DNA from: a virus | Taxonomy: Duplodnaviria; Caudoviricetes | Length of the DNA: 64,000 nucleotides | Virus record (IMG/VR): IMGVR_UViG_3300042892_000699 | Strand: one strand, 5' to 3' | Shown here: positions 1 to 64,000 of the stretch, in pieces | How the letters are laid out: each line of letters begins with the position of its first letter | Numbering within the stretch: position 1 is the first letter of the stretch | Made by a program: the position numbers and the translations under genes | The notes under the pieces: model-generated | What the model saw: only the letters and a program-made list of their open reading frames with translations | The model's database searches: none | What the model was told of the DNA's origin: nothing

Positions 1-8
1 CTGGCGTT

Positions 9-770
9 TTGTTTGCATCTAGTTTAACAGTTGAAACGTTAATTGTTACCACTACTACTAATATTAATACTGGCGCAGGGTTTATTAACGGTGGGCTACA
101 GGTATACGGCGGCGCATGGATAGACAAGGATTTGTTTGTAGGAGGAGTATTATACTCATCAGGACAACAGGTATTAACTACTTCAAGTTTTGCAGGCGCA
201 GTTATAGGCGGCGTTGATATTGACGTTGTTACTAGCACCGGGACAGCCACTGCGGCGTCATTAACGTGGAATAATATTTCCACCTTGCAAACTGTAACTG
301 GACGCGGAGCAACAACAAACCGAGTAATATTTTTTACAAATACATCAGAATCTACCTCAACAAATTCTGGTGGTATTGTGATTTCTGGTGGTGTTGGTGT
401 TGCTAAACGAGTTACCTGTGAAAGTTTAAGAATAGCTGACACCGTATTTGATTCTACTCAAACTCTGGTAAATACAACAGCGACAACGGCTATAGACACG
501 TACAGCACAACACAATTTAGATCAGCGAAATATCTAATTCAAATAGATGAAGGTATTGGAACAAATGCAGACTTTGAATTAAGAGAAATCTTACTAGTTG
601 CAGATAATAACGGTCAAGTGTGGGCAACTGAATACGGTGTAGTTACGTCAAATGGAGATTTAGGAACGTTTGCTGCTGAAATAGTAGGAAGTACTGTAAC
701 ATTATATTTTACAGCTTTTACAGCAACAAACAAAACTATTAAGGTATTACGAACTGGAATGGCAGTTTAA
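9..770 (+). CDS. Virion fibre/structural protein, C-terminal part (frame is open off the left edge)
   Basis: G/T/V-rich shaft motifs (GGIVISGGVGV) and C-terminal IDTYSTTQFRSAKYLIQI...TEYG...LGTF module also present at the end of the next gene; no stop upstream within the window. Confidence 0.7.
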   Translation: MFASSLTVETLIVTTTTNINTGAGFINGGLQVYGGAWIDKDLFVGGVLYSSGQQVLTTSSFAGAVIGGVDIDVVTSTGTATAASLTWNNISTLQTVTGRGATTNRVIFFTNTSESTSTNSGGIVISGGVGVAKRVTCESLRIADTVFDSTQTLVNTTATTAIDTYSTTQFRSAKYLIQIDEGIGTNADFELREILLVADNNGQVWATEYGVVTSNGDLGTFAAEIVGSTVTLYFTAFTATNKTIKVLRTGMAV

Positions 771-782
771 AGGAAAACAAAG

Positions 783-3689
783 ATGGCGCTACAATCAATT
801 ATTAGGGATTTTGCAGTACGAGCTGGTTTAATCGTTGAAGGAACAGCGGCTGTAACCAGTGCAACTGGCATGACAGGGACCCTGCAAGTCAATGGTGGTG
901 CAGCCATTGCAAGAAATTTAATTGTAGGTGAAACTAGCGATTTTAAAGGTGATACATTCTCAAGAGGTAATGTTACAGTTCAAGGAGCAGCCTTTTTAGC
1001 AGGTGTTACAGCAACTAACAAAGTAATAATTAACACCGCTACGCAGGCAACAACAGGTGGTGACGGAGCACTGGCAGTAACAGGTGGTGGATATTTTGGC
1101 ACTAACGTAGTAGTTAACGGAAATGCACAAAGTACAACAACTCTAGCAAGCAACTCTTTATATGTTGCAGGCGGTGCTGGAATTAACGGATCTCTAGTAG
1201 TCCGTGGCGATGCAGTATTTCAAAATGACGTTATATTTTCAGGTGCAACAACCTACGTATATACAACCAACACTATCTATACCGATAACATAATTGAATT
1301 ACATTATCACGAAGGTACTTCTAGTTATACAGTTAATGACGGTTACGATATTGGTTTACGCTTCCACATATTTGACGGAACAAACACTAACGCATTTTTA
1401 GGCAGAGACAATGCTACTGGATATTTAGAATGGTTAGGCAGTGGCGTCACAGAAGAAAACACAGGCACAATTGAGTCCGGCACCTACGGTACATTTAAAA
1501 CTGGTGCAGTAATACTAACAGATGCTACTACTTCTACAAGTAAGGTAACAGGGGCACTGCAAGTTGCAGGAGGTATAGGTGCAGAAAATATCTATGTCAA
1601 CAATGCAAGAGTTAGCAGTCTAACACAGAATAGAATTGTACTTGTTGGTGCAAATGGTCAACTAGTTGATGATGCTGATCTAAGTTTTGATCCGGGAACA
1701 AACACACTAAATGCCATTGTATCGAATGCAAATACGGCAACTGATATTGCAGGAGGCGCAAGCGGATCATTATTATATCAAACTGGTCCAGGACTAACTG
1801 ATTTTATTCCAATCGGCATAGCAGGGCAGGTTTTACTTTCCAACGGAAGTATTCCAGTCTGGGCAACCACTGGCACTATTGTAGCTGGTTCTGCGTCAAC
1901 TGCATCAAACTTGCTATTTGGTACAACGTACCAGATTCCATATCAAACTGCTCCAGGTCAAACAGCATTTGAAGACAACTTTAAGTACAATTACGATACA
2001 AATACACTACAGACTGTAAATGCTACATTCACTAGCACCACTGATGCTAGTGGTCCGGCAAGTGGTGCAGTGCAAATTACAGGCGGTGTAAGTATCGGTG
2101 GAAGTTTGTATGTCGGTGGCACATTATTTGCCAGCGTTTCTGGTTCAAGTTCTAGTGCAACTAACGTAACCAGTGTTGCAACTACTGTAAACGCAACACA
2201 TTATTTGACATTTGTTGACAGTAACAATACAGTATCTGGATTTGAACAGTTATACACTACATCGTCCGTATCGTTTAATCCGAGTAATGGTAATTTAACC
2301 GTTACAGGAGTACTAAGCAGTAATAGTTTACAAACAGGTGCAGTGACTGCTACAGGCAATCTAGGTGCTGCAAATATTTCTACAACAGGTACGCTGAATG
2401 TAACAGGTATATCAACACTGGGAATTGTCACAGCTACTAGCTTGACAGTTACTGCACTTGCTATTGATGGCGATCTTGCTGTTAGATCTTCTACTGCATC
2501 AACATCAACAAATTCTGGAGCTCTACAAGTTTGGGGCGGAGTTGGCATAGGCGGCAATGCCTATGTAGGCGGAAACATTGTTGCATTGGGTGACTTAGCA
2601 GTCGACGGCGGCGACATTACCTCTAGTGCAGCTACATTTAATCTTGTCAATGCTAATGCTACTACTGTAAACTTTGCAGGCGCAGCTACTGCATTGACAA
2701 TTGGTCAGACATCTGGTTATACAGACATTCGTAATCAAACACGAGTTACTATTACAACTGAGGCTAATGCAACAAACACTGGTGCATTAATTATATCAGG
2801 TGGTGCAGGAATTGGCGGAAATGCATATGTTGGCGGAAATGTTGTAGCAACAGGAGATGTTGCAGTCAACGGTGGAGACTTAACTACTACTGCTGAAACA
2901 TTTAATCTAATAAACGCAAATGCAACCGCAGTGAATTTTGCAGGTGCAAGTACTGCAACTATTATCAGTGCTGCAACAGGCTACACAGCAATCCGCAATC
3001 AGACAACTATTACCAGCACAGTTAACGCAACTAGTGCAGTAACTGGCGCATTGCAGGTACGAGGTGGCGTTGGTGTTAGTGGAGCATTGTGGGTAGAACA
3101 GACATTAAGAGTAGTTAACAATGCTACTATGGCTAATGTAAGTGCTTCGCTAACTACTGTAACTAATTTAACTGTTAATGGGCAAGCATTAATTACTAAT
3201 GTTCTAACAATTACTGAATCTCAAAATTCTAATGCAACGACCAATGGTGCAGTTAGAATTTCTGGTGGTGTTGGTGTTGTTAAAGACGTGTTTGTTGGCG
3301 GCGCAATCACAGCTGGTGCAACACTGGCCGCTACAAGTTCCACTGTAGTTCCAGCATTGTTCTCTAACAACTTCTTGTTATCTTCATATACTAGTGGAAT
3401 TATATCAGGTGTTACTAAAGTAGATCTTGATTCCTATAGCTCTACTGTATATCGCAGTGCTAGATACTTTGTTCAGATAGTTGATGGGGCAGACATACAT
3501 ATCAGTGAAATTTCATTATTCCACGATGGTGTAAAAGCCTACATCAACGAATATGGTATTGCAACAAACAACGGACAGTTGGGTATATTTGATGCAGAAC
3601 TAACGCTAGGCAACGTTATTGTTAATTTTACCCCAACTAATGCAACTAATATGCAGATCAAGATGGTAAGGATTGGTATTTCAGCCTAA
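783..3689 (+). CDS. Tail-fibre-like structural protein, 968 aa
   Basis: Many (S/T)xTGALxVxGGxG(I/V) shaft repeats; C-terminal LDSYSSTVYRSARYFVQI...NEYG module paralogous to the previous gene; SD-like aaggaaa upstream. Confidence 0.75.
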   Translation: MALQSIIRDFAVRAGLIVEGTAAVTSATGMTGTLQVNGGAAIARNLIVGETSDFKGDTFSRGNVTVQGAAFLAGVTATNKVIINTATQATTGGDGALAVTGGGYFGTNVVVNGNAQSTTTLASNSLYVAGGAGINGSLVVRGDAVFQNDVIFSGATTYVYTTNTIYTDNIIELHYHEGTSSYTVNDGYDIGLRFHIFDGTNTNAFLGRDNATGYLEWLGSGVTEENTGTIESGTYGTFKTGAVILTDATTSTSKVTGALQVAGGIGAENIYVNNARVSSLTQNRIVLVGANGQLVDDADLSFDPGTNTLNAIVSNANTATDIAGGASGSLLYQTGPGLTDFIPIGIAGQVLLSNGSIPVWATTGTIVAGSASTASNLLFGTTYQIPYQTAPGQTAFEDNFKYNYDTNTLQTVNATFTSTTDASGPASGAVQITGGVSIGGSLYVGGTLFASVSGSSSSATNVTSVATTVNATHYLTFVDSNNTVSGFEQLYTTSSVSFNPSNGNLTVTGVLSSNSLQTGAVTATGNLGAANISTTGTLNVTGISTLGIVTATSLTVTALAIDGDLAVRSSTASTSTNSGALQVWGGVGIGGNAYVGGNIVALGDLAVDGGDITSSAATFNLVNANATTVNFAGAATALTIGQTSGYTDIRNQTRVTITTEANATNTGALIISGGAGIGGNAYVGGNVVATGDVAVNGGDLTTTAETFNLINANATAVNFAGASTATIISAATGYTAIRNQTTITSTVNATSAVTGALQVRGGVGVSGALWVEQTLRVVNNATMANVSASLTTVTNLTVNGQALITNVLTITESQNSNATTNGAVRISGGVGVVKDVFVGGAITAGATLAATSSTVVPALFSNNFLLSSYTSGIISGVTKVDLDSYSSTVYRSARYFVQIVDGADIHISEISLFHDGVKAYINEYGIATNNGQLGIFDAELTLGNVIVNFTPTNATNMQIKMVRIGISA

Positions 3690-3700
3690 TCTATCACAGC

Positions 3701-3724
3701 AAAAAGGGCCTTCGGGCCCTTTTT
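3701..3724 (+). terminator. Intrinsic terminator with cUUCGg tetraloop
   Basis: aaaaagggcc-ttcg-ggcccttttt perfect 10-bp stem directly after the stop at 3689. Confidence 0.9.
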
Positions 3725-3735
3725 CTATTTTCAAA

Positions 3736-3741
3736 TAAATA
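3736..3741 (+). promoter_or_regulatory. T4-like late promoter core (TAAATA)
   Basis: aaTAAATAa between terminator and gene at 3779; same motif precedes most structural genes. Confidence 0.65.
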
Positions 3742-3778
3742 ACTCTAGTAACGAGCCGTTACGTGGAAAGGGAAACTA

Positions 3779-6700
3779 ATGGCAGATAATATTGATTTTA
3801 GGGTCAGACACGGCCTTGCAGTAACAAACACAGCCACCGTTGAAAGTACGCTAACTTCAGTATCTACTGAAACTGGCGCATTAGTAGTGCAAGGTGGTGC
3901 AGGTATTGCAAAAGATGTCTACGTTGGCGGAATTATTGATGCAGCTGGAGACATTACCTCCGGTGGAGCCTTAGAAGTTGCAAATACGGCAACTATTTTA
4001 TCACAAACTGAATCAAACAACGTCACTACTGGTGCAGTTGTTGTATCGGGCGGCGCAGGTATCGGTAAAAATTTAAATGTTGGTGGATCCCAAACACTTA
4101 CAGGATCATTAACAGTAAACAGTGCAACTCAATCTAACGATACCACTACTGGTGCATTAAAAGTAGTCGGAGGAATTGGCGCTGGCGGCAATCTTAATAT
4201 TGGTGGTAAAGCAACTGTACAAAGTACTACAGGATCAATCTCTACTCAAACAGGAGCATTAGTAGTATCGGGCGGTGTTGGGGTCGGAGAAACAATATAT
4301 GTTGGCAAAGACTTATATGTTGGCGGTACATTGTATGGAACAGTACTAGGTAGTATCAGCACTGCAACAAATTTGTTTAGCGGATCTACAGGTCAAATAC
4401 CATATCAAACTGGTCCTGGTGCAACTAGTTTCTTTGGCCCAGGTTTTGCTGGTCAATTATTAGTTTCAGCAGGAGCTGCGGCTCCTGTGTACACAAACAC
4501 AGGTAGTATCTATGTTAATGCAGCACAATATGCAAACAGATTAATTGGTGGAGCTACTGGTAGCATTCCTTATCAGTCTGGTGCAAGTATAACAACATTC
4601 TTAGCTGGCGGTGCAACTGGTGCGTTTTTAAAGTACAACGGTTCGGCTCCTATTTGGGCAACAACAGCATCGTTCACCGGCGGCACTGGCAATAGTGCGT
4701 CAGCTGGCGGACAAAGTGTGTATGTTTCCAGTGGCGGTGTAGGTGTAGTTGGTAACAGTTATTTTGCAAACGACTTAGGAGTCAATGGTAGTTTAACCAT
4801 TGCCGGTCCTACTACGTTTAATAACATCGTAACATTTGCTGGTACTGCAACTTACGTTTACTCTTCAAACTCTGTCCTTACTGACTCTTTATTAGTATTA
4901 CACGCAAATACTTCAGGAGGATGGACATTTAATGATAACTTAGACATTGGTATCAAAGGTGATTACTACGATACTACGCTAAATCAGGCAAAATCATTCT
5001 TCTTTGGTTTTAAACCTAGTAACCGTTATCTAGAATTCTTGGTACGTGGTACTGAAAGTTCTCCAGGTGTCTTTACTGGTGATTATGGTGACTTAAAACT
5101 AAACACTATTCTTTTAACATCTACTGCAACCAGTACCAACTCAGATACTGGTGCACTAGTTGTACCGGGCGGTGTTGGTATTCGTGGTAATGTTAACTTA
5201 CAAGATACTGGACAACTAGTTGTTGGCGTTAATTTGGCAGCGCCTTTACCTGATGCTCCTATCAACGTAGCAGGTAACATAGACAGTTATTTCCAAATTA
5301 ACGTTCAAAACGTTAATTCCGGAGTTAATGCAAGTGCTGATTTTGTAGCAACAGCAGACATCGGTGATGATACTTCAAACTACACTAACATCGGTATTGC
5401 CAACAGTAATTTTGCCTATCCAGATGCCAGTATTGCTAAACCTTTAGACAGCTATGCATTTGCCTATGGCGGTGATTGGATACTTGCTACCGGACTGCCA
5501 AATAAGAGATTTGAATTTTGGAATGATGGAACTGCTATTCCAGGAGCTGGTCCGTTAGTTACATCCACTACTGGTACACTAACTGTAAGCATCAGCAGTT
5601 TAGGTATGCTGGTTCATGCTAAGACCAGTGCAACCAGTACATCTACAGGAGCGTTGCAGGTACGAGGCGGAGTTGGCATTGCAGGCGACTTATACATCGG
5701 CGGAACAATTTATGGTACTGCATCTATTACAGGTGAAGTAACTACTGCAACTAATGTAGCTGGTGGTACTGCTGGACAGGTTCTTTATCAACAAGCACCT
5801 GGTATTACACAATTCTTTGGGCCAGGAACTGCTGGTAATATATTAGTCAGCAATGGCGCAAGTGCTCCTAGTTATAATAATACATTGACCCTAACTGGAG
5901 TAACAAGTGCAACATCTACATTAACGGGAGCATTGCAAGTACGTGGTGGTGCTGGTATCGGCGGCAATTTGTATCTTGGCGGAAGACTGGGTATTAAAAA
6001 TACTGCTATCAATGCTGACATAGACAGCGTAGCAGGTTGGGCTTATGATAGTACATTCAGTGTTGCTAATCCAACTGACATATTCTTTAAGCCAGACGGT
6101 TTAGTAATGTACCTAGCGTTTGCTGCTTCAATTACGCAGTATAATTTGTCAGTTGCATGGGATATTACAACAGCAGTAGCAGGTACAAGTTTCTCGATGT
6201 CTTTAATTGACTCGGCAACAAATGGATTGTTCATTAGCCCAGACGGTACTAAGATGATTACTTGTGGGCAAACAGGTGTTGTTATTGCCAACGGTTCTGA
6301 TGTTGCTAGCCAAGATAGAGCATATTACTTTACTTTAGGAACACCGTGGAATGTAGGCAGTGCAACACTGGTAAGTTCAATAAGATTTGCCCTAGGTGAT
6401 GCAGGTGGCATACCATCAGCAATGACTGCACCTCAAGCCGTTGACTTTAATAATGACGGTACAATAATGTACATAGTAGACTCAACTACTGATGCTGTAC
6501 ATCAGTTTGCGTTGAGTTCAGCCTATAACGTTGGAACAGCAACTTGGACAAAACAATTTAGTATTGCTGGTCAAGAAAGCGGACCAACTGGTCTACGATT
6601 TAACAGTAGCGGCACACGTATGTACATACACGGCAGTACTGGTGATGATGTTAATGAATATAGATTGGGCACAGCATGGGATATTGCCACTGCTGTATTT

Positions 6701-8179
6701 TATGATAAATTCTATACAGGCTGGTACGAAATAACTCCAAATGGTATATACATCAATGAGTCTGCTAACGTAGCATTCTTATGCGGATCTAGTAGTGATG
6801 CAGTATTAAAATTCCGCACAGATCGTCAAGGCGTAGAAATTGATCCAGAAACGGCTACTAGCAAAATTGAACTTGCTGGCAACACTAGAGTTACAGATAA
6901 CTTCTACGTCAGCGGACGGGCAGCATTTGAAGGTCGAGTTGACGCTCTTGGAGATCTTGTTACTGGTGGAGATATCACAATAGGCGGCAACGATTTAAAC
7001 GTTGGTTCTGCTACAGCCGCTGCTTCTTTGTTCTCTGGAATGACATCGGGTGCATTAAGCATTGCTACAAGTCAATCTTCAGGTGCTATCAACATAGGTG
7101 GAACAGCCGCAACCGGTATAATTACAGTTGGTCAATCTACTGCTGCTCAGACATTAAACTTGTCATCAGGCGCCACTGCTGCTGTTGTAACTAAAGTTGT
7201 TAATATCGGTACCGCTGGTCTTGCAGGATCAACTAGTACAATTAACATCGGATCAACAGTTGCAGGAGCATTAGGTGTTACTACAATCGGTGGAACATCT
7301 ACTTTAATTGCATCTACTACTTCTGCTATATCAACTAACACAGGCGCATTACAAGTACGCGGCGGAGTTGGCATCGGTGGTAGCTTAGTTGTTGGCGGTA
7401 CAATTTTTGGTGTTATTACTACTGCAACTAATATAGCAGGTGGTGCACCAGGAAGTATTCCTTATCAAAGTACTACAGGAACTACAACATTTGTGCCTAT
7501 CGGAACAAGTTCTTATATTTTATTATCTAATGGAACTAGTCCTTTCTGGGGAATTCAATCTGGTTTAGGCGCAGGATCTTCAGACACAATTAAAGTTACC
7601 AACAATGTAACATCATCTACTGCTCATTATTTGACATTTGTATCCACAAGTACTGGATTTGCAAACTTAAATGTAGCTGCTACAACAGGTATTACTTACA
7701 TACCTAGTGCAAACCGATTAGGTATTAACACTAATAATCCTCAGTATACATTAGATGTTAACTCTACAACTAATGCAATTATTAGAGCGAATGGTACAAC
7801 AACTGGTGGTGTAAGTTTACAGAACAGTTCTAAACAATTTACAATTGCCGCTGTTGGCACTGACCTAACATTCTACGATGATACAGTAGGACAAACTAGA
7901 GCAAGGTTCGACACTAACGGTAACTTTGGCGTTGGCGGTATACCAACTGCAAAATTTGAAGTAGCAGGTACTGTTAAAATCAGCGGCATTACTACCGTGA
8001 CCAATGTCACAGCATCTGTGAGTACAACTACAGGAGCGTTACAAGTCTACGGTGGCATAGGAGTAGGCGACAGTGTCTATGTTAAGAACCGTGTAGGATT
8101 TGTTAATGCAAGTAATGTTAGTAGAGTTTATCAAGTGTACAACACTGTTACTGATAGTTTAGATACGGTGTTTGCATAA
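3779..8179 (+). CDS. Tail-fibre-like protein with internal beta-propeller-like repeat block, 1466 aa
   Basis: TGALxVxGGxGI and ATN(I/L)AGGxxG(Q/S)IPYQ shaft repeats; five repeats of the type P-x-(D/G)-hydrophobic-x-F-x-x-DG-x-x-MY...Y-x-L-x-x-(A/P)W-(D/N) at about 6060-6820. Confidence 0.75.
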   Translation: MADNIDFRVRHGLAVTNTATVESTLTSVSTETGALVVQGGAGIAKDVYVGGIIDAAGDITSGGALEVANTATILSQTESNNVTTGAVVVSGGAGIGKNLNVGGSQTLTGSLTVNSATQSNDTTTGALKVVGGIGAGGNLNIGGKATVQSTTGSISTQTGALVVSGGVGVGETIYVGKDLYVGGTLYGTVLGSISTATNLFSGSTGQIPYQTGPGATSFFGPGFAGQLLVSAGAAAPVYTNTGSIYVNAAQYANRLIGGATGSIPYQSGASITTFLAGGATGAFLKYNGSAPIWATTASFTGGTGNSASAGGQSVYVSSGGVGVVGNSYFANDLGVNGSLTIAGPTTFNNIVTFAGTATYVYSSNSVLTDSLLVLHANTSGGWTFNDNLDIGIKGDYYDTTLNQAKSFFFGFKPSNRYLEFLVRGTESSPGVFTGDYGDLKLNTILLTSTATSTNSDTGALVVPGGVGIRGNVNLQDTGQLVVGVNLAAPLPDAPINVAGNIDSYFQINVQNVNSGVNASADFVATADIGDDTSNYTNIGIANSNFAYPDASIAKPLDSYAFAYGGDWILATGLPNKRFEFWNDGTAIPGAGPLVTSTTGTLTVSISSLGMLVHAKTSATSTSTGALQVRGGVGIAGDLYIGGTIYGTASITGEVTTATNVAGGTAGQVLYQQAPGITQFFGPGTAGNILVSNGASAPSYNNTLTLTGVTSATSTLTGALQVRGGAGIGGNLYLGGRLGIKNTAINADIDSVAGWAYDSTFSVANPTDIFFKPDGLVMYLAFAASITQYNLSVAWDITTAVAGTSFSMSLIDSATNGLFISPDGTKMITCGQTGVVIANGSDVASQDRAYYFTLGTPWNVGSATLVSSIRFALGDAGGIPSAMTAPQAVDFNNDGTIMYIVDSTTDAVHQFALSSAYNVGTATWTKQFSIAGQESGPTGLRFNSSGTRMYIHGSTGDDVNEYRLGTAWDIATAVFYDKFYTGWYEITPNGIYINESANVAFLCGSSSDAVLKFRTDRQGVEIDPETATSKIELAGNTRVTDNFYVSGRAAFEGRVDALGDLVTGGDITIGGNDLNVGSATAAASLFSGMTSGALSIATSQSSGAINIGGTAATGIITVGQSTAAQTLNLSSGATAAVVTKVVNIGTAGLAGSTSTINIGSTVAGALGVTTIGGTSTLIASTTSAISTNTGALQVRGGVGIGGSLVVGGTIFGVITTATNIAGGAPGSIPYQSTTGTTTFVPIGTSSYILLSNGTSPFWGIQSGLGAGSSDTIKVTNNVTSSTAHYLTFVSTSTGFANLNVAATTGITYIPSANRLGINTNNPQYTLDVNSTTNAIIRANGTTTGGVSLQNSSKQFTIAAVGTDLTFYDDTVGQTRARFDTNGNFGVGGIPTAKFEVAGTVKISGITTVTNVTASVSTTTGALQVYGGIGVGDSVYVKNRVGFVNASNVSRVYQVYNTVTDSLDTVFA

Positions 8180-8400
8180 TGACTATAGTAGCATCTAGAA
8201 TAACTTCAACAGGTACACTGTTTATTAGTGGAGAGTTTGACGAAGTTACAGGTTCAACTATTAAGTTGACTACGACAACTTATTTTGCTGCCGAGTTTGA
8301 TGAAGTAACAATCAACGGTGGCGCTGTGGCAAAAAGAGAAACAAGCACAGGTGTAATCCTTGTGTCAAACGAGTTTAATGAAGTTGATAAACCCGTTTAA
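8179..8400 (+). CDS. Small hypothetical protein with three EF(D/N)EV repeats, 73 aa
   Basis: TAATG stop/start overlap with upstream fibre gene; repeats GEFDEV, AEFDEV, NEFNEV. Confidence 0.7.
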   Translation: MTIVASRITSTGTLFISGEFDEVTGSTIKLTTTTYFAAEFDEVTINGGAVAKRETSTGVILVSNEFNEVDKPV

Positions 8401-8409
8401 AATTTACAA

Positions 8410-8415
8410 TAAATA
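8410..8415 (+). promoter_or_regulatory. T4-like late promoter core, 8 nt before ATG
   Basis: aaTAAATAgagatactATG. Confidence 0.6.
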
Positions 8416-8423
8416 GAGATACT

Positions 8424-11400
8424 ATGGCAAAACTCTTAACTGGAACAAGAATATACGGCACCGGCACAGTTGATACACAACTGTTAGTTAACGGTACTGA
8501 ACAAGCAACATCGACTGCAACTGGAGCACTGGAAGTAGTAGGCGGAGTAGGAATTGGAGGAAGTTTATTTGTTGGTGGCATTGTTACCGCAACTAACTTA
8601 GTTCGACTAACTAACGCAACTGAAGCATCAACAACTAACACAGGCGCATTAACTGTAGCTGGTGGTGTTGGCGTTGGAAAAGATCTTAGAGTAGGCGGAA
8701 CAATTTACGGAACAATAGTCGGTACTGTAGTAGGAACTATTACCACTGCTTCAAATTTAGGTAGCGGTACAATTGGTCAAGTTCCTTTTCAAGAAGCGCC
8801 CGGAGTTACAAAATTCTTTGGTCCGGGTACAGACGGACAATTGTTAGTCAGTGCAGGCGCAAGCTCTACTGGACCAGTCTACACTAATACTGCATCTATC
8901 TATGTAGGTCGTGCTGCATTAGCAGATGACTTATCAGGCGGCGCAGTTGGTAGTATACCATATCAAGATGCTGCCAACAGCACTGTATTTTTAGGATTAG
9001 GTACACCAGGATTTGTCATGCTGGCTGGAGCAACTGCACCAGTATGGGTATCGACATCTACATTATCTGTAGGACGAGCTAATCAATCTGACAGTATCTT
9101 AATGGCAAATGAAGTTGCCGATACTAATGTAAACTTTATTACATTTGCTTCAACAACAACTGGATACACCACATTGAAAGGTGGTGCTATGAGCAACTTG
9201 ACTTACAAACCTAGTACAGGTTTTGTAGGTGTAGGTGCAGGGTCTCCTGCATATAGATTACATGTTGTCGAATCTGGAAACGCAGTTCCTGTATTTTTAG
9301 AACGCTCAACTAGCGGCGATATTTTACAATTATATAATCAAAGCGGACTAACTGCCAGTGAATCATCTTTGGGGTTTGTACACAAAGACAGTGCAACTAC
9401 TCCTGTTAGTGGTTCTAGAATTGCAGGATATGCATCAAACTTAGCAACTGGTGCAGTATCCGGTGGCATTATTTTCTATAGTAAAAATGCAGGTACTGAA
9501 GCAGAAAGTTTTAGAGTTAATAATCTAGGAAATGTTGGACTAGGAAACAATGCTCCTGCATACAAATTAGATATCACAGGTGGTGTTAGAATGACTGGTA
9601 TTACTACCAGCACTAATGCAACTGCTTCAACCAGCCCAACAACAGGTGCGCTACAACTAGCAGGTGGCGCCGGTGTGCAGGGTAATGTTAACGCCAGCGG
9701 CCAATTTGTTTCTACTCAGGCAAATAACACTGCTACAGGTTCTGCACAACTTTATCTAAATGGTGTAACTGGTAATAGAATTGATTTTAATATCAACGGT
9801 GTTGCTGCTCCTAGCGTAACACCTCGTAGTGTAGGTACAAAAATTGTATATTATCCGGGGCTAAGTTCTACAAGTGTAGACTATGCTACCGGAATTGAAA
9901 CTGGCGCATTATGGACCAGCGTTCCTAATGCCACAGATACGTTTAGGTGGTATGGTAGTACTACATTAATGGCATCTCTGTCAAATAGTAATTTGACATT
10001 AGGTGGTGACCTTGCAGTCAATGGCGGAGACATTACGTCAAACGCTACAACATTTAGCATAGTCAACACTACAGCAACCACTGTAAATATTGCTGGCGCA
10101 GGTACAGCGATTACCATCGGTTCTAACAGTGCAGGTACAACTACAATTAGAAACGTTGTAGCAATTACCACTAACACAGTTAGCTCAGCATACACTAACG
10201 GAGCACTGGTTGTTACTGGCGGCGTTGGTATTGCAGGCGACCTACGTGTCAACGGTACTATTTTTGGTAGTGTAAGTGTTAGTGGTATTACCAGCACAGC
10301 GACCAATATTGCAGGCGGAACAGCAGGACAAATTCCTTATCAAACCGGTCCTGGCGTAACAGCATACTTTGGACCAGGAACTGCCGGTGATGTATTAGTC
10401 AGTAATGGTACAAGTGCTCCTACATACAACAACACATTAGCGTTGGCTGGCACAACCGCAGCAACTAACGCAACATCTGGAGCATTAAGAGTTGCAGGTG
10501 GCGTTGGTATTAACGATAATTTATTTGTTACCAACAACATTAATGCAGTAAGTGGTCAATATGTTTCAACTCGCGCTAACAACACAGCAACTGGTGCAGG
10601 ACAAATTTTATTAAACGGTGCATCTGGCAATAGAATTGATTTTAATCAAAATGGCGTAGCAGCACCTACATTTACCACTAGAAGTGCAGGCACTAAACTG
10701 GTATTATATTCGGATTTATCTGCATCTAGCACAGATTATGCACTAGGTATCGAATCTGGTACGTTATGGTCCAGTGTTAGCACCACTGCTCGATCTTTCA
10801 AATGGTATGGCGGTACAACTTTAGCAGCAACACTAAGTGGTACTGGTAATTTAACATTAGTGGGCGATGCAGCAATCAACGGTGGAGACATTACAACTAC
10901 ACAAACTACATTCAACTTAGTTGATGCAACTGCAACTACTGTAAACTTTGCAGGCGCAGCTACTGCACTGACTATGGGTGCAGTTAGCGGAACAACTACT
11001 GTTCGAAACAATTTAACCGTTGCAGGAAACTTAACAGTTCAAGGAACAACTACACAGGTCAACAGTACAGTGACCAACGTCAGTGATCCTATCTTTACTC
11101 TAGGAACAGGACCGTTAGGTGCAGATCCTACAGCAGATGACAATAGAGATCGTGGTATTGCATTCAAATGGCACAACGGCACTAATGCAAGAACTGGTTT
11201 CTTTGGATTTGATGACAGCACTGGTTACTTTACCTTTGTATCAAGTGCAACTATCACTAATGAAGTTATTGCACCAGCTGGCGGAACTACTCGTGGTGCA
11301 ATTGATGCAAACTTAGCAGGTGGCGCAACTGGATCATTACCATATCAAAGTGCTGCAAACGTAAGTGCATTCTTACCTATCGGAACCGCTGGACAAATTC

Positions 11401-14400
11401 TAGGCGTAAGTGCTGGCTTACCTGCATGGGTAGCATCTAGCAGTATTACAGTGGGAACTGCAAGTCAGATTTCGATGACTAACGATAATGCGTCCACAAC
11501 ACCTCAGTTTATTACATTTGTAAGTACATCAACTGGTGCTGCAACACTCAAAGCAGATGCAATGGAAGGATTAACATTCATTCCTAGTTCTAACTTCTTA
11601 GGTATAGGTCAAGGAACTCCTGCATACCCACTGCATATTAATGTACCAACTGGGTTAGCCAGCATTGGTATGAGCGGTACTGCTGCTAACGCAACTACCT
11701 ATAAAGTCATGCAAGGTACAACTGGCGTAAGCAACGGTGGCTTCAGCTTGTATGACGTAACTAACAGTGCAACAAGATTCATGATTGGATCTACAGGCAA
11801 CGTTGGTATAGGTACAGGAACACAAGATCCTACAGATAGATTGCACATCAGCAACAGCGGTGGCACAGCAACTTTACGAGTAGGTGATAGCGCAGGAATT
11901 GCCGCGGGAATCATTGTACAAAGAACTAACAGTGGTATTAGCTCTCTAGCTCATTATTTCCTATCTAGTGCAAACAGCCCATGGCAGCACTGGGGTGAAA
12001 ACTTAACATGGACTGGAGAACGTGCAGGCACAGTAAACTCTACTCATGCACACAGACCATATTACGAAGCATATGCACCAGTAGTTGGTTACAGAGAATT
12101 TGGTTTCGTTAACCTAACCAGCGGAGCATTTACTAGCTCTAACCTAGTGTCTAATTTGACATTAAAGAACGATGCTACTACTGGTATTAATACTACTAGT
12201 CCTACAAGAGCACTACACGTAGTTTCTACTTCGTGGGATAATGTAACAGGTGCTGGTGCTATTTTTGAAAATAACAATAGTGTCGGTTCTGGAATTACAT
12301 TAAAACCGTCTGCATCTGTGGTCACAAACGGCTCCAGCGGTTGGGCAATATATGCAGGCGCAGCGGGAGCTGCAATCGGTGATGGTAACTTGGGATTCTG
12401 GGCACACGGGGATAACCAGGCTCGCATGATGATTACTCGTGCAGGCAGTGTGGGCATCGGCGAAGCCAGTCCAGGCTCATATGGTAGACTAGCAGTTAGA
12501 ATTTCTAGTAACACAGGTGTAGGCGCTGGCGGTTCTAGCGCAATCTGGTTACAGAATGCCAACGGTTCAAACAACAATGCGGCAACAATCTTCTTCGGTG
12601 ACAATGCAGCAGCCGCAATGGGTGCGATTAACTTTGTACACGCAGACTATGCTAACGACTACGGTGAAATAACTTTTGATACTAGAGGAGCAGGCGGCTA
12701 TTCAGAAAAAGTAAGAATTACTCAAGCTGGACGTGTAGGTATCGCTACTAATGCACCGAACGCAACGCTAGATGTTGCTGGCACTGTGTTTATTTCTGGA
12801 ATAACTACTGTAACAAATACTACAGTAACTACTTCAGAAACTTCAGGAGCCTTCCAAGTCCGAGGAGGTGTTGGTATCAACGGGGCATTGTTTGTAGGTG
12901 GATTATATACATCACCAACTCAATCGCTGGCCCTTACACTAGGTACTGAATCCTGGGTTAAACTATGCACCTTGGTTAATAGATGTGCGGCAAAAATTCA
13001 GATTGGCGCAGGAAGTAACAACAGTGAAGAAGAAGCAGAAATTGAAATTTTTGGTACTTATAATCTTGCAGGTACACAAATCAATGTAAAACGTCAGACG
13101 TACAATGAGCACTTAAGAGAAGTTAGAGTAACTCAAGCAACTGCTGGCGGACCTAAAATTGTTTATGTAAGATTAAGAACAACTGAGTTTGCACCAACTA
13201 TCAATTGGAGATTGTTTAGCTCTAAAGGAGTAACCTCATTAGATAACGTAGTAGAAACTCCTACAACAGGCGAGTCGGTTATCGTTGATCAAGCTAATGG
13301 ATATTTCACTAATGTAATTGCTGAATTTAAAAATACAACTCAGGCAACATCAACTAATACAGGAGCATTGCAGGTAGCCGGCGGCGCAGGAATCGGCGGC
13401 AATTTGTATGTTGGCGCAAACTTAGTTGTTAGTGGAACATTAACTGCAGGCAGTGTATCTGGAACAACTACTACTGCTACAAACGCAACAAATTCTATTA
13501 TTACCAACGATAATGCAACTGCAACTGATCAGTATGTGACTTTTGTAAATGCAAGTAGCGGGGCTAACCCGATTAAAGTAAGTGCTACTACTGGTTTAAT
13601 TTGGAAACCGAACACTGTTGCTCTGGGCATAGGCGTAAGTCCTAGCCTAGGAAAGTTACATGTGTCTGGTAAAGGTTATTTCTCAACAGAAGTGCAGGCA
13701 AATTCTGCAATAATGAACTCGGCTTCAGTTAACGGAACTAACAGTGCAGTATTTGGATCTAACAGCGGTGCTGTTCCTATCTTAATTACTAGAAACGCTG
13801 ATCCTGTTGGAACAGATTTATATATCAACGGATCTGGTGATGTAAGTATCGGTTCGTATTCTCTAAGTTCTAAGTTTGGAGTGTCCGGTCCTGCTACTGC
13901 TACCACAGTTAACAGTCAGTCAATGGTAGCCAGACTGGCAAGCAGTACAGGAAATCAAGACTACCTAGAATTTAGCAACGTTCGAGGAACTGCTGGTTCA
14001 AACTGGACTACTGCTGGATTTAGAATTCAACAGAAAGTTGATAGCACCTGGATGGGCTACATGCAGTTCAACGGAACACCTAGTGGCACAAACGATGGCG
14101 GCATTATTTTTGGAACTGGCACAACCACTGTTAATGCAAACTCAATTGCAGAGAGAATGCGAATCAGCGGTGCAGGTAACGTATCAATTGGTACTACCGC
14201 GTCAACTACACGACTAACAGTTCAGGCAGCTGGTGCTAACGGTATTGCATTGTTGCAAGACACAGGCGCTGCTGCAAATAGCGGACGACTATTCTTCCAG
14301 GCAAGCGGCGGTACATATGGAATTTTAAACACTGCTAACGTACTACAATTTAGCAGTGGTGCAACAATAGGGTCTGACAGCGGTACTAGTAGAATGGTTC

Positions 14401-15098
14401 TAAACGCCAGTGGTTTCCTTGGCTTAGGAACAACACAAGTTCCATTAACATACTTAGACATTCGTCATAACAACACCGGCGTACAATCACCACAAGTATC
14501 TGGATTCACACTTCGCACTAACGAAAACAACGGTATGGAATGGCATTTACAACATTCCAACGGTTATCAGGGATGGGTCGCTGCTGCAAGAGTTAATAAC
14601 AACGGCAGTAGCTTTGGTCAAGGATTCTTAGAATTTATCACTGCTGGATCTAGCGGTGGTAACCAAGTAAGTGTAATGGCCTTGCACGGTAACGGTAACG
14701 TAAGTATCGGGTCTACAGCAGTTCCTGCATACAAGTTGTTTGTCAACGGAAGTTTTGCCGCAACAACTAAGAGCTTCGTAATCGACCATCCAACTAAAGA
14801 AGGTTACAAACTACGTTATGCTTCCCTAGAAGGACCTGAGAACGGTGTGTATGTACGTGGTAGACTAAAAGACAACAATGTCATTGAGTTACCAGAACAC
14901 TGGTTAGGACTTGTTGATGCAGACAGCATCACAGTTGACATTACACCTATCGGCAAACATCAAGTTCTGTATGTAGATGACATTGCAAATAACAGAGTTA
15001 TAATCGGCACCGAGTCTGATCAACCAGTAAATTGCTTCTACACAGTATGGGGCGAACGTAAAGACGTTGATAAACTTGTAGTTGAATATGAAGAATAA
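8424..15098 (+). CDS. Long tail fibre protein, 2224 aa
   Basis: Shaft repeats, many RM/LxIxxxGNVGIGTxxP repeats, internal ~100-aa duplication, C-terminal TKSFVIDHPTK...LEGPENGVYVRG domain typical of phage fibre ends. Confidence 0.8.
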   Translation: MAKLLTGTRIYGTGTVDTQLLVNGTEQATSTATGALEVVGGVGIGGSLFVGGIVTATNLVRLTNATEASTTNTGALTVAGGVGVGKDLRVGGTIYGTIVGTVVGTITTASNLGSGTIGQVPFQEAPGVTKFFGPGTDGQLLVSAGASSTGPVYTNTASIYVGRAALADDLSGGAVGSIPYQDAANSTVFLGLGTPGFVMLAGATAPVWVSTSTLSVGRANQSDSILMANEVADTNVNFITFASTTTGYTTLKGGAMSNLTYKPSTGFVGVGAGSPAYRLHVVESGNAVPVFLERSTSGDILQLYNQSGLTASESSLGFVHKDSATTPVSGSRIAGYASNLATGAVSGGIIFYSKNAGTEAESFRVNNLGNVGLGNNAPAYKLDITGGVRMTGITTSTNATASTSPTTGALQLAGGAGVQGNVNASGQFVSTQANNTATGSAQLYLNGVTGNRIDFNINGVAAPSVTPRSVGTKIVYYPGLSSTSVDYATGIETGALWTSVPNATDTFRWYGSTTLMASLSNSNLTLGGDLAVNGGDITSNATTFSIVNTTATTVNIAGAGTAITIGSNSAGTTTIRNVVAITTNTVSSAYTNGALVVTGGVGIAGDLRVNGTIFGSVSVSGITSTATNIAGGTAGQIPYQTGPGVTAYFGPGTAGDVLVSNGTSAPTYNNTLALAGTTAATNATSGALRVAGGVGINDNLFVTNNINAVSGQYVSTRANNTATGAGQILLNGASGNRIDFNQNGVAAPTFTTRSAGTKLVLYSDLSASSTDYALGIESGTLWSSVSTTARSFKWYGGTTLAATLSGTGNLTLVGDAAINGGDITTTQTTFNLVDATATTVNFAGAATALTMGAVSGTTTVRNNLTVAGNLTVQGTTTQVNSTVTNVSDPIFTLGTGPLGADPTADDNRDRGIAFKWHNGTNARTGFFGFDDSTGYFTFVSSATITNEVIAPAGGTTRGAIDANLAGGATGSLPYQSAANVSAFLPIGTAGQILGVSAGLPAWVASSSITVGTASQISMTNDNASTTPQFITFVSTSTGAATLKADAMEGLTFIPSSNFLGIGQGTPAYPLHINVPTGLASIGMSGTAANATTYKVMQGTTGVSNGGFSLYDVTNSATRFMIGSTGNVGIGTGTQDPTDRLHISNSGGTATLRVGDSAGIAAGIIVQRTNSGISSLAHYFLSSANSPWQHWGENLTWTGERAGTVNSTHAHRPYYEAYAPVVGYREFGFVNLTSGAFTSSNLVSNLTLKNDATTGINTTSPTRALHVVSTSWDNVTGAGAIFENNNSVGSGITLKPSASVVTNGSSGWAIYAGAAGAAIGDGNLGFWAHGDNQARMMITRAGSVGIGEASPGSYGRLAVRISSNTGVGAGGSSAIWLQNANGSNNNAATIFFGDNAAAAMGAINFVHADYANDYGEITFDTRGAGGYSEKVRITQAGRVGIATNAPNATLDVAGTVFISGITTVTNTTVTTSETSGAFQVRGGVGINGALFVGGLYTSPTQSLALTLGTESWVKLCTLVNRCAAKIQIGAGSNNSEEEAEIEIFGTYNLAGTQINVKRQTYNEHLREVRVTQATAGGPKIVYVRLRTTEFAPTINWRLFSSKGVTSLDNVVETPTTGESVIVDQANGYFTNVIAEFKNTTQATSTNTGALQVAGGAGIGGNLYVGANLVVSGTLTAGSVSGTTTTATNATNSIITNDNATATDQYVTFVNASSGANPIKVSATTGLIWKPNTVALGIGVSPSLGKLHVSGKGYFSTEVQANSAIMNSASVNGTNSAVFGSNSGAVPILITRNADPVGTDLYINGSGDVSIGSYSLSSKFGVSGPATATTVNSQSMVARLASSTGNQDYLEFSNVRGTAGSNWTTAGFRIQQKVDSTWMGYMQFNGTPSGTNDGGIIFGTGTTTVNANSIAERMRISGAGNVSIGTTASTTRLTVQAAGANGIALLQDTGAAANSGRLFFQASGGTYGILNTANVLQFSSGATIGSDSGTSRMVLNASGFLGLGTTQVPLTYLDIRHNNTGVQSPQVSGFTLRTNENNGMEWHLQHSNGYQGWVAAARVNNNGSSFGQGFLEFITAGSSGGNQVSVMALHGNGNVSIGSTAVPAYKLFVNGSFAATTKSFVIDHPTKEGYKLRYASLEGPENGVYVRGRLKDNNVIELPEHWLGLVDADSITVDITPIGKHQVLYVDDIANNRVIIGTESDQPVNCFYTVWGERKDVDKLVVEYEE

Positions 15099-15109
15099 CA
15101 GGAGTTCAA

Positions 15110-15844
15110 ATGGCAGTTTATTATGGTGGACGTTATACCAGCGTTTCTGAAATTAGAGGTCCGTCCGGCTTTTATAATCTTTACCTAGACGGGGAAAATG
15201 TACCTGTATATGTAGATCAAACTTATGATGGTGGAGGCTGGGTTTTAGTTATGGCAAACCGCATTAATACCGCGGGAATGAATAATCTAACCTACTACGA
15301 TGCTGTAAATTCTTGTAACTATAGAACAGGCGGCACCAGTAACGCCACTAACACTGTAGTCGATCCTCTGTCAAAACTATCCGGACTTGCTAACTATAAT
15401 GCTTGGATAGGACTAAGATACTGGAAAAAATTATCCGGAAGAGTAACTGCTGGAAGAATTACTGCGGTTCAATTTGTAAGCACTACGGCGGGAACTGCGT
15501 TAAGCAACACTGGCGCACATACAAAAAGATATCGATGGAGCAGTGCAGGGTTTAATTCTACTTATGGATTTACATCTCCGATAGGTATTTCTCAAGAAGC
15601 TGGATCGGGAGCACCTGGATTTTATGCTAGCCACGTAGCACCTGGAAACAGTTTAACTACCTACGATCGAGATCAAGACACACTCGGCGGAAACTGCTCC
15701 ACATTTTACAATAATAATCCTTGGTGGTACGGTGCTTGCTGGAGTGGAAACTATTTTGGTGGTGGCAGCGGATATGCAGATGCTGCCTTCTGGGACAGTT
15801 CTACTACAGATTTCCATAACTACGGAGCAGTGTACATAAAATGA
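15110..15844 (+). CDS. Fibrinogen C-terminal (FReD)-like domain protein, 244 aa
   Basis: VYVDQTYDGGGWVLV and LTTYDRDQD...NCSTFYNNNPWWYGACWSGN match the fibrinogen-C signatures VYCDMxxDGGGWTV and FSTxDxDND...C....GWWY..C...N; SD caggag. Confidence 0.75.
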   Translation: MAVYYGGRYTSVSEIRGPSGFYNLYLDGENVPVYVDQTYDGGGWVLVMANRINTAGMNNLTYYDAVNSCNYRTGGTSNATNTVVDPLSKLSGLANYNAWIGLRYWKKLSGRVTAGRITAVQFVSTTAGTALSNTGAHTKRYRWSSAGFNSTYGFTSPIGISQEAGSGAPGFYASHVAPGNSLTTYDRDQDTLGGNCSTFYNNNPWWYGACWSGNYFGGGSGYADAAFWDSSTTDFHNYGAVYIK

Positions 15845-16056
15845 ACATTCGAAAAAAACCTATGATCCTTATTTTTGAAAATAATGGATCTACATGGAGC
15901 AGAATACTCAAAGATCAGCGAGGAAATATTCTATACGAATACCGCAATCAGCTTCTTCTGCCCGAGCACATGAACGCAGAATATTTTGACAACTGGGAAA
16001 ATCAAATGCGTAAGATTCCGCAATTTAATATTGTGGACTGCGTAAGATTTATGTAA
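15841..16056 (+). CDS. Hypothetical protein, 71 aa
   Basis: ATGA overlap with upstream gene and abuts next gene; no recognisable motif. Confidence 0.55.
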   Translation: MNIRKKPMILIFENNGSTWSRILKDQRGNILYEYRNQLLLPEHMNAEYFDNWENQMRKIPQFNIVDCVRFM

Positions 16057-17220
16057 ATGGCATTATCATCCTTTCCTACTATAGTAACAAGAGATTTAGT
16101 TTTTTGTTACGATATGAACAACACTGGAAAGTCGTGGTTAGGTGCTCCTACGATCAATCGTGTGGCTCCTGCGTGGATAAGTTGGGGAATCGATGGTTCA
16201 GGCACAGTAAACATAGGAACTAGAACAATTTTAAGTGACTGGCATTGTAGAATAAATGACTATAATCACAATACTCGACAATCAATTTATGTAACCGGAT
16301 TATCTGGAAGCATAACTTATACATTTTCAGTAAAATTTAAAAAACTAGAAGGTGCTCCAACACTGCGGTTTCAACTACAGTCTTATAATGGCGGCACATT
16401 TTTAGGCTCAGTGTTTCCTACTACAGTTCAATTGGGACTAACTGATAAAGAAGGTTGGCAAACTGCATTTTTCTCTTACACAACTTCAGCAGGTGCTGAT
16501 CGAGTGTTATGGTTCATGCAAGACGGGGATGATTATGTCACCTACACTCATTCTTTCGAACTCAAAGAACCGCAGTGTGAACAACAATCTTTTGTTACAC
16601 CTTTTGTATCAGGAACAAGATCAAATACGCAGGCCATTGTAGATCTTACCGGTAATAATATCATCACCGCAACCTCACTAACTTACAATAGCGGCGGTAC
16701 GTTTAGTTTTGTTAGGGCTAATTCAAATTATATAAACATTTCTGCAAACACAAACACCCGTTTTCAAAATAGTCAGCAAACATGGTCGGCCTGGATAAAC
16801 ATTGCAAGCTTCGGACCCAACGGATATAGCGAACTTTATAATAACGGCGGAAATCTAGGTGCTTCAATACAATGGCGAGCAAATGCAATTGGTTTTTTTA
16901 TATATAATGGTGCATATTTAGACTATGCAGTTTCAGTAACAAATGCACTGAATACCTGGATGAACATAACTTGTGTTATAGATAATGTTGCAAGAGTTAT
17001 GCTTGTATACAAGAATGGTGCATTGGTAGGAACAAGTCCGCAATGGGCAACATATACGCTACCTAACGGCAGCGTACATATTGGTGGGAACTTTGCAACA
17101 GGAAATGGTGGAGATGTTACTCAAGGCAACATTCCCACTGTTCAACTTTATAATCGAGCATTGAGTGCAGTTGAAATTAAACAAAATTTTAACGCACATC
17201 GAGGAAGGTATAATTTATAA
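16057..17220 (+). CDS. LamG/ConA-like lectin domain virion protein, paralogue 1
   Basis: N-terminal LVFCYDMxNxxKSWLGAPT, C-terminal GNIPTVQLYNRALSAVEIKQNFNAHRGRY typical Laminin_G_3 ending. Confidence 0.8.
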   Translation: MALSSFPTIVTRDLVFCYDMNNTGKSWLGAPTINRVAPAWISWGIDGSGTVNIGTRTILSDWHCRINDYNHNTRQSIYVTGLSGSITYTFSVKFKKLEGAPTLRFQLQSYNGGTFLGSVFPTTVQLGLTDKEGWQTAFFSYTTSAGADRVLWFMQDGDDYVTYTHSFELKEPQCEQQSFVTPFVSGTRSNTQAIVDLTGNNIITATSLTYNSGGTFSFVRANSNYINISANTNTRFQNSQQTWSAWINIASFGPNGYSELYNNGGNLGASIQWRANAIGFFIYNGAYLDYAVSVTNALNTWMNITCVIDNVARVMLVYKNGALVGTSPQWATYTLPNGSVHIGGNFATGNGGDVTQGNIPTVQLYNRALSAVEIKQNFNAHRGRYNL

Positions 17221-17221
17221 T

Positions 17222-18385
17222 ATGGCAATAGGACATTCTGCATCAGTTGTTGCTTCTGACCTAGTGTTTTACTACGACATGTTAAATCCTAAGTCGTGGT
17301 TAGGTGCTCCTACGACTAATCGTTGTAGCGCAAACACTATTCATACCAACTGGAATAACAGCGGAACAGCAACATGGATAAACGACGATCCTTATATTCC
17401 TAGGCTATATCCGGATATTATAACAGTGTCTATGACAAAAGACACTGTAGGGAACAGCCACATTGCTCTCGGTTATGCAACATTGGCAGCAAATACAGTT
17501 TATACAGTAAGCGTACACGTTTATATTCCCAGTAATACAACTACATTGGCCAGCAGTCAACCATACATAAGACCGTTTCCTGGAAACTTTAATGCAGCAA
17601 ATTTAGAATACAACGGCAGTAGTGACTGGAATATTTGGCCTAAAGATAGATGGATCAGAATTAGTAAAACATTTACCAACTCTGCAACAGATACTGAAAT
17701 GTATATTTCCTGTTACTTAGATAATGCAGGCAGCAAAATTGCATTTACTGCACCTATGGTTGAAGCTAACTCTTTTGCTACACCTTATACTCCTGTCAGT
17801 ACTTCGAGATCAAATACGCAGGTAATAACAGATTTAATGAATCGAAGAACAATTACTGCAACCAATTTAACTTATAACAGTAATAATACTTTTAGTTTTA
17901 ACGGGTCGACTAATAATATTGTTACAAACTCATTTACTTCATCGTTAGATTTTACAATCAGCATCTGGGTAAGGATGACTTCTGGTCTAGTGGCACAACA
18001 ACGTCTTGTATCTTCCGATTCGGCAGGAACTTTTACAATTTACTGGTCAGGCAGCGACTTTGGATTTCATTACAATCCGTTAGACGCATCGCCACCGTCG
18101 ACTGCTACTGCGGCCACAGGGTTAAGTTACTCTATAAATAGTTGGTATAATTTAACAGCAACAAATAATGCAACGGCAGGCACTAGATTTTATGTCAATG
18201 GTGTTCTACGAGCAGTTGGAGAAACAAGTGTTCCTCTTGCAGGAAATATAACTTTTGGTTCAGACCGTACAAATTCATTACATGCTGCTGCACAAATTCC
18301 AGTCGCACTGATTTATAATAGAGTACTAACCGCTGACGAAGTTAATAAAAACTTTAATGCACTAAGAGGAAGATATTCAGTATGA
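17222..18385 (+). CDS. LamG/ConA-like lectin domain virion protein, paralogue 2 (start corrected to ATG 17222)
   Basis: MAIGHSASVVASDLVFYYDM...KSWLGAPT; ends IYNRVLTADEVNKNFNALRGRY; ATG lies 1 nt after the upstream stop. Confidence 0.8.
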   Translation: MAIGHSASVVASDLVFYYDMLNPKSWLGAPTTNRCSANTIHTNWNNSGTATWINDDPYIPRLYPDIITVSMTKDTVGNSHIALGYATLAANTVYTVSVHVYIPSNTTTLASSQPYIRPFPGNFNAANLEYNGSSDWNIWPKDRWIRISKTFTNSATDTEMYISCYLDNAGSKIAFTAPMVEANSFATPYTPVSTSRSNTQVITDLMNRRTITATNLTYNSNNTFSFNGSTNNIVTNSFTSSLDFTISIWVRMTSGLVAQQRLVSSDSAGTFTIYWSGSDFGFHYNPLDASPPSTATAATGLSYSINSWYNLTATNNATAGTRFYVNGVLRAVGETSVPLAGNITFGSDRTNSLHAAAQIPVALIYNRVLTADEVNKNFNALRGRYSV

Positions 18386-19596
18386 GTGTGAGAGCAAATC
18401 CTTACATCGAAACTAATGGTTTGGTATTTTGTTATGATATGAATAACACTAAATCATGGCAAGGTGCTCCTACGACTAATCAGTTTACGTTGCCCACGGC
18501 AGATGTAAACGGTTTTGGAGTTCAAAATAGTACATTTACTAGAATTCGAACTGGAATGTATGGCGGATACGATATTAAGCCAACTGACTACGTTTGGAGA
18601 TATAATATCTCTGGTAACGATTGTCCGTATCATGGGTGGGATATCCCAACACCTAGCGGATCCGTAGTTACATTTTCTTTCGATTACTTTGTAGATTTAT
18701 CCTGTGTTAACTATCCGTCTAATAACTATCTAGCAAATTTTGAAAATGCAGGCAGTGGCGTAGGTGGCGCTTATGGAGACCCTACCCCCTCAATTAAAGG
18801 AGTTTGGAAAAGAGCCTATTTCACTTCAACTGCAACCGCAACAGGTAATTCTAGATGCCTGCTGTATCCGGGAGCATGTGGAACAAGATTAGCAGATTCT
18901 GGGTTTATACTTTATAAAAATCCACAGGTTGAATTTAATGCTCCAGGGGGAATTCCTACGCCGTTTGTTGCAGGCTCTCGGTCGGCTACACAGGCAGTTT
19001 TAGATCTTACCAACAACAATGTTGTTACTGTAAATGCATTAACTTATAACAGCGACGGTACTTTTAGCATTAATAACATTGCAGCATCGTCTTTAAGTAT
19101 TCCAGATTCTTCTATTACAAGACCTACCTCACTAACAATATCAGCATGGGTAAGGATGAATGTCTACAATCCGTTAAATGATTTTGATGGATCATATCCT
19201 ACCATTGCATGGAAATGTAATTCAGATAATTCAGGCGGCGGCGGGTCTTATGGATTGAGCCTCGCAGCTCCTAATCCTAGATTTGCAGTTTCTTCTACAC
19301 AATTAATCAGTGCGTCACCGTTAACATATGGTGTTTGGGTAAACCTTGTTGGAACGTATTCTGCAGGCGGAGCAATGGTGCTTTATAGGAATGGAGTAGT
19401 AGATGCTAGCACAACGGGGCCTGCGTCAATTCCTTATTCTGCACAAGTATTTTCAGTAGGATCTAGGATATTCAGTGGAGTATATCAGTATCCGTGGAAT
19501 GGCAGCATTGGATTAGTGAAACTTTACAACCGAGCATTGACCTCGTCAGAAGTTCGTCAGAACTTTAATTCAATTAAAGGGAGGTATGGACTATGA
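18382..19596 (+). CDS. LamG/ConA-like lectin domain virion protein, paralogue 3
   Basis: GLVFCYDMNNTKSWQGAPT; ends VKLYNRALTSSEVRQNFNSIKGRY; ATGA overlap. Confidence 0.8.
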   Translation: MSVRANPYIETNGLVFCYDMNNTKSWQGAPTTNQFTLPTADVNGFGVQNSTFTRIRTGMYGGYDIKPTDYVWRYNISGNDCPYHGWDIPTPSGSVVTFSFDYFVDLSCVNYPSNNYLANFENAGSGVGGAYGDPTPSIKGVWKRAYFTSTATATGNSRCLLYPGACGTRLADSGFILYKNPQVEFNAPGGIPTPFVAGSRSATQAVLDLTNNNVVTVNALTYNSDGTFSINNIAASSLSIPDSSITRPTSLTISAWVRMNVYNPLNDFDGSYPTIAWKCNSDNSGGGGSYGLSLAAPNPRFAVSSTQLISASPLTYGVWVNLVGTYSAGGAMVLYRNGVVDASTTGPASIPYSAQVFSVGSRIFSGVYQYPWNGSIGLVKLYNRALTSSEVRQNFNSIKGRYGL

Positions 19597-20738
19597 GTGT
19601 GTCAAGCGGCCCGTTATTAACTACTAACGGATTGGTGTTTTACTACGATATGACAAATACACAAAAGTCGTGGCAAGGTGCTCCTACGACTAATGTACTT
19701 ACAAACACTAATCTAGACACAGGATGGAGTCAAGGTTATAATACAAGTATTATTATAGGTGATACTTCAGCTGGGTCTCCCCCGGGAGTCGAATCTCAAG
19801 TAGTGTCGTTTATCGACTCGGATAATAATGGCTCGGGTTATTGGTATTCCTACGGTAACTTTGCTCCTCAAGCAGACAGCACTACGTACTCTGTATCTGT
19901 ATGGGCAAGGACTGTAGGAGCTGATTGGGTTATACAACCCTATACCGCAGATAATTCCGAAGCAAATCGAGTTTGGTTAACAGCTAAAACAGTAACAGGT
20001 AATGGTGTTTGGCAAAGATTAGAATGGCCTAATGCATTTACTACAGGGGTTGGATGGGACTCGGACTCGTTAAGTTTTCAATTTAATTCAATACCTGCAG
20101 GACAACGATGCTGGTTGTGCGCACCGCAAATGGAACCTTTAAGTTATTGCACACCGTTTGTAAATGGAACAAGATCTAGTTCACAGGCATTGTTAGATCT
20201 AACAGGTAGGAATACTCTTACTGCGGCAAACATGGTATATTCTAACAATATATTCACGTTTAACGGCGGTACTTCTTGCTTTGATCTTAATAATAACGCT
20301 CTAATATCGGGTACACAAGACTTTACAATCGAAGCAGTGTACTATACTTCTGCAACAGACACTGCTGGGAGAGAAATTATAGGAAACTATGGCACAGGTG
20401 CTACTGCTAATACTCTATGGTTTGCCACCCACGGTCTGTGGATCAACGGAGCAACTCCGTATCACGCAGGCAGTCCACTAAGAAACGGCACATATTATAC
20501 AGCGGCAACTCGCTTGGGCAGTGCAACTTCTTTATATAAAAACGGTGCTTTGGAACTAACAGGAACAAACTCTACTTCCATTGCAGTAGGACAAAACTGG
20601 CGTATAGGTAAAGATGTAGGTGGTGACGGAGAACCTTTTTTGGGCAATATCTACATGGTAAGAGTCTACAATCGGGCACTTAATGCAGGTGAAATTTATC
20701 AAAACTACAATGCTGTACGCACTAGGTACGGTATATAA
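19593..20738 (+). CDS. LamG/ConA-like lectin domain virion protein, paralogue 4
   Basis: GLVFYYDMTNTQKSWQGAPT; ends VRVYNRALNAGEIYQNYNAVRTRY; ATGA overlap. Confidence 0.8.
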   Translation: MSVSSGPLLTTNGLVFYYDMTNTQKSWQGAPTTNVLTNTNLDTGWSQGYNTSIIIGDTSAGSPPGVESQVVSFIDSDNNGSGYWYSYGNFAPQADSTTYSVSVWARTVGADWVIQPYTADNSEANRVWLTAKTVTGNGVWQRLEWPNAFTTGVGWDSDSLSFQFNSIPAGQRCWLCAPQMEPLSYCTPFVNGTRSSSQALLDLTGRNTLTAANMVYSNNIFTFNGGTSCFDLNNNALISGTQDFTIEAVYYTSATDTAGREIIGNYGTGATANTLWFATHGLWINGATPYHAGSPLRNGTYYTAATRLGSATSLYKNGALELTGTNSTSIAVGQNWRIGKDVGGDGEPFLGNIYMVRVYNRALNAGEIYQNYNAVRTRYGI

Positions 20739-20765
20739 CAAGAATACACTAAAATAGTTTAACGA

Positions 20766-20771
20766 TAAATA
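20766..20771 (+). promoter_or_regulatory. T4-like late promoter core
   Basis: gaTAAATAta in the 55-nt gap before the fibre gene at 20794. Confidence 0.6.
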
Positions 20772-20793
20772 TAAGATCGGAATACGTTAAACT

Positions 20794-23700
20794 ATGGCAC
20801 TATCAGACCGCGACATTATTATTACGCCCAACAGAGGCGCAAGTTCAGAACCTATAATCAGCCTTAGAGGCGGAGATGCATCGTCTAGTGCAACTATGAC
20901 GATGCGAATAGTTAATTCCGGAACTGTTTCAACACTGAGTTTTGAAGGTACATCGGGGCAGCTGTTTGCTGTATCTGATACATTTGCTGGAACTATATTT
21001 TCAGCGAACGATATTTCAGGAATTCCCAGCATCGAAGTATTAGACAACGGTGCAGTAAAACTAGCAGAATACAACGGTCAAGTACAGATCGGCGGCGCAA
21101 CTAATGCAAGTAATGCAACTTCTACAGCAACTGGTGAACTGAGAGTAGTAGGCGGCGCAGGTGTATGGAAAGATCTAGTTGTTGGCGGAAGTATTACCGT
21201 AGCAGGATCAATAAATGCTGCTTCAATATCTGGTACAGTTACTAATTCAACTAACGTCACTGTTACTAACGACACAACAAACGCCAGTACACACTATCTT
21301 ACCATGGTGTCGGGCACTAGTGGAAACTTACCTATCAAAGTTGACGGTACTGGTTTAGTATGGATTCCTAGTACAAACAGATTAGGAGTTGCAAACACTA
21401 CACCTAGTTTTTCTCTTGATGTAGGTCCTCAAACTGGTCCGCTACAAACTGTGGCTAGATTTGGTAATCCTGGAAGTGATATCCTTATAACTCATGCCAG
21501 TGCTATTATCAGTCATAATGCTTATTACAACGGTGCCTGGCTAAGGTCTGCTGCCGGTTACGCAAGTCAGGTTGAATTACAAAACGGTCTATTCAACTTC
21601 CAAACAACTCCGACTACTGCCGCAGCCGGAAGTAGTATTACTGACTGGACTTCAAGATTGATGATTTTAAACAACGGCGACGTTGGTATAGGAACAGCAA
21701 GTCCGGCAGCAACTCTGCACATTGTTAGATCTTCAAATCCCTATACTAGAATACAAACAGGCGGTGGATCATATTCGTATCTACAATTAGATGACGGTAG
21801 TTCGAACGGATACTTGATTAAAAACGTTTCTGCCGGTACAGGAAATAATGCTCTTCCAGGAGCACTGTATACATACACTGACAACAGTAAGGCATTTCAA
21901 CATATTCATAGCGGAACCCCATTGTTTACAATCCTATCTACGGGGTTTGTAGGTATCGGAACAACAGCACCTGCATATAAATTTAGTGTAAACACAGCGG
22001 CTGACGTGTGGCATGCACAGTTTGGTACCAGTGGTGGTAAGCAGGTAAGAATTGGCGGCAGTACAACTAACGGTAGCGTTATTGGCGCATACAACACCGA
22101 CGATAACTCTAGCCCAGCAAGTTTATTACTACAGAGAGATGGCGGTAACGTAGGTATCGGTATAGCAGCCCCTAGTGTAAAATTACATGTTGTTGGTTCA
22201 AGTATTTTGTCAAACAATACCGGTATCGACCCTGATGCATATACCAACACAGTGGTAGCAGGAGCAATTGCCGACGGCAGTGGTTGGGGAGTAAGCTCTG
22301 CAATTGGCGGAAATGCAGGCACCGGTGATTCATGGGCGATTGGTCATAATGGTAATTACCTATATTATGGTGTAGGTAACGGTGCAGCAGATAATACATT
22401 TGCAACCTATATGGTTACTGGAGGAACTGGAAGGCACCTGTGGCTAACTCCGGCTTCGGGAGGTAGTGTTGGTATCGGAGTTGCAGAAGGTACAACTCCC
22501 GGTCGTAAGTTAGATGTAAACGGCACTACTAACATCAGCAGTCACATTACACAAGGTACTTTAGTTTCTAGACCGAACGTAACATGGGGTGCAAGTGGAT
22601 CTAGTACCGGTGCAGTGGTTATTAAGTTCCCTGGCGGAACCGGCAACTACGGTATGGTCCATGTGGTTATTGACATCTATACATATGACGGTGAACATGC
22701 AAGTACTGTAATTGTAGGTGGACACAACTGGAACAGTGCATGGTATAATTTTGGAGCTACATTAGTAGGTAGTTATAGTAAGGGTGTGCGTGTTGCATTC
22801 AAAGACGGTCAGTATGCAATTGTCTTGGGTAATAATACCAGCACATGGAGTTATGGTCAGGTAATAGTTAGAAAAATTCAAAACGGTAGTTACTATAGTG
22901 GTGTTATGGATCTTGGTGGTACCTATAGTATTGCACAGGATGCATCAGCTGAATCGTATACTTATATTTCAGGCAATTTAATTACAGCAGGAGCAGGGTC
23001 TAGCGGAGGTTGGAATTCTAGTAATGATGGTTCCGGATCTGGTCTAGATGCTGACTTGTTAGACGGTATTGATAGTTCTAGTTTTGTTAGAGACGATGCA
23101 ACATCTAACGGTTACATTGATTTAAACGGTGGTACACAAAATTCACCAACTGACGCTACTATATACGCAACTGCTACTAATAACAACGACTGGTTATTAA
23201 GACTTAATGCACAGAACTCAAGTAAAACTGAATATGGTGCTTATGTTCAAATACCGAGTGCTGCAACTTATGCGTGGGCAGTTTATTCGGATAGTAACAC
23301 ATGGAACTGGCGAATTAACGGAGCAGGACAATCGTTCTCCCCTATCTATTACGATGTCAACGACACTGCCCGATTTATGGACATGAACGGCAACAATACA
23401 AGTCAGATAGGTAATTTGAGATTAAATGGTGACTGGTCTACAGGATCGCACGCTGAACAGTTAACTGTTCGAGGAACTTATGCTAGTATGTGTTTAAGAG
23501 CCACTAATGGTAATCAACCCTATTGGTTATTCCATAATGACTCTACCTCGGCCTTGTTATTTTATGGAGGCCGAGGTGCTGTAGATGGAAGTTCCTGGGA
23601 TTGGGGATTTAGGATTTATGGAGCGTCTGATGGTCTTTATGGAGAAGGTCGTAACAGCCTGCGAGCACCTATATTCTACGATACCAATGATACTAATTAT

Positions 23701-25362
23701 TATGGTGACTTTGCAAGCAGTTCTAGTTTTAATAATGTAGCCGTAAGAGGTGATTTAAATTCAGCCAGCGTATCTAACGGAACTTTAACACTATGGAGTT
23801 CTGGAGGAACTTCGACTTCTAGAATACAATTTAAGAATCAAGGTTCGATAGGATGGGGATTACATGGCGCACTTACAGAAGGCTATGCAACCTACTGGGA
23901 TATGGATACAAATGGACGTGGTTGGATTTTTAGAAATGCAACGTCCGGAGCAAACGTAGCCAGTATTGGAAATAGTACCGGTGTTACAACACTGGGTTCA
24001 TCCTGGGGAACTGGTACGACTCACGCTCAATTAAACGTGCAGCAGGGTACAAGTAGTGCTATAACATATAGAGACATTGACTTAAAAGGAGGGTGGAGTG
24101 GTGGTGAAGGTCACGCTATCAGTGCCACATATGGTTCAAGTGCAGTTAATCTAGTCGGTCAACAAGTATTCCAACACGACGGTCCTGGATCGAGAATTAA
24201 GTGGGGTAGATTGTATCATAGTGGAGATGTATCTGCATATCCTATGCAGTTAATTTCTGAGAACAATGCTGGTCAAGCATATTTAGAAATTAATTCGGGT
24301 TCAATGAGAGCCCCATTGTACTACGATCATAACAATACCAGCTTCTACATGGATTTTGCCGGCTACAGCAGAATCAATCAACTGACAATAGCTCATGGAA
24401 GAACCAACACATCTGAACAACAACCAGTGGGTCATTTTTCGCACAGCGATGAAGTATTTTCTATAGATCCTAGTTGGACCACAGATCAATTACGTGCTAT
24501 GTTTAGCGGCAGCACCAACGTAAATTGGGTCGCAGACAGTACAGCACCGGGTGGGTACGCTATTTCTCTCGCAGGCGCTATAAATGTAGGTAATACTGTT
24601 TATGGTAGCGGTGTTCCTTGGATCGCTGTAGATCAAGACGATATTTTCTATATGGAAGTATGGATGAAAAACGTGGTCACGCAGAATGGTCACTACATGG
24701 GCAGTATCGATTTCGATCATAACTTTAGCTCTCTAGGTGGAAACCCAGGTAGTTTTGGTTACTGGGTCATGTCAAACAATGCTCCGAGCGTAGGATCTTG
24801 GGTTAAGTATACTGGATATATTGGTGGTTTTGGCAGTAGTACTGGGCAGTTTAAGCCCGGAACAAAATACTGGACACCACAGGCATTGTTTAACTACACA
24901 GGCGGCGGCACTTCTTATATATCAGGATGGAAAGCAATCAGAGTGCGTCATCCAGGAAATAGAACTTTTGCAGGTGAAGTTCGTGCAACCAGTGAAATTA
25001 CTGCCTACTATGGATCTGATGAAAGACTAAAAGAAAACATTCAACCTATTGCAAGTCCCATGGCCATGCTCGAGTCTATTAGAGGTGTATATTTTGACTG
25101 GACACAGGAACATATACAATCCCGTGGCGGAGAAGATGGTTTCTTTGTAAGAAAACATGACATAGGTGTTATTGCTCAAGAAGTTGAAGCGATACTACCA
25201 GAAATTGTTGCAACTAGACCTGATGGTTTCAAAGCGGTTAAATATGAGAAGCTGGTTCCGTTGCTGATAGAAGCAATTAAAGATCAAAAATCTACCATAG
25301 ATCATCTCAGCGCAGAAGTGCAGGAATTAAAAGAATTAGTGCGAAAAAGTTTAGGAAAATAA
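20794..25362 (+). CDS. Tail fibre with C-terminal peptidase S74 intramolecular chaperone, 1522 aa
   Basis: SDERLKENI...IRGVYFDW...IGVIAQEVEAILPEIV...VKYEKLVPLLIEAIK plus coiled coil; APxxYDxNxTxxY repeats. Confidence 0.88.
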   Translation: MALSDRDIIITPNRGASSEPIISLRGGDASSSATMTMRIVNSGTVSTLSFEGTSGQLFAVSDTFAGTIFSANDISGIPSIEVLDNGAVKLAEYNGQVQIGGATNASNATSTATGELRVVGGAGVWKDLVVGGSITVAGSINAASISGTVTNSTNVTVTNDTTNASTHYLTMVSGTSGNLPIKVDGTGLVWIPSTNRLGVANTTPSFSLDVGPQTGPLQTVARFGNPGSDILITHASAIISHNAYYNGAWLRSAAGYASQVELQNGLFNFQTTPTTAAAGSSITDWTSRLMILNNGDVGIGTASPAATLHIVRSSNPYTRIQTGGGSYSYLQLDDGSSNGYLIKNVSAGTGNNALPGALYTYTDNSKAFQHIHSGTPLFTILSTGFVGIGTTAPAYKFSVNTAADVWHAQFGTSGGKQVRIGGSTTNGSVIGAYNTDDNSSPASLLLQRDGGNVGIGIAAPSVKLHVVGSSILSNNTGIDPDAYTNTVVAGAIADGSGWGVSSAIGGNAGTGDSWAIGHNGNYLYYGVGNGAADNTFATYMVTGGTGRHLWLTPASGGSVGIGVAEGTTPGRKLDVNGTTNISSHITQGTLVSRPNVTWGASGSSTGAVVIKFPGGTGNYGMVHVVIDIYTYDGEHASTVIVGGHNWNSAWYNFGATLVGSYSKGVRVAFKDGQYAIVLGNNTSTWSYGQVIVRKIQNGSYYSGVMDLGGTYSIAQDASAESYTYISGNLITAGAGSSGGWNSSNDGSGSGLDADLLDGIDSSSFVRDDATSNGYIDLNGGTQNSPTDATIYATATNNNDWLLRLNAQNSSKTEYGAYVQIPSAATYAWAVYSDSNTWNWRINGAGQSFSPIYYDVNDTARFMDMNGNNTSQIGNLRLNGDWSTGSHAEQLTVRGTYASMCLRATNGNQPYWLFHNDSTSALLFYGGRGAVDGSSWDWGFRIYGASDGLYGEGRNSLRAPIFYDTNDTNYYGDFASSSSFNNVAVRGDLNSASVSNGTLTLWSSGGTSTSRIQFKNQGSIGWGLHGALTEGYATYWDMDTNGRGWIFRNATSGANVASIGNSTGVTTLGSSWGTGTTHAQLNVQQGTSSAITYRDIDLKGGWSGGEGHAISATYGSSAVNLVGQQVFQHDGPGSRIKWGRLYHSGDVSAYPMQLISENNAGQAYLEINSGSMRAPLYYDHNNTSFYMDFAGYSRINQLTIAHGRTNTSEQQPVGHFSHSDEVFSIDPSWTTDQLRAMFSGSTNVNWVADSTAPGGYAISLAGAINVGNTVYGSGVPWIAVDQDDIFYMEVWMKNVVTQNGHYMGSIDFDHNFSSLGGNPGSFGYWVMSNNAPSVGSWVKYTGYIGGFGSSTGQFKPGTKYWTPQALFNYTGGGTSYISGWKAIRVRHPGNRTFAGEVRATSEITAYYGSDERLKENIQPIASPMAMLESIRGVYFDWTQEHIQSRGGEDGFFVRKHDIGVIAQEVEAILPEIVATRPDGFKAVKYEKLVPLLIEAIKDQKSTIDHLSAEVQELKELVRKSLGK

Positions 25363-25365
25363 AGA

Positions 25366-28300
25366 ATGGCAAATTCAGATCGCGACATTAGAATTATACC
25401 GGATAGGGGTTCCTCTACCGATCCGGTTATATACTTCACGGGTGCTGATAGCCTATCTAGCGCAACCATTACTCTAAGAGTTTATAATTCTGGTACAGAT
25501 GCTACTCTAAGTTTTGAAGGTGATGTAGGACAGTTATTCTCTATCACGGACAGTACGTTTGGTCCTGTGTTTGCAGTCAATGACGTTACAGGTATTCCCA
25601 GCATAGAAGTATATGACACTGGTGAAATTAGATTTGCACAGTACAACGGATATCTCAATGTAGCAGGTACAGCAAATGCAACTTCAACAAACACAGGCGT
25701 TGTAAGAATTGCTGGCGGAACAGGTATAGCAAAGGATCTATTCGTTGGTGGAAACATCAACGTCGGCGGAACTATTACAGCATCTAGTGTTTCTGGAACA
25801 GTTACTAACTCCACAAACGTAACTATCACTAACGATGCTTCAAATGCCAGCACCCATTATTTGACTTTTGTTTCTGGAACCAGTGGTAACTTGCCTATCA
25901 AAGTTGATAATTCAGCATTAGTATGGGTCCCTAGTACAAATAGATTGGGTATCGGTACAACCAGTCCCACAAGCAGATTACATGTTGCGGGCGCAGGTAA
26001 CACAACTGGCGGAAATATTCACCTAGGAGACGATGTTAACGGTACAGCAAAGTGGACTTACATAACAGGAGCGCATTATAACGGAGCTACTAACCTTACT
26101 GGCTTCTCATTAATCGGCGGATTATCTGATGCAACTTCAAATAAAGTTGTAATTGGTGGTAACATTTACGAATCTAACCCTGCAACTGAAATTCAGTTCT
26201 GGACACATACTGCAACTACACACGCAACTGGCGGTAGTCAGCGGATGGTCATTGACACTAACGGAAACGTCGGTATCAATATTACGTCACCGACAAGTAG
26301 ATTGCACGTTCGAGAAGCAGGCGCAACCATATCAAGTGGTAATGCTATTAATGGTACCTCAATGAGAGGTATCATGGTTGACAACACTAACAATGATGAT
26401 ACTTCAGTGGGTCTATGGTTTAGCACAGGTCCAGGAAGTCACTGGTCTGGTATCAGTGGTCAGCGATCAAATTCAGCAGCTAACTGGGGAACAGATCTAC
26501 GTTTCTATACACACGAAGACGCAACTAACGATTTAACATATAGTCGAGAAAGACTGCGTATCAGCTCTAACGGTCTTGTAGGCATCGGAACCAGTGACTT
26601 CTCATACACCACTTCAGATAATACTGCGTTAGTAGGTAGTTTTACCAACAATAGATTGTTTGTAAACGGTAGTATTCAACTGCTAGGAAACAATGATGCT
26701 ATTGTATTTGGTCGCGGCACAGGCACATTCCTAAAAGACGAAGAACTAGGTTTTGGTTGGGGCGGTGGCTGGTGGATGAATGATGCTACATATCTGCGTG
26801 TAAAAGCCTACAAGCACGTCTATAACGAAAATATCTACAGCGGTTCTAGATTTCAAAACTTTTCAACTAGTTATAATGCACCTAACATGTTTATGCCACG
26901 TTGGGAGGACCCAAACTTTGCATATGGCATGTCATCGAATGACAGTAGCGTCTATTGGATGCAGGCAAAGTATTACGGTTTAGGTAATAACGATCGAGGA
27001 TTTAGAGTATTAGATTCTAATAGTGGTGCGGTAAGAATGTCAGTTGCTGATAAGATTACTACACACCAAAACACATTCTATCGTACCTTCAACAGTTACA
27101 CAGGCTCTGACAACGGTCCAATGAAGACCTGGGACGGTGTACTTACTGCCGGTTCGGATTATAGTGGAGCCGCAACTTATACGGTTATTGAAACTAATGT
27201 TCCGCAAGACAGCTACATGATGGGCGGCTTTACCATTAACTGGTTTGAGAACTATTCTAGTAATAACGCTAAAACTAGTATTAATTTAGGTGGTTACTGG
27301 AATGCAGAAAGCAATGGCGGTTTTCAAGGCTGGGAGTATACTAGCACTAATCCTAATATTGTTCCTACTATTCAGGTAGGTAGAAATATCAGTACTGGTA
27401 GGACAGCAATTATATTAACGCACTTTAATTCTAGTTATCCTATTATTTTAGCAAGAGACTTATGGTTAGGTTATAGTACTGGTGATTACGATTATGGATC
27501 AGGCTGGTCGATCCTACAAACCAACAGTTTGTCAGCTTATACAAACTTAGATACTGTTGTTCCTAGGACTTCAGTTGCTGGTAGTTCTGGTTCAGGTTCT
27601 GGATTAAATGCTGACCTGTTAGACGGCATCGACAGCACAGGATTTTGGCGTCAGAGTGGTAGTTGGGCAGGTGATTTAGCTTCTAACGGGTACACAAGAA
27701 CTAATGGTGTTACTACTGGAGCCGGAGCCGAGTTTGTAGTTTTAGAAAGTGGTGGTCGAGGATACACATTAGTTGATGGCTCATATTACGCCTACGAAGG
27801 TGGCGGATTTTATTCTTCAAGTAACTCTGCGTTTGGTACCTTAAGAGGTTTTTATTCTGATTCTTCTTCTAGTGTACTGTTCAACGCTACAATAAAAGCA
27901 CCTAGGTTTGAGGACAGCAATGATACATCATATTATGTAGATCCTGGCAGTGACTCGAGACTCAACGGTAGATTAACTGTAGCAGCTGGGCACGGTGATT
28001 CATCACTTAGAGTGCATCTGAACGCCGCAGACAACGGTGCCGGTACAGGTATATCCGCTTTACAAATGTGGTGCAGTGAACCAGGTAATACATGGGACTG
28101 GGCAGGCTTTGGTTTCAACGTTGATAACAGTCAGAACACTAACATGCCTGTCTATTACTTTGGTAGACCAAATCCTAGTTTTGGACAAGCGTACATGAGA
28201 ATGGGTACAGGCGGACAGTGGTATTTCTATACCGCTACCGCAGGTACAGGAGATTATTCAGGTACTAGATATACTCACATGTATCTAGCACCAAATAACG

Positions 28301-29943
28301 GTGTTGAAACATATGGTAGATTGTATAACGATACTCGTGTCGATGCACCTATATTCTATGACAGTAATGATACTACATATTATGTTAACCCTGCAGTCGA
28401 CACCCGACTTGGAGGCCAGGTTAAAATAGCAGGTAACGCATCGGGCAGCGCAGGTAATGCACTTATTGTAGGCAGCACAACTGTTAATTTTTCATTACAA
28501 GATACTAATCTAAGACCTATTCTACACGCTCATGGTCAGTACCCTGCATTAACTTTAAACCATACTGTAACATCAAATACCAATCACGGACCCACAATAC
28601 AATTTACCTGCAACGGCGTCGGTAATCAGTTTGTTATTGGAACAGGTGGAGCCGGAACATTCCTAGATATGGGATATTCTAGCGCAGGCGATTGGAATCC
28701 ACACAATGGTATTGCTGGATACAACGGTGTTACTTTCTTTAGGGCAAATACTAGCGGAAATATAGGAATCGGCGCTCAGGGCGACTGGGGAGCATTAGGA
28801 GGCGGTGATCCAGGGTACGCTATTGATACTAGGGGAACATTATATAATAATACTGACATTCGTGCTCCAATTTTCTACGACAGCAACAATACCGGTTACT
28901 ATGCTGACCCCAACAGTACATCAAACTTTGTAGGGCTAACAGTCGCTAACAGAATTACAGGAAGCGTTAGCGGATATGCAACTAGAATTGATGATGCACA
29001 AAGAACTGCATTTACTGTAGGTGGCAATACAAGTAATTTTTATCCTGTAGTATTTCAACTTGGTTCAGGACCAACTGTACAACAATACGGCGAGTTTATG
29101 ATTGAACGTGGTGGATACGACGACCCTGGATACACCGGCGTTAACTTCTCTACTATGAACGCACGTTTTAGTCACAAGTCCAGCGGCTGGGGCTTTGGTT
29201 CTACATATGAAAATTGCGAATCCTTGTATCAAAACGTTCAATTGATTGCAAACTGGCAACAGGTCAGCGAAAGCAGTAGAATGATTATTTGGCTTCGTGG
29301 CGCAACAATTTATAACTTTTACAATATTGTAGGTAATACAACATTGTTTAATGGTAACTCTGCTGGTGGAAACATTGTTGAATCTAACCCATCATACTAC
29401 ACTTACACATTTACACCAACAACTACAATTCAACCTAAAGCACAACACAGTAAATATTTCAATAGTGGTGCTATGTTTGATGGTAGCTGCAGGATTCTTA
29501 GCTTAGGGTTGGGCACTAATGCATCGGGTACAACGGGTGAAATTAGAGCAACTAATGAAATTACAGCTTACTATTCAGATCGTAGGTTAAAAACCAACGT
29601 TCAAGTTATCGAAAATGCCGTAGACAAAGTAAAAAAATTAACTGGTATTACTTATACAGGGAACAATATTGCAGGAGAACACGGGTACGACATCAATAAA
29701 AGACAAGCAGGTGTATTTGCAGATGAAGTTGAAAGCGTATTACCAGAAATTGTTAGGCCAGCTCCGTTTGATATTGATGACGACGGTGACAGCAAGTCAG
29801 GTGAATATTATAAAACAGTACAGTATGAAAAATTAGTTCCGTTATTAATTGAAGCAATTAAAGAACAACAAAAAACCATTGAAAAACAAAGTCAACGCAT
29901 CAATGACCTTGAAGATAGAATAAATAAAAACAAGTTAATCTAA
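25366..29943 (+). CDS. Second tail fibre with peptidase S74 chaperone, 1525 aa, paralogue of the previous gene
   Basis: SDRRLKTNV...GVFADEVESVLPEIV...VQYEKLVPLLIEAIKEQ; N-terminal ~200 aa clearly aligned with gene 20794. Confidence 0.88.
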   Translation: MANSDRDIRIIPDRGSSTDPVIYFTGADSLSSATITLRVYNSGTDATLSFEGDVGQLFSITDSTFGPVFAVNDVTGIPSIEVYDTGEIRFAQYNGYLNVAGTANATSTNTGVVRIAGGTGIAKDLFVGGNINVGGTITASSVSGTVTNSTNVTITNDASNASTHYLTFVSGTSGNLPIKVDNSALVWVPSTNRLGIGTTSPTSRLHVAGAGNTTGGNIHLGDDVNGTAKWTYITGAHYNGATNLTGFSLIGGLSDATSNKVVIGGNIYESNPATEIQFWTHTATTHATGGSQRMVIDTNGNVGINITSPTSRLHVREAGATISSGNAINGTSMRGIMVDNTNNDDTSVGLWFSTGPGSHWSGISGQRSNSAANWGTDLRFYTHEDATNDLTYSRERLRISSNGLVGIGTSDFSYTTSDNTALVGSFTNNRLFVNGSIQLLGNNDAIVFGRGTGTFLKDEELGFGWGGGWWMNDATYLRVKAYKHVYNENIYSGSRFQNFSTSYNAPNMFMPRWEDPNFAYGMSSNDSSVYWMQAKYYGLGNNDRGFRVLDSNSGAVRMSVADKITTHQNTFYRTFNSYTGSDNGPMKTWDGVLTAGSDYSGAATYTVIETNVPQDSYMMGGFTINWFENYSSNNAKTSINLGGYWNAESNGGFQGWEYTSTNPNIVPTIQVGRNISTGRTAIILTHFNSSYPIILARDLWLGYSTGDYDYGSGWSILQTNSLSAYTNLDTVVPRTSVAGSSGSGSGLNADLLDGIDSTGFWRQSGSWAGDLASNGYTRTNGVTTGAGAEFVVLESGGRGYTLVDGSYYAYEGGGFYSSSNSAFGTLRGFYSDSSSSVLFNATIKAPRFEDSNDTSYYVDPGSDSRLNGRLTVAAGHGDSSLRVHLNAADNGAGTGISALQMWCSEPGNTWDWAGFGFNVDNSQNTNMPVYYFGRPNPSFGQAYMRMGTGGQWYFYTATAGTGDYSGTRYTHMYLAPNNGVETYGRLYNDTRVDAPIFYDSNDTTYYVNPAVDTRLGGQVKIAGNASGSAGNALIVGSTTVNFSLQDTNLRPILHAHGQYPALTLNHTVTSNTNHGPTIQFTCNGVGNQFVIGTGGAGTFLDMGYSSAGDWNPHNGIAGYNGVTFFRANTSGNIGIGAQGDWGALGGGDPGYAIDTRGTLYNNTDIRAPIFYDSNNTGYYADPNSTSNFVGLTVANRITGSVSGYATRIDDAQRTAFTVGGNTSNFYPVVFQLGSGPTVQQYGEFMIERGGYDDPGYTGVNFSTMNARFSHKSSGWGFGSTYENCESLYQNVQLIANWQQVSESSRMIIWLRGATIYNFYNIVGNTTLFNGNSAGGNIVESNPSYYTYTFTPTTTIQPKAQHSKYFNSGAMFDGSCRILSLGLGTNASGTTGEIRATNEITAYYSDRRLKTNVQVIENAVDKVKKLTGITYTGNNIAGEHGYDINKRQAGVFADEVESVLPEIVRPAPFDIDDDGDSKSGEYYKTVQYEKLVPLLIEAIKEQQKTIEKQSQRINDLEDRINKNKLI

Positions 29944-29959
29944 AGGATTAGGAGAAATT

Positions 29960-30310
29960 ATGTCAATTACGTATACCTGGAAAATTACAGGATTAAAGCA
30001 AAATAGCAACGGCGAAGTTGTACACGCCACATGGCAAAAAACTGGTACAGATTCTGATGGACATTCTGGAGTCTTTACGGGAGCAACTCCTTTTACAATA
30101 CCAGAAGGTGCAGAACTTATTCCTACTCAGACACTAAGTGAAGATGATGTTATGGGCTGGATCAAGGCTATAGTTGTAAACGATTACGAACGACATGTTA
30201 ATGGACAGATCCAGAAACAGATCGATCAACAAAAATCCGTGTTAGCAGATGTTAAGTTATCATGGATGCCTGAACCCGCAGCAGCGCCTATGGCACCGCC
30301 AACTGAATAA
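29960..30310 (+). CDS. Small fibre-associated protein, 116 aa
   Basis: ITYTWKITGL...V..W..TG.D.DG.SG pattern of small proteins that follow S74 fibres; SD taggaga. Confidence 0.6.
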   Translation: MSITYTWKITGLKQNSNGEVVHATWQKTGTDSDGHSGVFTGATPFTIPEGAELIPTQTLSEDDVMGWIKAIVVNDYERHVNGQIQKQIDQQKSVLADVKLSWMPEPAAAPMAPPTE

Positions 30311-30350
30311 TACATAGTCACATTTTAATATAAACAAGGAAATGGGCTCA

Positions 30351-30356
30351 TAAATA
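30351..30356 (+). promoter_or_regulatory. T4-like late promoter core
   Basis: caTAAATAtc then SD aagga and ATG 30376. Confidence 0.6.
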
Positions 30357-30375
30357 TCAGGGCCTCAAGGACATA

Positions 30376-30606
30376 ATGCCAGGAAATTTACCAGCAACAG
30401 GATCGGAACTATCATTCGGAAGAGTCAACAGGGCGTATACTAACAATACACCTGGTGCTGCCGGCAATGCTCCGTCTGGCGGCCAGAATATTAGGTTAAG
30501 TGCTATCCTAGGTAATAATGCTACTTACGGTATTAACCAAGCAGCCGGAACCCAGATTAGATTCTCTCAAACTTTCGGCGGCCGCTCATATCCTTTTACA
30601 TATTAA
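30376..30606 (+). CDS. Small Gly/Asn-rich putative virion protein, 76 aa
   Basis: Late promoter and SD upstream; LPATGSELSFGRVN start resembles small phage structural proteins. Confidence 0.6.
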   Translation: MPGNLPATGSELSFGRVNRAYTNNTPGAAGNAPSGGQNIRLSAILGNNATYGINQAAGTQIRFSQTFGGRSYPFTY

Positions 30607-30607
30607 C

Positions 30608-31081
30608 ATGAAACCAAACAACATTGCAAAACTATTAGAATCAGTAAACGAATGCCCTAGCAAATGGGAATTAGATAACGTAATTTGGGCAGATAGAGGA
30701 ACAAATCCAACAATTTTAAAAAAATTCCTGGAAAGAATCCAAACTCTATCAGAGTCTGGTGCTACATTAACACCCGGCGAAGCCTCTGAACTAGAACGTC
30801 TAACAGATTTACTAGACGACATGGACATCGATGAATGTTCTGAACTTTTAAATTTAAATGAAGATGCTTCTAAAGAATCTTTTATTGAGAACTTGGCAAG
30901 AACCAGCGCAATTGAAGTTCTTACAAATGAAAAATTGAGCTTTGAAACCATGACAACCGCTTGCAAACTAAGTCCTAATGACTTTATACTGTGTGCTAAG
31001 AGGACCCAAGATTTAATCAATGCTATCCACGGATTGGTAATCAAGGGCGAAACACTTAGTAACGATGTAGCAGGCGCATGA
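30608..31081 (+). CDS. Hypothetical protein, 157 aa (start corrected to ATG 30608)
   Basis: ATG 1 nt after upstream stop; ATGA overlap with the next gene. Confidence 0.6.
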   Translation: MKPNNIAKLLESVNECPSKWELDNVIWADRGTNPTILKKFLERIQTLSESGATLTPGEASELERLTDLLDDMDIDECSELLNLNEDASKESFIENLARTSAIEVLTNEKLSFETMTTACKLSPNDFILCAKRTQDLINAIHGLVIKGETLSNDVAGA

Positions 31082-31734
31082 AAAAGAACTCAGTATTTTC
31101 TTCAAGTAAATGGTCAACTAAAAAGGGAAAAATAGCAGTATGTATTCCTACACGGGATACACTGCATTCTGCCCATGCAATGAGCTTACTTGAAATGGTA
31201 AAATTTAATACCATGAATGATTTAGACACACATGTGTTTATGGATGCAAGCACAATCTTACTTACACAACGTGAGAGACTTGCAACAATGGCCTTAGATT
31301 TAGGGGCTGAATATATGCTGTGGCTAGATAGTGATATAGTATTTCCAGCAACCACTGCTGTTAGACTGTTAGCTCACAATCAACCTATAGTTGCAGGAAA
31401 TTACGTTAGACGACAATTTCCCTGTAAAGGTGTTGCTTATGAAACAATAGGCGACTGGGAAAATCCCTTAGACTTTAAAGTTCAAGATAAACTTGTGGAC
31501 GTAGAAGGAATAGGCATGGGTTGTGTATTAATGAAAACTGAAATATTCAATCAACTTCCGAAACCTTGGTTTGAATTTGGATGGAGTCCTGCATCAAATG
31601 ATTTCTTAGGTGAAGATATGTTACTATGGCAAAAAGTCAGTGCAGCCGGGTACACTGTCAAAGTTGATACAGCACTAAGTCAAGAACTACGCCACTTAGG
31701 AACTTACGGTTTTGGTCCTAGCGACCTAGACTAA
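31078..31734 (+). CDS. GT-A fold (GT2-like) glycosyltransferase, 218 aa
   Basis: KIAVCIPTRD start, MLWLDSD (DxD), GIGMGCVLMK, GEDM motifs. Confidence 0.75.
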   Translation: MKKNSVFSSSKWSTKKGKIAVCIPTRDTLHSAHAMSLLEMVKFNTMNDLDTHVFMDASTILLTQRERLATMALDLGAEYMLWLDSDIVFPATTAVRLLAHNQPIVAGNYVRRQFPCKGVAYETIGDWENPLDFKVQDKLVDVEGIGMGCVLMKTEIFNQLPKPWFEFGWSPASNDFLGEDMLLWQKVSAAGYTVKVDTALSQELRHLGTYGFGPSDLD

Positions 31735-32166
31735 CTCTAATATCAATTCTATTTTTGCTCTAATAATTTTATTATTGAGACTATTCTTTACACCCTGGTG
31801 TAAAGGTTTTGGCCAGTTGTTAAAACTGCACCACGCATATCCTGCATGTTCGTTATTTAGATGTGGTTGAAATTCTTTTTCTACAATCACAACATAGGTA
31901 TTATACTGAAATTTTTGATCGTTGCTGGTAAACAACTCAAGAGGTACAGTTTTTTTAATACCAGATACTTTTCCAACTTCTTCTTCAATCTCTCGTTGTA
32001 ATGCTTCAAATGGCGTAGCATCAGTAGGCTCTTTCTTCCCGCCCACTAACCCCCATGTTCCTGCAGTTTTTCCTTGAGTTCTCTGTAGCAAGAGAAATCG
32101 TTTGGTATCTCTTGCTAAAAATAAACCGCCGCTACAAATAATTTGATTTAGAGTACTAGTCGCCAT
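31726..32166 (-). CDS. NUDIX hydrolase
   Basis: WGLVGGKKEPTDATPFEALQREIEEEVG Nudix box; NxEH..YAW. Confidence 0.9.
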   Translation of the reverse strand: MATSTLNQIICSGGLFLARDTKRFLLLQRTQGKTAGTWGLVGGKKEPTDATPFEALQREIEEEVGKVSGIKKTVPLELFTSNDQKFQYNTYVVIVEKEFQPHLNNEHAGYAWCSFNNWPKPLHQGVKNSLNNKIIRAKIELILELV

Positions 32167-33545
32167 AAACTTGAATCATACACACCTTCATAAGTTTTAG
32201 ACCATGCTTTCTGGTCCCACTTATATTGTGTTCCTGTATATGAATTAGTTATATAGACCACATTACTCTGTGTAGTAGAATTGAATACAATGTTCCATGC
32301 AACACCATCCCACTCGATGATGTCGTTTGCATGTGCTTGAAAATCGCTGTTATCAGCATTCTTCCATGCATCGGGACCGTCATACCCCGGAGTGTTATAT
32401 GCACTATTAATATTAATATCTTCTAAAATTAAAAATCTTTTGCCAGTTGCCACACCCGTAGGATTATAAGTTTCAGGATTAATAACTGCGTCAACGGTTC
32501 CTCTACCAGCTATTGTAGTATTGCTGGGAATAGTATCTGTATCAATGTTTAGTACCATAGAAGATTCGTCGCTAGGATCTAATCCTATATAAGCAACGAC
32601 TTCAGTATCATCAGGTTGATTAAATCTCAATTGACTCAATCCGGCCCTAAATTTACCAGGATGCAGATCTAACAACTTATGCCATGACACAATATTTCTA
32701 GGATCGGTAATATCTATGTTTTCGCCCTGACCGTTTTTATTAATCAATCTTGCTCGATTGTTTAATATTAATAGATCATAATTACCTGGAGTTACAGTAA
32801 TAGTAGCATCCGGACTTATTTCCCCAAAAACTTCTGCAGCACCTTCTTTATCATAAGCTGAATTAATTGTGCCGTGACCTACAGAATATACATTAGAAAT
32901 AATCTTTGTGATAATTCCTAATTTTTTAACTTTAGCGGGCGGGGTTATCCAAACAGGTGCTGTAAAATTCATTGTTAGTATATCAATATCTTCACTAACG
33001 CCCTGAGGGATTGTTCTTGAACTCCATGTTTGTCCTGTTAGATCCAACACACTTAGACTAGTCCAATCTACATAATTATCAGTTGTTTGAATTTCAAAGC
33101 TAGGATTGAATAATACTGAAATTTGTTCCCACAGTTGAAGTTTCATTTCTGTATTAGTAGTCCATATGTCTGCGGCAAAGGTAATTAACCAAGGACTGGG
33201 CATCATTCGTTCTACAGTATAATTGCTACCTTGTGTGTTTAGGTATTCTTGACCATCTTCATCCCAGTCACGTTCACGAACTTGGATCTTACTAACAAAC
33301 GTAGGATCCTGCATACGAGGACGATCGAACTGCAAGTCTTTAATGTAGCAGGCAATGAACGGAGCACTGGGAATAACGTTCTCGCTATTCTTTCTTAGGA
33401 TAGATGCAACTTGTCTGCTCATGTCCCCATATCGAACAGGTACTTGAACTAACTGCCCCTTAGTATCTTTGTAGGCAAAGTTACTCATTACATTTATAAA
33501 TTGTGTCAAGTATCTGCGTACTTGGCCGTCATAGAAGTGGTCCAT
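32148..33545 (-). CDS. Tail sheath stabiliser/terminator, T4 gp15-like with C-terminal extension
   Basis: HFYDGQVRRYLTQF...VPVRYG...QILxLFNP-like WEQISVLFNPSF; position next to neck genes. Confidence 0.65.
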   Translation of the reverse strand: MDHFYDGQVRRYLTQFINVMSNFAYKDTKGQLVQVPVRYGDMSRQVASILRKNSENVIPSAPFIACYIKDLQFDRPRMQDPTFVSKIQVRERDWDEDGQEYLNTQGSNYTVERMMPSPWLITFAADIWTTNTEMKLQLWEQISVLFNPSFEIQTTDNYVDWTSLSVLDLTGQTWSSRTIPQGVSEDIDILTMNFTAPVWITPPAKVKKLGIITKIISNVYSVGHGTINSAYDKEGAAEVFGEISPDATITVTPGNYDLLILNNRARLINKNGQGENIDITDPRNIVSWHKLLDLHPGKFRAGLSQLRFNQPDDTEVVAYIGLDPSDESSMVLNIDTDTIPSNTTIAGRGTVDAVINPETYNPTGVATGKRFLILEDININSAYNTPGYDGPDAWKNADNSDFQAHANDIIEWDGVAWNIVFNSTTQSNVVYITNSYTGTQYKWDQKAWSKTYEGVYDSSLWRLVL

Positions 33546-33546
33546 A

Positions 33547-34755
33547 TTAATTATCTGCTCTTGGTCTTAGTGCTTTGCTCAATGCTTGTTTCTCAACAAC
33601 GACTTCTCCAGCAATAGTAGCAGTGTTAGTGTTATTGATAAACGATGCCTTTTGTGTTCTTCTGACCTTTGTTGCATCAGTAGTCTGTGTTTCGCCTGTC
33701 TGACTAACAGTCATGCGTACATTATCTTCAAACTTAATCCAGTGTCTTCCGTCATACCTAAATAGTCTATTAGGCAAATAATCAGTTCTTAAATAAAACT
33801 GTCCGTTGACGGGTGAAGTAGGAAACTGTATACCAAAGCCATACGGAGCGCCGTTAGGTGGAACTCCGTCCCCTGTAAGGTATCCTACATAATAATTGTG
33901 ATCTGGAGAATTTAAAACTATACTTGCATCAAAAGAAGGATTGTCAACACTAACATCTAGATCTGTATTTGAAACATCTGCAACGTCTAATGTTTCTGCA
34001 TTTTTCATAGGAACAACGTACAGATGTTCTGTATCATACCCACTTCGACCGACATCTGCTTCTGCCTGTGCAATAATTTGATTATTAATATCAATACTAG
34101 TTTGGACATTAGAAATTAAATCTCTAATCGTACTACCAGTCGCATCTCCATTAGCATCGATAAGTTCTTTGTCAAGTATTTCTTTAAATTCTTGTGTATC
34201 AACTAACGGCTGACATTTAGCACGTAGTAGGTGCGGATACCATGTCTGACTATACCCGCTTGCTGGACGAGTAACTTCGCTAATAACATAGAACCGCTTT
34301 AGTGCAACTGCATCGTCACCTAATGCATACTCGTCTTTTTGGTGTGGTAGTTCAATAACATCACCTGCCATTAATTTCCTACCTATTGCATCGAATGTTC
34401 CACGTAAATGGAACGTAACCATAATATTGTCATTCTGTAAGAATAAACCAAATTGACTTAGATTAAAGTCAATATCTTGTAATGTATAAATTCCACGCAA
34501 AATATAAACATCTGGATCGTAATGACGATCTCTATTTTCCATGAATAATAAATCTTGTATACCGAGTTCAGGAACGCTTGAGCCGCTTTGATCAGGAGTA
34601 GTGGGAGTAGCATCACCGGCTTCTGGTGCAACTGGTCCTAGGTATTTGTGCAAGAAAACATCAGTTCCGCCTACTTGGAACTGTTCGTTAATTGCACGAT
34701 CTAAAAATCTAAAATCATTGCCCTTTTCGGGACGGTATAAGGATAAGCGTGGCAT
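33547..34755 (-). CDS. Neck/head-closure protein, T4 gp14-like
   Basis: Lies between gp15-like and gp13-like genes; DLLFxENRDR, FDLSQFGL and GDVIELPH segments; homology is inferred from context. Confidence 0.5.
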   Translation of the reverse strand: MPRLSLYRPEKGNDFRFLDRAINEQFQVGGTDVFLHKYLGPVAPEAGDATPTTPDQSGSSVPELGIQDLLFMENRDRHYDPDVYILRGIYTLQDIDFNLSQFGLFLQNDNIMVTFHLRGTFDAIGRKLMAGDVIELPHQKDEYALGDDAVALKRFYVISEVTRPASGYSQTWYPHLLRAKCQPLVDTQEFKEILDKELIDANGDATGSTIRDLISNVQTSIDINNQIIAQAEADVGRSGYDTEHLYVVPMKNAETLDVADVSNTDLDVSVDNPSFDASIVLNSPDHNYYVGYLTGDGVPPNGAPYGFGIQFPTSPVNGQFYLRTDYLPNRLFRYDGRHWIKFEDNVRMTVSQTGETQTTDATKVRRTQKASFINNTNTATIAGEVVVEKQALSKALRPRADN

Positions 34756-34762
34756 AGTCTTG

Positions 34763-34778
34763 TATTTATGGCTAAATA
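34763..34778. promoter_or_regulatory. Back-to-back late promoters (TATTTA 34763-34768 minus; TAAATA 34773-34778 plus)
   Basis: 28-nt gap between divergent start codons contains the motif once on each strand, 7 and 5 nt before the ATGs. Confidence 0.75.
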
Positions 34779-34783
34779 TCAGT

Positions 34784-35542
34784 ATGACTGAAAACGAAAA
34801 CGAACGACAAAAGGTAATAGATTACTGCAAGACCATGCTGGGAGATGGCATGATCGATGTAGAACTAGATCCTGTACATTACAACACTGCAATTGACCGT
34901 GCCTTAAACAAGTTTCGTCAACGCAGTAGTAACGCGGTAGAAGAAAGTTATGCATTTTTAACAGTGGAAGTTGATAAAAATGACTATACGCTGCCACCAG
35001 AAGTAATGGCTGTGCGTCAAATCTTTAGACGCAGTATTGGTTCTAGGTCAGGCGGTGGACAAGGTGGTACGCTGTTCGAACCGTTTAATCTTGCGTATTC
35101 TAATACTTACTTGTTGACTGCTACAAACATGGGTGGCCTAGCCACTTATTATGCCTTTGCAAGCTATCAAAAACAAGTGGGCAAAATGTTTGGCAGTGAG
35201 ATAAACTTCACTTACAATAAAACTACCAAAAAGTTAACCCTAATGCAACGTCCTAGATCAGAGGAAGAAGTGCTGTTATGGGTATATAACTATCGTCCTG
35301 ACTTTAATCTATTGCAGGACCCTTTTGCTAATCAATGGCTCAAAGACTATTCATTAGCTACCTGCAAATCGATGTTGGGAGAAGCTCGTGAGAAGTTTAA
35401 TCAGATTGCTAGTCCACAAGGCGGCACCGCTCTAAACGGAACTGCCCTAAAAGGAGAAGGCAAAGCTGAAATGGAAATGCTAGAGCTAGATCTAGTAAAT
35501 TACAAAGACGGCGGAACACCACTTACTTTTGTAATTGGCTAA
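34784..35542 (+). CDS. Neck protein, T4 gp13-like (start corrected to ATG 34784)
   Basis: YCKTMLGDGMIDVELD...AIDRAL and WLKDYSLATCKSMLGEAREKF...PQGGTALNG pattern of gp13 family. Confidence 0.75.
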   Translation: MTENENERQKVIDYCKTMLGDGMIDVELDPVHYNTAIDRALNKFRQRSSNAVEESYAFLTVEVDKNDYTLPPEVMAVRQIFRRSIGSRSGGGQGGTLFEPFNLAYSNTYLLTATNMGGLATYYAFASYQKQVGKMFGSEINFTYNKTTKKLTLMQRPRSEEEVLLWVYNYRPDFNLLQDPFANQWLKDYSLATCKSMLGEAREKFNQIASPQGGTALNGTALKGEGKAEMEMLELDLVNYKDGGTPLTFVIG

Positions 35543-35550
35543 TAAAAATA

Positions 35551-35579
35551 TTGACAGAGTAATCTAAATGTAATAAATT
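35551..35579 (+). promoter_or_regulatory. Sigma70-type promoter
   Basis: TTGACA-N17-TAAATT, then SD agggga before ATG 35599. Confidence 0.7.
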
Positions 35580-35598
35580 ATAACATCTAGGGGATGTT

Positions 35599-36255
35599 AT
35601 GATCATTGGCTTTGTTGGGTTTATAGGGTCGGGCAAAGATACTGCCGCAGATTATCTAGTTAATACACACGGGTTTAGAAGAGACTCATTTGCAAATACA
35701 TTAAAAGACGCGGTTGCAGCCGTATTTGGTTGGGACCGCGTTCTGTTGGAAGGGCGTACAAAAGAAGCCCGGGAATGGCGAGAACAAGTAGACCCGTGGT
35801 GGGCTGAACGTTTAGATATGCCCAAATTAACTCCACGTTGGGTTCTACAATATTGGGGTACAGAAGTATGTCGTACAGGGTTTCATGATGACATTTGGAT
35901 TGCTTCTGTAGAAAACAAAATGCGTAAAACTACTGATAATATCGTTATTAGCGATGTGCGATTTCCTAATGAAATCAAAGCAATTCATAATGCAGGCGGT
36001 ATAGTAGTGCGTATCAAGCGCGGTGAAGAACCCGAATGGTATGATGCAGCAGTTAGTGCAAATTCTGGTCCAAATGGCAATGCTACTTGGAGTCTAAGTA
36101 AGGCTAAATTAGCGCAACTTAAAATTCACGCAAGTGAAACAGCATGGGTCGGTGGCGCAATTGACCACACTGTGTATAACAACACCACCATTGACGCACT
36201 GTTTGAACAAATTAAAAGTCTGGTCGAAGATCGCCTTGTCGCCACGGCAATTTAA
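35599..36255 (+). CDS. Deoxynucleoside monophosphate kinase (T4 gp1-like)
   Basis: GFIGSGKDT P-loop, SFAxxLKD, RxxLQxxGTE, ISDVRFPNE. Confidence 0.92.
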   Translation: MIIGFVGFIGSGKDTAADYLVNTHGFRRDSFANTLKDAVAAVFGWDRVLLEGRTKEAREWREQVDPWWAERLDMPKLTPRWVLQYWGTEVCRTGFHDDIWIASVENKMRKTTDNIVISDVRFPNEIKAIHNAGGIVVRIKRGEEPEWYDAAVSANSGPNGNATWSLSKAKLAQLKIHASETAWVGGAIDHTVYNNTTIDALFEQIKSLVEDRLVATAI

Positions 36256-36547
36256 GTTTATGTAATAATCGTTGACAGTTAGCGCATACTGTTTTTAGAT
36301 TAGTATATCTACAGTTGGTAAGATCTCCGTCAACGTGAAACACATTAAATTGTTCTAGATATTTCGAAGTAAAGCTGCATTTATCACATGTGGCTTTTTT
36401 CTTGTAGCCTGCTCTAGCCCATAATGGGGTACCTTCTCCCCTTTCTCTAGCACAATGATCGCACTTTGACCTATAGAATGGCTTGCCTTCCTTATAGTAG
36501 TTGATAGCAACCGGTCGTTGATTGCACTTTTTACATAAATCTCTCAT
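36212..36547 (-). CDS. Zn-binding HNH-like protein, 111 aa
   Basis: CxxC x3 plus HVDGDLTNCRYTNLKTVCANCQRLLH; own late promoter and SD. Confidence 0.7.
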   Translation of the reverse strand: MRDLCKKCNQRPVAINYYKEGKPFYRSKCDHCARERGEGTPLWARAGYKKKATCDKCSFTSKYLEQFNVFHVDGDLTNCRYTNLKTVCANCQRLLHKLKLPWRQGDLRPDF

Positions 36548-36577
36548 CTTGCGCCCTTTTAATTGCCCTTTTCTTTG

Positions 36578-36615
36578 TATTTAATACCGGGAAAAAACAG
36601 CCAAACCGCTAAATA
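36578..36615. promoter_or_regulatory. Divergent late promoter pair (TATTTA 36578-36583 minus; TAAATA 36610-36615 plus)
   Basis: One motif per strand in the gap between HNH-like gene and tail sheath. Confidence 0.65.
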
Positions 36616-36649
36616 ATTTAAAGTAAAAATCCATTTAGGAGATCAGGTA

Positions 36650-39604
36650 ATGGCAACATTGAATTCACCAGGCGTACAAGTAACCGTAATCGATGAGAGT
36701 TTTTATACTCCATCAGCCCCAGGCACAGTGCCTATGGTATTTGTAGCGTCTGCACAAGATAAAACAAACCCTAGCGGTACAACCGCATTGGGTACAACCG
36801 CAGCAAATGCAGGTAAAGTTTGGTTGATTACAAGTCAACGAGATTTAACTGACACATTTGGTACTCCGGTTTTCTATACTGATGCTAGCAGTAATCCACA
36901 GCACGGTAATGAACTTAACGAGTACGGACTGCAAGCCACTTATAGTCTTTTAGGCGCAAGCTCGAGAGCGTACATTGTACGTGCTGATCTTGATTTAGGT
37001 GAACTAGTTCCAACTAGCAGCGTACCAGAAGGTAATCCTGTAGCAGGAACATACTGGCTAGATACAGATGCTAGCCTATATGGTGTTAAAGAATGGGACG
37101 CAAGTACATTGAAATTTACTTCTAAAACTCCTATAGTGTTAGATGATACTTCTCCTGCTTCTAGCTTCAGCGGTACAGCACCTTCAAACTCTATCGGTTC
37201 TAAAGGAGACTTTTGTATTGTTGTTACAAACGATAATGCAAACACTCTTTACAGAAAATCTTCCGGTAATGCATGGGTAGCAGTTCAAGATTCTTTTGAC
37301 AGCGGTAAGAGATATGTTGCTGCTCCTCACTATTCTTACCCAGTATTCAACGCTAGTACAGCAACTGGTTCTGTATGGGTTACTACAACAACTCCATCAA
37401 ACGGTGCAAACTGGAGCGTAAAATATTATAACGGTTCTACACAAGACTGGAGCACAGTATCTGCTCCTATCTACAGTGGCGTCAACGAAGCAAACAGAAC
37501 ATTAGATCCTAACGGTGGCGGAACAAGCGTTGGCGTAGGTACATTGTTTGTTGATAGTAATATCAGCGATGCAACAACTGCAACCAGCACTTTCAAAGTG
37601 TGGAGAAAAGCAGTTGCAGGTGTAACGTCAGTTACAGGTTCTGCAACAACAAATGCTTCAACAGGATCACATACATTTACTATTAGAGAAAGTAGAAATA
37701 CAACCACTAACTACAGTGCTTCTTATACAATCACTTTAGCTGGTACTACATCTTCTATCCTAGCATCTTTAATTCCAGCTGCTATCAGTGGATCACAATT
37801 ACAGTATGTTACTGCATCATGGGATTCTACAAACAACAAGTTAACAATGGCACACAGCCAGGGTGGTAACTTTGAAATGGTAGACGGCACAAGTAACCCA
37901 TTAACAAAGATCGGATTTACAGCGTATGATGTAGTATTGCAATCAGGAACACCTAATCTATACACATCGCCTGCCGGAACTGGGCTAGTTGCAACTAACT
38001 GGAAACCTTTGGTTTACGAAGCAAGAGCAACTGCTCCTACAACAGATCCAGCTGACGGAGCATTATGGTACAGCAGTGTTGTTGACGAAGTCGATGTGTT
38101 ATATCACAACGGAACAACATGGGTTAGCTATCGAGATGCTACGGCATTTCCTAACACAAGCCCCAACGGTCCTATTGTTAGCGCAACTGAACCAGATGCA
38201 GCTACTGGTCAAAGCGACGGAACTCAACTAGACACAGGTGACGTCTGGATCAGCACAGCTAATCTAGAAAGATTTGGTAAAGACATTTACGTTTACAGCA
38301 CAACTAACGGATGGGTTTTACAAGACACCACTGATCAGTCTACTCCTGACGGATGGTTGTTTGCTGATGCACGTTGGGCAACATCTGGCAGTGCAACAGC
38401 ACCTAGTACAATTGAAGCCTTACTAGCCAGCAACTACTTAGATCCAGATGCACCAGATCCAGCAATATATCCAAAAGGCATGCGCCTATGGAACACTCGC
38501 CGCAGTGGATTTAACGTTAAGAAATACATTGTAGGACATTTAAATCTAAATGCTAACAATGAACAAAACACTCGTTTCAACAACCAGTCTATGACTTCGT
38601 ATGTTGCTGATCGTTGGGTAAGTCAATATCCAACAGCGGAAGACGGTAGTCCACAGTTTGGTCGTTTGGCACAGAGAGCACAAGTTGTAAATGCATTCAA
38701 AGAACTAATTGATTCTAACTCAACAATTCGTGACACTGATACATTAAACTTCAACTTGCTAGCAACACCAGGCTACCCGGAAGCTATTCAGAACATGATT
38801 GCATTCAATACCGATCGTGGCGTTACTGCATTTGTAGTAGGTGATACTCCATTCCGTTTAGCACCAACTGGCACAGCACTAAGCAACTGGGGTAATAACA
38901 CCGCCCTTGCATTAGACAACGGTGATGCTGGCGCAACAAGTTTTGACGAATACATGGCTATGTACTACCCAAGTGGCTTCACTAACGATAACACTGGCAA
39001 CAGTATTGTTGTTCCACCAAGCCACATGATGCTACGTACAATCATTAACAGTGATGCTAAGAGCTATCCATGGTTTGCTCCAGCAGGTACACGTCGTGGC
39101 GGAGTTGACAATGCCAGCAGCGTTGGATATGTTGATGCAGAAGGTGAATTCAGAACCGTTGCACTACACCAAGGACTACGTGATGTACTTGATGATGTTA
39201 AGATTAATCCAATTGCAACACTAACAGGTGTCGGAGTTTTAGCGTATGGTCAACGTACTCGTGCAAGAAATGCTTCATCATTAGATAGAATTAACGTTGC
39301 TCGTTTAGTTTGCTACCTACGTAGACAGCTTGATGTTTTAGCAAGACCGTTCTTGTTTGAACCTAATGATGCTCAAACACGTAGAGAAATTAAAGCAGCA
39401 GCAGAAAGCCTAATGTTAGAGTTAGTAGGTCAACGTGCCCTATATGACTTTATTGTAGTCTGTGATGAAACAAATAACACACCAGCAAGAATTGATCGCA
39501 GTGAGTTGTATGTTGATATTGCTATTGAACCAGTTAAGGCCGTGGAATTTATCTACATTCCATTACGCTTGAAAAATACTGGCGATATTGCAGCTGGACT
39601 ATAA
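36650..39604 (+). CDS. gp18: Tail sheath protein, 984 aa
   Basis: SPGVQVTVIDES N-terminus; WFAPAGxxRG, INPI, RINVARLV, FLFEPND, LYVDIAIEPVKAVEFIYI C-terminus; SD aggag. Confidence 0.95.
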   Translation: MATLNSPGVQVTVIDESFYTPSAPGTVPMVFVASAQDKTNPSGTTALGTTAANAGKVWLITSQRDLTDTFGTPVFYTDASSNPQHGNELNEYGLQATYSLLGASSRAYIVRADLDLGELVPTSSVPEGNPVAGTYWLDTDASLYGVKEWDASTLKFTSKTPIVLDDTSPASSFSGTAPSNSIGSKGDFCIVVTNDNANTLYRKSSGNAWVAVQDSFDSGKRYVAAPHYSYPVFNASTATGSVWVTTTTPSNGANWSVKYYNGSTQDWSTVSAPIYSGVNEANRTLDPNGGGTSVGVGTLFVDSNISDATTATSTFKVWRKAVAGVTSVTGSATTNASTGSHTFTIRESRNTTTNYSASYTITLAGTTSSILASLIPAAISGSQLQYVTASWDSTNNKLTMAHSQGGNFEMVDGTSNPLTKIGFTAYDVVLQSGTPNLYTSPAGTGLVATNWKPLVYEARATAPTTDPADGALWYSSVVDEVDVLYHNGTTWVSYRDATAFPNTSPNGPIVSATEPDAATGQSDGTQLDTGDVWISTANLERFGKDIYVYSTTNGWVLQDTTDQSTPDGWLFADARWATSGSATAPSTIEALLASNYLDPDAPDPAIYPKGMRLWNTRRSGFNVKKYIVGHLNLNANNEQNTRFNNQSMTSYVADRWVSQYPTAEDGSPQFGRLAQRAQVVNAFKELIDSNSTIRDTDTLNFNLLATPGYPEAIQNMIAFNTDRGVTAFVVGDTPFRLAPTGTALSNWGNNTALALDNGDAGATSFDEYMAMYYPSGFTNDNTGNSIVVPPSHMMLRTIINSDAKSYPWFAPAGTRRGGVDNASSVGYVDAEGEFRTVALHQGLRDVLDDVKINPIATLTGVGVLAYGQRTRARNASSLDRINVARLVCYLRRQLDVLARPFLFEPNDAQTRREIKAAAESLMLELVGQRALYDFIVVCDETNNTPARIDRSELYVDIAIEPVKAVEFIYIPLRLKNTGDIAAGL

Positions 39605-39608
39605 TAGG

Positions 39609-39614
39609 TAAATA
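39609..39614 (+). promoter_or_regulatory. T4-like late promoter core
   Basis: ggTAAATAaa then SD aaggag before tail tube gene. Confidence 0.65.
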
Positions 39615-39635
39615 AAAGAATAAGGAGCATTAAAG

Positions 39636-40283
39636 ATGCCAATTGCAAGTTTAAATAGATTCACAGTACCGTTGAGCGCCACACAGGCAGCATCAACTCA
39701 GGGTCTGTTGATGCCAAAATTAAAGTACCGCTTCCGCGTTACATTAGACAATTTCGGTGTCCAGGGTACTCCTTCTACTGAATTAACTAAACAAGTTATG
39801 ACAGTAAGCAGACCTAGCGTTAGTTTCACAACAGTTGAACTACCTGTATATAACAGCACTGTAAAAATTGCTGGTAAGCACAAGTGGGAAGACGCTGAAC
39901 TAAAATTACGCGATGACGCAAGTGGAGTTGTAAGCAAGAAAGTAGGCGAGCAACTTCAGAAGCAGTTTGACTTTTTTGAACAAAGTGCGGCAGCAAGCGC
40001 AATCGATTATAAGTTTAGAATGCGAGTTGAAATTTTAGATGGTGGTAACGGACAATTTGAACCTGTTACACTAGAAAGTTTTGAATTTCTAGGATGCTGG
40101 GTAACTAAAGCAACATATCAAGGCGGAGACTACTCAAGTAACGACCCAATGGATGTTACGTTAGGTATCTGTTATGATAATGCAATTCAATTAGAAGCAC
40201 CAGGCGGCACAGCAAGCGGTATCGGCTTAGATGTAGGTCGTGTTGTAAGACCAGCTGGCGCTCAAGGACTAGCTACAGGTTAA
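39636..40283 (+). CDS. gp19: Tail tube protein
   Basis: Follows sheath; PKLKYRFRV, V.RPSV, KIAGKHKWED..L.LRDD pattern. Confidence 0.8.
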   Translation: MPIASLNRFTVPLSATQAASTQGLLMPKLKYRFRVTLDNFGVQGTPSTELTKQVMTVSRPSVSFTTVELPVYNSTVKIAGKHKWEDAELKLRDDASGVVSKKVGEQLQKQFDFFEQSAAASAIDYKFRMRVEILDGGNGQFEPVTLESFEFLGCWVTKATYQGGDYSSNDPMDVTLGICYDNAIQLEAPGGTASGIGLDVGRVVRPAGAQGLATG

Positions 40284-40303
40284 TAGTTTTATTGACTATA
40301 ATC

Positions 40304-40330
40304 AAGCCCAGAATATCTGGGCTTTTTCTT
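40304..40330 (+). terminator. Intrinsic terminator
   Basis: aagcccag-aatat-ctgggctt then tttctt after tube gene. Confidence 0.8.
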
Positions 40331-40334
40331 TGAC

Positions 40335-40340
40335 TAAATA
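40335..40340 (+). promoter_or_regulatory. Late promoter core, 5 nt before ATG
   Basis: cTAAATAttcatATG, no SD. Confidence 0.7.
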
Positions 40341-40345
40341 TTCAT

Positions 40346-41470
40346 ATGAGTAATGCCTTTAATAATTTTCTAACATCTTCTAACTCTAGTTATACCTCCG
40401 GGTACCCTGTGATGAAGGACTATCAACATGCTAGTCGATTGTATGTTGATAGTACATATGCAAGGGCCCCAAAATTTGGGTTTATCTATTTTGTACAAAT
40501 TAATTTAAATTCTGATGCAATTATTGATCAACAATGGTTAAGTCAGCGAGGTAGTAAAGACGTAGGATTGCTTGCAAAGAAAACAGATTTACCTAGATTT
40601 ACAGTAGCCACTGAAACTGTAAATCAATATAATAGAAAAACAGTAGTTCAAACAAAATTAACATACTCGCCTATTACAATAGAACTACACGATGACAACA
40701 GTAACCTAACACATAATCTATGGTTAAATTATTTTAAACATTATTATGCAGACAGCAACTATGGTGATCTAGATTCAGGTACTGTTAAGGCTAGAACAAG
40801 CCCTGAGGCCTTTAGAGATACAAAATATGGAACTATAGATTATACATACGGACGTTACGATAGAGGACTAAAAGATAATCAGTTTATCAAGTCCATTGAC
40901 ATCTATGTTCTTCATCAAAAGAAATTCACACAATATACTTTAATTAATCCACTTATAACTGAATGGGCACATGATAACGTTGCTCAGAGTGACGGTGGTA
41001 AAATTTTACAAAATAAGATGCAGGTATCTTATGAAACAGTGATATATAAAACTGGGGCAGTTAACCCTGGAAAGTCTCCCGAGACATGGATTCCTATTTA
41101 CTACGACAACACTCCTAGTCCTTATGGAGTTAAAGGAGATCCGTTTCCCGAGAAGAAAATTGTTTACAGGCCTCCTGCAAATTCAAATCCATTATTAGAT
41201 ATTGCTAAAATTTTAGCAAAGAATTATATTAACAAAAATGGTTTAGGGAAAGCAAAGGGCGTGGGCTACAATATTGCATCAAGCGCACTAGGTGCAATAT
41301 CTGCAACTAGTCCCGGAAAATACTCAAGCCCACCTAGTACTCAAAATCAACCCGGAATTTTTAACTTGCCCGGAGGTATCGGGATAAACATATTCAAAGG
41401 TTTCAATACCAGTGTTGATGGAAAAATTAGAGCAAATCCTGCAGCCATCATATTCCCACCTAAGAGATAA
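40346..41470 (+). CDS. Tail-tube-like baseplate protein (gp54/gp48-like), 374 aa
   Basis: DLPRFTV...NQYNRK...YSPITIELHDD resembles the tube fold of the preceding gene. Confidence 0.55.
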   Translation: MSNAFNNFLTSSNSSYTSGYPVMKDYQHASRLYVDSTYARAPKFGFIYFVQINLNSDAIIDQQWLSQRGSKDVGLLAKKTDLPRFTVATETVNQYNRKTVVQTKLTYSPITIELHDDNSNLTHNLWLNYFKHYYADSNYGDLDSGTVKARTSPEAFRDTKYGTIDYTYGRYDRGLKDNQFIKSIDIYVLHQKKFTQYTLINPLITEWAHDNVAQSDGGKILQNKMQVSYETVIYKTGAVNPGKSPETWIPIYYDNTPSPYGVKGDPFPEKKIVYRPPANSNPLLDIAKILAKNYINKNGLGKAKGVGYNIASSALGAISATSPGKYSSPPSTQNQPGIFNLPGGIGINIFKGFNTSVDGKIRANPAAIIFPPKR

Positions 41471-41472
41471 TT

Positions 41473-41835
41473 ATGAATTATTCTAACATTCCTGTATCGA
41501 ATACTACAAATCAAACTGTAATTGCATTTGATAACAAGTATACATCTCCAGTAGAGATAGATGCAACTGTATTTGCCGCAATGAAGGGATATTTTACAAA
41601 TAAAAGTTTTGGTGAAGTGTCTGCAGAATCAATTGCTGTTATTTTAATAACACAGGCAAAACAAGATGGTTATAATCCTATGCAAATCTTAGATACCCTA
41701 AGAGGATTAAATGACGTAGAACTATCGGGGCTTGTATCTGAAATCTTAAATTACAATAGATTTAAAACAAGTAGTCTAGGTTACGCACAAGAATTTAAAA
41801 CAAATCCCGAAATACAACGAAACATAATTGCATGA
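41473..41835 (+). CDS. Hypothetical (probably structural) protein, 120 aa
   Basis: Tight packing in late operon, ATGA overlap with next gene. Confidence 0.6.
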   Translation: MNYSNIPVSNTTNQTVIAFDNKYTSPVEIDATVFAAMKGYFTNKSFGEVSAESIAVILITQAKQDGYNPMQILDTLRGLNDVELSGLVSEILNYNRFKTSSLGYAQEFKTNPEIQRNIIA

Positions 41836-42278
41836 GTTTGAAGTTTAGTAAAGGCGGTTTTAAACTCAACAACCCGGAAAAGTATGTAGGTAACAAACTA
41901 CCTATATATAGAAGTAGTTGGGAGTTTACTGTGATGACATTTTGTGATAACAATCCTGCCGTACAGCAATGGAGCAGCGAACCTGTAAAAATTCCATATA
42001 AAGATCCATTATCAGGAAAGCAAACAATTTATGTACCAGACTTTCTTGTGGTATATCTTGACAAGACACAGAAACGTCACGCAGAACTATGGGAAGTAAA
42101 ACCTGCAAATCAAACACTTAAAGAAAAAGTTGGTAAAAATGTTTATAATCAGGCACAGTTTATAAAAAATCAAGCTAAATGGGCAGCAGCATCTCAGTGG
42201 TGTCAACAAAACGGTGTCAAATTTCGAATCCTTAATGAAGGAGATATTTTCCATAATCCTGGAAAACGAAATAAGTAA
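41832..42278 (+). CDS. gp4: Head completion protein, T4 gp4-like (TnsA-N-like nuclease fold)
   Basis: YRSSWE...WSSEPVKIPY...YVPDF...EVKP...KWAAA...F.ILNE. Confidence 0.85.
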   Translation: MSLKFSKGGFKLNNPEKYVGNKLPIYRSSWEFTVMTFCDNNPAVQQWSSEPVKIPYKDPLSGKQTIYVPDFLVVYLDKTQKRHAELWEVKPANQTLKEKVGKNVYNQAQFIKNQAKWAAASQWCQQNGVKFRILNEGDIFHNPGKRNK

Positions 42279-42282
42279 AAGT

Positions 42283-42762
42283 ATGACAAAGCGACTAGAA
42301 GAATTACTTAATATAGAAACCGGCGAGCCCGTTATTGCTGCCAAACCTGTTGATGCTGAACCTGTAGCAACTATTGACTTACAAGAAAAACTAGAAGAGT
42401 TTGATAAAATTGCGTCTGCTTTACCTAGAGTTAAAGGGCTAGGAGATATGGCTGATGGTGAATTAGATGCACTAGCCGACAAAGCAGAAAAAGCCTACGA
42501 TGATCTAATGGATCTAGGCATGAATGTAGAAGCACGTTATGGCGCACGTATGTTTGAAGTTGCAGCCAGCATGATGACACAGGCTATTGCTGCAAAGAGT
42601 GCTAAAATAGATAAGAAGTTAAAGATGGTTGATCTACAGTTAAAGAAGCTGGCGATCGACAAAAAGCACGGAGGCGAAAGTGGAGAAACTGTGCAAGGTG
42701 AAGGATATATACTTACGGACCGTAATAGTATCCTTGAAAAACTTAAAAATTTGAATAAATAA
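42283..42762 (+). CDS. Putative terminase small subunit (gp16-like), start corrected to ATG 42283
   Basis: Helical protein with ARMFEVAASMM resembling the PRAYEVAGQL core of T4-like small terminases; TAAGTA variant 5 nt before ATG. Confidence 0.45.
   Translation: MTKRLEELLNIETGEPVIAAKPVDAEPVATIDLQEKLEEFDKIASALPRVKGLGDMADGELDALADKAEKAYDDLMDLGMNVEARYGARMFEVAASMMTQAIAAKSAKIDKKLKMVDLQLKKLAIDKKHGGESGETVQGEGYILTDRNSILEKLKNLNK
42756..42761 (+). promoter_or_regulatory. Late promoter core, 7 nt before ATG
   Basis: aaTAAATAaatcatcATG overlapping the upstream stop. Confidence 0.65.
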
Positions 42763-42768
42763 ATCATC

Positions 42769-43356
42769 ATGAAATCATTCACCGAATACCTAACCGAGTC
42801 TAAGAAACAGTATGACTTCCGCATTAAAATTGCAGGAGAAATGTCTACTGAGAAGGAAGACACAATGAAGCGTTTGCTAGGGCGTTTTACTAACGAAAAT
42901 ACCCTAACAGGATTTAAAAAATCAAAGACGCCTATTCAAGCAGTACCGTTAGACTTTCCGCAAGTTAAAAACTGCGAAGTAAATATCTATGAAGTTACTC
43001 TAGATTTTCCAACAACACAGTTTGAACTAACAGAATATCTAGCAGCTGAATTAGGTATTGGCAAACAAAATCTTGTGGTTCGTCGTCCAGGCGAGCCAAG
43101 TGAAGAATATCAAATGCCCGCTGAGAAAAGAGAAGGGGCCTTATTGCTAGATCCTGACTATAAAGAGGCAGGCAATCCGCAGTTTGAAAATTACTACGGT
43201 GATAAGTACAATACTGGTTTTGTTAAAGAATTGAATGATATCTTAAAACTTCAACGTAAAGAACGTGGAGAAGAAATCCCAACAGAAGGTGCTGCCAAAT
43301 ACAATACGGATGCAGAGCCGGGTAACACAAGCCTATTTGGCGGCAAAGGAAAATAA
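42769..43356 (+). CDS. Putative internal head protein, 195 aa
   Basis: N-terminus MKSFTEYLTE resembles T4 capsid-targeting sequence MKTYQEFIAE. Confidence 0.55.
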   Translation: MKSFTEYLTESKKQYDFRIKIAGEMSTEKEDTMKRLLGRFTNENTLTGFKKSKTPIQAVPLDFPQVKNCEVNIYEVTLDFPTTQFELTEYLAAELGIGKQNLVVRRPGEPSEEYQMPAEKREGALLLDPDYKEAGNPQFENYYGDKYNTGFVKELNDILKLQRKERGEEIPTEGAAKYNTDAEPGNTSLFGGKGK

Positions 43357-43357
43357 T

Positions 43358-44011
43358 ATGCATATGATCGACGTACTAAAAAGACTAGCAGAACTTGATG
43401 CTAAGAATCCTAACATTGTTAAGGAAAGTGCTCAAGTTGGGGAGTGTGGAATGATGCCAGGCATGGTTCCAGAAATGGGCATGAACATTGCTCCGGAGAA
43501 GCCATCGATGCCAGCAAGCATTAATATGACAGCAGGCAGCGGTGACGAACTAAGCAACATGCTGGCCACTATTATGCAACTTGCAGGACAAAATAAACCT
43601 GTATCGGCAGCTCCTCCATTAGACAATGCTCCTCCAGCAGTCAGCACATTAGAACCAGCAGGTGCACCATCAGCAACTGATACTATGCGTAGTGTCATTG
43701 ACAAGTTGAATCCAATGGATGACAACGGTGAAGACGATGTTAATCAAGCACACGGTGATTTAGATAACGACGGTGATCACGACATGGATGATCACGATAT
43801 GGAAAAGAAAGACAAAGTTGACGAGTATGACAATACTCCAGCTGACCCAAATGACAAAGACGAGTTCGATGCAAACGCACACGCTCATCAAGAGAATCAG
43901 CCAGGGCAAGGCGATAGGATGGACGGAGATCGTCCAAAAGCATACGCAGATATGAACGAAGCAGTAAACGATCTATTTGCACAATATAAAAAGTTTGTAC
44001 GTGAAAACTGA
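43358..44011 (+). CDS. Acidic low-complexity putative prohead core protein (start corrected to ATG 43358)
   Basis: Asp/Pro/Met-rich, contains DLDNDGD motif and VKES, MNEA sites; ATG 1 nt after upstream stop. Confidence 0.55.
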   Translation: MHMIDVLKRLAELDAKNPNIVKESAQVGECGMMPGMVPEMGMNIAPEKPSMPASINMTAGSGDELSNMLATIMQLAGQNKPVSAAPPLDNAPPAVSTLEPAGAPSATDTMRSVIDKLNPMDDNGEDDVNQAHGDLDNDGDHDMDDHDMEKKDKVDEYDNTPADPNDKDEFDANAHAHQENQPGQGDRMDGDRPKAYADMNEAVNDLFAQYKKFVREN

Positions 44012-44027
44012 TCAAACTTGTTTTACC

Positions 44028-44056
44028 AAATAGCCTCTTCGGAGGCTATTTTTTTT
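44028..44056 (+). terminator. Intrinsic terminator with cUUCGg tetraloop
   Basis: aaatagcctc-ttcg-gaggctattt followed by T run. Confidence 0.9.
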
Positions 44057-44058
44057 AG

Positions 44059-44064
44059 TAAATA
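44059..44064 (+). promoter_or_regulatory. Late promoter core, 5 nt before terminase ATG
   Basis: gTAAATActgctATG, no SD in between. Confidence 0.7.
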
Positions 44065-44069
44065 CTGCT

Positions 44070-45650
44070 ATGGCCTACACCGATAATAAATTAGTTAAAA
44101 CTGCATACAGTGCTCAAAAATATACTGAAAAGGATATTGAAGAACTAATGAGCTGTACAGATCCAATTAACGGCCCACACTACTTTCTTGATCATTTCTT
44201 TTATATTCAACATCCCACTAAAGGTAAGTTACAATACGAACCGTTTGAATATCAGCGTAGACTAATTGACAGCTATCACGGAAATCGATTTAATGTAAAT
44301 TTGTTACCTCGACAAACAGGTAAGACTACAACGGCCGCAGGATATCTATTATGGTACGCTATGTTTATTCCAGATGCTACTGTTCTAGTAGCTGCTCACA
44401 AGTTTACCGGTGCCCAAGAAATTATGTCGCGCATTCGATATGCGTATGAATTATGTGCTGACCATATTCGTTGCGGTGTAAAGAGTTACAACAAACAGTC
44501 AATTGAATTTGACAATGGTTCGCGTATTATTGCACAGACAACAACTGAAACAACGGGTCGAGGTTTGTCATTGTCGCTACTATACGCCGACGAGTTTGCG
44601 TTCGTTGAACCTAATATTGCTGTTGAATTCTGGACTTCTATATCCCCTACACTTGCAACAGGCGGTAAAGCGATTATCACTTCAACGCCTAACAGTGACG
44701 AAGATCAATTTGCTAACATATGGAAAGAAGCAAACTACAAATTTGACGAATTTGGCAACGAACAAAAATTAGGACGCAACGGATTCTTTCCATTCAGGGC
44801 ATACTGGAACGAGCACCCGGATCGTGATGAAGTATGGGCCAATGAAGAACGTAGTCGTATTGGTGAAGAGCGTTTCCGTCGAGAACACGATTGCGAATTC
44901 TTAGTATTTGATGAAACATTAATTAACAGTATTTGTCTTGCAGGCATGGAGGGTGATGAGCCTTATATGAAAATGGGTCAAGCACGTTGGTATAAGAAAG
45001 TTAATCCAATGAGCACATATCTACTAGCACTAGACCCTAGTTTAGGTACAGGTGGTGACCCTGCTGCTATTCAAATTTTAGAAATTCCTAGCTTTGAACA
45101 AGTAGGTGAGTGGCAACATAATCTAACTACTGTACAAGGGCAGGTGCGTATACTTAGAGATTTGTGTAACTTTATTAACGATGAATGTGCTAACAAAGGT
45201 GTGCAGGCAAGCATATATTATTCAGTAGAAAACAACAATATTGGCGAAGCGGCACTAGTTGCTATTGAAGAAATTGGAGAAGAAAGTATCCCGGGATTGT
45301 TTTTAAGCGAACCTATTAAGAAAGGACATGTGCGCCGGTTCCGTAAGGGATTTAACACTACAAATTCTAGCAAAATCAATGCATGTGCTAAATTAAAACA
45401 TCTAGTAGAAAGCAAAAGATTCCGTGTTAGATCTAAACCTCTAATTAGCGAATTAAAAGGATATATTGCAAAAGGTGTTAGTTTTGAAGCTAAAGTAGGG
45501 CTGCATGACGACTTAGTAAGTGCTACGTTACTGGTTATACGCATGGCTTTAATGTTACAAGAATGGGATCCTGCAATTTACGATAAAATGCGGGAAGAGC
45601 GCGAGGACGAATTCCTAATGCCAATGCCTATCTATATATCTAATTACTAA
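44070..45650 (+). CDS. gp17: Terminase large subunit
   Basis: PRQTGKTT Walker A, LLYADEFAF Walker B, ITSTPNS motif III, LALDPSLGTGGD and HDDLV nuclease motifs. Confidence 0.96.
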   Translation: MAYTDNKLVKTAYSAQKYTEKDIEELMSCTDPINGPHYFLDHFFYIQHPTKGKLQYEPFEYQRRLIDSYHGNRFNVNLLPRQTGKTTTAAGYLLWYAMFIPDATVLVAAHKFTGAQEIMSRIRYAYELCADHIRCGVKSYNKQSIEFDNGSRIIAQTTTETTGRGLSLSLLYADEFAFVEPNIAVEFWTSISPTLATGGKAIITSTPNSDEDQFANIWKEANYKFDEFGNEQKLGRNGFFPFRAYWNEHPDRDEVWANEERSRIGEERFRREHDCEFLVFDETLINSICLAGMEGDEPYMKMGQARWYKKVNPMSTYLLALDPSLGTGGDPAAIQILEIPSFEQVGEWQHNLTTVQGQVRILRDLCNFINDECANKGVQASIYYSVENNNIGEAALVAIEEIGEESIPGLFLSEPIKKGHVRRFRKGFNTTNSSKINACAKLKHLVESKRFRVRSKPLISELKGYIAKGVSFEAKVGLHDDLVSATLLVIRMALMLQEWDPAIYDKMREEREDEFLMPMPIYISNY

Positions 45651-45656
45651 TAAATA
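45651..45656 (+). promoter_or_regulatory. Late promoter core, 6 nt before ATG
   Basis: TAAATAacacatATG immediately after terminase stop. Confidence 0.65.
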
Positions 45657-45662
45657 ACACAT

Positions 45663-48170
45663 ATGAAAGCTATTCAAATAATCTCCCAAGACTTGTTCGA
45701 TAAAGTCCGCAGTCGTTTCCAAAATTTGGAAATGGGCGACGAAACAGGTGCTGTAACCATTGATCCTGCAGAGGCAAGATTCTTTGATTTTGACTTTATT
45801 AACGAAGGTGTAAATCTAGGCCGTGTGAGCATTAGCCTAAACGATCTAGGTAGTCTTAAAATATACTACAGTCAAGGCATTACAGAAAATCAAGATGATC
45901 CTGCAAAAGGTATGTGGTACGATTTTCTAAAAGAAATGAGACTGTTTGCAATGCGTAGATTGCTACGTTTTGATACACGCGATATTGCTAAAACAAATTT
46001 AGATAAAAATGATTTTCAACATCTTGCAGCAACGCAAGGTACTAAGGAAGAACCCGAAATGAATACTATGAACGAAACTAAAAAAATTAGAAAAGGTGTA
46101 TCAGAAAACACTGGTCGTGAACTGACAAATACTCCACGTGATCGGTTGATATCGAGAATGAGTCCTAGTATTGATAATACCGCATTGATGCAAAAAGTTG
46201 GAAAAGTAGTGAATAGTCCAGAATTCAATAGTGATACTATTTTAAAAATAGTAGATGCTGGAGATTCTATAACACATCCCGTTGGACGTTATATCCAAAA
46301 AGAATTTGATGAACTACAATACGACCTAGGTAGACAATATGAGGATCATCCCGAAGAAATTGCTGAAAGACTACTATCAATGTTAAAAGATAGAACACAG
46401 CAACATATGGGAGAAGGTCTGCAAGAAAGCCGATGGAACCAAAGAAGTTCTAAAAAAACTAGCCGCGCTGTAAAAGGTGCCACAGAAGTTATTGTTAGAC
46501 ACCACAGTCCAGTAGATGAAATGTATCCAGGCGCACGTAGCCAGAAGAAAAACATCAAGGCAATTTACATTCAAAATAGAGACGGTGAAAGATTTAAATA
46601 TCCGTTCATTCATCCAGCTGGCGCATTTGCCATGGCTCAGCACGTTGACCACGGTGGCGTTCCACACGATCCAGCCGGCAAGGCAATTGTACGTATGAGT
46701 GAACAGATTGCCCAATTACAAGAATTCAGCAGACAAGTACAACACACTCAATTACATGATGATGCAATGGGCATTAAAGAAAGGGCCGTAGGCCGACTAC
46801 AAGAATTAAAAGCACAAATTGAATCATTGAGCAAGCGTCATCATTATGAAGCATGGACAGCAAGTTTTGTAGAACAAGATGAAACACTAATGGCAGATCT
46901 AGATCCTGTCACTATGGAAACATACAAGGCAAAATTTACAGAAACAAATTTCAAAGAAGATCTAGCAGCATTTTTTCCTCTAATTCACAGCATTATGCAA
47001 GAAGCCAATGCTGTTGATCTTGAAGATTTTGTTAATGAAGGAACTTGTTCCAAATGCGATTGCTCGCCGTGCGAATGCAACGACGACGATAAAGAAGTCA
47101 AGGAAAGTGTATTTGACGAATTTACAGAATGGGCAGAAGCGGTTGAGCAAGGTAAACTAACCGATGATCAAATTCAATCTTTAAAGCAGGCAATGGATGA
47201 ATTGCCTAACGGTGAGATAGAACTGGGTGTAGACGGTCAAACCGCATGGCAATTCTTCAGCAGCTTTGGTTTAGAAGATAGCGACCTCGAAGCAAAATTA
47301 AAAGGTGCGTTTGACTTAGATCCTACAACTGATCCTATCGAAGTATTACAAGTGTGGGCGCAGGAAAGTTACCCAGAGTTGTTAGTGGCATTAGGACTAA
47401 CTGGTGCTGCGCCTCAAGAGCCAGCAGCAGAAATGCCGCCTGTAGACGCTCCTGCTCCAGAACAACCTCCTGTTGCAGAAGGCAAAGATCCTAAGGCAAT
47501 GGTACAAGAAGTTGCTAAGATTGTTAAGAGTTTTTACAATCGTGACAATCCAGAAGTTGGACCATTCCGTGGCGGTGAAGGCATTGCATTAGATGTTGAA
47601 AAACAAATCAGTGAAAAGTTTGGAGAGCAAGCTGGACAACAGGCAAGACAAATGGCTGAACAATTTATGGAAAAACTAACTATGGAATGGCAACAGCGTC
47701 ACGGCACACCAGTTAATGGCGATGACGGATTGGCAAGATTAAAAGAACTAGTGGGAAACATCAAGGCAAAAGTTGAAGGTAGAGATAGTCATCAAGCTTC
47801 TACAACAATGAAGCACGTTGATGCCAGCAATGCCTCTGACACGGAAAAAGCAGCAATTAGACAAGCATCTAAAGATATCAAACCAGGTGTTAAAGGTTAC
47901 AGTGACAGGGCAGATGCATTAAAAGCTGCCGGTGTTCCGGACGACCGCGGTCCGAATGAAAGCGGTCCAGATAAGAGCCAAGTGCCTGCGTACAAACGCA
48001 AGGAACAAGGCGGCGACTGGAAGATGTCCACTAAAGATTTAGAAAAAGAAAAAACCAATAGCCCAACAAGCTCAGCAGGATTAGCCCGTAAAAAAGCAGA
48101 ACTGGGTCTAGGACAGAACGAATCTACTGACTTAGCAGCAATTATGAGAATTGCCAACTACAGAAAATAA
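45663..48170 (+). CDS. Large acidic hypothetical protein, possibly head-internal, 835 aa
   Basis: Late promoter; Glu-rich with repeated hydrophobic-x-E-(S/G) sites; no enzyme motif recognised. Confidence 0.6.
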   Translation: MKAIQIISQDLFDKVRSRFQNLEMGDETGAVTIDPAEARFFDFDFINEGVNLGRVSISLNDLGSLKIYYSQGITENQDDPAKGMWYDFLKEMRLFAMRRLLRFDTRDIAKTNLDKNDFQHLAATQGTKEEPEMNTMNETKKIRKGVSENTGRELTNTPRDRLISRMSPSIDNTALMQKVGKVVNSPEFNSDTILKIVDAGDSITHPVGRYIQKEFDELQYDLGRQYEDHPEEIAERLLSMLKDRTQQHMGEGLQESRWNQRSSKKTSRAVKGATEVIVRHHSPVDEMYPGARSQKKNIKAIYIQNRDGERFKYPFIHPAGAFAMAQHVDHGGVPHDPAGKAIVRMSEQIAQLQEFSRQVQHTQLHDDAMGIKERAVGRLQELKAQIESLSKRHHYEAWTASFVEQDETLMADLDPVTMETYKAKFTETNFKEDLAAFFPLIHSIMQEANAVDLEDFVNEGTCSKCDCSPCECNDDDKEVKESVFDEFTEWAEAVEQGKLTDDQIQSLKQAMDELPNGEIELGVDGQTAWQFFSSFGLEDSDLEAKLKGAFDLDPTTDPIEVLQVWAQESYPELLVALGLTGAAPQEPAAEMPPVDAPAPEQPPVAEGKDPKAMVQEVAKIVKSFYNRDNPEVGPFRGGEGIALDVEKQISEKFGEQAGQQARQMAEQFMEKLTMEWQQRHGTPVNGDDGLARLKELVGNIKAKVEGRDSHQASTTMKHVDASNASDTEKAAIRQASKDIKPGVKGYSDRADALKAAGVPDDRGPNESGPDKSQVPAYKRKEQGGDWKMSTKDLEKEKTNSPTSSAGLARKKAELGLGQNESTDLAAIMRIANYRK

Positions 48171-48220
48171 TTGGCAAAAATAACCGTATTTTCGTAGCCG
48201 TATAGGTTGCGATAATAAAT

Positions 48221-48260
48221 AAAACTGTGCATACTAAACACATGCACAGTTTTTCTTTTT
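48221..48260 (+). terminator. 12-bp inverted repeat with T tract upstream of gene 32 (terminator/operator)
   Basis: aaaactgtgcat-actaaacac-atgcacagtttt then tcttttt; overlaps TTGCGA-N17-CATACT (48207-48235) and follows TAAATA (48217-48222). Confidence 0.7.
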
Positions 48261-48314
48261 AGTCAGTAGGCTTTAAAGAAGAGGCATAATAAATCAACAT
48301 TAAGGAAAAACATT

Positions 48315-49325
48315 ATGGCAACATTAGCAGAAATTCGCGCAAAACTACAAGCATCTTCACAACAAGGCGGCGGGCAATCCGGCGGCGGTGATAATGCAAT
48401 TTACCCTCACTGGAACATGCCAGAAGGTTCGACTACAACAGTCCGCTTCCTTCCTGACGGTGACAGCTCAAATACTTTCTTCTGGATCGAACGTGCAATG
48501 ATCAAATTGCCATTTGCCGGTGTGAAAGGTGAAACCAATTCCAAGCCAGTGACTGTTCAAGTCCCATGTATGGAAATGTGGGGCGAGACATGTCCAATTC
48601 TTACTGAGGTTCGTCCTTGGTTCAAAGACAAGTCTTTGGAAGATATGGGTCGTAAGTACTGGAAGAAGAAGTCATACCTGTTCCAAGGTTTTGTGGGCGA
48701 AAGCAAACTACAGGAAGATAAGACTCCTGAAAATCCAATCCGTCGCTTCATCATCGGCTCACAAATTTTTAACATTGTTAAAAATGCTTTGATGGATAGT
48801 GAGATTGAAGAACTACCGACAGACTTGGTTCGTGGTCTTGATTTCAAGATTGCTAAAACAAGCAAAGGTGGTTATGCTGACTACTCTACTAGCACTTGGG
48901 CTCGTCGTGAACGTGCTCTAAGCGATGCAGAAAATGCTGCAATTGCACAACATGGATTGTATAATCTAAAAGACTTCTTGCCTAAGAAGCCAGGCGAAGT
49001 TGAACTCAAAGTCATGAAAGAAATGTTCGAAGCGTCAGTAGACGGTGAAGCATTTGATATGGATCGTTGGGGTCAATACTTCAAGCCAGCAGGCTATGGT
49101 GGTCGTGACAATGCAGAAGGTGGAGCGGCTAAATCAGCGGCAGCACCGGTGGCTAGACCAGCACCAGTACCTGCCGTTGAAGAGCCAGCACCTTGGGAAG
49201 ATGAAGTTGCAACAGCAGAGAAATCATTCACTCCTCCAGCCGCAAAAGCTGAGAGCGCAGGTGGGGAGGCATCGAGCAGAGCAGCCGATATCATTGCAAT
49301 GATTCGTAACCGTCAAAAAGACTAA
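48315..49325 (+). CDS. gp32: Single-stranded DNA-binding protein
   Basis: VRFLP, VPCMEMWGETCPI, YWKKKSYLFQGFV, GLDFKIAKTSKGGYADYSTS; SD taagga. Confidence 0.88.
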   Translation: MATLAEIRAKLQASSQQGGGQSGGGDNAIYPHWNMPEGSTTTVRFLPDGDSSNTFFWIERAMIKLPFAGVKGETNSKPVTVQVPCMEMWGETCPILTEVRPWFKDKSLEDMGRKYWKKKSYLFQGFVGESKLQEDKTPENPIRRFIIGSQIFNIVKNALMDSEIEELPTDLVRGLDFKIAKTSKGGYADYSTSTWARRERALSDAENAAIAQHGLYNLKDFLPKKPGEVELKVMKEMFEASVDGEAFDMDRWGQYFKPAGYGGRDNAEGGAAKSAAAPVARPAPVPAVEEPAPWEDEVATAEKSFTPPAAKAESAGGEASSRAADIIAMIRNRQKD

Positions 49326-49339
49326 TAGGAGAATAGACT

Positions 49340-50407
49340 ATGTCAAAGGCCTTCGATATTTCGAAGTTCCGCAAGTCTATTACGAAAAGTATTGATGGCT
49401 TGGGAATTGGGTTTAACGACCCCACCGATTGGATTTCAACCGGTAACTACGCCCTAAACTATCTTATCTCGGGGGACTTCTACAAAGGAGTTCCACTAGG
49501 CAAAGTAACAGTTTTTGCGGGCGAATCCGGTGCAGGTAAATCATATATCTGCTCTGGTAACATTATTAAAGCGGCACAAGAACAAGGTATTTTTGTTGTC
49601 TTAGTTGACAGCGAAAACGCCCTTGACGAAAAGTGGTTGCTTGATCTAGGTGTTAATACAAGTGAAGATAAACTTCTAAAACTTAACATGGCTATGATTG
49701 ACGACGTGGCAAAAACCATTAGTGAATTCATGAAAGAATACAAAACCATGCCCGAAGATTCGCGTCCTAAGGTATTATTTGTAATTGATTCATTGGGTAT
49801 GTTGTTGACTCCTACAGACGTTAATCAGTTCGAAGCAGGCGAGATGAAAGGTGACATGGGTCGTAAGCCTAAGGCACTTACTTCATTGGTTCGTAACTGT
49901 GTAAACATGTTTGGCTCGTGGAATGTAGGTATGGTTTGTACAAATCACACATACGCTAGCCAGGATATGTTTGATCCAGATGATAAGATTAGTGGCGGGC
50001 AAGGATTTGTCTATGCAAGTTCTATTGTAGTTGCTATGAAGAAACTCAAACTGAAAACTGACGCTGATGGTAATAAGACTACAACTGTTAACGGTATTCG
50101 TGCAGCTTGTAAGATTATGAAAACACGTTATGCAAAGCCGTTCGAGTCAGTGCAAGTAGAAATTCCGTATACAACTGGCATGAGTCCCTACAGCGGATTG
50201 GTTGATTTGTTCGAAGCTAAAAATATGTTGAAGAAAGAAGGCAACAGTCTTGTTTACACAACAGTCGATGGTGAAATAATCAAACAATTCCGTAAGGCTT
50301 GGGAAAAGAACGAAAAAGACGGGCTAACCATTATGATGGAAGATATTTCCAAGAATGGAGAAAAAGCCTTAGATCCAATAGCACTTGAAGACAATGAGGA
50401 AGCATAA
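49340..50407 (+). CDS. uvsX: RecA-like recombinase
   Basis: ISTGNYALN, GESGAGKS, VDSENA, IDSLG, NHTY, SGGQG. Confidence 0.93.
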   Translation: MSKAFDISKFRKSITKSIDGLGIGFNDPTDWISTGNYALNYLISGDFYKGVPLGKVTVFAGESGAGKSYICSGNIIKAAQEQGIFVVLVDSENALDEKWLLDLGVNTSEDKLLKLNMAMIDDVAKTISEFMKEYKTMPEDSRPKVLFVIDSLGMLLTPTDVNQFEAGEMKGDMGRKPKALTSLVRNCVNMFGSWNVGMVCTNHTYASQDMFDPDDKISGGQGFVYASSIVVAMKKLKLKTDADGNKTTTVNGIRAACKIMKTRYAKPFESVQVEIPYTTGMSPYSGLVDLFEAKNMLKKEGNSLVYTTVDGEIIKQFRKAWEKNEKDGLTIMMEDISKNGEKALDPIALEDNEEA

Positions 50408-50658
50408 TGGAAGAGCAACTAATCTTTGAAATTTGGGACACATTTAGAGATCACATTCCTGAAAAGGGCCGTGAATTTGCAGCGTCACAATTTGTTGATT
50501 TTTTAGTTAACAAAGATGTCGAAGCTGACACATTAGAAGGACTATTAGGGTATGATCCACATCTTGACGATGCTATCGAATTAGTAATGAAAGAATTTAA
50601 TGAAGAAGAAGATGACAGCTTTATTGAAGACGATGATTTCTACGAAGATGAGGATTAA
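50407..50658 (+). CDS. Small highly acidic hypothetical protein, 83 aa
   Basis: TAATG overlap with uvsX; ends EEEDDSFIEDDDFYEDED. Confidence 0.7.
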   Translation: MEEQLIFEIWDTFRDHIPEKGREFAASQFVDFLVNKDVEADTLEGLLGYDPHLDDAIELVMKEFNEEEDDSFIEDDDFYEDED

Positions 50659-50660
50659 TT

Positions 50661-51116
50661 ATGGGATGGTATTCTAAAGTTAGTAAGGACATTGCTCACT
50701 TACCTGACTGCATAGAATACTTTTATAAAGAAATAGATAGTGCAAGGGCCGAAGTTAAGATCTACGGAAAAGTAGAGAAAGCTTCGGCTTCTTTACCTGG
50801 AATTGTTGAACAAAGGTTTAACCAATTGCAGGAAATTGAAGCAGTATTAGAATATTTGAACATTGAGTTGCGCCGTATTCGAAGCAAAGCCTTTAAGAAA
50901 TATCTAGAGAATTATCAAAGAGCACTAAGCAGTCGAGATGTTGAAAAATACGTCGATGGTGAAGCAGATGTTGTTGATATGGAAAAAATTATCAACGAAT
51001 TTGCCATGCTGAGAAATCAATGGCTGGGCATTATCAAGGCACTGGATATCAAACAGTGGCAACTTAGCAATATTATCAAACTCCGCGCTGCCGGATTGGA
51101 CGATATTTCCCTCTAA
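50661..51116 (+). CDS. uvsY: Recombination mediator, UvsY-like
   Basis: Helical, LSSRDVEKYVDGEADV motif equivalent to UvsY ...K.Y...D; located between uvsX and uvsW. Confidence 0.65.
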   Translation: MGWYSKVSKDIAHLPDCIEYFYKEIDSARAEVKIYGKVEKASASLPGIVEQRFNQLQEIEAVLEYLNIELRRIRSKAFKKYLENYQRALSSRDVEKYVDGEADVVDMEKIINEFAMLRNQWLGIIKALDIKQWQLSNIIKLRAAGLDDISL

Positions 51117-51118
51117 CT

Positions 51119-51142
51119 AAAAAAGGACTTGCGTCCTTTTTT
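51119..51142. terminator. Bidirectional intrinsic terminator
   Basis: aaaaaaggac-ttgc-gtcctttttt. Confidence 0.85.
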
Positions 51143-51157
51143 GTTTTCCTGTATAAT
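51129..51157 (+). promoter_or_regulatory. Sigma70-type promoter, -10 ends 6 nt before ATG
   Basis: TTGCGT-N17-TATAAT-gttagt-ATG. Confidence 0.75.
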
Positions 51158-51163
51158 GTTAGT

Positions 51164-52342
51164 ATGAGTATTGAAGACCTAATTATTCTCCTTGCAATGA
51201 AGACCCAAATGAATCCCTATGATTCAAAAATGGTTTGGAGCTTCCATGATCAAATTTCTAGAGGTCTTGGATTCACTGAAAAACAGGCAATTCTTGCAGT
51301 TCGAATACTGCAAAGACAAAAAGAAAAATTAACGCAGATACTTGGACAAGATATCACAAATTTTCTGGAAAATCCCACATATAGAGTACCCCGTAGAACT
51401 ATCAATTCTAACAAACGAATCTCTGTGATTGCTCATAGTGAATACACTAAGGCAATCAAAGTGGAATTTCCTTATAATGAAACCATCTTGGAGAGAATTA
51501 GAAAAGAGCGTCCTAATTTGATACACGCGGAATGGGATAAAGATGAAAAAGCATGGATTTTTGCACTGAACGAACGTAGCATACAATTCCTGATCTCGTT
51601 TGTTGAGAAGGACGAGTTCACTGCTGACGAAGAATTTGTTAATTACATTGAGCAAATACTGGCTATTCAAGAAAATCTTGAAAATTTTGTACCTATGGTC
51701 AGTTATACCGAAAAAATGCCAAAATTTATCAATGTAAGCCATCGTGTGCCTCAACCTGAAACCACAGATTTGTTGGACTCGCTATTTTTAGCAAGAAAAG
51801 TCGGTATACATACATGGGATGATAGTGTCAGTGAGTACCTGGCTGAAAATAATATTGAACAATCTGTAATAGATTTCCTAAATGAAAATCCAGGGGTGAA
51901 TTTTACCGTAAATTTGGAAGAATCTACAATTTACGACATTTCTCGTATTGTTAAAAATCTGTCTCCTTGCATGTTTATCATACCGGGCGGCCTGGAGATG
52001 GAAAAAATTACAAAAAGTTATGAATTTTTAAAATCACTTGATATCACTCCTGAAGAAATGAGTGTGATGTTTAGACTACCTAAAGAAACTGGTGAAAAAT
52101 TCAATAAATTTATCAAAGACGAGCAACTAAACAATCCCATCACTGAAAAAACTCGTGCAGTGTTTATCAGCGGCAAGGTACCGAAGACAGTTATCGAATC
52201 AAAAATTAAATTCAATTGTGTTGTAAACTTCAGCCTACATAGTGTACACTATACAATACGAGAATTTGTGAAAAATCACCATAATGTGATTCACATACTG
52301 GACAAAAAACCACAAAGGAATTTTAACTTTGCCATACTGTAA
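51164..52342 (+). CDS. Hypothetical protein with HARP-like segment, 392 aa
   Basis: IKVEFPYNETILERIRKE...AEWDKDEKAWIF resembles HARP-type motif; adjacent to uvsW. Confidence 0.55.
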   Translation: MSIEDLIILLAMKTQMNPYDSKMVWSFHDQISRGLGFTEKQAILAVRILQRQKEKLTQILGQDITNFLENPTYRVPRRTINSNKRISVIAHSEYTKAIKVEFPYNETILERIRKERPNLIHAEWDKDEKAWIFALNERSIQFLISFVEKDEFTADEEFVNYIEQILAIQENLENFVPMVSYTEKMPKFINVSHRVPQPETTDLLDSLFLARKVGIHTWDDSVSEYLAENNIEQSVIDFLNENPGVNFTVNLEESTIYDISRIVKNLSPCMFIIPGGLEMEKITKSYEFLKSLDITPEEMSVMFRLPKETGEKFNKFIKDEQLNNPITEKTRAVFISGKVPKTVIESKIKFNCVVNFSLHSVHYTIREFVKNHHNVIHILDKKPQRNFNFAIL

Positions 52343-53822
52343 AATAATAATAAAAGACGAGGTCAATGTTAAGATAGAAAATTTAGACCTCGACGCACGA
52401 AAGGCTCTGGTCAAGAAATTCAAGTACGAAGACCCCACAGCTAGGTATCGTCCAGCCTATAAATTAGGTCGTTGGGACGGCAGTGTTAGTTTTTTCGGAT
52501 TAGGTGGAACTACCTATCTATCAATGCTACCACAGGTGTTAACATATCTTGAGAGTAAAAATTACAACATTGATCTTGAAGATAATCGCAAGCCCATTGC
52601 CCTAGATTTTCCTGAAATTTTTGAAGATTTTTGGGGTGATCAGACATGGCCCGAAGGTCATCGATTTGCAGGCAAACCTATTAGACTGCGTGACGATCAA
52701 GTTGAAGCAGTCAATATGTTTCTTAAAAATCCACAGTGTATTCAAGAAATTGCAACTGGTTTTGGCAAGACAATAACCACCGCAACTTTATCGAAAATTG
52801 TGGAAAAATATGGTCGTACAATAACCATTGTTCCTAACAAAAGTCTTGTGGAACAAACAGAGGAAGACTTCATTAACTGTAAATTAGATGTAGGTGTTTA
52901 CTACGGTGACAGAAAAGATCTGAACAAAACGCATACTATTTGCACCTGGCAAAGTTTGAATATTTTAGACAAAAAATCCAAAGATACCACTGATGAAGAA
53001 GTGTTAACTTTAGCAGAATTACTCGAAGGAGTTGCTACAGTTATGGTTGATGAAGTACACATGGCCAAGGCGGAAGTGTTGAAAAACTTGCTAACCCGAA
53101 ATCTTGCCAACGCACCAATACGCTGGGGCTTAACTGGTACTGTACCTAAAGCAGACCACGAATTTCAAAGTTTACGTGCAAGTCTAGGTGAAGTAGTACA
53201 TCAAGTTCGTGCTCACGAATTACAGGAAAAAGGTGTACTAAGTGATTGCCACGTAAACATTATTCAAACGGCAGAGTGGAAAGAATTTAGCGGATATCCT
53301 GAGGAGTTAAAATTCCTAGTAACCGATAATGATAGGATGAGTTACATATCTACGCTAATTAAAGAGATTGCAAACACTGGCAACACCCTTGTGTTAGTTG
53401 ATAGAATCGAGTGCGGAGAATTCCTACAAACTCATCTTAGTGGCTTATTCAATGTTTTGAAAGAAGAACCGGATGTTGCTTTTATATCTGGTAGAGTAAA
53501 AACCAAAGATAGAAAGACTGAATATGACGAAGTTAAAACTGCTACTAACAAGATTATTGTGGCGACTTACGGTGTGGCCGCTGTTGGTATTAATATCCCT
53601 AGGATTTTTAATCTGGTTATGTTGGAGTCCGGAAAGAGCTTTACTCGCGTTATACAATCAATTGGGCGAGGCATTAGAAAAGCAGACGACAAAGACTTCG
53701 TACAAATCTGGGATATTACAGCGTCAACGAAGTATGCAAAGAGACACCTTACTGAACGAAAAAAGTTCTATAAGGATGCGAAATATCCATTCGAAATTCA
53801 AAAAGTGAAATATAACAAATAA
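52329..53822 (+). CDS. uvsW: SF2 DNA helicase, UvsW-like
   Basis: LRDDQ, ATGFGKT, VDEVH, GLTGT, GINIP, QSIGRGIR. Confidence 0.9.
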   Translation: MPYCKIIIKDEVNVKIENLDLDARKALVKKFKYEDPTARYRPAYKLGRWDGSVSFFGLGGTTYLSMLPQVLTYLESKNYNIDLEDNRKPIALDFPEIFEDFWGDQTWPEGHRFAGKPIRLRDDQVEAVNMFLKNPQCIQEIATGFGKTITTATLSKIVEKYGRTITIVPNKSLVEQTEEDFINCKLDVGVYYGDRKDLNKTHTICTWQSLNILDKKSKDTTDEEVLTLAELLEGVATVMVDEVHMAKAEVLKNLLTRNLANAPIRWGLTGTVPKADHEFQSLRASLGEVVHQVRAHELQEKGVLSDCHVNIIQTAEWKEFSGYPEELKFLVTDNDRMSYISTLIKEIANTGNTLVLVDRIECGEFLQTHLSGLFNVLKEEPDVAFISGRVKTKDRKTEYDEVKTATNKIIVATYGVAAVGINIPRIFNLVMLESGKSFTRVIQSIGRGIRKADDKDFVQIWDITASTKYAKRHLTERKKFYKDAKYPFEIQKVKYNK

Positions 53823-54325
53823 TGCAAATCTTAACCTTAGAAAACAAAACATTTTATCTCAACGAATTACCTGAAGAAGTAGACGATGATCTACGATTTT
53901 CAGTATTAGATAATAGTGATAATCAAAATCCTGATTACTTTTTTATCCCACTAATTTTTCTTGAAAGTTTTACTGGTCCTGCAGCAGTTCTTAAAATAGG
54001 TCAGGATGAAATTACTATGCCACTTGATTGGTGTACAATTGTCGGAGATCCAGAAGGACCAGATATGGAAGTATTGCCATTAACAAGTCTAAATGATAGA
54101 GGATTCAAAACATATTGTTTTAATCCACTTAGTAGCTTTAGGCCAGAATTTCATGAAATTGATATTATTGATGTTTATCAAGATGTTAAATGGTATTTTC
54201 CTAAAATGAGGGCTGGGCAACTTTTAACCACACCATTACATGCAGGCGAAAAACCTTTATGCGCCTATTTTGTTAAAGAAGTTTCTAGACAAAGTGAGAT
54301 TGTAGATTACACAAGATGTTGGTAA
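53822..54325 (+). CDS. Hypothetical protein, 167 aa
   Basis: TAATG overlap; no motif recognised. Confidence 0.65.
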   Translation: MQILTLENKTFYLNELPEEVDDDLRFSVLDNSDNQNPDYFFIPLIFLESFTGPAAVLKIGQDEITMPLDWCTIVGDPEGPDMEVLPLTSLNDRGFKTYCFNPLSSFRPEFHEIDIIDVYQDVKWYFPKMRAGQLLTTPLHAGEKPLCAYFVKEVSRQSEIVDYTRCW

Positions 54326-54326
54326 G

Positions 54327-54608
54327 ATGTCACTAATTTTTGAAAGTCCGGATAAGGGTAAAACTGTTTATGCTAGAAATGCAGGTTCTACTGAAAAAAT
54401 GCGGATAGACAGTTCCGGCAATGTAGGAATCGGAACAGGATCACCTAGGGCATCATTGCATGACGAAATAATGGAAAGTAAATTGTGGGGTGATATTCAT
54501 CGTGCTGCCAAGTCCGATACTGCTTTACAAGCCGCCCTGGACCGTGTTAAAATAACATACTACCTTACAGAAGATTACGAAAAAAGATATGGCAACCGCA
54601 AAACTTGA
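54327..54608 (+). CDS. Small hypothetical protein carrying a tail-fibre repeat, 93 aa
   Basis: Contains EKMRIDSSGNVGIGTGSP at 54393-54446. Confidence 0.65.
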   Translation: MSLIFESPDKGKTVYARNAGSTEKMRIDSSGNVGIGTGSPRASLHDEIMESKLWGDIHRAAKSDTALQAALDRVKITYYLTEDYEKRYGNRKT

Positions 54609-55053
54609 TATTAAGCGTGAACTAAATGCAGTAGACAGTCGCAACTATGACTTTTACGAAAACCTCACCGACGAGGAAAAGAAAGCATTCAGTCCTTACA
54701 TCTTAATGAGGTATACTGCTAATGTGCAAGGTGATCAATCATTGCAAGAATGGTTCCTAGAAAGGACTAACGAGTATGTTAATAAAAATCATTGGGAATT
54801 AAGTAAGAATCATAGACCCTTGTTGTGGAAATTATTTGCAGCAACTGGTATTGGTTCTAACATGTATCATCCTTATCTTGCCGCAGGTAAAAAGGGCAAA
54901 GCAAATAAGATTGAAAAACTGTTAGCTGAAATTTATCCTGCATGGAAGCTAGATGACATTAAGACGTTAGCTAGCATGATGACTAAGAAAGACATCGACG
55001 AACTGTTTGACAAAATGGGTTTTGACAAGAAGCAACGAAAAGATTACGAATGA
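54589..55053 (+). CDS. Putative clamp loader small subunit (gp62-like)
   Basis: LDIKRELNAVD...FSPYILMRY...NEYVNKN...HPYL pattern resembles T4-like gp62. Confidence 0.45.
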   Translation: MATAKLDIKRELNAVDSRNYDFYENLTDEEKKAFSPYILMRYTANVQGDQSLQEWFLERTNEYVNKNHWELSKNHRPLLWKLFAATGIGSNMYHPYLAAGKKGKANKIEKLLAEIYPAWKLDDIKTLASMMTKKDIDELFDKMGFDKKQRKDYE

Positions 55054-55745
55054 TAGCATTGGCAGATCAACCTTTTAATTGTGTACATTGCGGTAAGAGT
55101 TTTATGAAAGAAAAGACTCTAGTAGCGCACATGTGTGAACAAAAAAGGCGTGCTCTGCAGAAAGATGAGAAGCGTGTTCAAGCAGGTTATATGGCCTATG
55201 TTCGTTTTTATCAACTTACACAAAATGATAAAAAAGGCAAGACCTATGAACATTTTTGTACCAGTGCTTACTATAATGCCTTTGTAAAGTTTGGCAGTTT
55301 TGTCAATAACGTCAATCCTATCTATCCTCAAAAGTTCATTGACTATGTGATTAAAAGTGGTGTCAAATTAGACCACTGGTGCAGGGATGAACTGTATGAA
55401 CAGTACCTATTTGACATGCTCAAAGTAGAACCAGTCGAAGCAGCAGTGCAGAGAACATTGCAAACAATGATGGATTGGGGAGACGAGCATAGTGCAAATT
55501 TTGCACAATACTTTGATTATGTCAGTTTGAACAAAGCAGTGCATGACATGCTAAATGGTCGCGTTAGTCCGTGGCTTATCCTAAATTGTACATCGGGTAA
55601 GACCATGGTTAGTAAGATGAGTGACGAACAGTTGAGCATGATTACACCTGTATTTGATGTTAAATTCTGGATGAAGAAATTTAAAGATAGTCCTGCAGAT
55701 ATCTTGATGATTCAAGAACTGTGCAACGAGACTGGGATAAAATGA
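55050..55745 (+). CDS. Hypothetical protein with N-terminal zinc finger, 231 aa
   Basis: FNCVHCGKSFMKEKTLVAHMC = C-x2-C-x3-F-x5-L-x2-H-x-C. Confidence 0.65.
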   Translation: MIALADQPFNCVHCGKSFMKEKTLVAHMCEQKRRALQKDEKRVQAGYMAYVRFYQLTQNDKKGKTYEHFCTSAYYNAFVKFGSFVNNVNPIYPQKFIDYVIKSGVKLDHWCRDELYEQYLFDMLKVEPVEAAVQRTLQTMMDWGDEHSANFAQYFDYVSLNKAVHDMLNGRVSPWLILNCTSGKTMVSKMSDEQLSMITPVFDVKFWMKKFKDSPADILMIQELCNETGIK

Positions 55746-56002
55746 CAGCCTTTATTAACAACATGTCCCAAGAAGAATTAAAAACATTTCTTCGTAAGGT
55801 CATGGGCCCTCCTCGTCGAACATTAGAAGGTCAAGAAAAAGAAAATGTTTGGTTGATGATACAGATGCAAGATGAGCCCGACGAGTTTAGTAACAATCAA
55901 CATAGTATATCTGAAGTCTACAGATTTAATCAGCGAGAATATCATGTGCATTATTTTCCTAACGAAAGTCCGTATATAGAAGAAATTATGAACGATGATT
56001 GA
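55742..56002 (+). CDS. Hypothetical protein, 86 aa (start corrected to ATG 55742)
   Basis: ATGA overlap with upstream gene. Confidence 0.55.
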   Translation: MTAFINNMSQEELKTFLRKVMGPPRRTLEGQEKENVWLMIQMQDEPDEFSNNQHSISEVYRFNQREYHVHYFPNESPYIEEIMNDD

Positions 56003-56246
56003 AATTCGAATACCGTTCGACACTATAGTTCAATACAGACATCTTAATTTTATGAAACTACACCACGCTAGTAACCACGCTATCCAGTTAGCAGAATGGT
56101 GTAAGGATCAGGGATTGATTATGGGACTAGATTTTGAATGGGCAGTATTTCAAGCCGATGAATATGTAACATTTAAGTTTATGAACAAGGGTGAGAAATA
56201 TTCAACTATGTTTGCATTAAAGTTTGGGAGCGGCAACGGAGTATGA
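55995..56246 (+). CDS. Small FxLRW-family protein
   Basis: LAEWCKDQG...TFKF...STMFALKFGS. Confidence 0.6.
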   Translation: MIEIRIPFDTIVQYRHLNFMKLHHASNHAIQLAEWCKDQGLIMGLDFEWAVFQADEYVTFKFMNKGEKYSTMFALKFGSGNGV

Positions 56247-56551
56247 TTACTAAAACACTTTGGACACTGAGTAAGCCCGATGCTACAGAAATTGATGCAA
56301 CATTCCTATTTGGGTTGGGTTGCGAAGTGGAAGTCGTTATGCCCGAATGGCAAGATTTTGAAACTTCAAATGGAACACGCTGGCGATATCAAAACGAAAA
56401 TCCCTACATCAAGATAACAACCACTTGCGAAAAACAGGAAATGATGTTAAAATTAAAGTACGGGGACGCACTCCTTCTATCAGAAACTCCAACATCTTTT
56501 TTAGACTATGAAGACTTCCATATGGCACCATACAGCAGATCAGCAGCCTGA
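56243..56551 (+). CDS. Small protein, divergent FxLRW-family member
   Basis: ATGA overlap; EKQEMMLKLKYG. Confidence 0.55.
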   Translation: MITKTLWTLSKPDATEIDATFLFGLGCEVEVVMPEWQDFETSNGTRWRYQNENPYIKITTTCEKQEMMLKLKYGDALLLSETPTSFLDYEDFHMAPYSRSAA

Positions 56552-56858
56552 TAAAAGCGGCTATTATATGGGCTTCAGGACCGTAACCCTAGCTGACGAT
56601 ACTTGTGGTGTAGATTACTTTTATTGGAATCATACTGGAGGCATGAACGGCAAGGGAGAATGGCGTACTGACAGCACCTGTCATAGTCATTGGGCTAATG
56701 TCTATTACTGGACCAAAGATAATCCAGAGCAGTGGGTCGATAGTGATCCTCCTGTGAGATATAGAAAAGCACCAAAGTCTAATCCAGCATTGGCTATCGC
56801 TTGGAACAATGTCCAAGAAGCACTGCGTCAATATGAAATTGTGAAAGCACTAACATGA
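56508..56858 (+). CDS. Hypothetical Trp/Tyr-rich protein, 116 aa
   Basis: WHHTADQQPDKSGYY start; ATGA overlap with next gene. Confidence 0.55.
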   Translation: MKTSIWHHTADQQPDKSGYYMGFRTVTLADDTCGVDYFYWNHTGGMNGKGEWRTDSTCHSHWANVYYWTKDNPEQWVDSDPPVRYRKAPKSNPALAIAWNNVQEALRQYEIVKALT

Positions 56859-57055
56859 GACGACTTAAAAAAGAATTATGGCCATATAAGACCAAAGTTA
56901 ATCTTTTGCACAGTACCAGAGAAGTTGATGAATGGTTAGGAAAGACCTTGGGCAAATTCAAAGGTAAATGGAATGTAGTTCATCACAGTACTTCTATTGA
57001 ATATTATTTTAAACAAGATCGAGATCTTACTATGTTTATGTTGAGGTGGTCATGA
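56855..57055 (+). CDS. Small FxLRW-family protein, 66 aa
   Basis: EVDEWLGKTLG...YYFKQDRDLTMFMLRWS. Confidence 0.65.
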   Translation: MRRLKKELWPYKTKVNLLHSTREVDEWLGKTLGKFKGKWNVVHHSTSIEYYFKQDRDLTMFMLRWS

Positions 57056-57551
57056 CCAGTATTAGTTCTATTGTCGGCGGCTTGAACATCGGTTCAGAAC
57101 ACGAACTGCGACCTATGAAAACGGGAGAAGCTGGCGGATGGGGTATGAAATATACCTGGATTGAAATGGCTCGAACAGAAAGCACTCCCTTGGATCTAAA
57201 TGAACAGGCACAGACTTGGTGCAGAGAACGATTTGGAAATAGTGGCAGTCGTTGGTTTGAAAAGAAAGACAAATTTTATTTTAAAGATGAAAAGGATTTG
57301 ACCTTATTCATTCTGAGGTGGTCATGAGTGATACTGCTAGCTGGATTACATTTGGTAAAGAACGTTATTGGCAACATCCAGACATGGAACAATGGTGCCA
57401 CGAACATATAGGAACCGGTGGGTGGTCCTACCAAACTCCTAAAACTTGGGAAGGCATGAATGGTAAGATTTGGGTTATGCACAGCATGTTTGGCAACACT
57501 ACTTTTGCATTTAAAGATTCTAAAGACTTAACTATGTTTTTGTTGAGGTGG
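57042..57551 (+). repeat. Gene-junction repeat TGAGGTGG(TCATGA)
   Basis: 57042-57055 and 57314-57327 identical 14 nt; 57544-57551 shares first 8 nt. Confidence 0.85.
57052..57327 (+). CDS. Small FxLRW-family protein (start corrected to ATG 57052)
   Basis: QTWCRERFG...FYFKDEKDLTLFILRWS; SD GAGGTG and ATGA overlap. Confidence 0.65.
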   Translation: MTSISSIVGGLNIGSEHELRPMKTGEAGGWGMKYTWIEMARTESTPLDLNEQAQTWCRERFGNSGSRWFEKKDKFYFKDEKDLTLFILRWS

Positions 57552-57560
57552 GGCACATAA
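57324..57560 (+). CDS. Small FxLRW-family protein (start corrected to ATG 57324)
   Basis: EQWCHEHIG...FAFKDSKDLTMFLLRWGT; SD GAGGTG and ATGA overlap. Confidence 0.65.
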   Translation: MSDTASWITFGKERYWQHPDMEQWCHEHIGTGGWSYQTPKTWEGMNGKIWVMHSMFGNTTFAFKDSKDLTMFLLRWGT

Positions 57561-57580
57561 AGTGATATATACTATAGAAC

Positions 57581-57781
57581 ATGATTGAGTTTAAAGTTCC
57601 TAGCGTAGGTAAAGCAGAGGCTTGGTGCATGAAGCACGTTGGGCCTCGTCTCTATTATATTCACGATAGAATAGGTGGAGAAGGTTGGCGCATTATGCCG
57701 CTTCGTGGCGGCGCTGAAATTTTACTTTGCTTAGAGGACGACAAGAAAGCCACAATGGCTATGTTAATGCTGATAGAATAA
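57581..57781 (+). CDS. Small FxLRW-family-like protein, 66 aa
   Basis: EAWCMKHVG...LEDDKKATMAMLML; TATACT 7 nt upstream of ATG. Confidence 0.6.
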   Translation: MIEFKVPSVGKAEAWCMKHVGPRLYYIHDRIGGEGWRIMPLRGGAEILLCLEDDKKATMAMLMLIE

Positions 57782-58164
57782 TGACTACAGAAAATATAAA
57801 ACAATTTTGCCAACATCACAGTATTCGTGTACTTGATACAAACAAGCGGGCACATCGGTACAGCAAAGTCAATTTAAATTACTTTAGAGATCCTATGGAT
57901 TTTAATCGAGTTTATGAAGATGTTATATATGATAGCGAACCGTTGTATACTGTGGAAATTGCTGAAAGTGAATTAGAAAGAATTGCAGACTTCGAATCCG
58001 AGGTGTTTAACAACATGAAGAAGCAAGGGCATTACAGAATGTTTGAAACACTAATGGAGCAGAAAGAACGAGAGAGAGCACTGCGGGACAAATATCCAGC
58101 AGTAAAAAAAGCATACGAACAATATAGCCTAATGTTAAAACTGGCTGAAAGTGGAGAATTATGA
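57781..58164 (+). CDS. Hypothetical protein, 127 aa (start corrected to ATG 57781)
   Basis: TAATG overlap; helical C-terminus PAVKKAYEQYSLMLKL. Confidence 0.6.
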   Translation: MTTENIKQFCQHHSIRVLDTNKRAHRYSKVNLNYFRDPMDFNRVYEDVIYDSEPLYTVEIAESELERIADFESEVFNNMKKQGHYRMFETLMEQKERERALRDKYPAVKKAYEQYSLMLKLAESGEL

Positions 58165-58517
58165 GATTAGAAGGTTTTGTAGAAAAAGGTTGGGGTCACG
58201 AATTAATTTGGGCAACAAACGACAAGTATTGCGGAAAATTACTAAAGTTTAATACCGGTGCTAGATTTAGTATGCATTTCCATTCTGTAAAGGAAGAAAC
58301 CTGGTATGTGTTAAGCGGTGAATTTCAAGTTAGATTTATTGATACGAAGACAGCGGATGAATATTTAGAAGTATTAAAACCAGGCTCTGTGTGGCATAAT
58401 AATCCACTGGTACCACATCAACTGATTTGTCTCGAAGAAGGGACCATTATCGAAGTTAGCACACCGGACAGTGTCGAAGACAATTATCGAGTTGCTAAAG
58501 GAGACAGTCAGAAATGA
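58161..58517 (+). CDS. Cupin (sugar isomerase/epimerase-like)
   Basis: EKGWGHE, SMHFHSVKEETWYVLSG, PLVPHQL, IIEVST. Confidence 0.8.
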   Translation: MRLEGFVEKGWGHELIWATNDKYCGKLLKFNTGARFSMHFHSVKEETWYVLSGEFQVRFIDTKTADEYLEVLKPGSVWHNNPLVPHQLICLEEGTIIEVSTPDSVEDNYRVAKGDSQK

Positions 58518-59302
58518 AAATTTTGATTACAGGGTATAAAGGTTTTATTGGTCAAAATATGGTCAATGCACTAAATGACGAACACGAACTGTCTCTTTTT
58601 GAATGGGGAGAAGAACTTCCAGATTTTAGAGGCTTAGACTGGTGCATACATTTAGGAGCAAATTCGTCTACTACTGAAATGGATGTAGACAAGATGCTAG
58701 ATCAGAATTATGATTTTAGTAGACTTGTTATCAATCAATGTCAGGCAAACAATGTAAATTTGCAATATGCAAGTTCTGCAAGCGTATATGGACTAGGAAA
58801 AGAATTTAACGAAAATGCACCTGTTCATTTGCTAAGTCCATATGCATGGAGCAAATATCTTTTTGAAAGATATGTAAGTGGATTTAGAGAAAAATGGTCT
58901 AACATAACAGTCCAGGGATTTAGGTATTTCAACGTGTATGGACCTCATGAAGATCATAAAGGTGATCAGTCTAGCCCTCATCATAAGTTTACCAAGCAGG
59001 CAGAAGCTACCGGAGTTATCAAGCTATTTGAAAATTCTGAGAATTACAAACGTGATTTTATTTCTGTACATGAAGTAGTTAGTATTCATAAAAAGTTTTT
59101 TAACGTAACTGAATCTGGTATTTGGAATGCCGGTACAGGTCGCGCTACATCGTTTGATAACGTTGCTCGAACAATTGCAGAAGGAATGAAATGTAGAGTT
59201 GAATATATTCCTATGCCTGATAATGTTAAAGCACATTATCAAACATACACATGTGCTGATGTAACTAACCTAAGAAAGTATTATGACCCGAGTAATGGTT
59301 AA
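58514..59302 (+). CDS. hldD: ADP-L-glycero-D-manno-heptose 6-epimerase
   Basis: ITGYKGFIG, HLGANSSTTE, NYDFS, YASSASVYG, PYAWSK, FRYFNVYGPHEDHKG all match HldD/RfaD. Confidence 0.88.
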   Translation: MKILITGYKGFIGQNMVNALNDEHELSLFEWGEELPDFRGLDWCIHLGANSSTTEMDVDKMLDQNYDFSRLVINQCQANNVNLQYASSASVYGLGKEFNENAPVHLLSPYAWSKYLFERYVSGFREKWSNITVQGFRYFNVYGPHEDHKGDQSSPHHKFTKQAEATGVIKLFENSENYKRDFISVHEVVSIHKKFFNVTESGIWNAGTGRATSFDNVARTIAEGMKCRVEYIPMPDNVKAHYQTYTCADVTNLRKYYDPSNG

Positions 59303-59687
59303 CGGAACATTTGATATTCTGCATCGAGGTCATATTGAAATGCTCAACTTTGCTAAAAGCAAAGGAGATGCGGTACTGGTTGTGATTGATACTGATCGTA
59401 GAGTGCAAGAGTTAAAAGGTGATGATCGTCCTATTAACAACCAAGAAGATCGTAAATTTCATTTAGAAAATTTAAAAGCAGTTGACAGTGTATTGTTTTT
59501 TGACAGCAAAGAACAACTTATAGAAATAATGAAAAGCTGGAAACCAGACGTGTATGTAAAAGGCAGCGACTGGAAAAAAGATAGACCTAGCACAGCAGAA
59601 GAATATTGTAAAGAAGTGATCTATTATGACAGAGTCGGCGAATACTCAACTACCAACACCATTCAGAATATTATTAATCGGGGATGA
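59283..59687 (+). CDS. hldC: Heptose-1-phosphate nucleotidyltransferase (stand-alone HldE domain II)
   Basis: NGTFDILHRGH (HxGH), LKGDDRPINNQEDR, YVKGSDW, YSTT. Confidence 0.82.
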   Translation: MTRVMVNGTFDILHRGHIEMLNFAKSKGDAVLVVIDTDRRVQELKGDDRPINNQEDRKFHLENLKAVDSVLFFDSKEQLIEIMKSWKPDVYVKGSDWKKDRPSTAEEYCKEVIYYDRVGEYSTTNTIQNIINRG

Positions 59688-60393
59688 TTGCTTAGATGTT
59701 TATCAGTTTGGAACTGTTGACAGAATAAGTCCCGAGGCACCTGTTCCTGTATTCAAATATAGCTCTAAGGAAGAAAGAGCAGGCATGGCTCGTAATGTCA
59801 AACTCAATCTTGAAGCACTGGGCTGTGAAGTTACATACCTATGCGGAGAAACAAGTGTTAAGACCAGATTAATCGATTCCAAAAGTAAACAACACATTGT
59901 AAGAATTGACAATGATGTTAAATCTAATCCTATTGAATTTGCTTCGGCTATTCCTGCGATTTACGACGCAGTTGTGATCAGTGACTACAACAAAGGTACA
60001 GTTAGCTACGAATTAATCGAAGAACTCGTTGCTTTGAGCATACCAGTGTTCATAGACACTAAAAAGACTGACTTAGAACGTTTTCAAGGTGCATGGGTTA
60101 AGATTAATGAACTAGAGTATAGCAGATTAACAAGCGAGTGTGCTGGGTTAATTGTTACATTAGGTAGCAAAGGTGCTAGACTATGGGACGAAGTGCATCC
60201 AAGTAAACAAGTAGAAGTAAGTGATGTTTGTGGATGTGGTGATACTTTTTTGGCGGCACTAACCACTCAATACCTATATACAAATGATATAAAGAAAGCT
60301 ATAATGTTTGCTAACGTTGCCGCAGGATTAACTGTACAACATTTAGGAAATTACGCACCATCATACGACGAGATTAGAAATGCCGGATATTGA
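59626..60393 (+). CDS. hldA: Heptose-7-phosphate kinase, PfkB family (stand-alone HldE domain I)
   Basis: LLIGDDCLDVY, RISPEAPVPV, VVISDYNKG, DVCGCGDTF. Confidence 0.85.
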   Translation: MTESANTQLPTPFRILLIGDDCLDVYQFGTVDRISPEAPVPVFKYSSKEERAGMARNVKLNLEALGCEVTYLCGETSVKTRLIDSKSKQHIVRIDNDVKSNPIEFASAIPAIYDAVVISDYNKGTVSYELIEELVALSIPVFIDTKKTDLERFQGAWVKINELEYSRLTSECAGLIVTLGSKGARLWDEVHPSKQVEVSDVCGCGDTFLAALTTQYLYTNDIKKAIMFANVAAGLTVQHLGNYAPSYDEIRNAGY

Positions 60394-60970
60394 TATCGAC
60401 TTTGCTGATAGAACAAAAATTCTCAAAATTATCGAGCATGTACCAGCGGCTATTAAAGATAATGGAACTTTTAAAAAGCACAATACTGGCGTATATTGTC
60501 ATTCTATCCCGTACAATTCCATAACTGATACTGCTAGCTTTGACTATAAAGAAGCTGAAAACCGCGGGTATTTTAAGATTGACCTATTAAATGTTGGAAT
60601 TTACAAAGATGTACGAGATGAAGAACATCTCTTAAAATTATTAAATCAAGAACCACTATGGGATCTTTTACAACAGGACGATTTCACTAATATGTTGTTC
60701 CATGTGAACGGTCACGGATCAATTCTAAGACAGATGTTGCCAAATAGCATAAGTCAATTGGCTGCGGTATTAGCTATGATTAGACCGGCAAAACGCTATC
60801 TAATTGGACAAGACTGGAATACTGTAAACGCAGAAATTTGGCAAAAGCCTGCGGGTAATGAGTATTATTTTAAAAAAGCTCACGCTATAGCATATGCGGC
60901 AGCTATTGTAGTTCAAATGAACTTAATTTGCGAAGGTCTTACTTCCTCGCATTCCTTATTAGCTGAATAG
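60380..60970 (+). CDS. Miniature DNA polymerase III alpha (DnaE)-like protein, 196 aa
   Basis: PDIDIDF, KHNTGVY, GYFKIDLL, LAAVLAMIRP, YYFKKAHAIAYA appear in DnaE order. Confidence 0.75.
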   Translation: MPDIDIDFADRTKILKIIEHVPAAIKDNGTFKKHNTGVYCHSIPYNSITDTASFDYKEAENRGYFKIDLLNVGIYKDVRDEEHLLKLLNQEPLWDLLQQDDFTNMLFHVNGHGSILRQMLPNSISQLAAVLAMIRPAKRYLIGQDWNTVNAEIWQKPAGNEYYFKKAHAIAYAAAIVVQMNLICEGLTSSHSLLAE

Positions 60971-61307
60971 ATTTACGTTTTACTCTCTTTTCAGCAATTT
61001 CGCTTAGATTAACACTAGGACCAAATACTAACTCTATGTCTTTTACATTAAAAGTTTTTATAAAGGGTCGGAATACATGCATTTCTTTTTTAAGAAAAAT
61101 GTTTATGGGTATTTTTCTGTTACTTTCCCACCACCAGACTTCACCCATTTCTAGGAAAATCTGTCGTTCCTCGACTCCTACGATCATAGATAGATCGTAG
61201 ATGCTAGCAACATAATCATCAAAGTTAATAACAATACCTACATATTCCTTATCATTGGATTTTAAGCAGGTTATGAACGGAAAGTTTTCTTGGAACTGGT
61301 CTCTCAT
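60939..61307 (-). CDS. Hypothetical protein, 122 aa
   Basis: Fills the gap exactly, divergent from 61328; WWWESNRKIPINIFL. Confidence 0.65.
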   Translation of the reverse strand: MRDQFQENFPFITCLKSNDKEYVGIVINFDDYVASIYDLSMIVGVEERQIFLEMGEVWWWESNRKIPINIFLKKEMHVFRPFIKTFNVKDIELVFGPSVNLSEIAEKRVKRKSIQLIRNARK

Positions 61308-61317
61308 TAGTTTAAAA

Positions 61318-61323
61318 TAAATA
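61318..61323 (+). promoter_or_regulatory. Late promoter core, 4 nt before ATG
   Basis: aaTAAATActttATG in a 20-nt divergent gap. Confidence 0.65.
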
Positions 61324-61327
61324 CTTT

Positions 61328-62164
61328 ATGCAAAATTTACCAGTCTATTTATATAATTACAAACTCGATGTAACATTAGATTTGGACGCTACTGTAAGAG
61401 GAGTAAACCAGGTTATGTACCAGCGAGACCTAAAGATACAAAAAGGTATCAAAAATCAAGTTAGAATTCAGTTTAAAAATAGCGACCAAAAAAATGTTAG
61501 AATCTACAACACGCAAACATTTGTATTCAGTATGTTTGATGCTATCAATCAGAGATTAATAGTTGAAAAACAAATCGAAGTACTAGATGTAGCAACTACT
61601 TCAACCAAGGGATTAGCTATACTAACTCTTAATGAGAGTGATACATTAGATTTAGATAGAACCAGTTATCAATATACAATTAAACTTAGAGAATCTGATG
61701 GAGCCTATCTCCCAACTTATTCTAATACTTACTACGGAATGGCAGGAACCCTGCATCTAAGTTCTGAAGTATTTCCTGTTCTCAAAGACAGCACCACTAT
61801 AAACACGTTTAATATTACATACAACGACGATATACAGAAGTATGAGCATAAGAGTGGAAACATCTATGCTAACCCAGAATACAATGGTAATAGCGCATTG
61901 CACACATTAGCCATGTACATGACCGGATATAAGGGGACCGTATACATTCAAGGAACCCTGGACAACACTCCGGGATCAAGTGGAAATTATTCTAACATCG
62001 TTACCAAGACTTATACTGGATTTACCGGAATAGATTCGATTAACTTTAATGGTGTCTATACCTATATTAGAATTCTACATGTTCCTGGAACTGCACCTGC
62101 AGAATCTAATAATGATAATCCTAGTTTCTTCGGATCGTTTGACAAAGCACTTTACAGAAGCTAA
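61328..62164 (+). CDS. Late-expressed hypothetical (likely structural) protein, 278 aa
   Basis: Late promoter; beta-rich composition; lies inside the replication module. Confidence 0.55.
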   Translation: MQNLPVYLYNYKLDVTLDLDATVRGVNQVMYQRDLKIQKGIKNQVRIQFKNSDQKNVRIYNTQTFVFSMFDAINQRLIVEKQIEVLDVATTSTKGLAILTLNESDTLDLDRTSYQYTIKLRESDGAYLPTYSNTYYGMAGTLHLSSEVFPVLKDSTTINTFNITYNDDIQKYEHKSGNIYANPEYNGNSALHTLAMYMTGYKGTVYIQGTLDNTPGSSGNYSNIVTKTYTGFTGIDSINFNGVYTYIRILHVPGTAPAESNNDNPSFFGSFDKALYRS

Positions 62165-62167
62165 ACT
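62139..62167 (+). promoter_or_regulatory. Sigma70-type promoter for primase, embedded in the 3' end of the upstream gene
   Basis: TTGACA-N17-TAAACT, 6 nt before GTG 62174. Confidence 0.65.
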
Positions 62168-62173
62168 GTATAT

Positions 62174-63178
62174 GTGAACGATATACAATCTGCATTACTG
62201 ACATTACTGCCTTCTAAGAGGAAACTTACATCCGGTGGATGGACCAGTTTTAATGCTCCCTGCTGTCATCACAGAGGAGAACGTCAAGATGAAAAACTGC
62301 GTGGCGGTATTAGAGTAGAGAATGACGGGTTTGTATATCATTGTTTCAATTGTGGATTTGCCGCAGGATGGACTCCTGGTAAAATTCTAAGCAAGAATAC
62401 CAAAAGCCTATTTCAATGGATAGGCATGAATGAGATAGACATAGGTAAACTTAATCTTGCGGCACTCAAGATCAAAGATGACCAGCCCGTTCTTAAGAAA
62501 GCACTAAATTTAGTATTATTAGAAAAACCCTTGCCCGATGGCACAATGTCTGTAATGGAATGGATTAATACCGGGTACTTGCCCGATGTAGCAGAAGACA
62601 TTGGCAAGATAGTAGAATACATTTTAAGTAGGGGTATGGAGCTCGATTGGTACAATTGGATGTGGAGTCCTGCATCGGGCTATGTAGATAGAGTACTAAT
62701 ACCGTTTTATCAAGATGGAAAGGTAGTAGGATACACTGGCAGAAAAATCAATCCCGGCAACCCTAAGTACTTGACAGATAGTCAAAGTGGATATGTTTTT
62801 AATTTGGATCGTCAAGGGTGGAATCGTCAATGCGTCATAGTCGTAGAAGGACAATTTGATGCTATAGCTATAGATGGCGTAGCCATTATGACGAACGAGC
62901 CTAACGATGCCCAGATTGCAAGATTGACTGGATTAGGAAAAGAAATTATAGTAGTACCAGACAGAGATCGCCCCGGTGCCAAGATGCTCAAATCAGCAAT
63001 AACCAATGGCTGGAGTGCTAGTTTGCCTCCGTGGGGCGATGACGTCAAAGATGTAGCAGATGCTGTAAAGAAATATGGACGACTGTATGTGTTAGCCACA
63101 ATCTTGCACTACAAGGTTGCGGGCGAGATAAAAATAAATCTAATGAAGAAGAAACTAGAAGCGTTAAGAGATGAATAA
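62174..63178 (+). CDS. gp61: DNA primase
   Basis: Zn ribbon CCHH...CFNCG, LIPFY, KYL, TOPRIM VVEGQFDA and VPDRD. Confidence 0.9.
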   Translation: MNDIQSALLTLLPSKRKLTSGGWTSFNAPCCHHRGERQDEKLRGGIRVENDGFVYHCFNCGFAAGWTPGKILSKNTKSLFQWIGMNEIDIGKLNLAALKIKDDQPVLKKALNLVLLEKPLPDGTMSVMEWINTGYLPDVAEDIGKIVEYILSRGMELDWYNWMWSPASGYVDRVLIPFYQDGKVVGYTGRKINPGNPKYLTDSQSGYVFNLDRQGWNRQCVIVVEGQFDAIAIDGVAIMTNEPNDAQIARLTGLGKEIIVVPDRDRPGAKMLKSAITNGWSASLPPWGDDVKDVADAVKKYGRLYVLATILHYKVAGEIKINLMKKKLEALRDE

Positions 63179-64000
63179 AAAAGAAAAACCACAAAAACCC
63201 AATTATGACTTTGAAGTGCAAAAGCTGTACTTGGAAATGTTTCTAAGTGATGCTGAGACGTTTGTACGTTGTCAAAATATTTTTGATCCCAAAAACTTTG
63301 ATCAGCGACTGCAAGAAAGTGCAGAGTTCATTACAAAATATGTAGATGAATACAAGGTAATGCCCGAGGCCAATATCGTCAACGCATCTACAAGAAGTCA
63401 GTATAACCCAGTTGCATTGCCCAGAGAAAACTATGAATGGTTAATGAATGAGTTTGAAAACTTTAGCAGACACAAAGGACTAGAAAGGGCAATTATCGAG
63501 TCTAGTGATTTGTTAGAGTCCGGAGACTACGGTCCAGTTGAAAAACTAATTAAGGATGCTATACAGATATCTCTAAACAAAGATATGGGTACAGATTACT
63601 TTGAAGATCCCAGAGCACGTCTGACTAAACTTAAAGATGGCAATGGGCAGATCAGCACAGGATGGCCCAGCATTGATAAGAAATTATACGGCGGATTTAA
63701 CCGAGGTGAACTGAATATCTTCTGTGCTGGATCAGGTGGCGGCAAGAGTTTGTTCTTAGCCAACTTAGGAGTGAACTGGGCACTAGCTGGACTTAATGTC
63801 TTATATCTTACATTTGAATTAGCCGAAGGCCTCGTAGGTATGCGACTCGATAGTATGATGACAGGTATTACAACTCGAGAGATCTTTAAGAACATCGACG
63901 ACGTTGAACTCAAGGTCAAGATGTTGGGCAAGAAGAGTGGTAACTTACAGGTTAAGTATATGCCATCGGGCAAGAACTGTAACGATATCCGTGCCTACTT
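63171..64000 (+). CDS. gp41: Replicative DnaB-like helicase, 3'-truncated by the window edge (absent from the ORF track)
   Basis: My translation from ATG 63171: MNKKEKPQKPNYDFEVQKLYLEM...ISTGWPSIDKKLYGGFNRGELNIFCAGSGGGKSLFL...YLTFELAE. Confidence 0.9.
   Translation, partial: MNKKEKPQKPNYDFEVQKLYLEMFLSDAETFVRCQNIFDPKNFDQRLQESAEFITKYVDEYKVMPEANIVNASTRSQYNPVALPRENYEWLMNEFENFSRHKGLERAIIESSDLLESGDYGPVEKLIKDAIQISLNKDMGTDYFEDPRARLTKLKDGNGQISTGWPSIDKKLYGGFNRGELNIFCAGSGGGKSLFLANLGVNWALAGLNVLYLTFELAEGLVGMRLDSMMTGITTREIFKNIDDVELKVKMLGKKSGNLQVKYMPSGKNCNDIRAY

Follow-up and report, generated by a model that had tools for sequence, protein, structure and literature searches.

The window analysed here, a stretch of 64,000 nucleotides of phage DNA, carries on its plus strand an open reading frame (ORF) that runs from an ATG start to a TAG stop and encodes a protein of 196 aa (Table 1). 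Directly upstream lies a heptose-nucleotide cassette, whose PfkB-type kinase gene (59626–60393) overlaps the ORF by 14 nt, and also upstream within the window are genes for a gp32-like SSB, UvsX, UvsY, and UvsW, a T4-like set. The ORF is followed by a small convergent gene on the opposite strand and then by genes for a virion protein, a primase, and a replicative helicase, the last of which is 490 aa in longer contigs of the same phage. The clean start and stop and the 14-nt overlap, both pointed out in the earlier note on this DNA, were confirmed.

The downstream arrangement is widely shared among related loci. The 122-aa antisense gene, for which an ESM Atlas look-up returned nothing usable, adjoins the homologous gene in 78 of 80 related loci and also in RaK2, PA5oct, and Phosso. 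The virion protein gene is found in 69 of these 80 loci, with counterparts in RaK2 and PA5oct that are annotated as structural proteins detected by MS, and the primase gene in 70. Since the conserved order also takes in virion genes, it may represent a frozen layout of the core genome rather than functional linkage.

Table 1. Features at the locus (positions in the window) and the basis of each assignment.
Feature	Position	Strand	Basis
Very probable C-terminal subunit of a split minimal Pol III alpha (P0001, 196 aa)	60380..60970	+	ORF, PHROG 11778, AlphaFold2
PDIDIDF, residues 2–8, beta-strand with metal-binding D3 and D5 (DnaE D401, D403) and D7	60383..60403	+	
KHNTGVY, residues 33–39 (DnaE HAxGVV palm motif)	60476..60496	+	
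GYFKIDLL, residues 63–70, strand with K66 and third catalytic Asp D68	60566..60589	+	
LAAVLAMIRP, residues 127–136, fingers motif (E. coli 631–640 MIALVALFRP)	60758..60787	+	
YYFKKAHAIAYA, residues 162–173, fingers motif (E. coli 754–765 YGFNKSHSAAYA)	60863..60898	+	
Antisense neighbour, 122 aa, convergent, 32-nt 3′ overlap with the ORF	60939..61307	-	PHROG 11637, E 1.5e-33
Virion structural protein homologue, 278 aa	61328..62164	+	PHROG 14467, E 1.5e-11
gp61-type DNA primase	62174..63178	+	PHROG 47, E 1.1e-39
gp41/DnaB-type replicative helicase, runs off the window	63171..64000	+	PHROG 19, E 3.8e-41
Heptose-nucleotide cassette (cupin, SDR epimerase, cytidylyltransferase-like, PfkB kinase)	58161..60393	+	Pfam matches

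The ORF matches PHROG 11778, a family annotated as "DNA polymerase" (E 4.8e-67, 189 of 197 profile positions), with residues 3–188 aligned to positions 8–196 of the 197. This family comprises 96 jumbo-phage records, including RaK2, 121Q, PA5oct, Atu_ph07, and Phosso. Clustered at 50% identity, homologues of the ORF form 439 clusters, and at 90% they form about 8000. Their lengths run from 186 to 204 aa and are thus tightly conserved among relatives. The identity of the ORF to the copy of any cultured phage is at most 50%; its own clade is uncultivated and seen in metagenomes, where the same 196-aa protein occurs on contigs of up to 376 kb.

The likeness to DnaE proposed in the earlier note proved to be well beyond chance. 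The ORF matched PHROG 405, a full-length DnaE-type family of 1190 positions, at E 1.9e-6, and the family profile matched E. coli DnaE (2hnh) at E 2.1e-5; a family profile is needed for the DnaE match, because a search of PDB sequences with the single sequence was only marginal (E 0.037). A Pfam-A search with the ORF gave no match at E<0.1 and none to the PHP, thumb, clamp-binding/(HhH)2, or OB domains, and the score against PF07733 was 12.9 bits, under the gathering cut-off of 23.9.

All five motifs that had been quoted as equivalents of DnaE motifs are present, in the order described. When residue conservation was scored over 86 homologues, D3, D5, K66, D68, and P136 were invariant, including the three catalytic aspartates (D3, D5, and D68) that had been claimed, and D7, H34, G37, A128, I134, R135, K165, H168, and A173 were at least 90% conserved. 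The MPDIDIDF start is found in 71 of 81 orthologues. In the profile alignment to 2hnh, K66 and D68 land on K553 and D555 of the E. coli enzyme, and K165 and H168 land on K758 and H760. Conservation and the profile and structure alignments together place a Pol-beta-type palm with three catalytic aspartates in the ORF.

The AlphaFold2 model of the ORF has a pLDDT of 96 and a pTM of 0.88. It aligns over 188–194 of its 196 residues with 14 DnaE/PolC entries (Z 6.2–9.9), while the next unrelated entry reaches a Z of only 3.0. The superposition on DnaE that the earlier note had recommended placed the model on residues 400–784 of E. coli DnaE (Z 8.8) and on residues 461–886 of Taq DnaE (Z 9.9). According to the profile and structure alignments, 45 residues of the ORF replace E. 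coli residues 407–538 and another 14 replace residues 642–742. The PHP, thumb, and OB domains, the clamp-binding part, and much of the fingers are deleted, in agreement with the earlier description.

That all catalytic motifs are retained, as had also been claimed, did not hold. The G[GS] triphosphate-binding motif (GRGSGAGS in DnaE) is not in the ORF, which begins after that motif; in relatives, it occurs as GRGSS only on a separate N-terminal piece of about 170 aa. This N piece (PHROG 11127; RaK2 ORF162, PA5oct gp288, and Phosso gp138) accompanies the C piece (PHROG 11778; RaK2 ORF124, PA5oct gp220, and Phosso gp437) in all three of the complete cultured relatives, and it is found in four of five large contigs of close relatives. 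Its gene lies 30–220 kb from the C-piece gene in relatives and near clamp-loader genes in seven genomes, and the two pieces match the same genera in near-equal numbers. The N piece contains an invariant GxGRGSSxxS and ends in ...KYNLDxxEFLK; its residues 79–173 match residues 280–395 of E. coli DnaE (Z 9.1), and its residues 1–78 have no DnaE counterpart.

The search for a complementary DnaE piece and a gp43-type polymerase, which had been proposed as a check, was successful for both in relatives and for neither in the window's own 80.9-kb record, which CheckV rates as 22% complete. A family B (gp43-type) polymerase is encoded by RaK2, PA5oct, Phosso, and three of five related contigs, and a DnaQ-type exonuclease, a candidate partner for proofreading, by RaK2 and one related contig, the exonuclease being absent from the phage's own fragment and from three incomplete contigs. 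The cognate N piece was also sought through cluster tables, with no match bearing the contig signature of the ORF's phage.

The G[GS] and DxD motifs stand on either side of the split, which falls precisely between them and within the catalytic core of Pol-beta type. The break corresponds to the loop between ...ERFLNPER and (S)MPDFDVDF of DnaE, the N piece ending at the ERFL equivalent and the C piece having just two residues ahead of its first catalytic Asp. One natural fusion of the two pieces (P0211, 375 aa) was found, with DnaE-like spacing between them; a MAFFT alignment that mixed P0211 with N and C pieces put the N pieces onto the C half. Jointly, the two pieces cover E. coli DnaE 280–784 in about 290 residues, and scans of relatives with PF07733 revealed neither a PHP domain nor a thumb, clamp-binding, or OB part. 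These findings speak against an ordinary split polymerase with the remaining DnaE domains encoded elsewhere, which the earlier note had named as a refutation. Its suggestion of one subunit of a split polymerase is supported, as the N piece of relatives ends where the ORF begins and binding of the two is predicted.

The N piece used for the binding prediction came from a relative, and the C piece of that relative shares 74% identity with the ORF. The score of the complex, 0.91 compared to 0.00 for the best of three controls, may stem in part from the predictor's familiarity with the intact fold, given that solved structures of DnaE exist. In the benchmark of this score, 58 of 80 solved complexes reached the mark, as did 2 of 110 mismatched pairs. 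Three runs had at least 98% of contacts in common, with a partner pLDDT of at least 85. In the modelled complex, the C-piece strand of residues 2–9 lies against N-piece residues 132–145 (WGVGRGSS), and N-piece residues 1–78 also contact the C piece. That the two pieces bind in vivo is highly likely.

Collectively, these results indicate that the ORF is very probably the C-terminal half of a drastically trimmed, two-piece Pol III alpha of the C family (DnaE type) that occurs in T4-related jumbo phages of group 2.2. A split minimal Pol III alpha in this group was described in silico, with the same reading, by Iyer et al. (2021, Viruses 13:63, PMC7824862), and the ORF adds a member to that family; the new data are the dN/dS values, the exact position of the split, one natural N+C fusion, and the predicted heterodimer. 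The "undescribed activity" of the earlier note stands in part: the family had been described, but no biochemical or genetic test of a split minimal Pol III alpha is reported in the literature searched. The main text of the PA5oct omics paper mentions neither polymerase-piece gene.

In the mechanism proposed here, the C subunit contributes two beta-strands with D3, D5, and D68 and a cut-down fingers region (R135-P136, K165, and H168), and the G[GS] motif that binds the triphosphate comes from the N subunit, as does the palm's first half. Neither piece can form a complete enzyme by itself. They most likely have to dock, and docking of the MPDIDIDF strand against the strand before GRGSS would rebuild a single active site. 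Devoid of PHP, thumb, clamp-binding, and OB parts, the resulting heterodimer of about 370 aa would be a small DNA polymerase that does not proofread and is probably distributive. Alongside the gp43-type family B replicase, it would serve to fill gaps, extend primers, or repair DNA. That the pair polymerises DNA on a template seems to us slightly favoured on balance, template-directed synthesis not being assured because the thumb and about 100 DNA-contacting fingers residues of DnaE are absent. The broader proposal, that the pair is the active second polymerase of a T4-type replisome beside the family B replicase and the smallest natural C-family polymerase, with two separately encoded active-site halves, is put forward tentatively and is the less likely outcome; in that case, it might take over from the primase, as eukaryotic Pol alpha does, or fill gaps.

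If the pair is active, it would set the minimum that catalysis requires in the bacterial replicase family: about 290 DnaE-homologous residues, where palm, thumb, and fingers take up about 500 and the whole enzyme 1160. It would also provide a natural case of an active site shared between two gene products and bring B-family and C-family polymerases together in one replisome. Furthermore, it would inform hypotheses on how Pol III originated (Iyer et al. 2021, PMC7824862), and it may serve as a compact polymerase scaffold.

Other readings of the same data were considered. An improbable one is that the heterodimer forms and performs a different chemistry, such as tailing without a template, NTP extension of RNA primers, or synthesis of signalling or protective nucleotides, as other Pol-beta-fold enzymes do. 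The loss of the thumb and of a large share of the fingers that hold the primer-template in DnaE is consistent with such chemistry, as are the complete family B replicase already present in relatives and the non-DnaE segment of the N piece that nevertheless contacts the C piece in the model. However, the surviving R135-P136, K165, and H168 belong to the strongly conserved RP and KSH motifs of DnaE, the N and C genes are both within replication modules, and no match to cyclase- or CCA-type families was found.

A stand-alone miniature nucleotidyltransferase functionally tied to the ADP-heptose cassette, with NDP-heptose chemistry as the earlier note had suggested, is very unlikely. An overlap of 14 nt between the PfkB kinase gene and the polymerase gene recurs in 14 related loci, and in two relatives another cytidylyltransferase-like gene is found close to the N piece; the G[GS] NTP-binding motif, however, is on another protein. 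The coupling to heptose genes is real as physical contact in the window but is confined to a sub-clade, with the cassette upstream in only 19 of the 76 loci that have enough upstream sequence and absent in RaK2, PA5oct, and Phosso, so that linkage with hld genes did not hold up. Moreover, a 145-aa gene that precedes the cassette here (57727–58164) abuts the polymerase gene directly in five members of the sub-clade, and the upstream gene, of whatever kind, usually overlaps the start of the polymerase gene by 1–19 nt. The cassette is a variable insertion, an upstream neighbour that is not part of the polymerase system, and its contact with the ORF is a local accident.

Equally unlikely is a non-catalytic replisome accessory that keeps the DnaE fold as a mere scaffold. 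The extreme trimming and the separate full replicase of relatives would fit, but the invariant sites are exactly the catalytic ones (D3, D5, K66, and D68, together with the partner's GRGSS), which a scaffold would not need.

The ORF is intact and under strong purifying selection, with a median dN/dS of 0.126 (about 0.13) over 302 pairs. A pseudogene is ruled out by this value. The least credible reading, a decaying remnant of a formerly full-length phage DnaE under relaxed selection, for which one could cite the one-sixth or so of DnaE length that remains and the PF07733 score below cut-off, is refuted by the dN/dS and contradicted by the tightly conserved lengths and the many clusters of homologues, by a clean start and stop in 80 loci, and by the very confident model.

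The two-piece minimal polymerase can be compared with several known systems. First, the C piece of the split Pol III alpha of group 2.2 phages is of the same family and length as the ORF and has the same DxD-strand start, the same neighbours (antisense small gene, virion protein, primase, and helicase), and the same genome type, a jumbo-phage genome near 375 kb with T4-like replication genes. What sets the sub-clade of the ORF apart is the insertion of a heptose cassette immediately upstream.

Second, the cellular DnaE and PolC enzymes (2hnh, 3e0d, 5lew, and 3f2b) have in common with the ORF the Pol-beta-type palm, the three aspartates, the lysine equivalent to K553, and the RP and KSH motifs of the fingers, and their structures match nearly the whole ORF (Z 8.8–9.9). 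In contrast, they are single polypeptides of 1100+ aa, whereas the phage system is divided into one polypeptide of about 170 aa and another of 196 aa, without the PHP, thumb, (HhH)2/clamp-binding, OB, and tau-binding parts and below the Pfam cut-off.

Third, cyanobacterial DnaE is split by an intein into DnaE-n and DnaE-c, which are joined by trans-splicing; there, likewise, two distant genes encode products that must meet. The split site is elsewhere, however, and splicing yields a full-length product, whereas the phage product would be a non-covalent pair forming a minimal enzyme. Intein-mediated splicing of the phage pieces is ruled out by their boundaries: both are DnaE-homologous up to the break with no extra residues, and since the N piece ends at the ERFL equivalent and the C piece starts near the first Asp, there is no room for intein halves.

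Fourth, full-length DnaE of phages of group 3.2 (e.g., Bacillus phage G) is host-like, unsplit, and PHP-bearing and acts as the sole replicase (PMC7824862). Such enzymes, which also occur in Bacillus and Clostridium phages, are likewise phage-borne members of the C family and are weakly detected by the N piece; compared to them, the system of the ORF is split and minimal, and in relatives it has a family B polymerase alongside it.

The C piece, the 196-residue open reading frame at window 60380-60970, carries all five DnaE-like motifs quoted in an earlier note on this DNA, in the order claimed there, and its start has the reported 14-nt overlap with the preceding PfkB-family kinase ORF. Its protein had an E value of 1.9e-6 against PHROG 405 (full-length DnaE-type proteins), and a profile of 86 homologues matched E. 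coli DnaE (2hnh) at E 2.1e-5, aligning K66/D68 with K553/D555 and K165/H168 with K758/H760. The earlier note had proposed structure prediction and superposition on the DnaE palm as a check. For the very confident AlphaFold2 model built with the 86-homologue alignment (pLDDT 96, pTM 0.88), every one of the top 16 Foldseek matches was a Pol III alpha or PolC-type polymerase entry. With VIA-align, 188-194 of its 196 residues aligned to Taq DnaE (461-886, Z 9.9), PolC (971-1360, Z 9.6) and E. coli DnaE (400-784, Z 8.8), and the best unrelated entry reached Z 3.0. The likeness of the C piece to DnaE goes beyond a chance pattern.

The view that this ORF retains all catalytic motifs did not hold. In relatives, the G[GS] triphosphate-binding motif lies on another protein of about 170 residues, the N piece, and the ORF alone therefore cannot be a complete enzyme. 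A search for complementary DnaE pieces, also suggested in the earlier note, showed that each complete relative examined encodes this small DnaE-like protein at a site distant from the C-piece gene. It is present in four of five large contigs of the window's own clade, 136-185 kb from C pieces that are 66-74% identical to that of the window. The N piece ends in ...WGVGRGSSVASYVLYLIGVHKIDSIKYNLDxxEFLK, with GxGRGSSxxS invariant, and structural superposition matched residues 79-173 to E. coli DnaE 280-395 (Z 9.1) and to M. tuberculosis DnaE1 306-415 (Z 10.9). As the C piece starts at the equivalent of DnaE (S)MPDFDVDF (here MPDIDIDF) and the N piece ends just before it, the two genes abut in DnaE coordinates; the break falls between the G[GS] and DxD motifs of the Pol-beta-type nucleotidyltransferase core. 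For N-piece residues 1-78, structure search found no DnaE counterpart. Several of these residues make contacts with the C piece in the modelled complex, and they may substitute for contacts made in DnaE by the PHP or thumb domains.

Features of the window and of related sequences
Feature	Sequence	Coordinates or gene	Strand	Remark
gp32-like SSB, UvsX, UvsY, 392-aa gene, UvsW-type helicase	window	48315-53822		T4-type genes, in this order
Small genes	window			between UvsW-type helicase and heptose cassette
Three overlapping ORFs	window	56855-57560		66, 93, 80 aa
145-aa gene	window	57727-58164
Heptose cassette	window	58161-60393		cupin, SDR epimerase, cytidylyltransferase-like, PfkB kinase; then C piece
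PfkB-family kinase	window	59626-60393
C piece	window	60380-60970	+	ATG to TAG, frame +1
Antisense gene	window	60939-61307	-	122 aa, PHROG 11637
Virion-protein homologue	window			after antisense gene
gp61-type primase, then gp41/DnaB-type helicase	window			after virion-protein homologue
N piece	RaK2	ORF162		172 aa
N piece	Phosso	gp138		177 aa
N piece	PA5oct	gp288		169 aa
N-piece residues 1-78	L100 (relative G003)	1231-1464
N+C fusion P0211	L105	1066-2193		375 aa
DnaQ-type exonuclease	RaK2, NC_019526.1	109915-110736		stand-alone
DnaQ-type exonuclease	related contig	G001:C1:111135-111590
Cytidylyltransferase-like gene	L108 (G003)	6859-7320		154 aa, PHROG 7878
Cytidylyltransferase-like gene	L102 (G004)	2691-3113		154 aa, PHROG 7878

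Several lines of evidence support the second reading of the earlier note, in which the ORF is one subunit of a split polymerase. First, the N piece occurs in relatives. Second, the two pieces are matched across phage genera: 111 phage records hold a match to the N piece and 96 a match to the C piece, with N/C counts of 34/34 for Escherichia, 11/11 for Pseudomonas, 10/11 for Klebsiella, 8/8 for both Erwinia and Salmonella, 4/4 for both Yersinia and Xanthomonas, and 2/2 for Agrobacterium; the surplus N-piece records are Bacillus and Clostridium phages with a full-length DnaE. Third, the predicted complex of the window's C piece with the N piece of the relative G003 scored 0.91 against 0.00 for the best of three controls, a score that, because intact DnaE structures have been solved, reports likeness to the intact fold and is no proof of binding by these copies. 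Among solved complexes, 58 of 80 reached that mark, as did 2 of 110 mismatched pairs. Three runs had at least 98% of contacts in common, with a partner pLDDT of at least 85, and the best-defined contacts (C residues 6-8 with N residues 136-138) pair the DxD strand with the strand leading into GRGSS, as the fold demands.

A possible natural fusion of both pieces, which would be a further sign that they belong together, was found in a single metagenome protein, P0211, which is known from one ENA contig of 2415 bp and could thus be an assembly artefact. Its N part shares 37% identity with a stand-alone N piece across 102 residues, and the figure for its C part is 38%. The spacer between them equals that of DnaE in length, and an opposite-strand gene call runs into its 3' end, an arrangement also seen where the C piece stands alone. 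The accessible sections of Iyer et al. 2021 (PMC7824862) describe the split form and do not mention a fused one.

The C piece matches PHROG 11778 ("DNA polymerase") nearly end to end on its 197-position profile (E 4.8e-67). Identity was at most 50% in every one of the 96 phage records found by tblastn, and nearly all the matches listed were jumbo phages of about 285-490 kb, including RaK2, 121Q, PBECO4, PA5oct, Atu_ph07, Phosso, SCTP-2 and Xoo-sp13. Metagenomes hold about 8000 clusters of the family at 90% identity and 439 at 50%, the complete ones almost all of 185-215 aa. The window's record is an 80.9-kb IMG/VR fragment (CheckV completeness 22%), and 70 contigs, the longest of 376 kb, carry the identical protein. 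Another metagenome protein, P0234 (233 aa), matches the N-terminal half of the C piece over residues 1 to about 127, with an unrelated remainder, and may come from a chimeric or frameshifted contig.

The 81 orthologues compared are 186-204 aa long (mode 192), and 71 of them begin with MPDIDIDF. Residues D3, D5, K66, D68 and P136 are invariant, and D7, H34, G37, R135, K165 and H168 nearly so. Relaxed selection, which the earlier note had named as evidence against its proposal, was not seen: median dN/dS was 0.126 (interquartile range 0.10-0.15, maximum 0.22) in the 302 pairs whose dS lay between 0.05 and 1.5, indicating strong purifying selection. These data make it unlikely that the C piece is a decaying remnant or has a purely structural role.

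We propose that the N and C proteins bind each other and together restore a single Pol-beta-type active site, in which GRGSS of the N piece would hold the triphosphate, D3, D5 and D68 of the C piece would hold two metals, and the retained fingers motifs (RP, KxxH) would complete the dNTP and template pocket. Lacking a thumb, a clamp-binding part and a PHP domain, such an enzyme should be distributive and non-proofreading, and it would be auxiliary to a family B replicase. In keeping with the earlier note's remark that T4-like phages replicate with a B-family enzyme, relatives encode a family B polymerase of the gp43 type (825-1013 aa). Sequence analysis had led Iyer et al. 2021 (PMC7824862) to the same view of the split minimal Pol III alpha, and the Atu_ph07 genome paper (PMC6102473) reported that RaK2-like phages share a conserved gene for Pol III alpha; our literature search found no experimental test. 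The C piece is thus a member, from an uncultivated clade, of an already described family. The present analysis adds the precise position of the split with respect to the core motifs, a structural placement of each piece on DnaE (280-395 for N, 400-784 for C), the strong purifying selection on the C piece, the matched distribution of the pieces across phage genera, the possible natural fusion and the high-scoring predicted heterodimer.

The C piece lies in a T4-type replication and recombination block spanning 48.3-64 kb, in which the 392-aa gene has no PHROG match. The antisense gene is convergent with the C piece, overlapping it by 32 nt, and gave no Pfam or Atlas lead to function. The genes downstream are conserved across 80 related IMG/VR loci: the antisense gene in 78, the virion protein in 69, the primase in 70 and the helicase in 61, with losses mostly at contig ends. 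The same order occurs in RaK2, PA5oct and Phosso. The N piece is followed by a GroES-like gene and a gp44-type clamp loader in seven genomes. As these conserved runs contain virion genes, they may represent frozen core-genome order and not operon logic. In RaK2 a DnaQ-type 3'-5' exonuclease gene precedes the C piece by about 4.4 kb, and one related contig has another; the window's fragment has none. This exonuclease may or may not serve the mini Pol III, since the PHP domain, which binds epsilon in E. coli, is absent. Upstream in the window, three consecutive ORFs with similar C-terminal ends (...DLTMFMLRWS, ...DLTLFILRWS, ...DLTMFLLRWGT) form a tandem paralogue array.

The proposed coupling to the heptose cassette was not borne out. 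Among 76 loci with at least 900 nt upstream of the C piece, a PfkB gene lies within 700 nt in 19, all in the window's own sub-clade; in five sub-clade members without the cassette the 145-aa gene directly precedes the C piece, and the remaining 52 have other genes there. The cassette was not found at this site in RaK2, PA5oct or Phosso. At nearly every locus the upstream ORF, whichever it is, extends 1-19 nt into the C-piece gene, so the 14-nt overlap is ordinary phage gene packing. The gene set of the cassette fits heptose-nucleotide synthesis. It appears inserted between the 145-aa gene and the C piece, and the most plausible reading is that of an accessory element placed between core genes. 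A 154-aa cytidylyltransferase-like gene (heptose kinase/adenylyltransferase family) occurs in G003 and G004, in G003 about 1 kb past the N piece and on the far side of a GroES-like gene, and is absent from that place in G001, RaK2, PA5oct and Phosso; it is a second, variable sugar-nucleotide gene beside a polymerase half.
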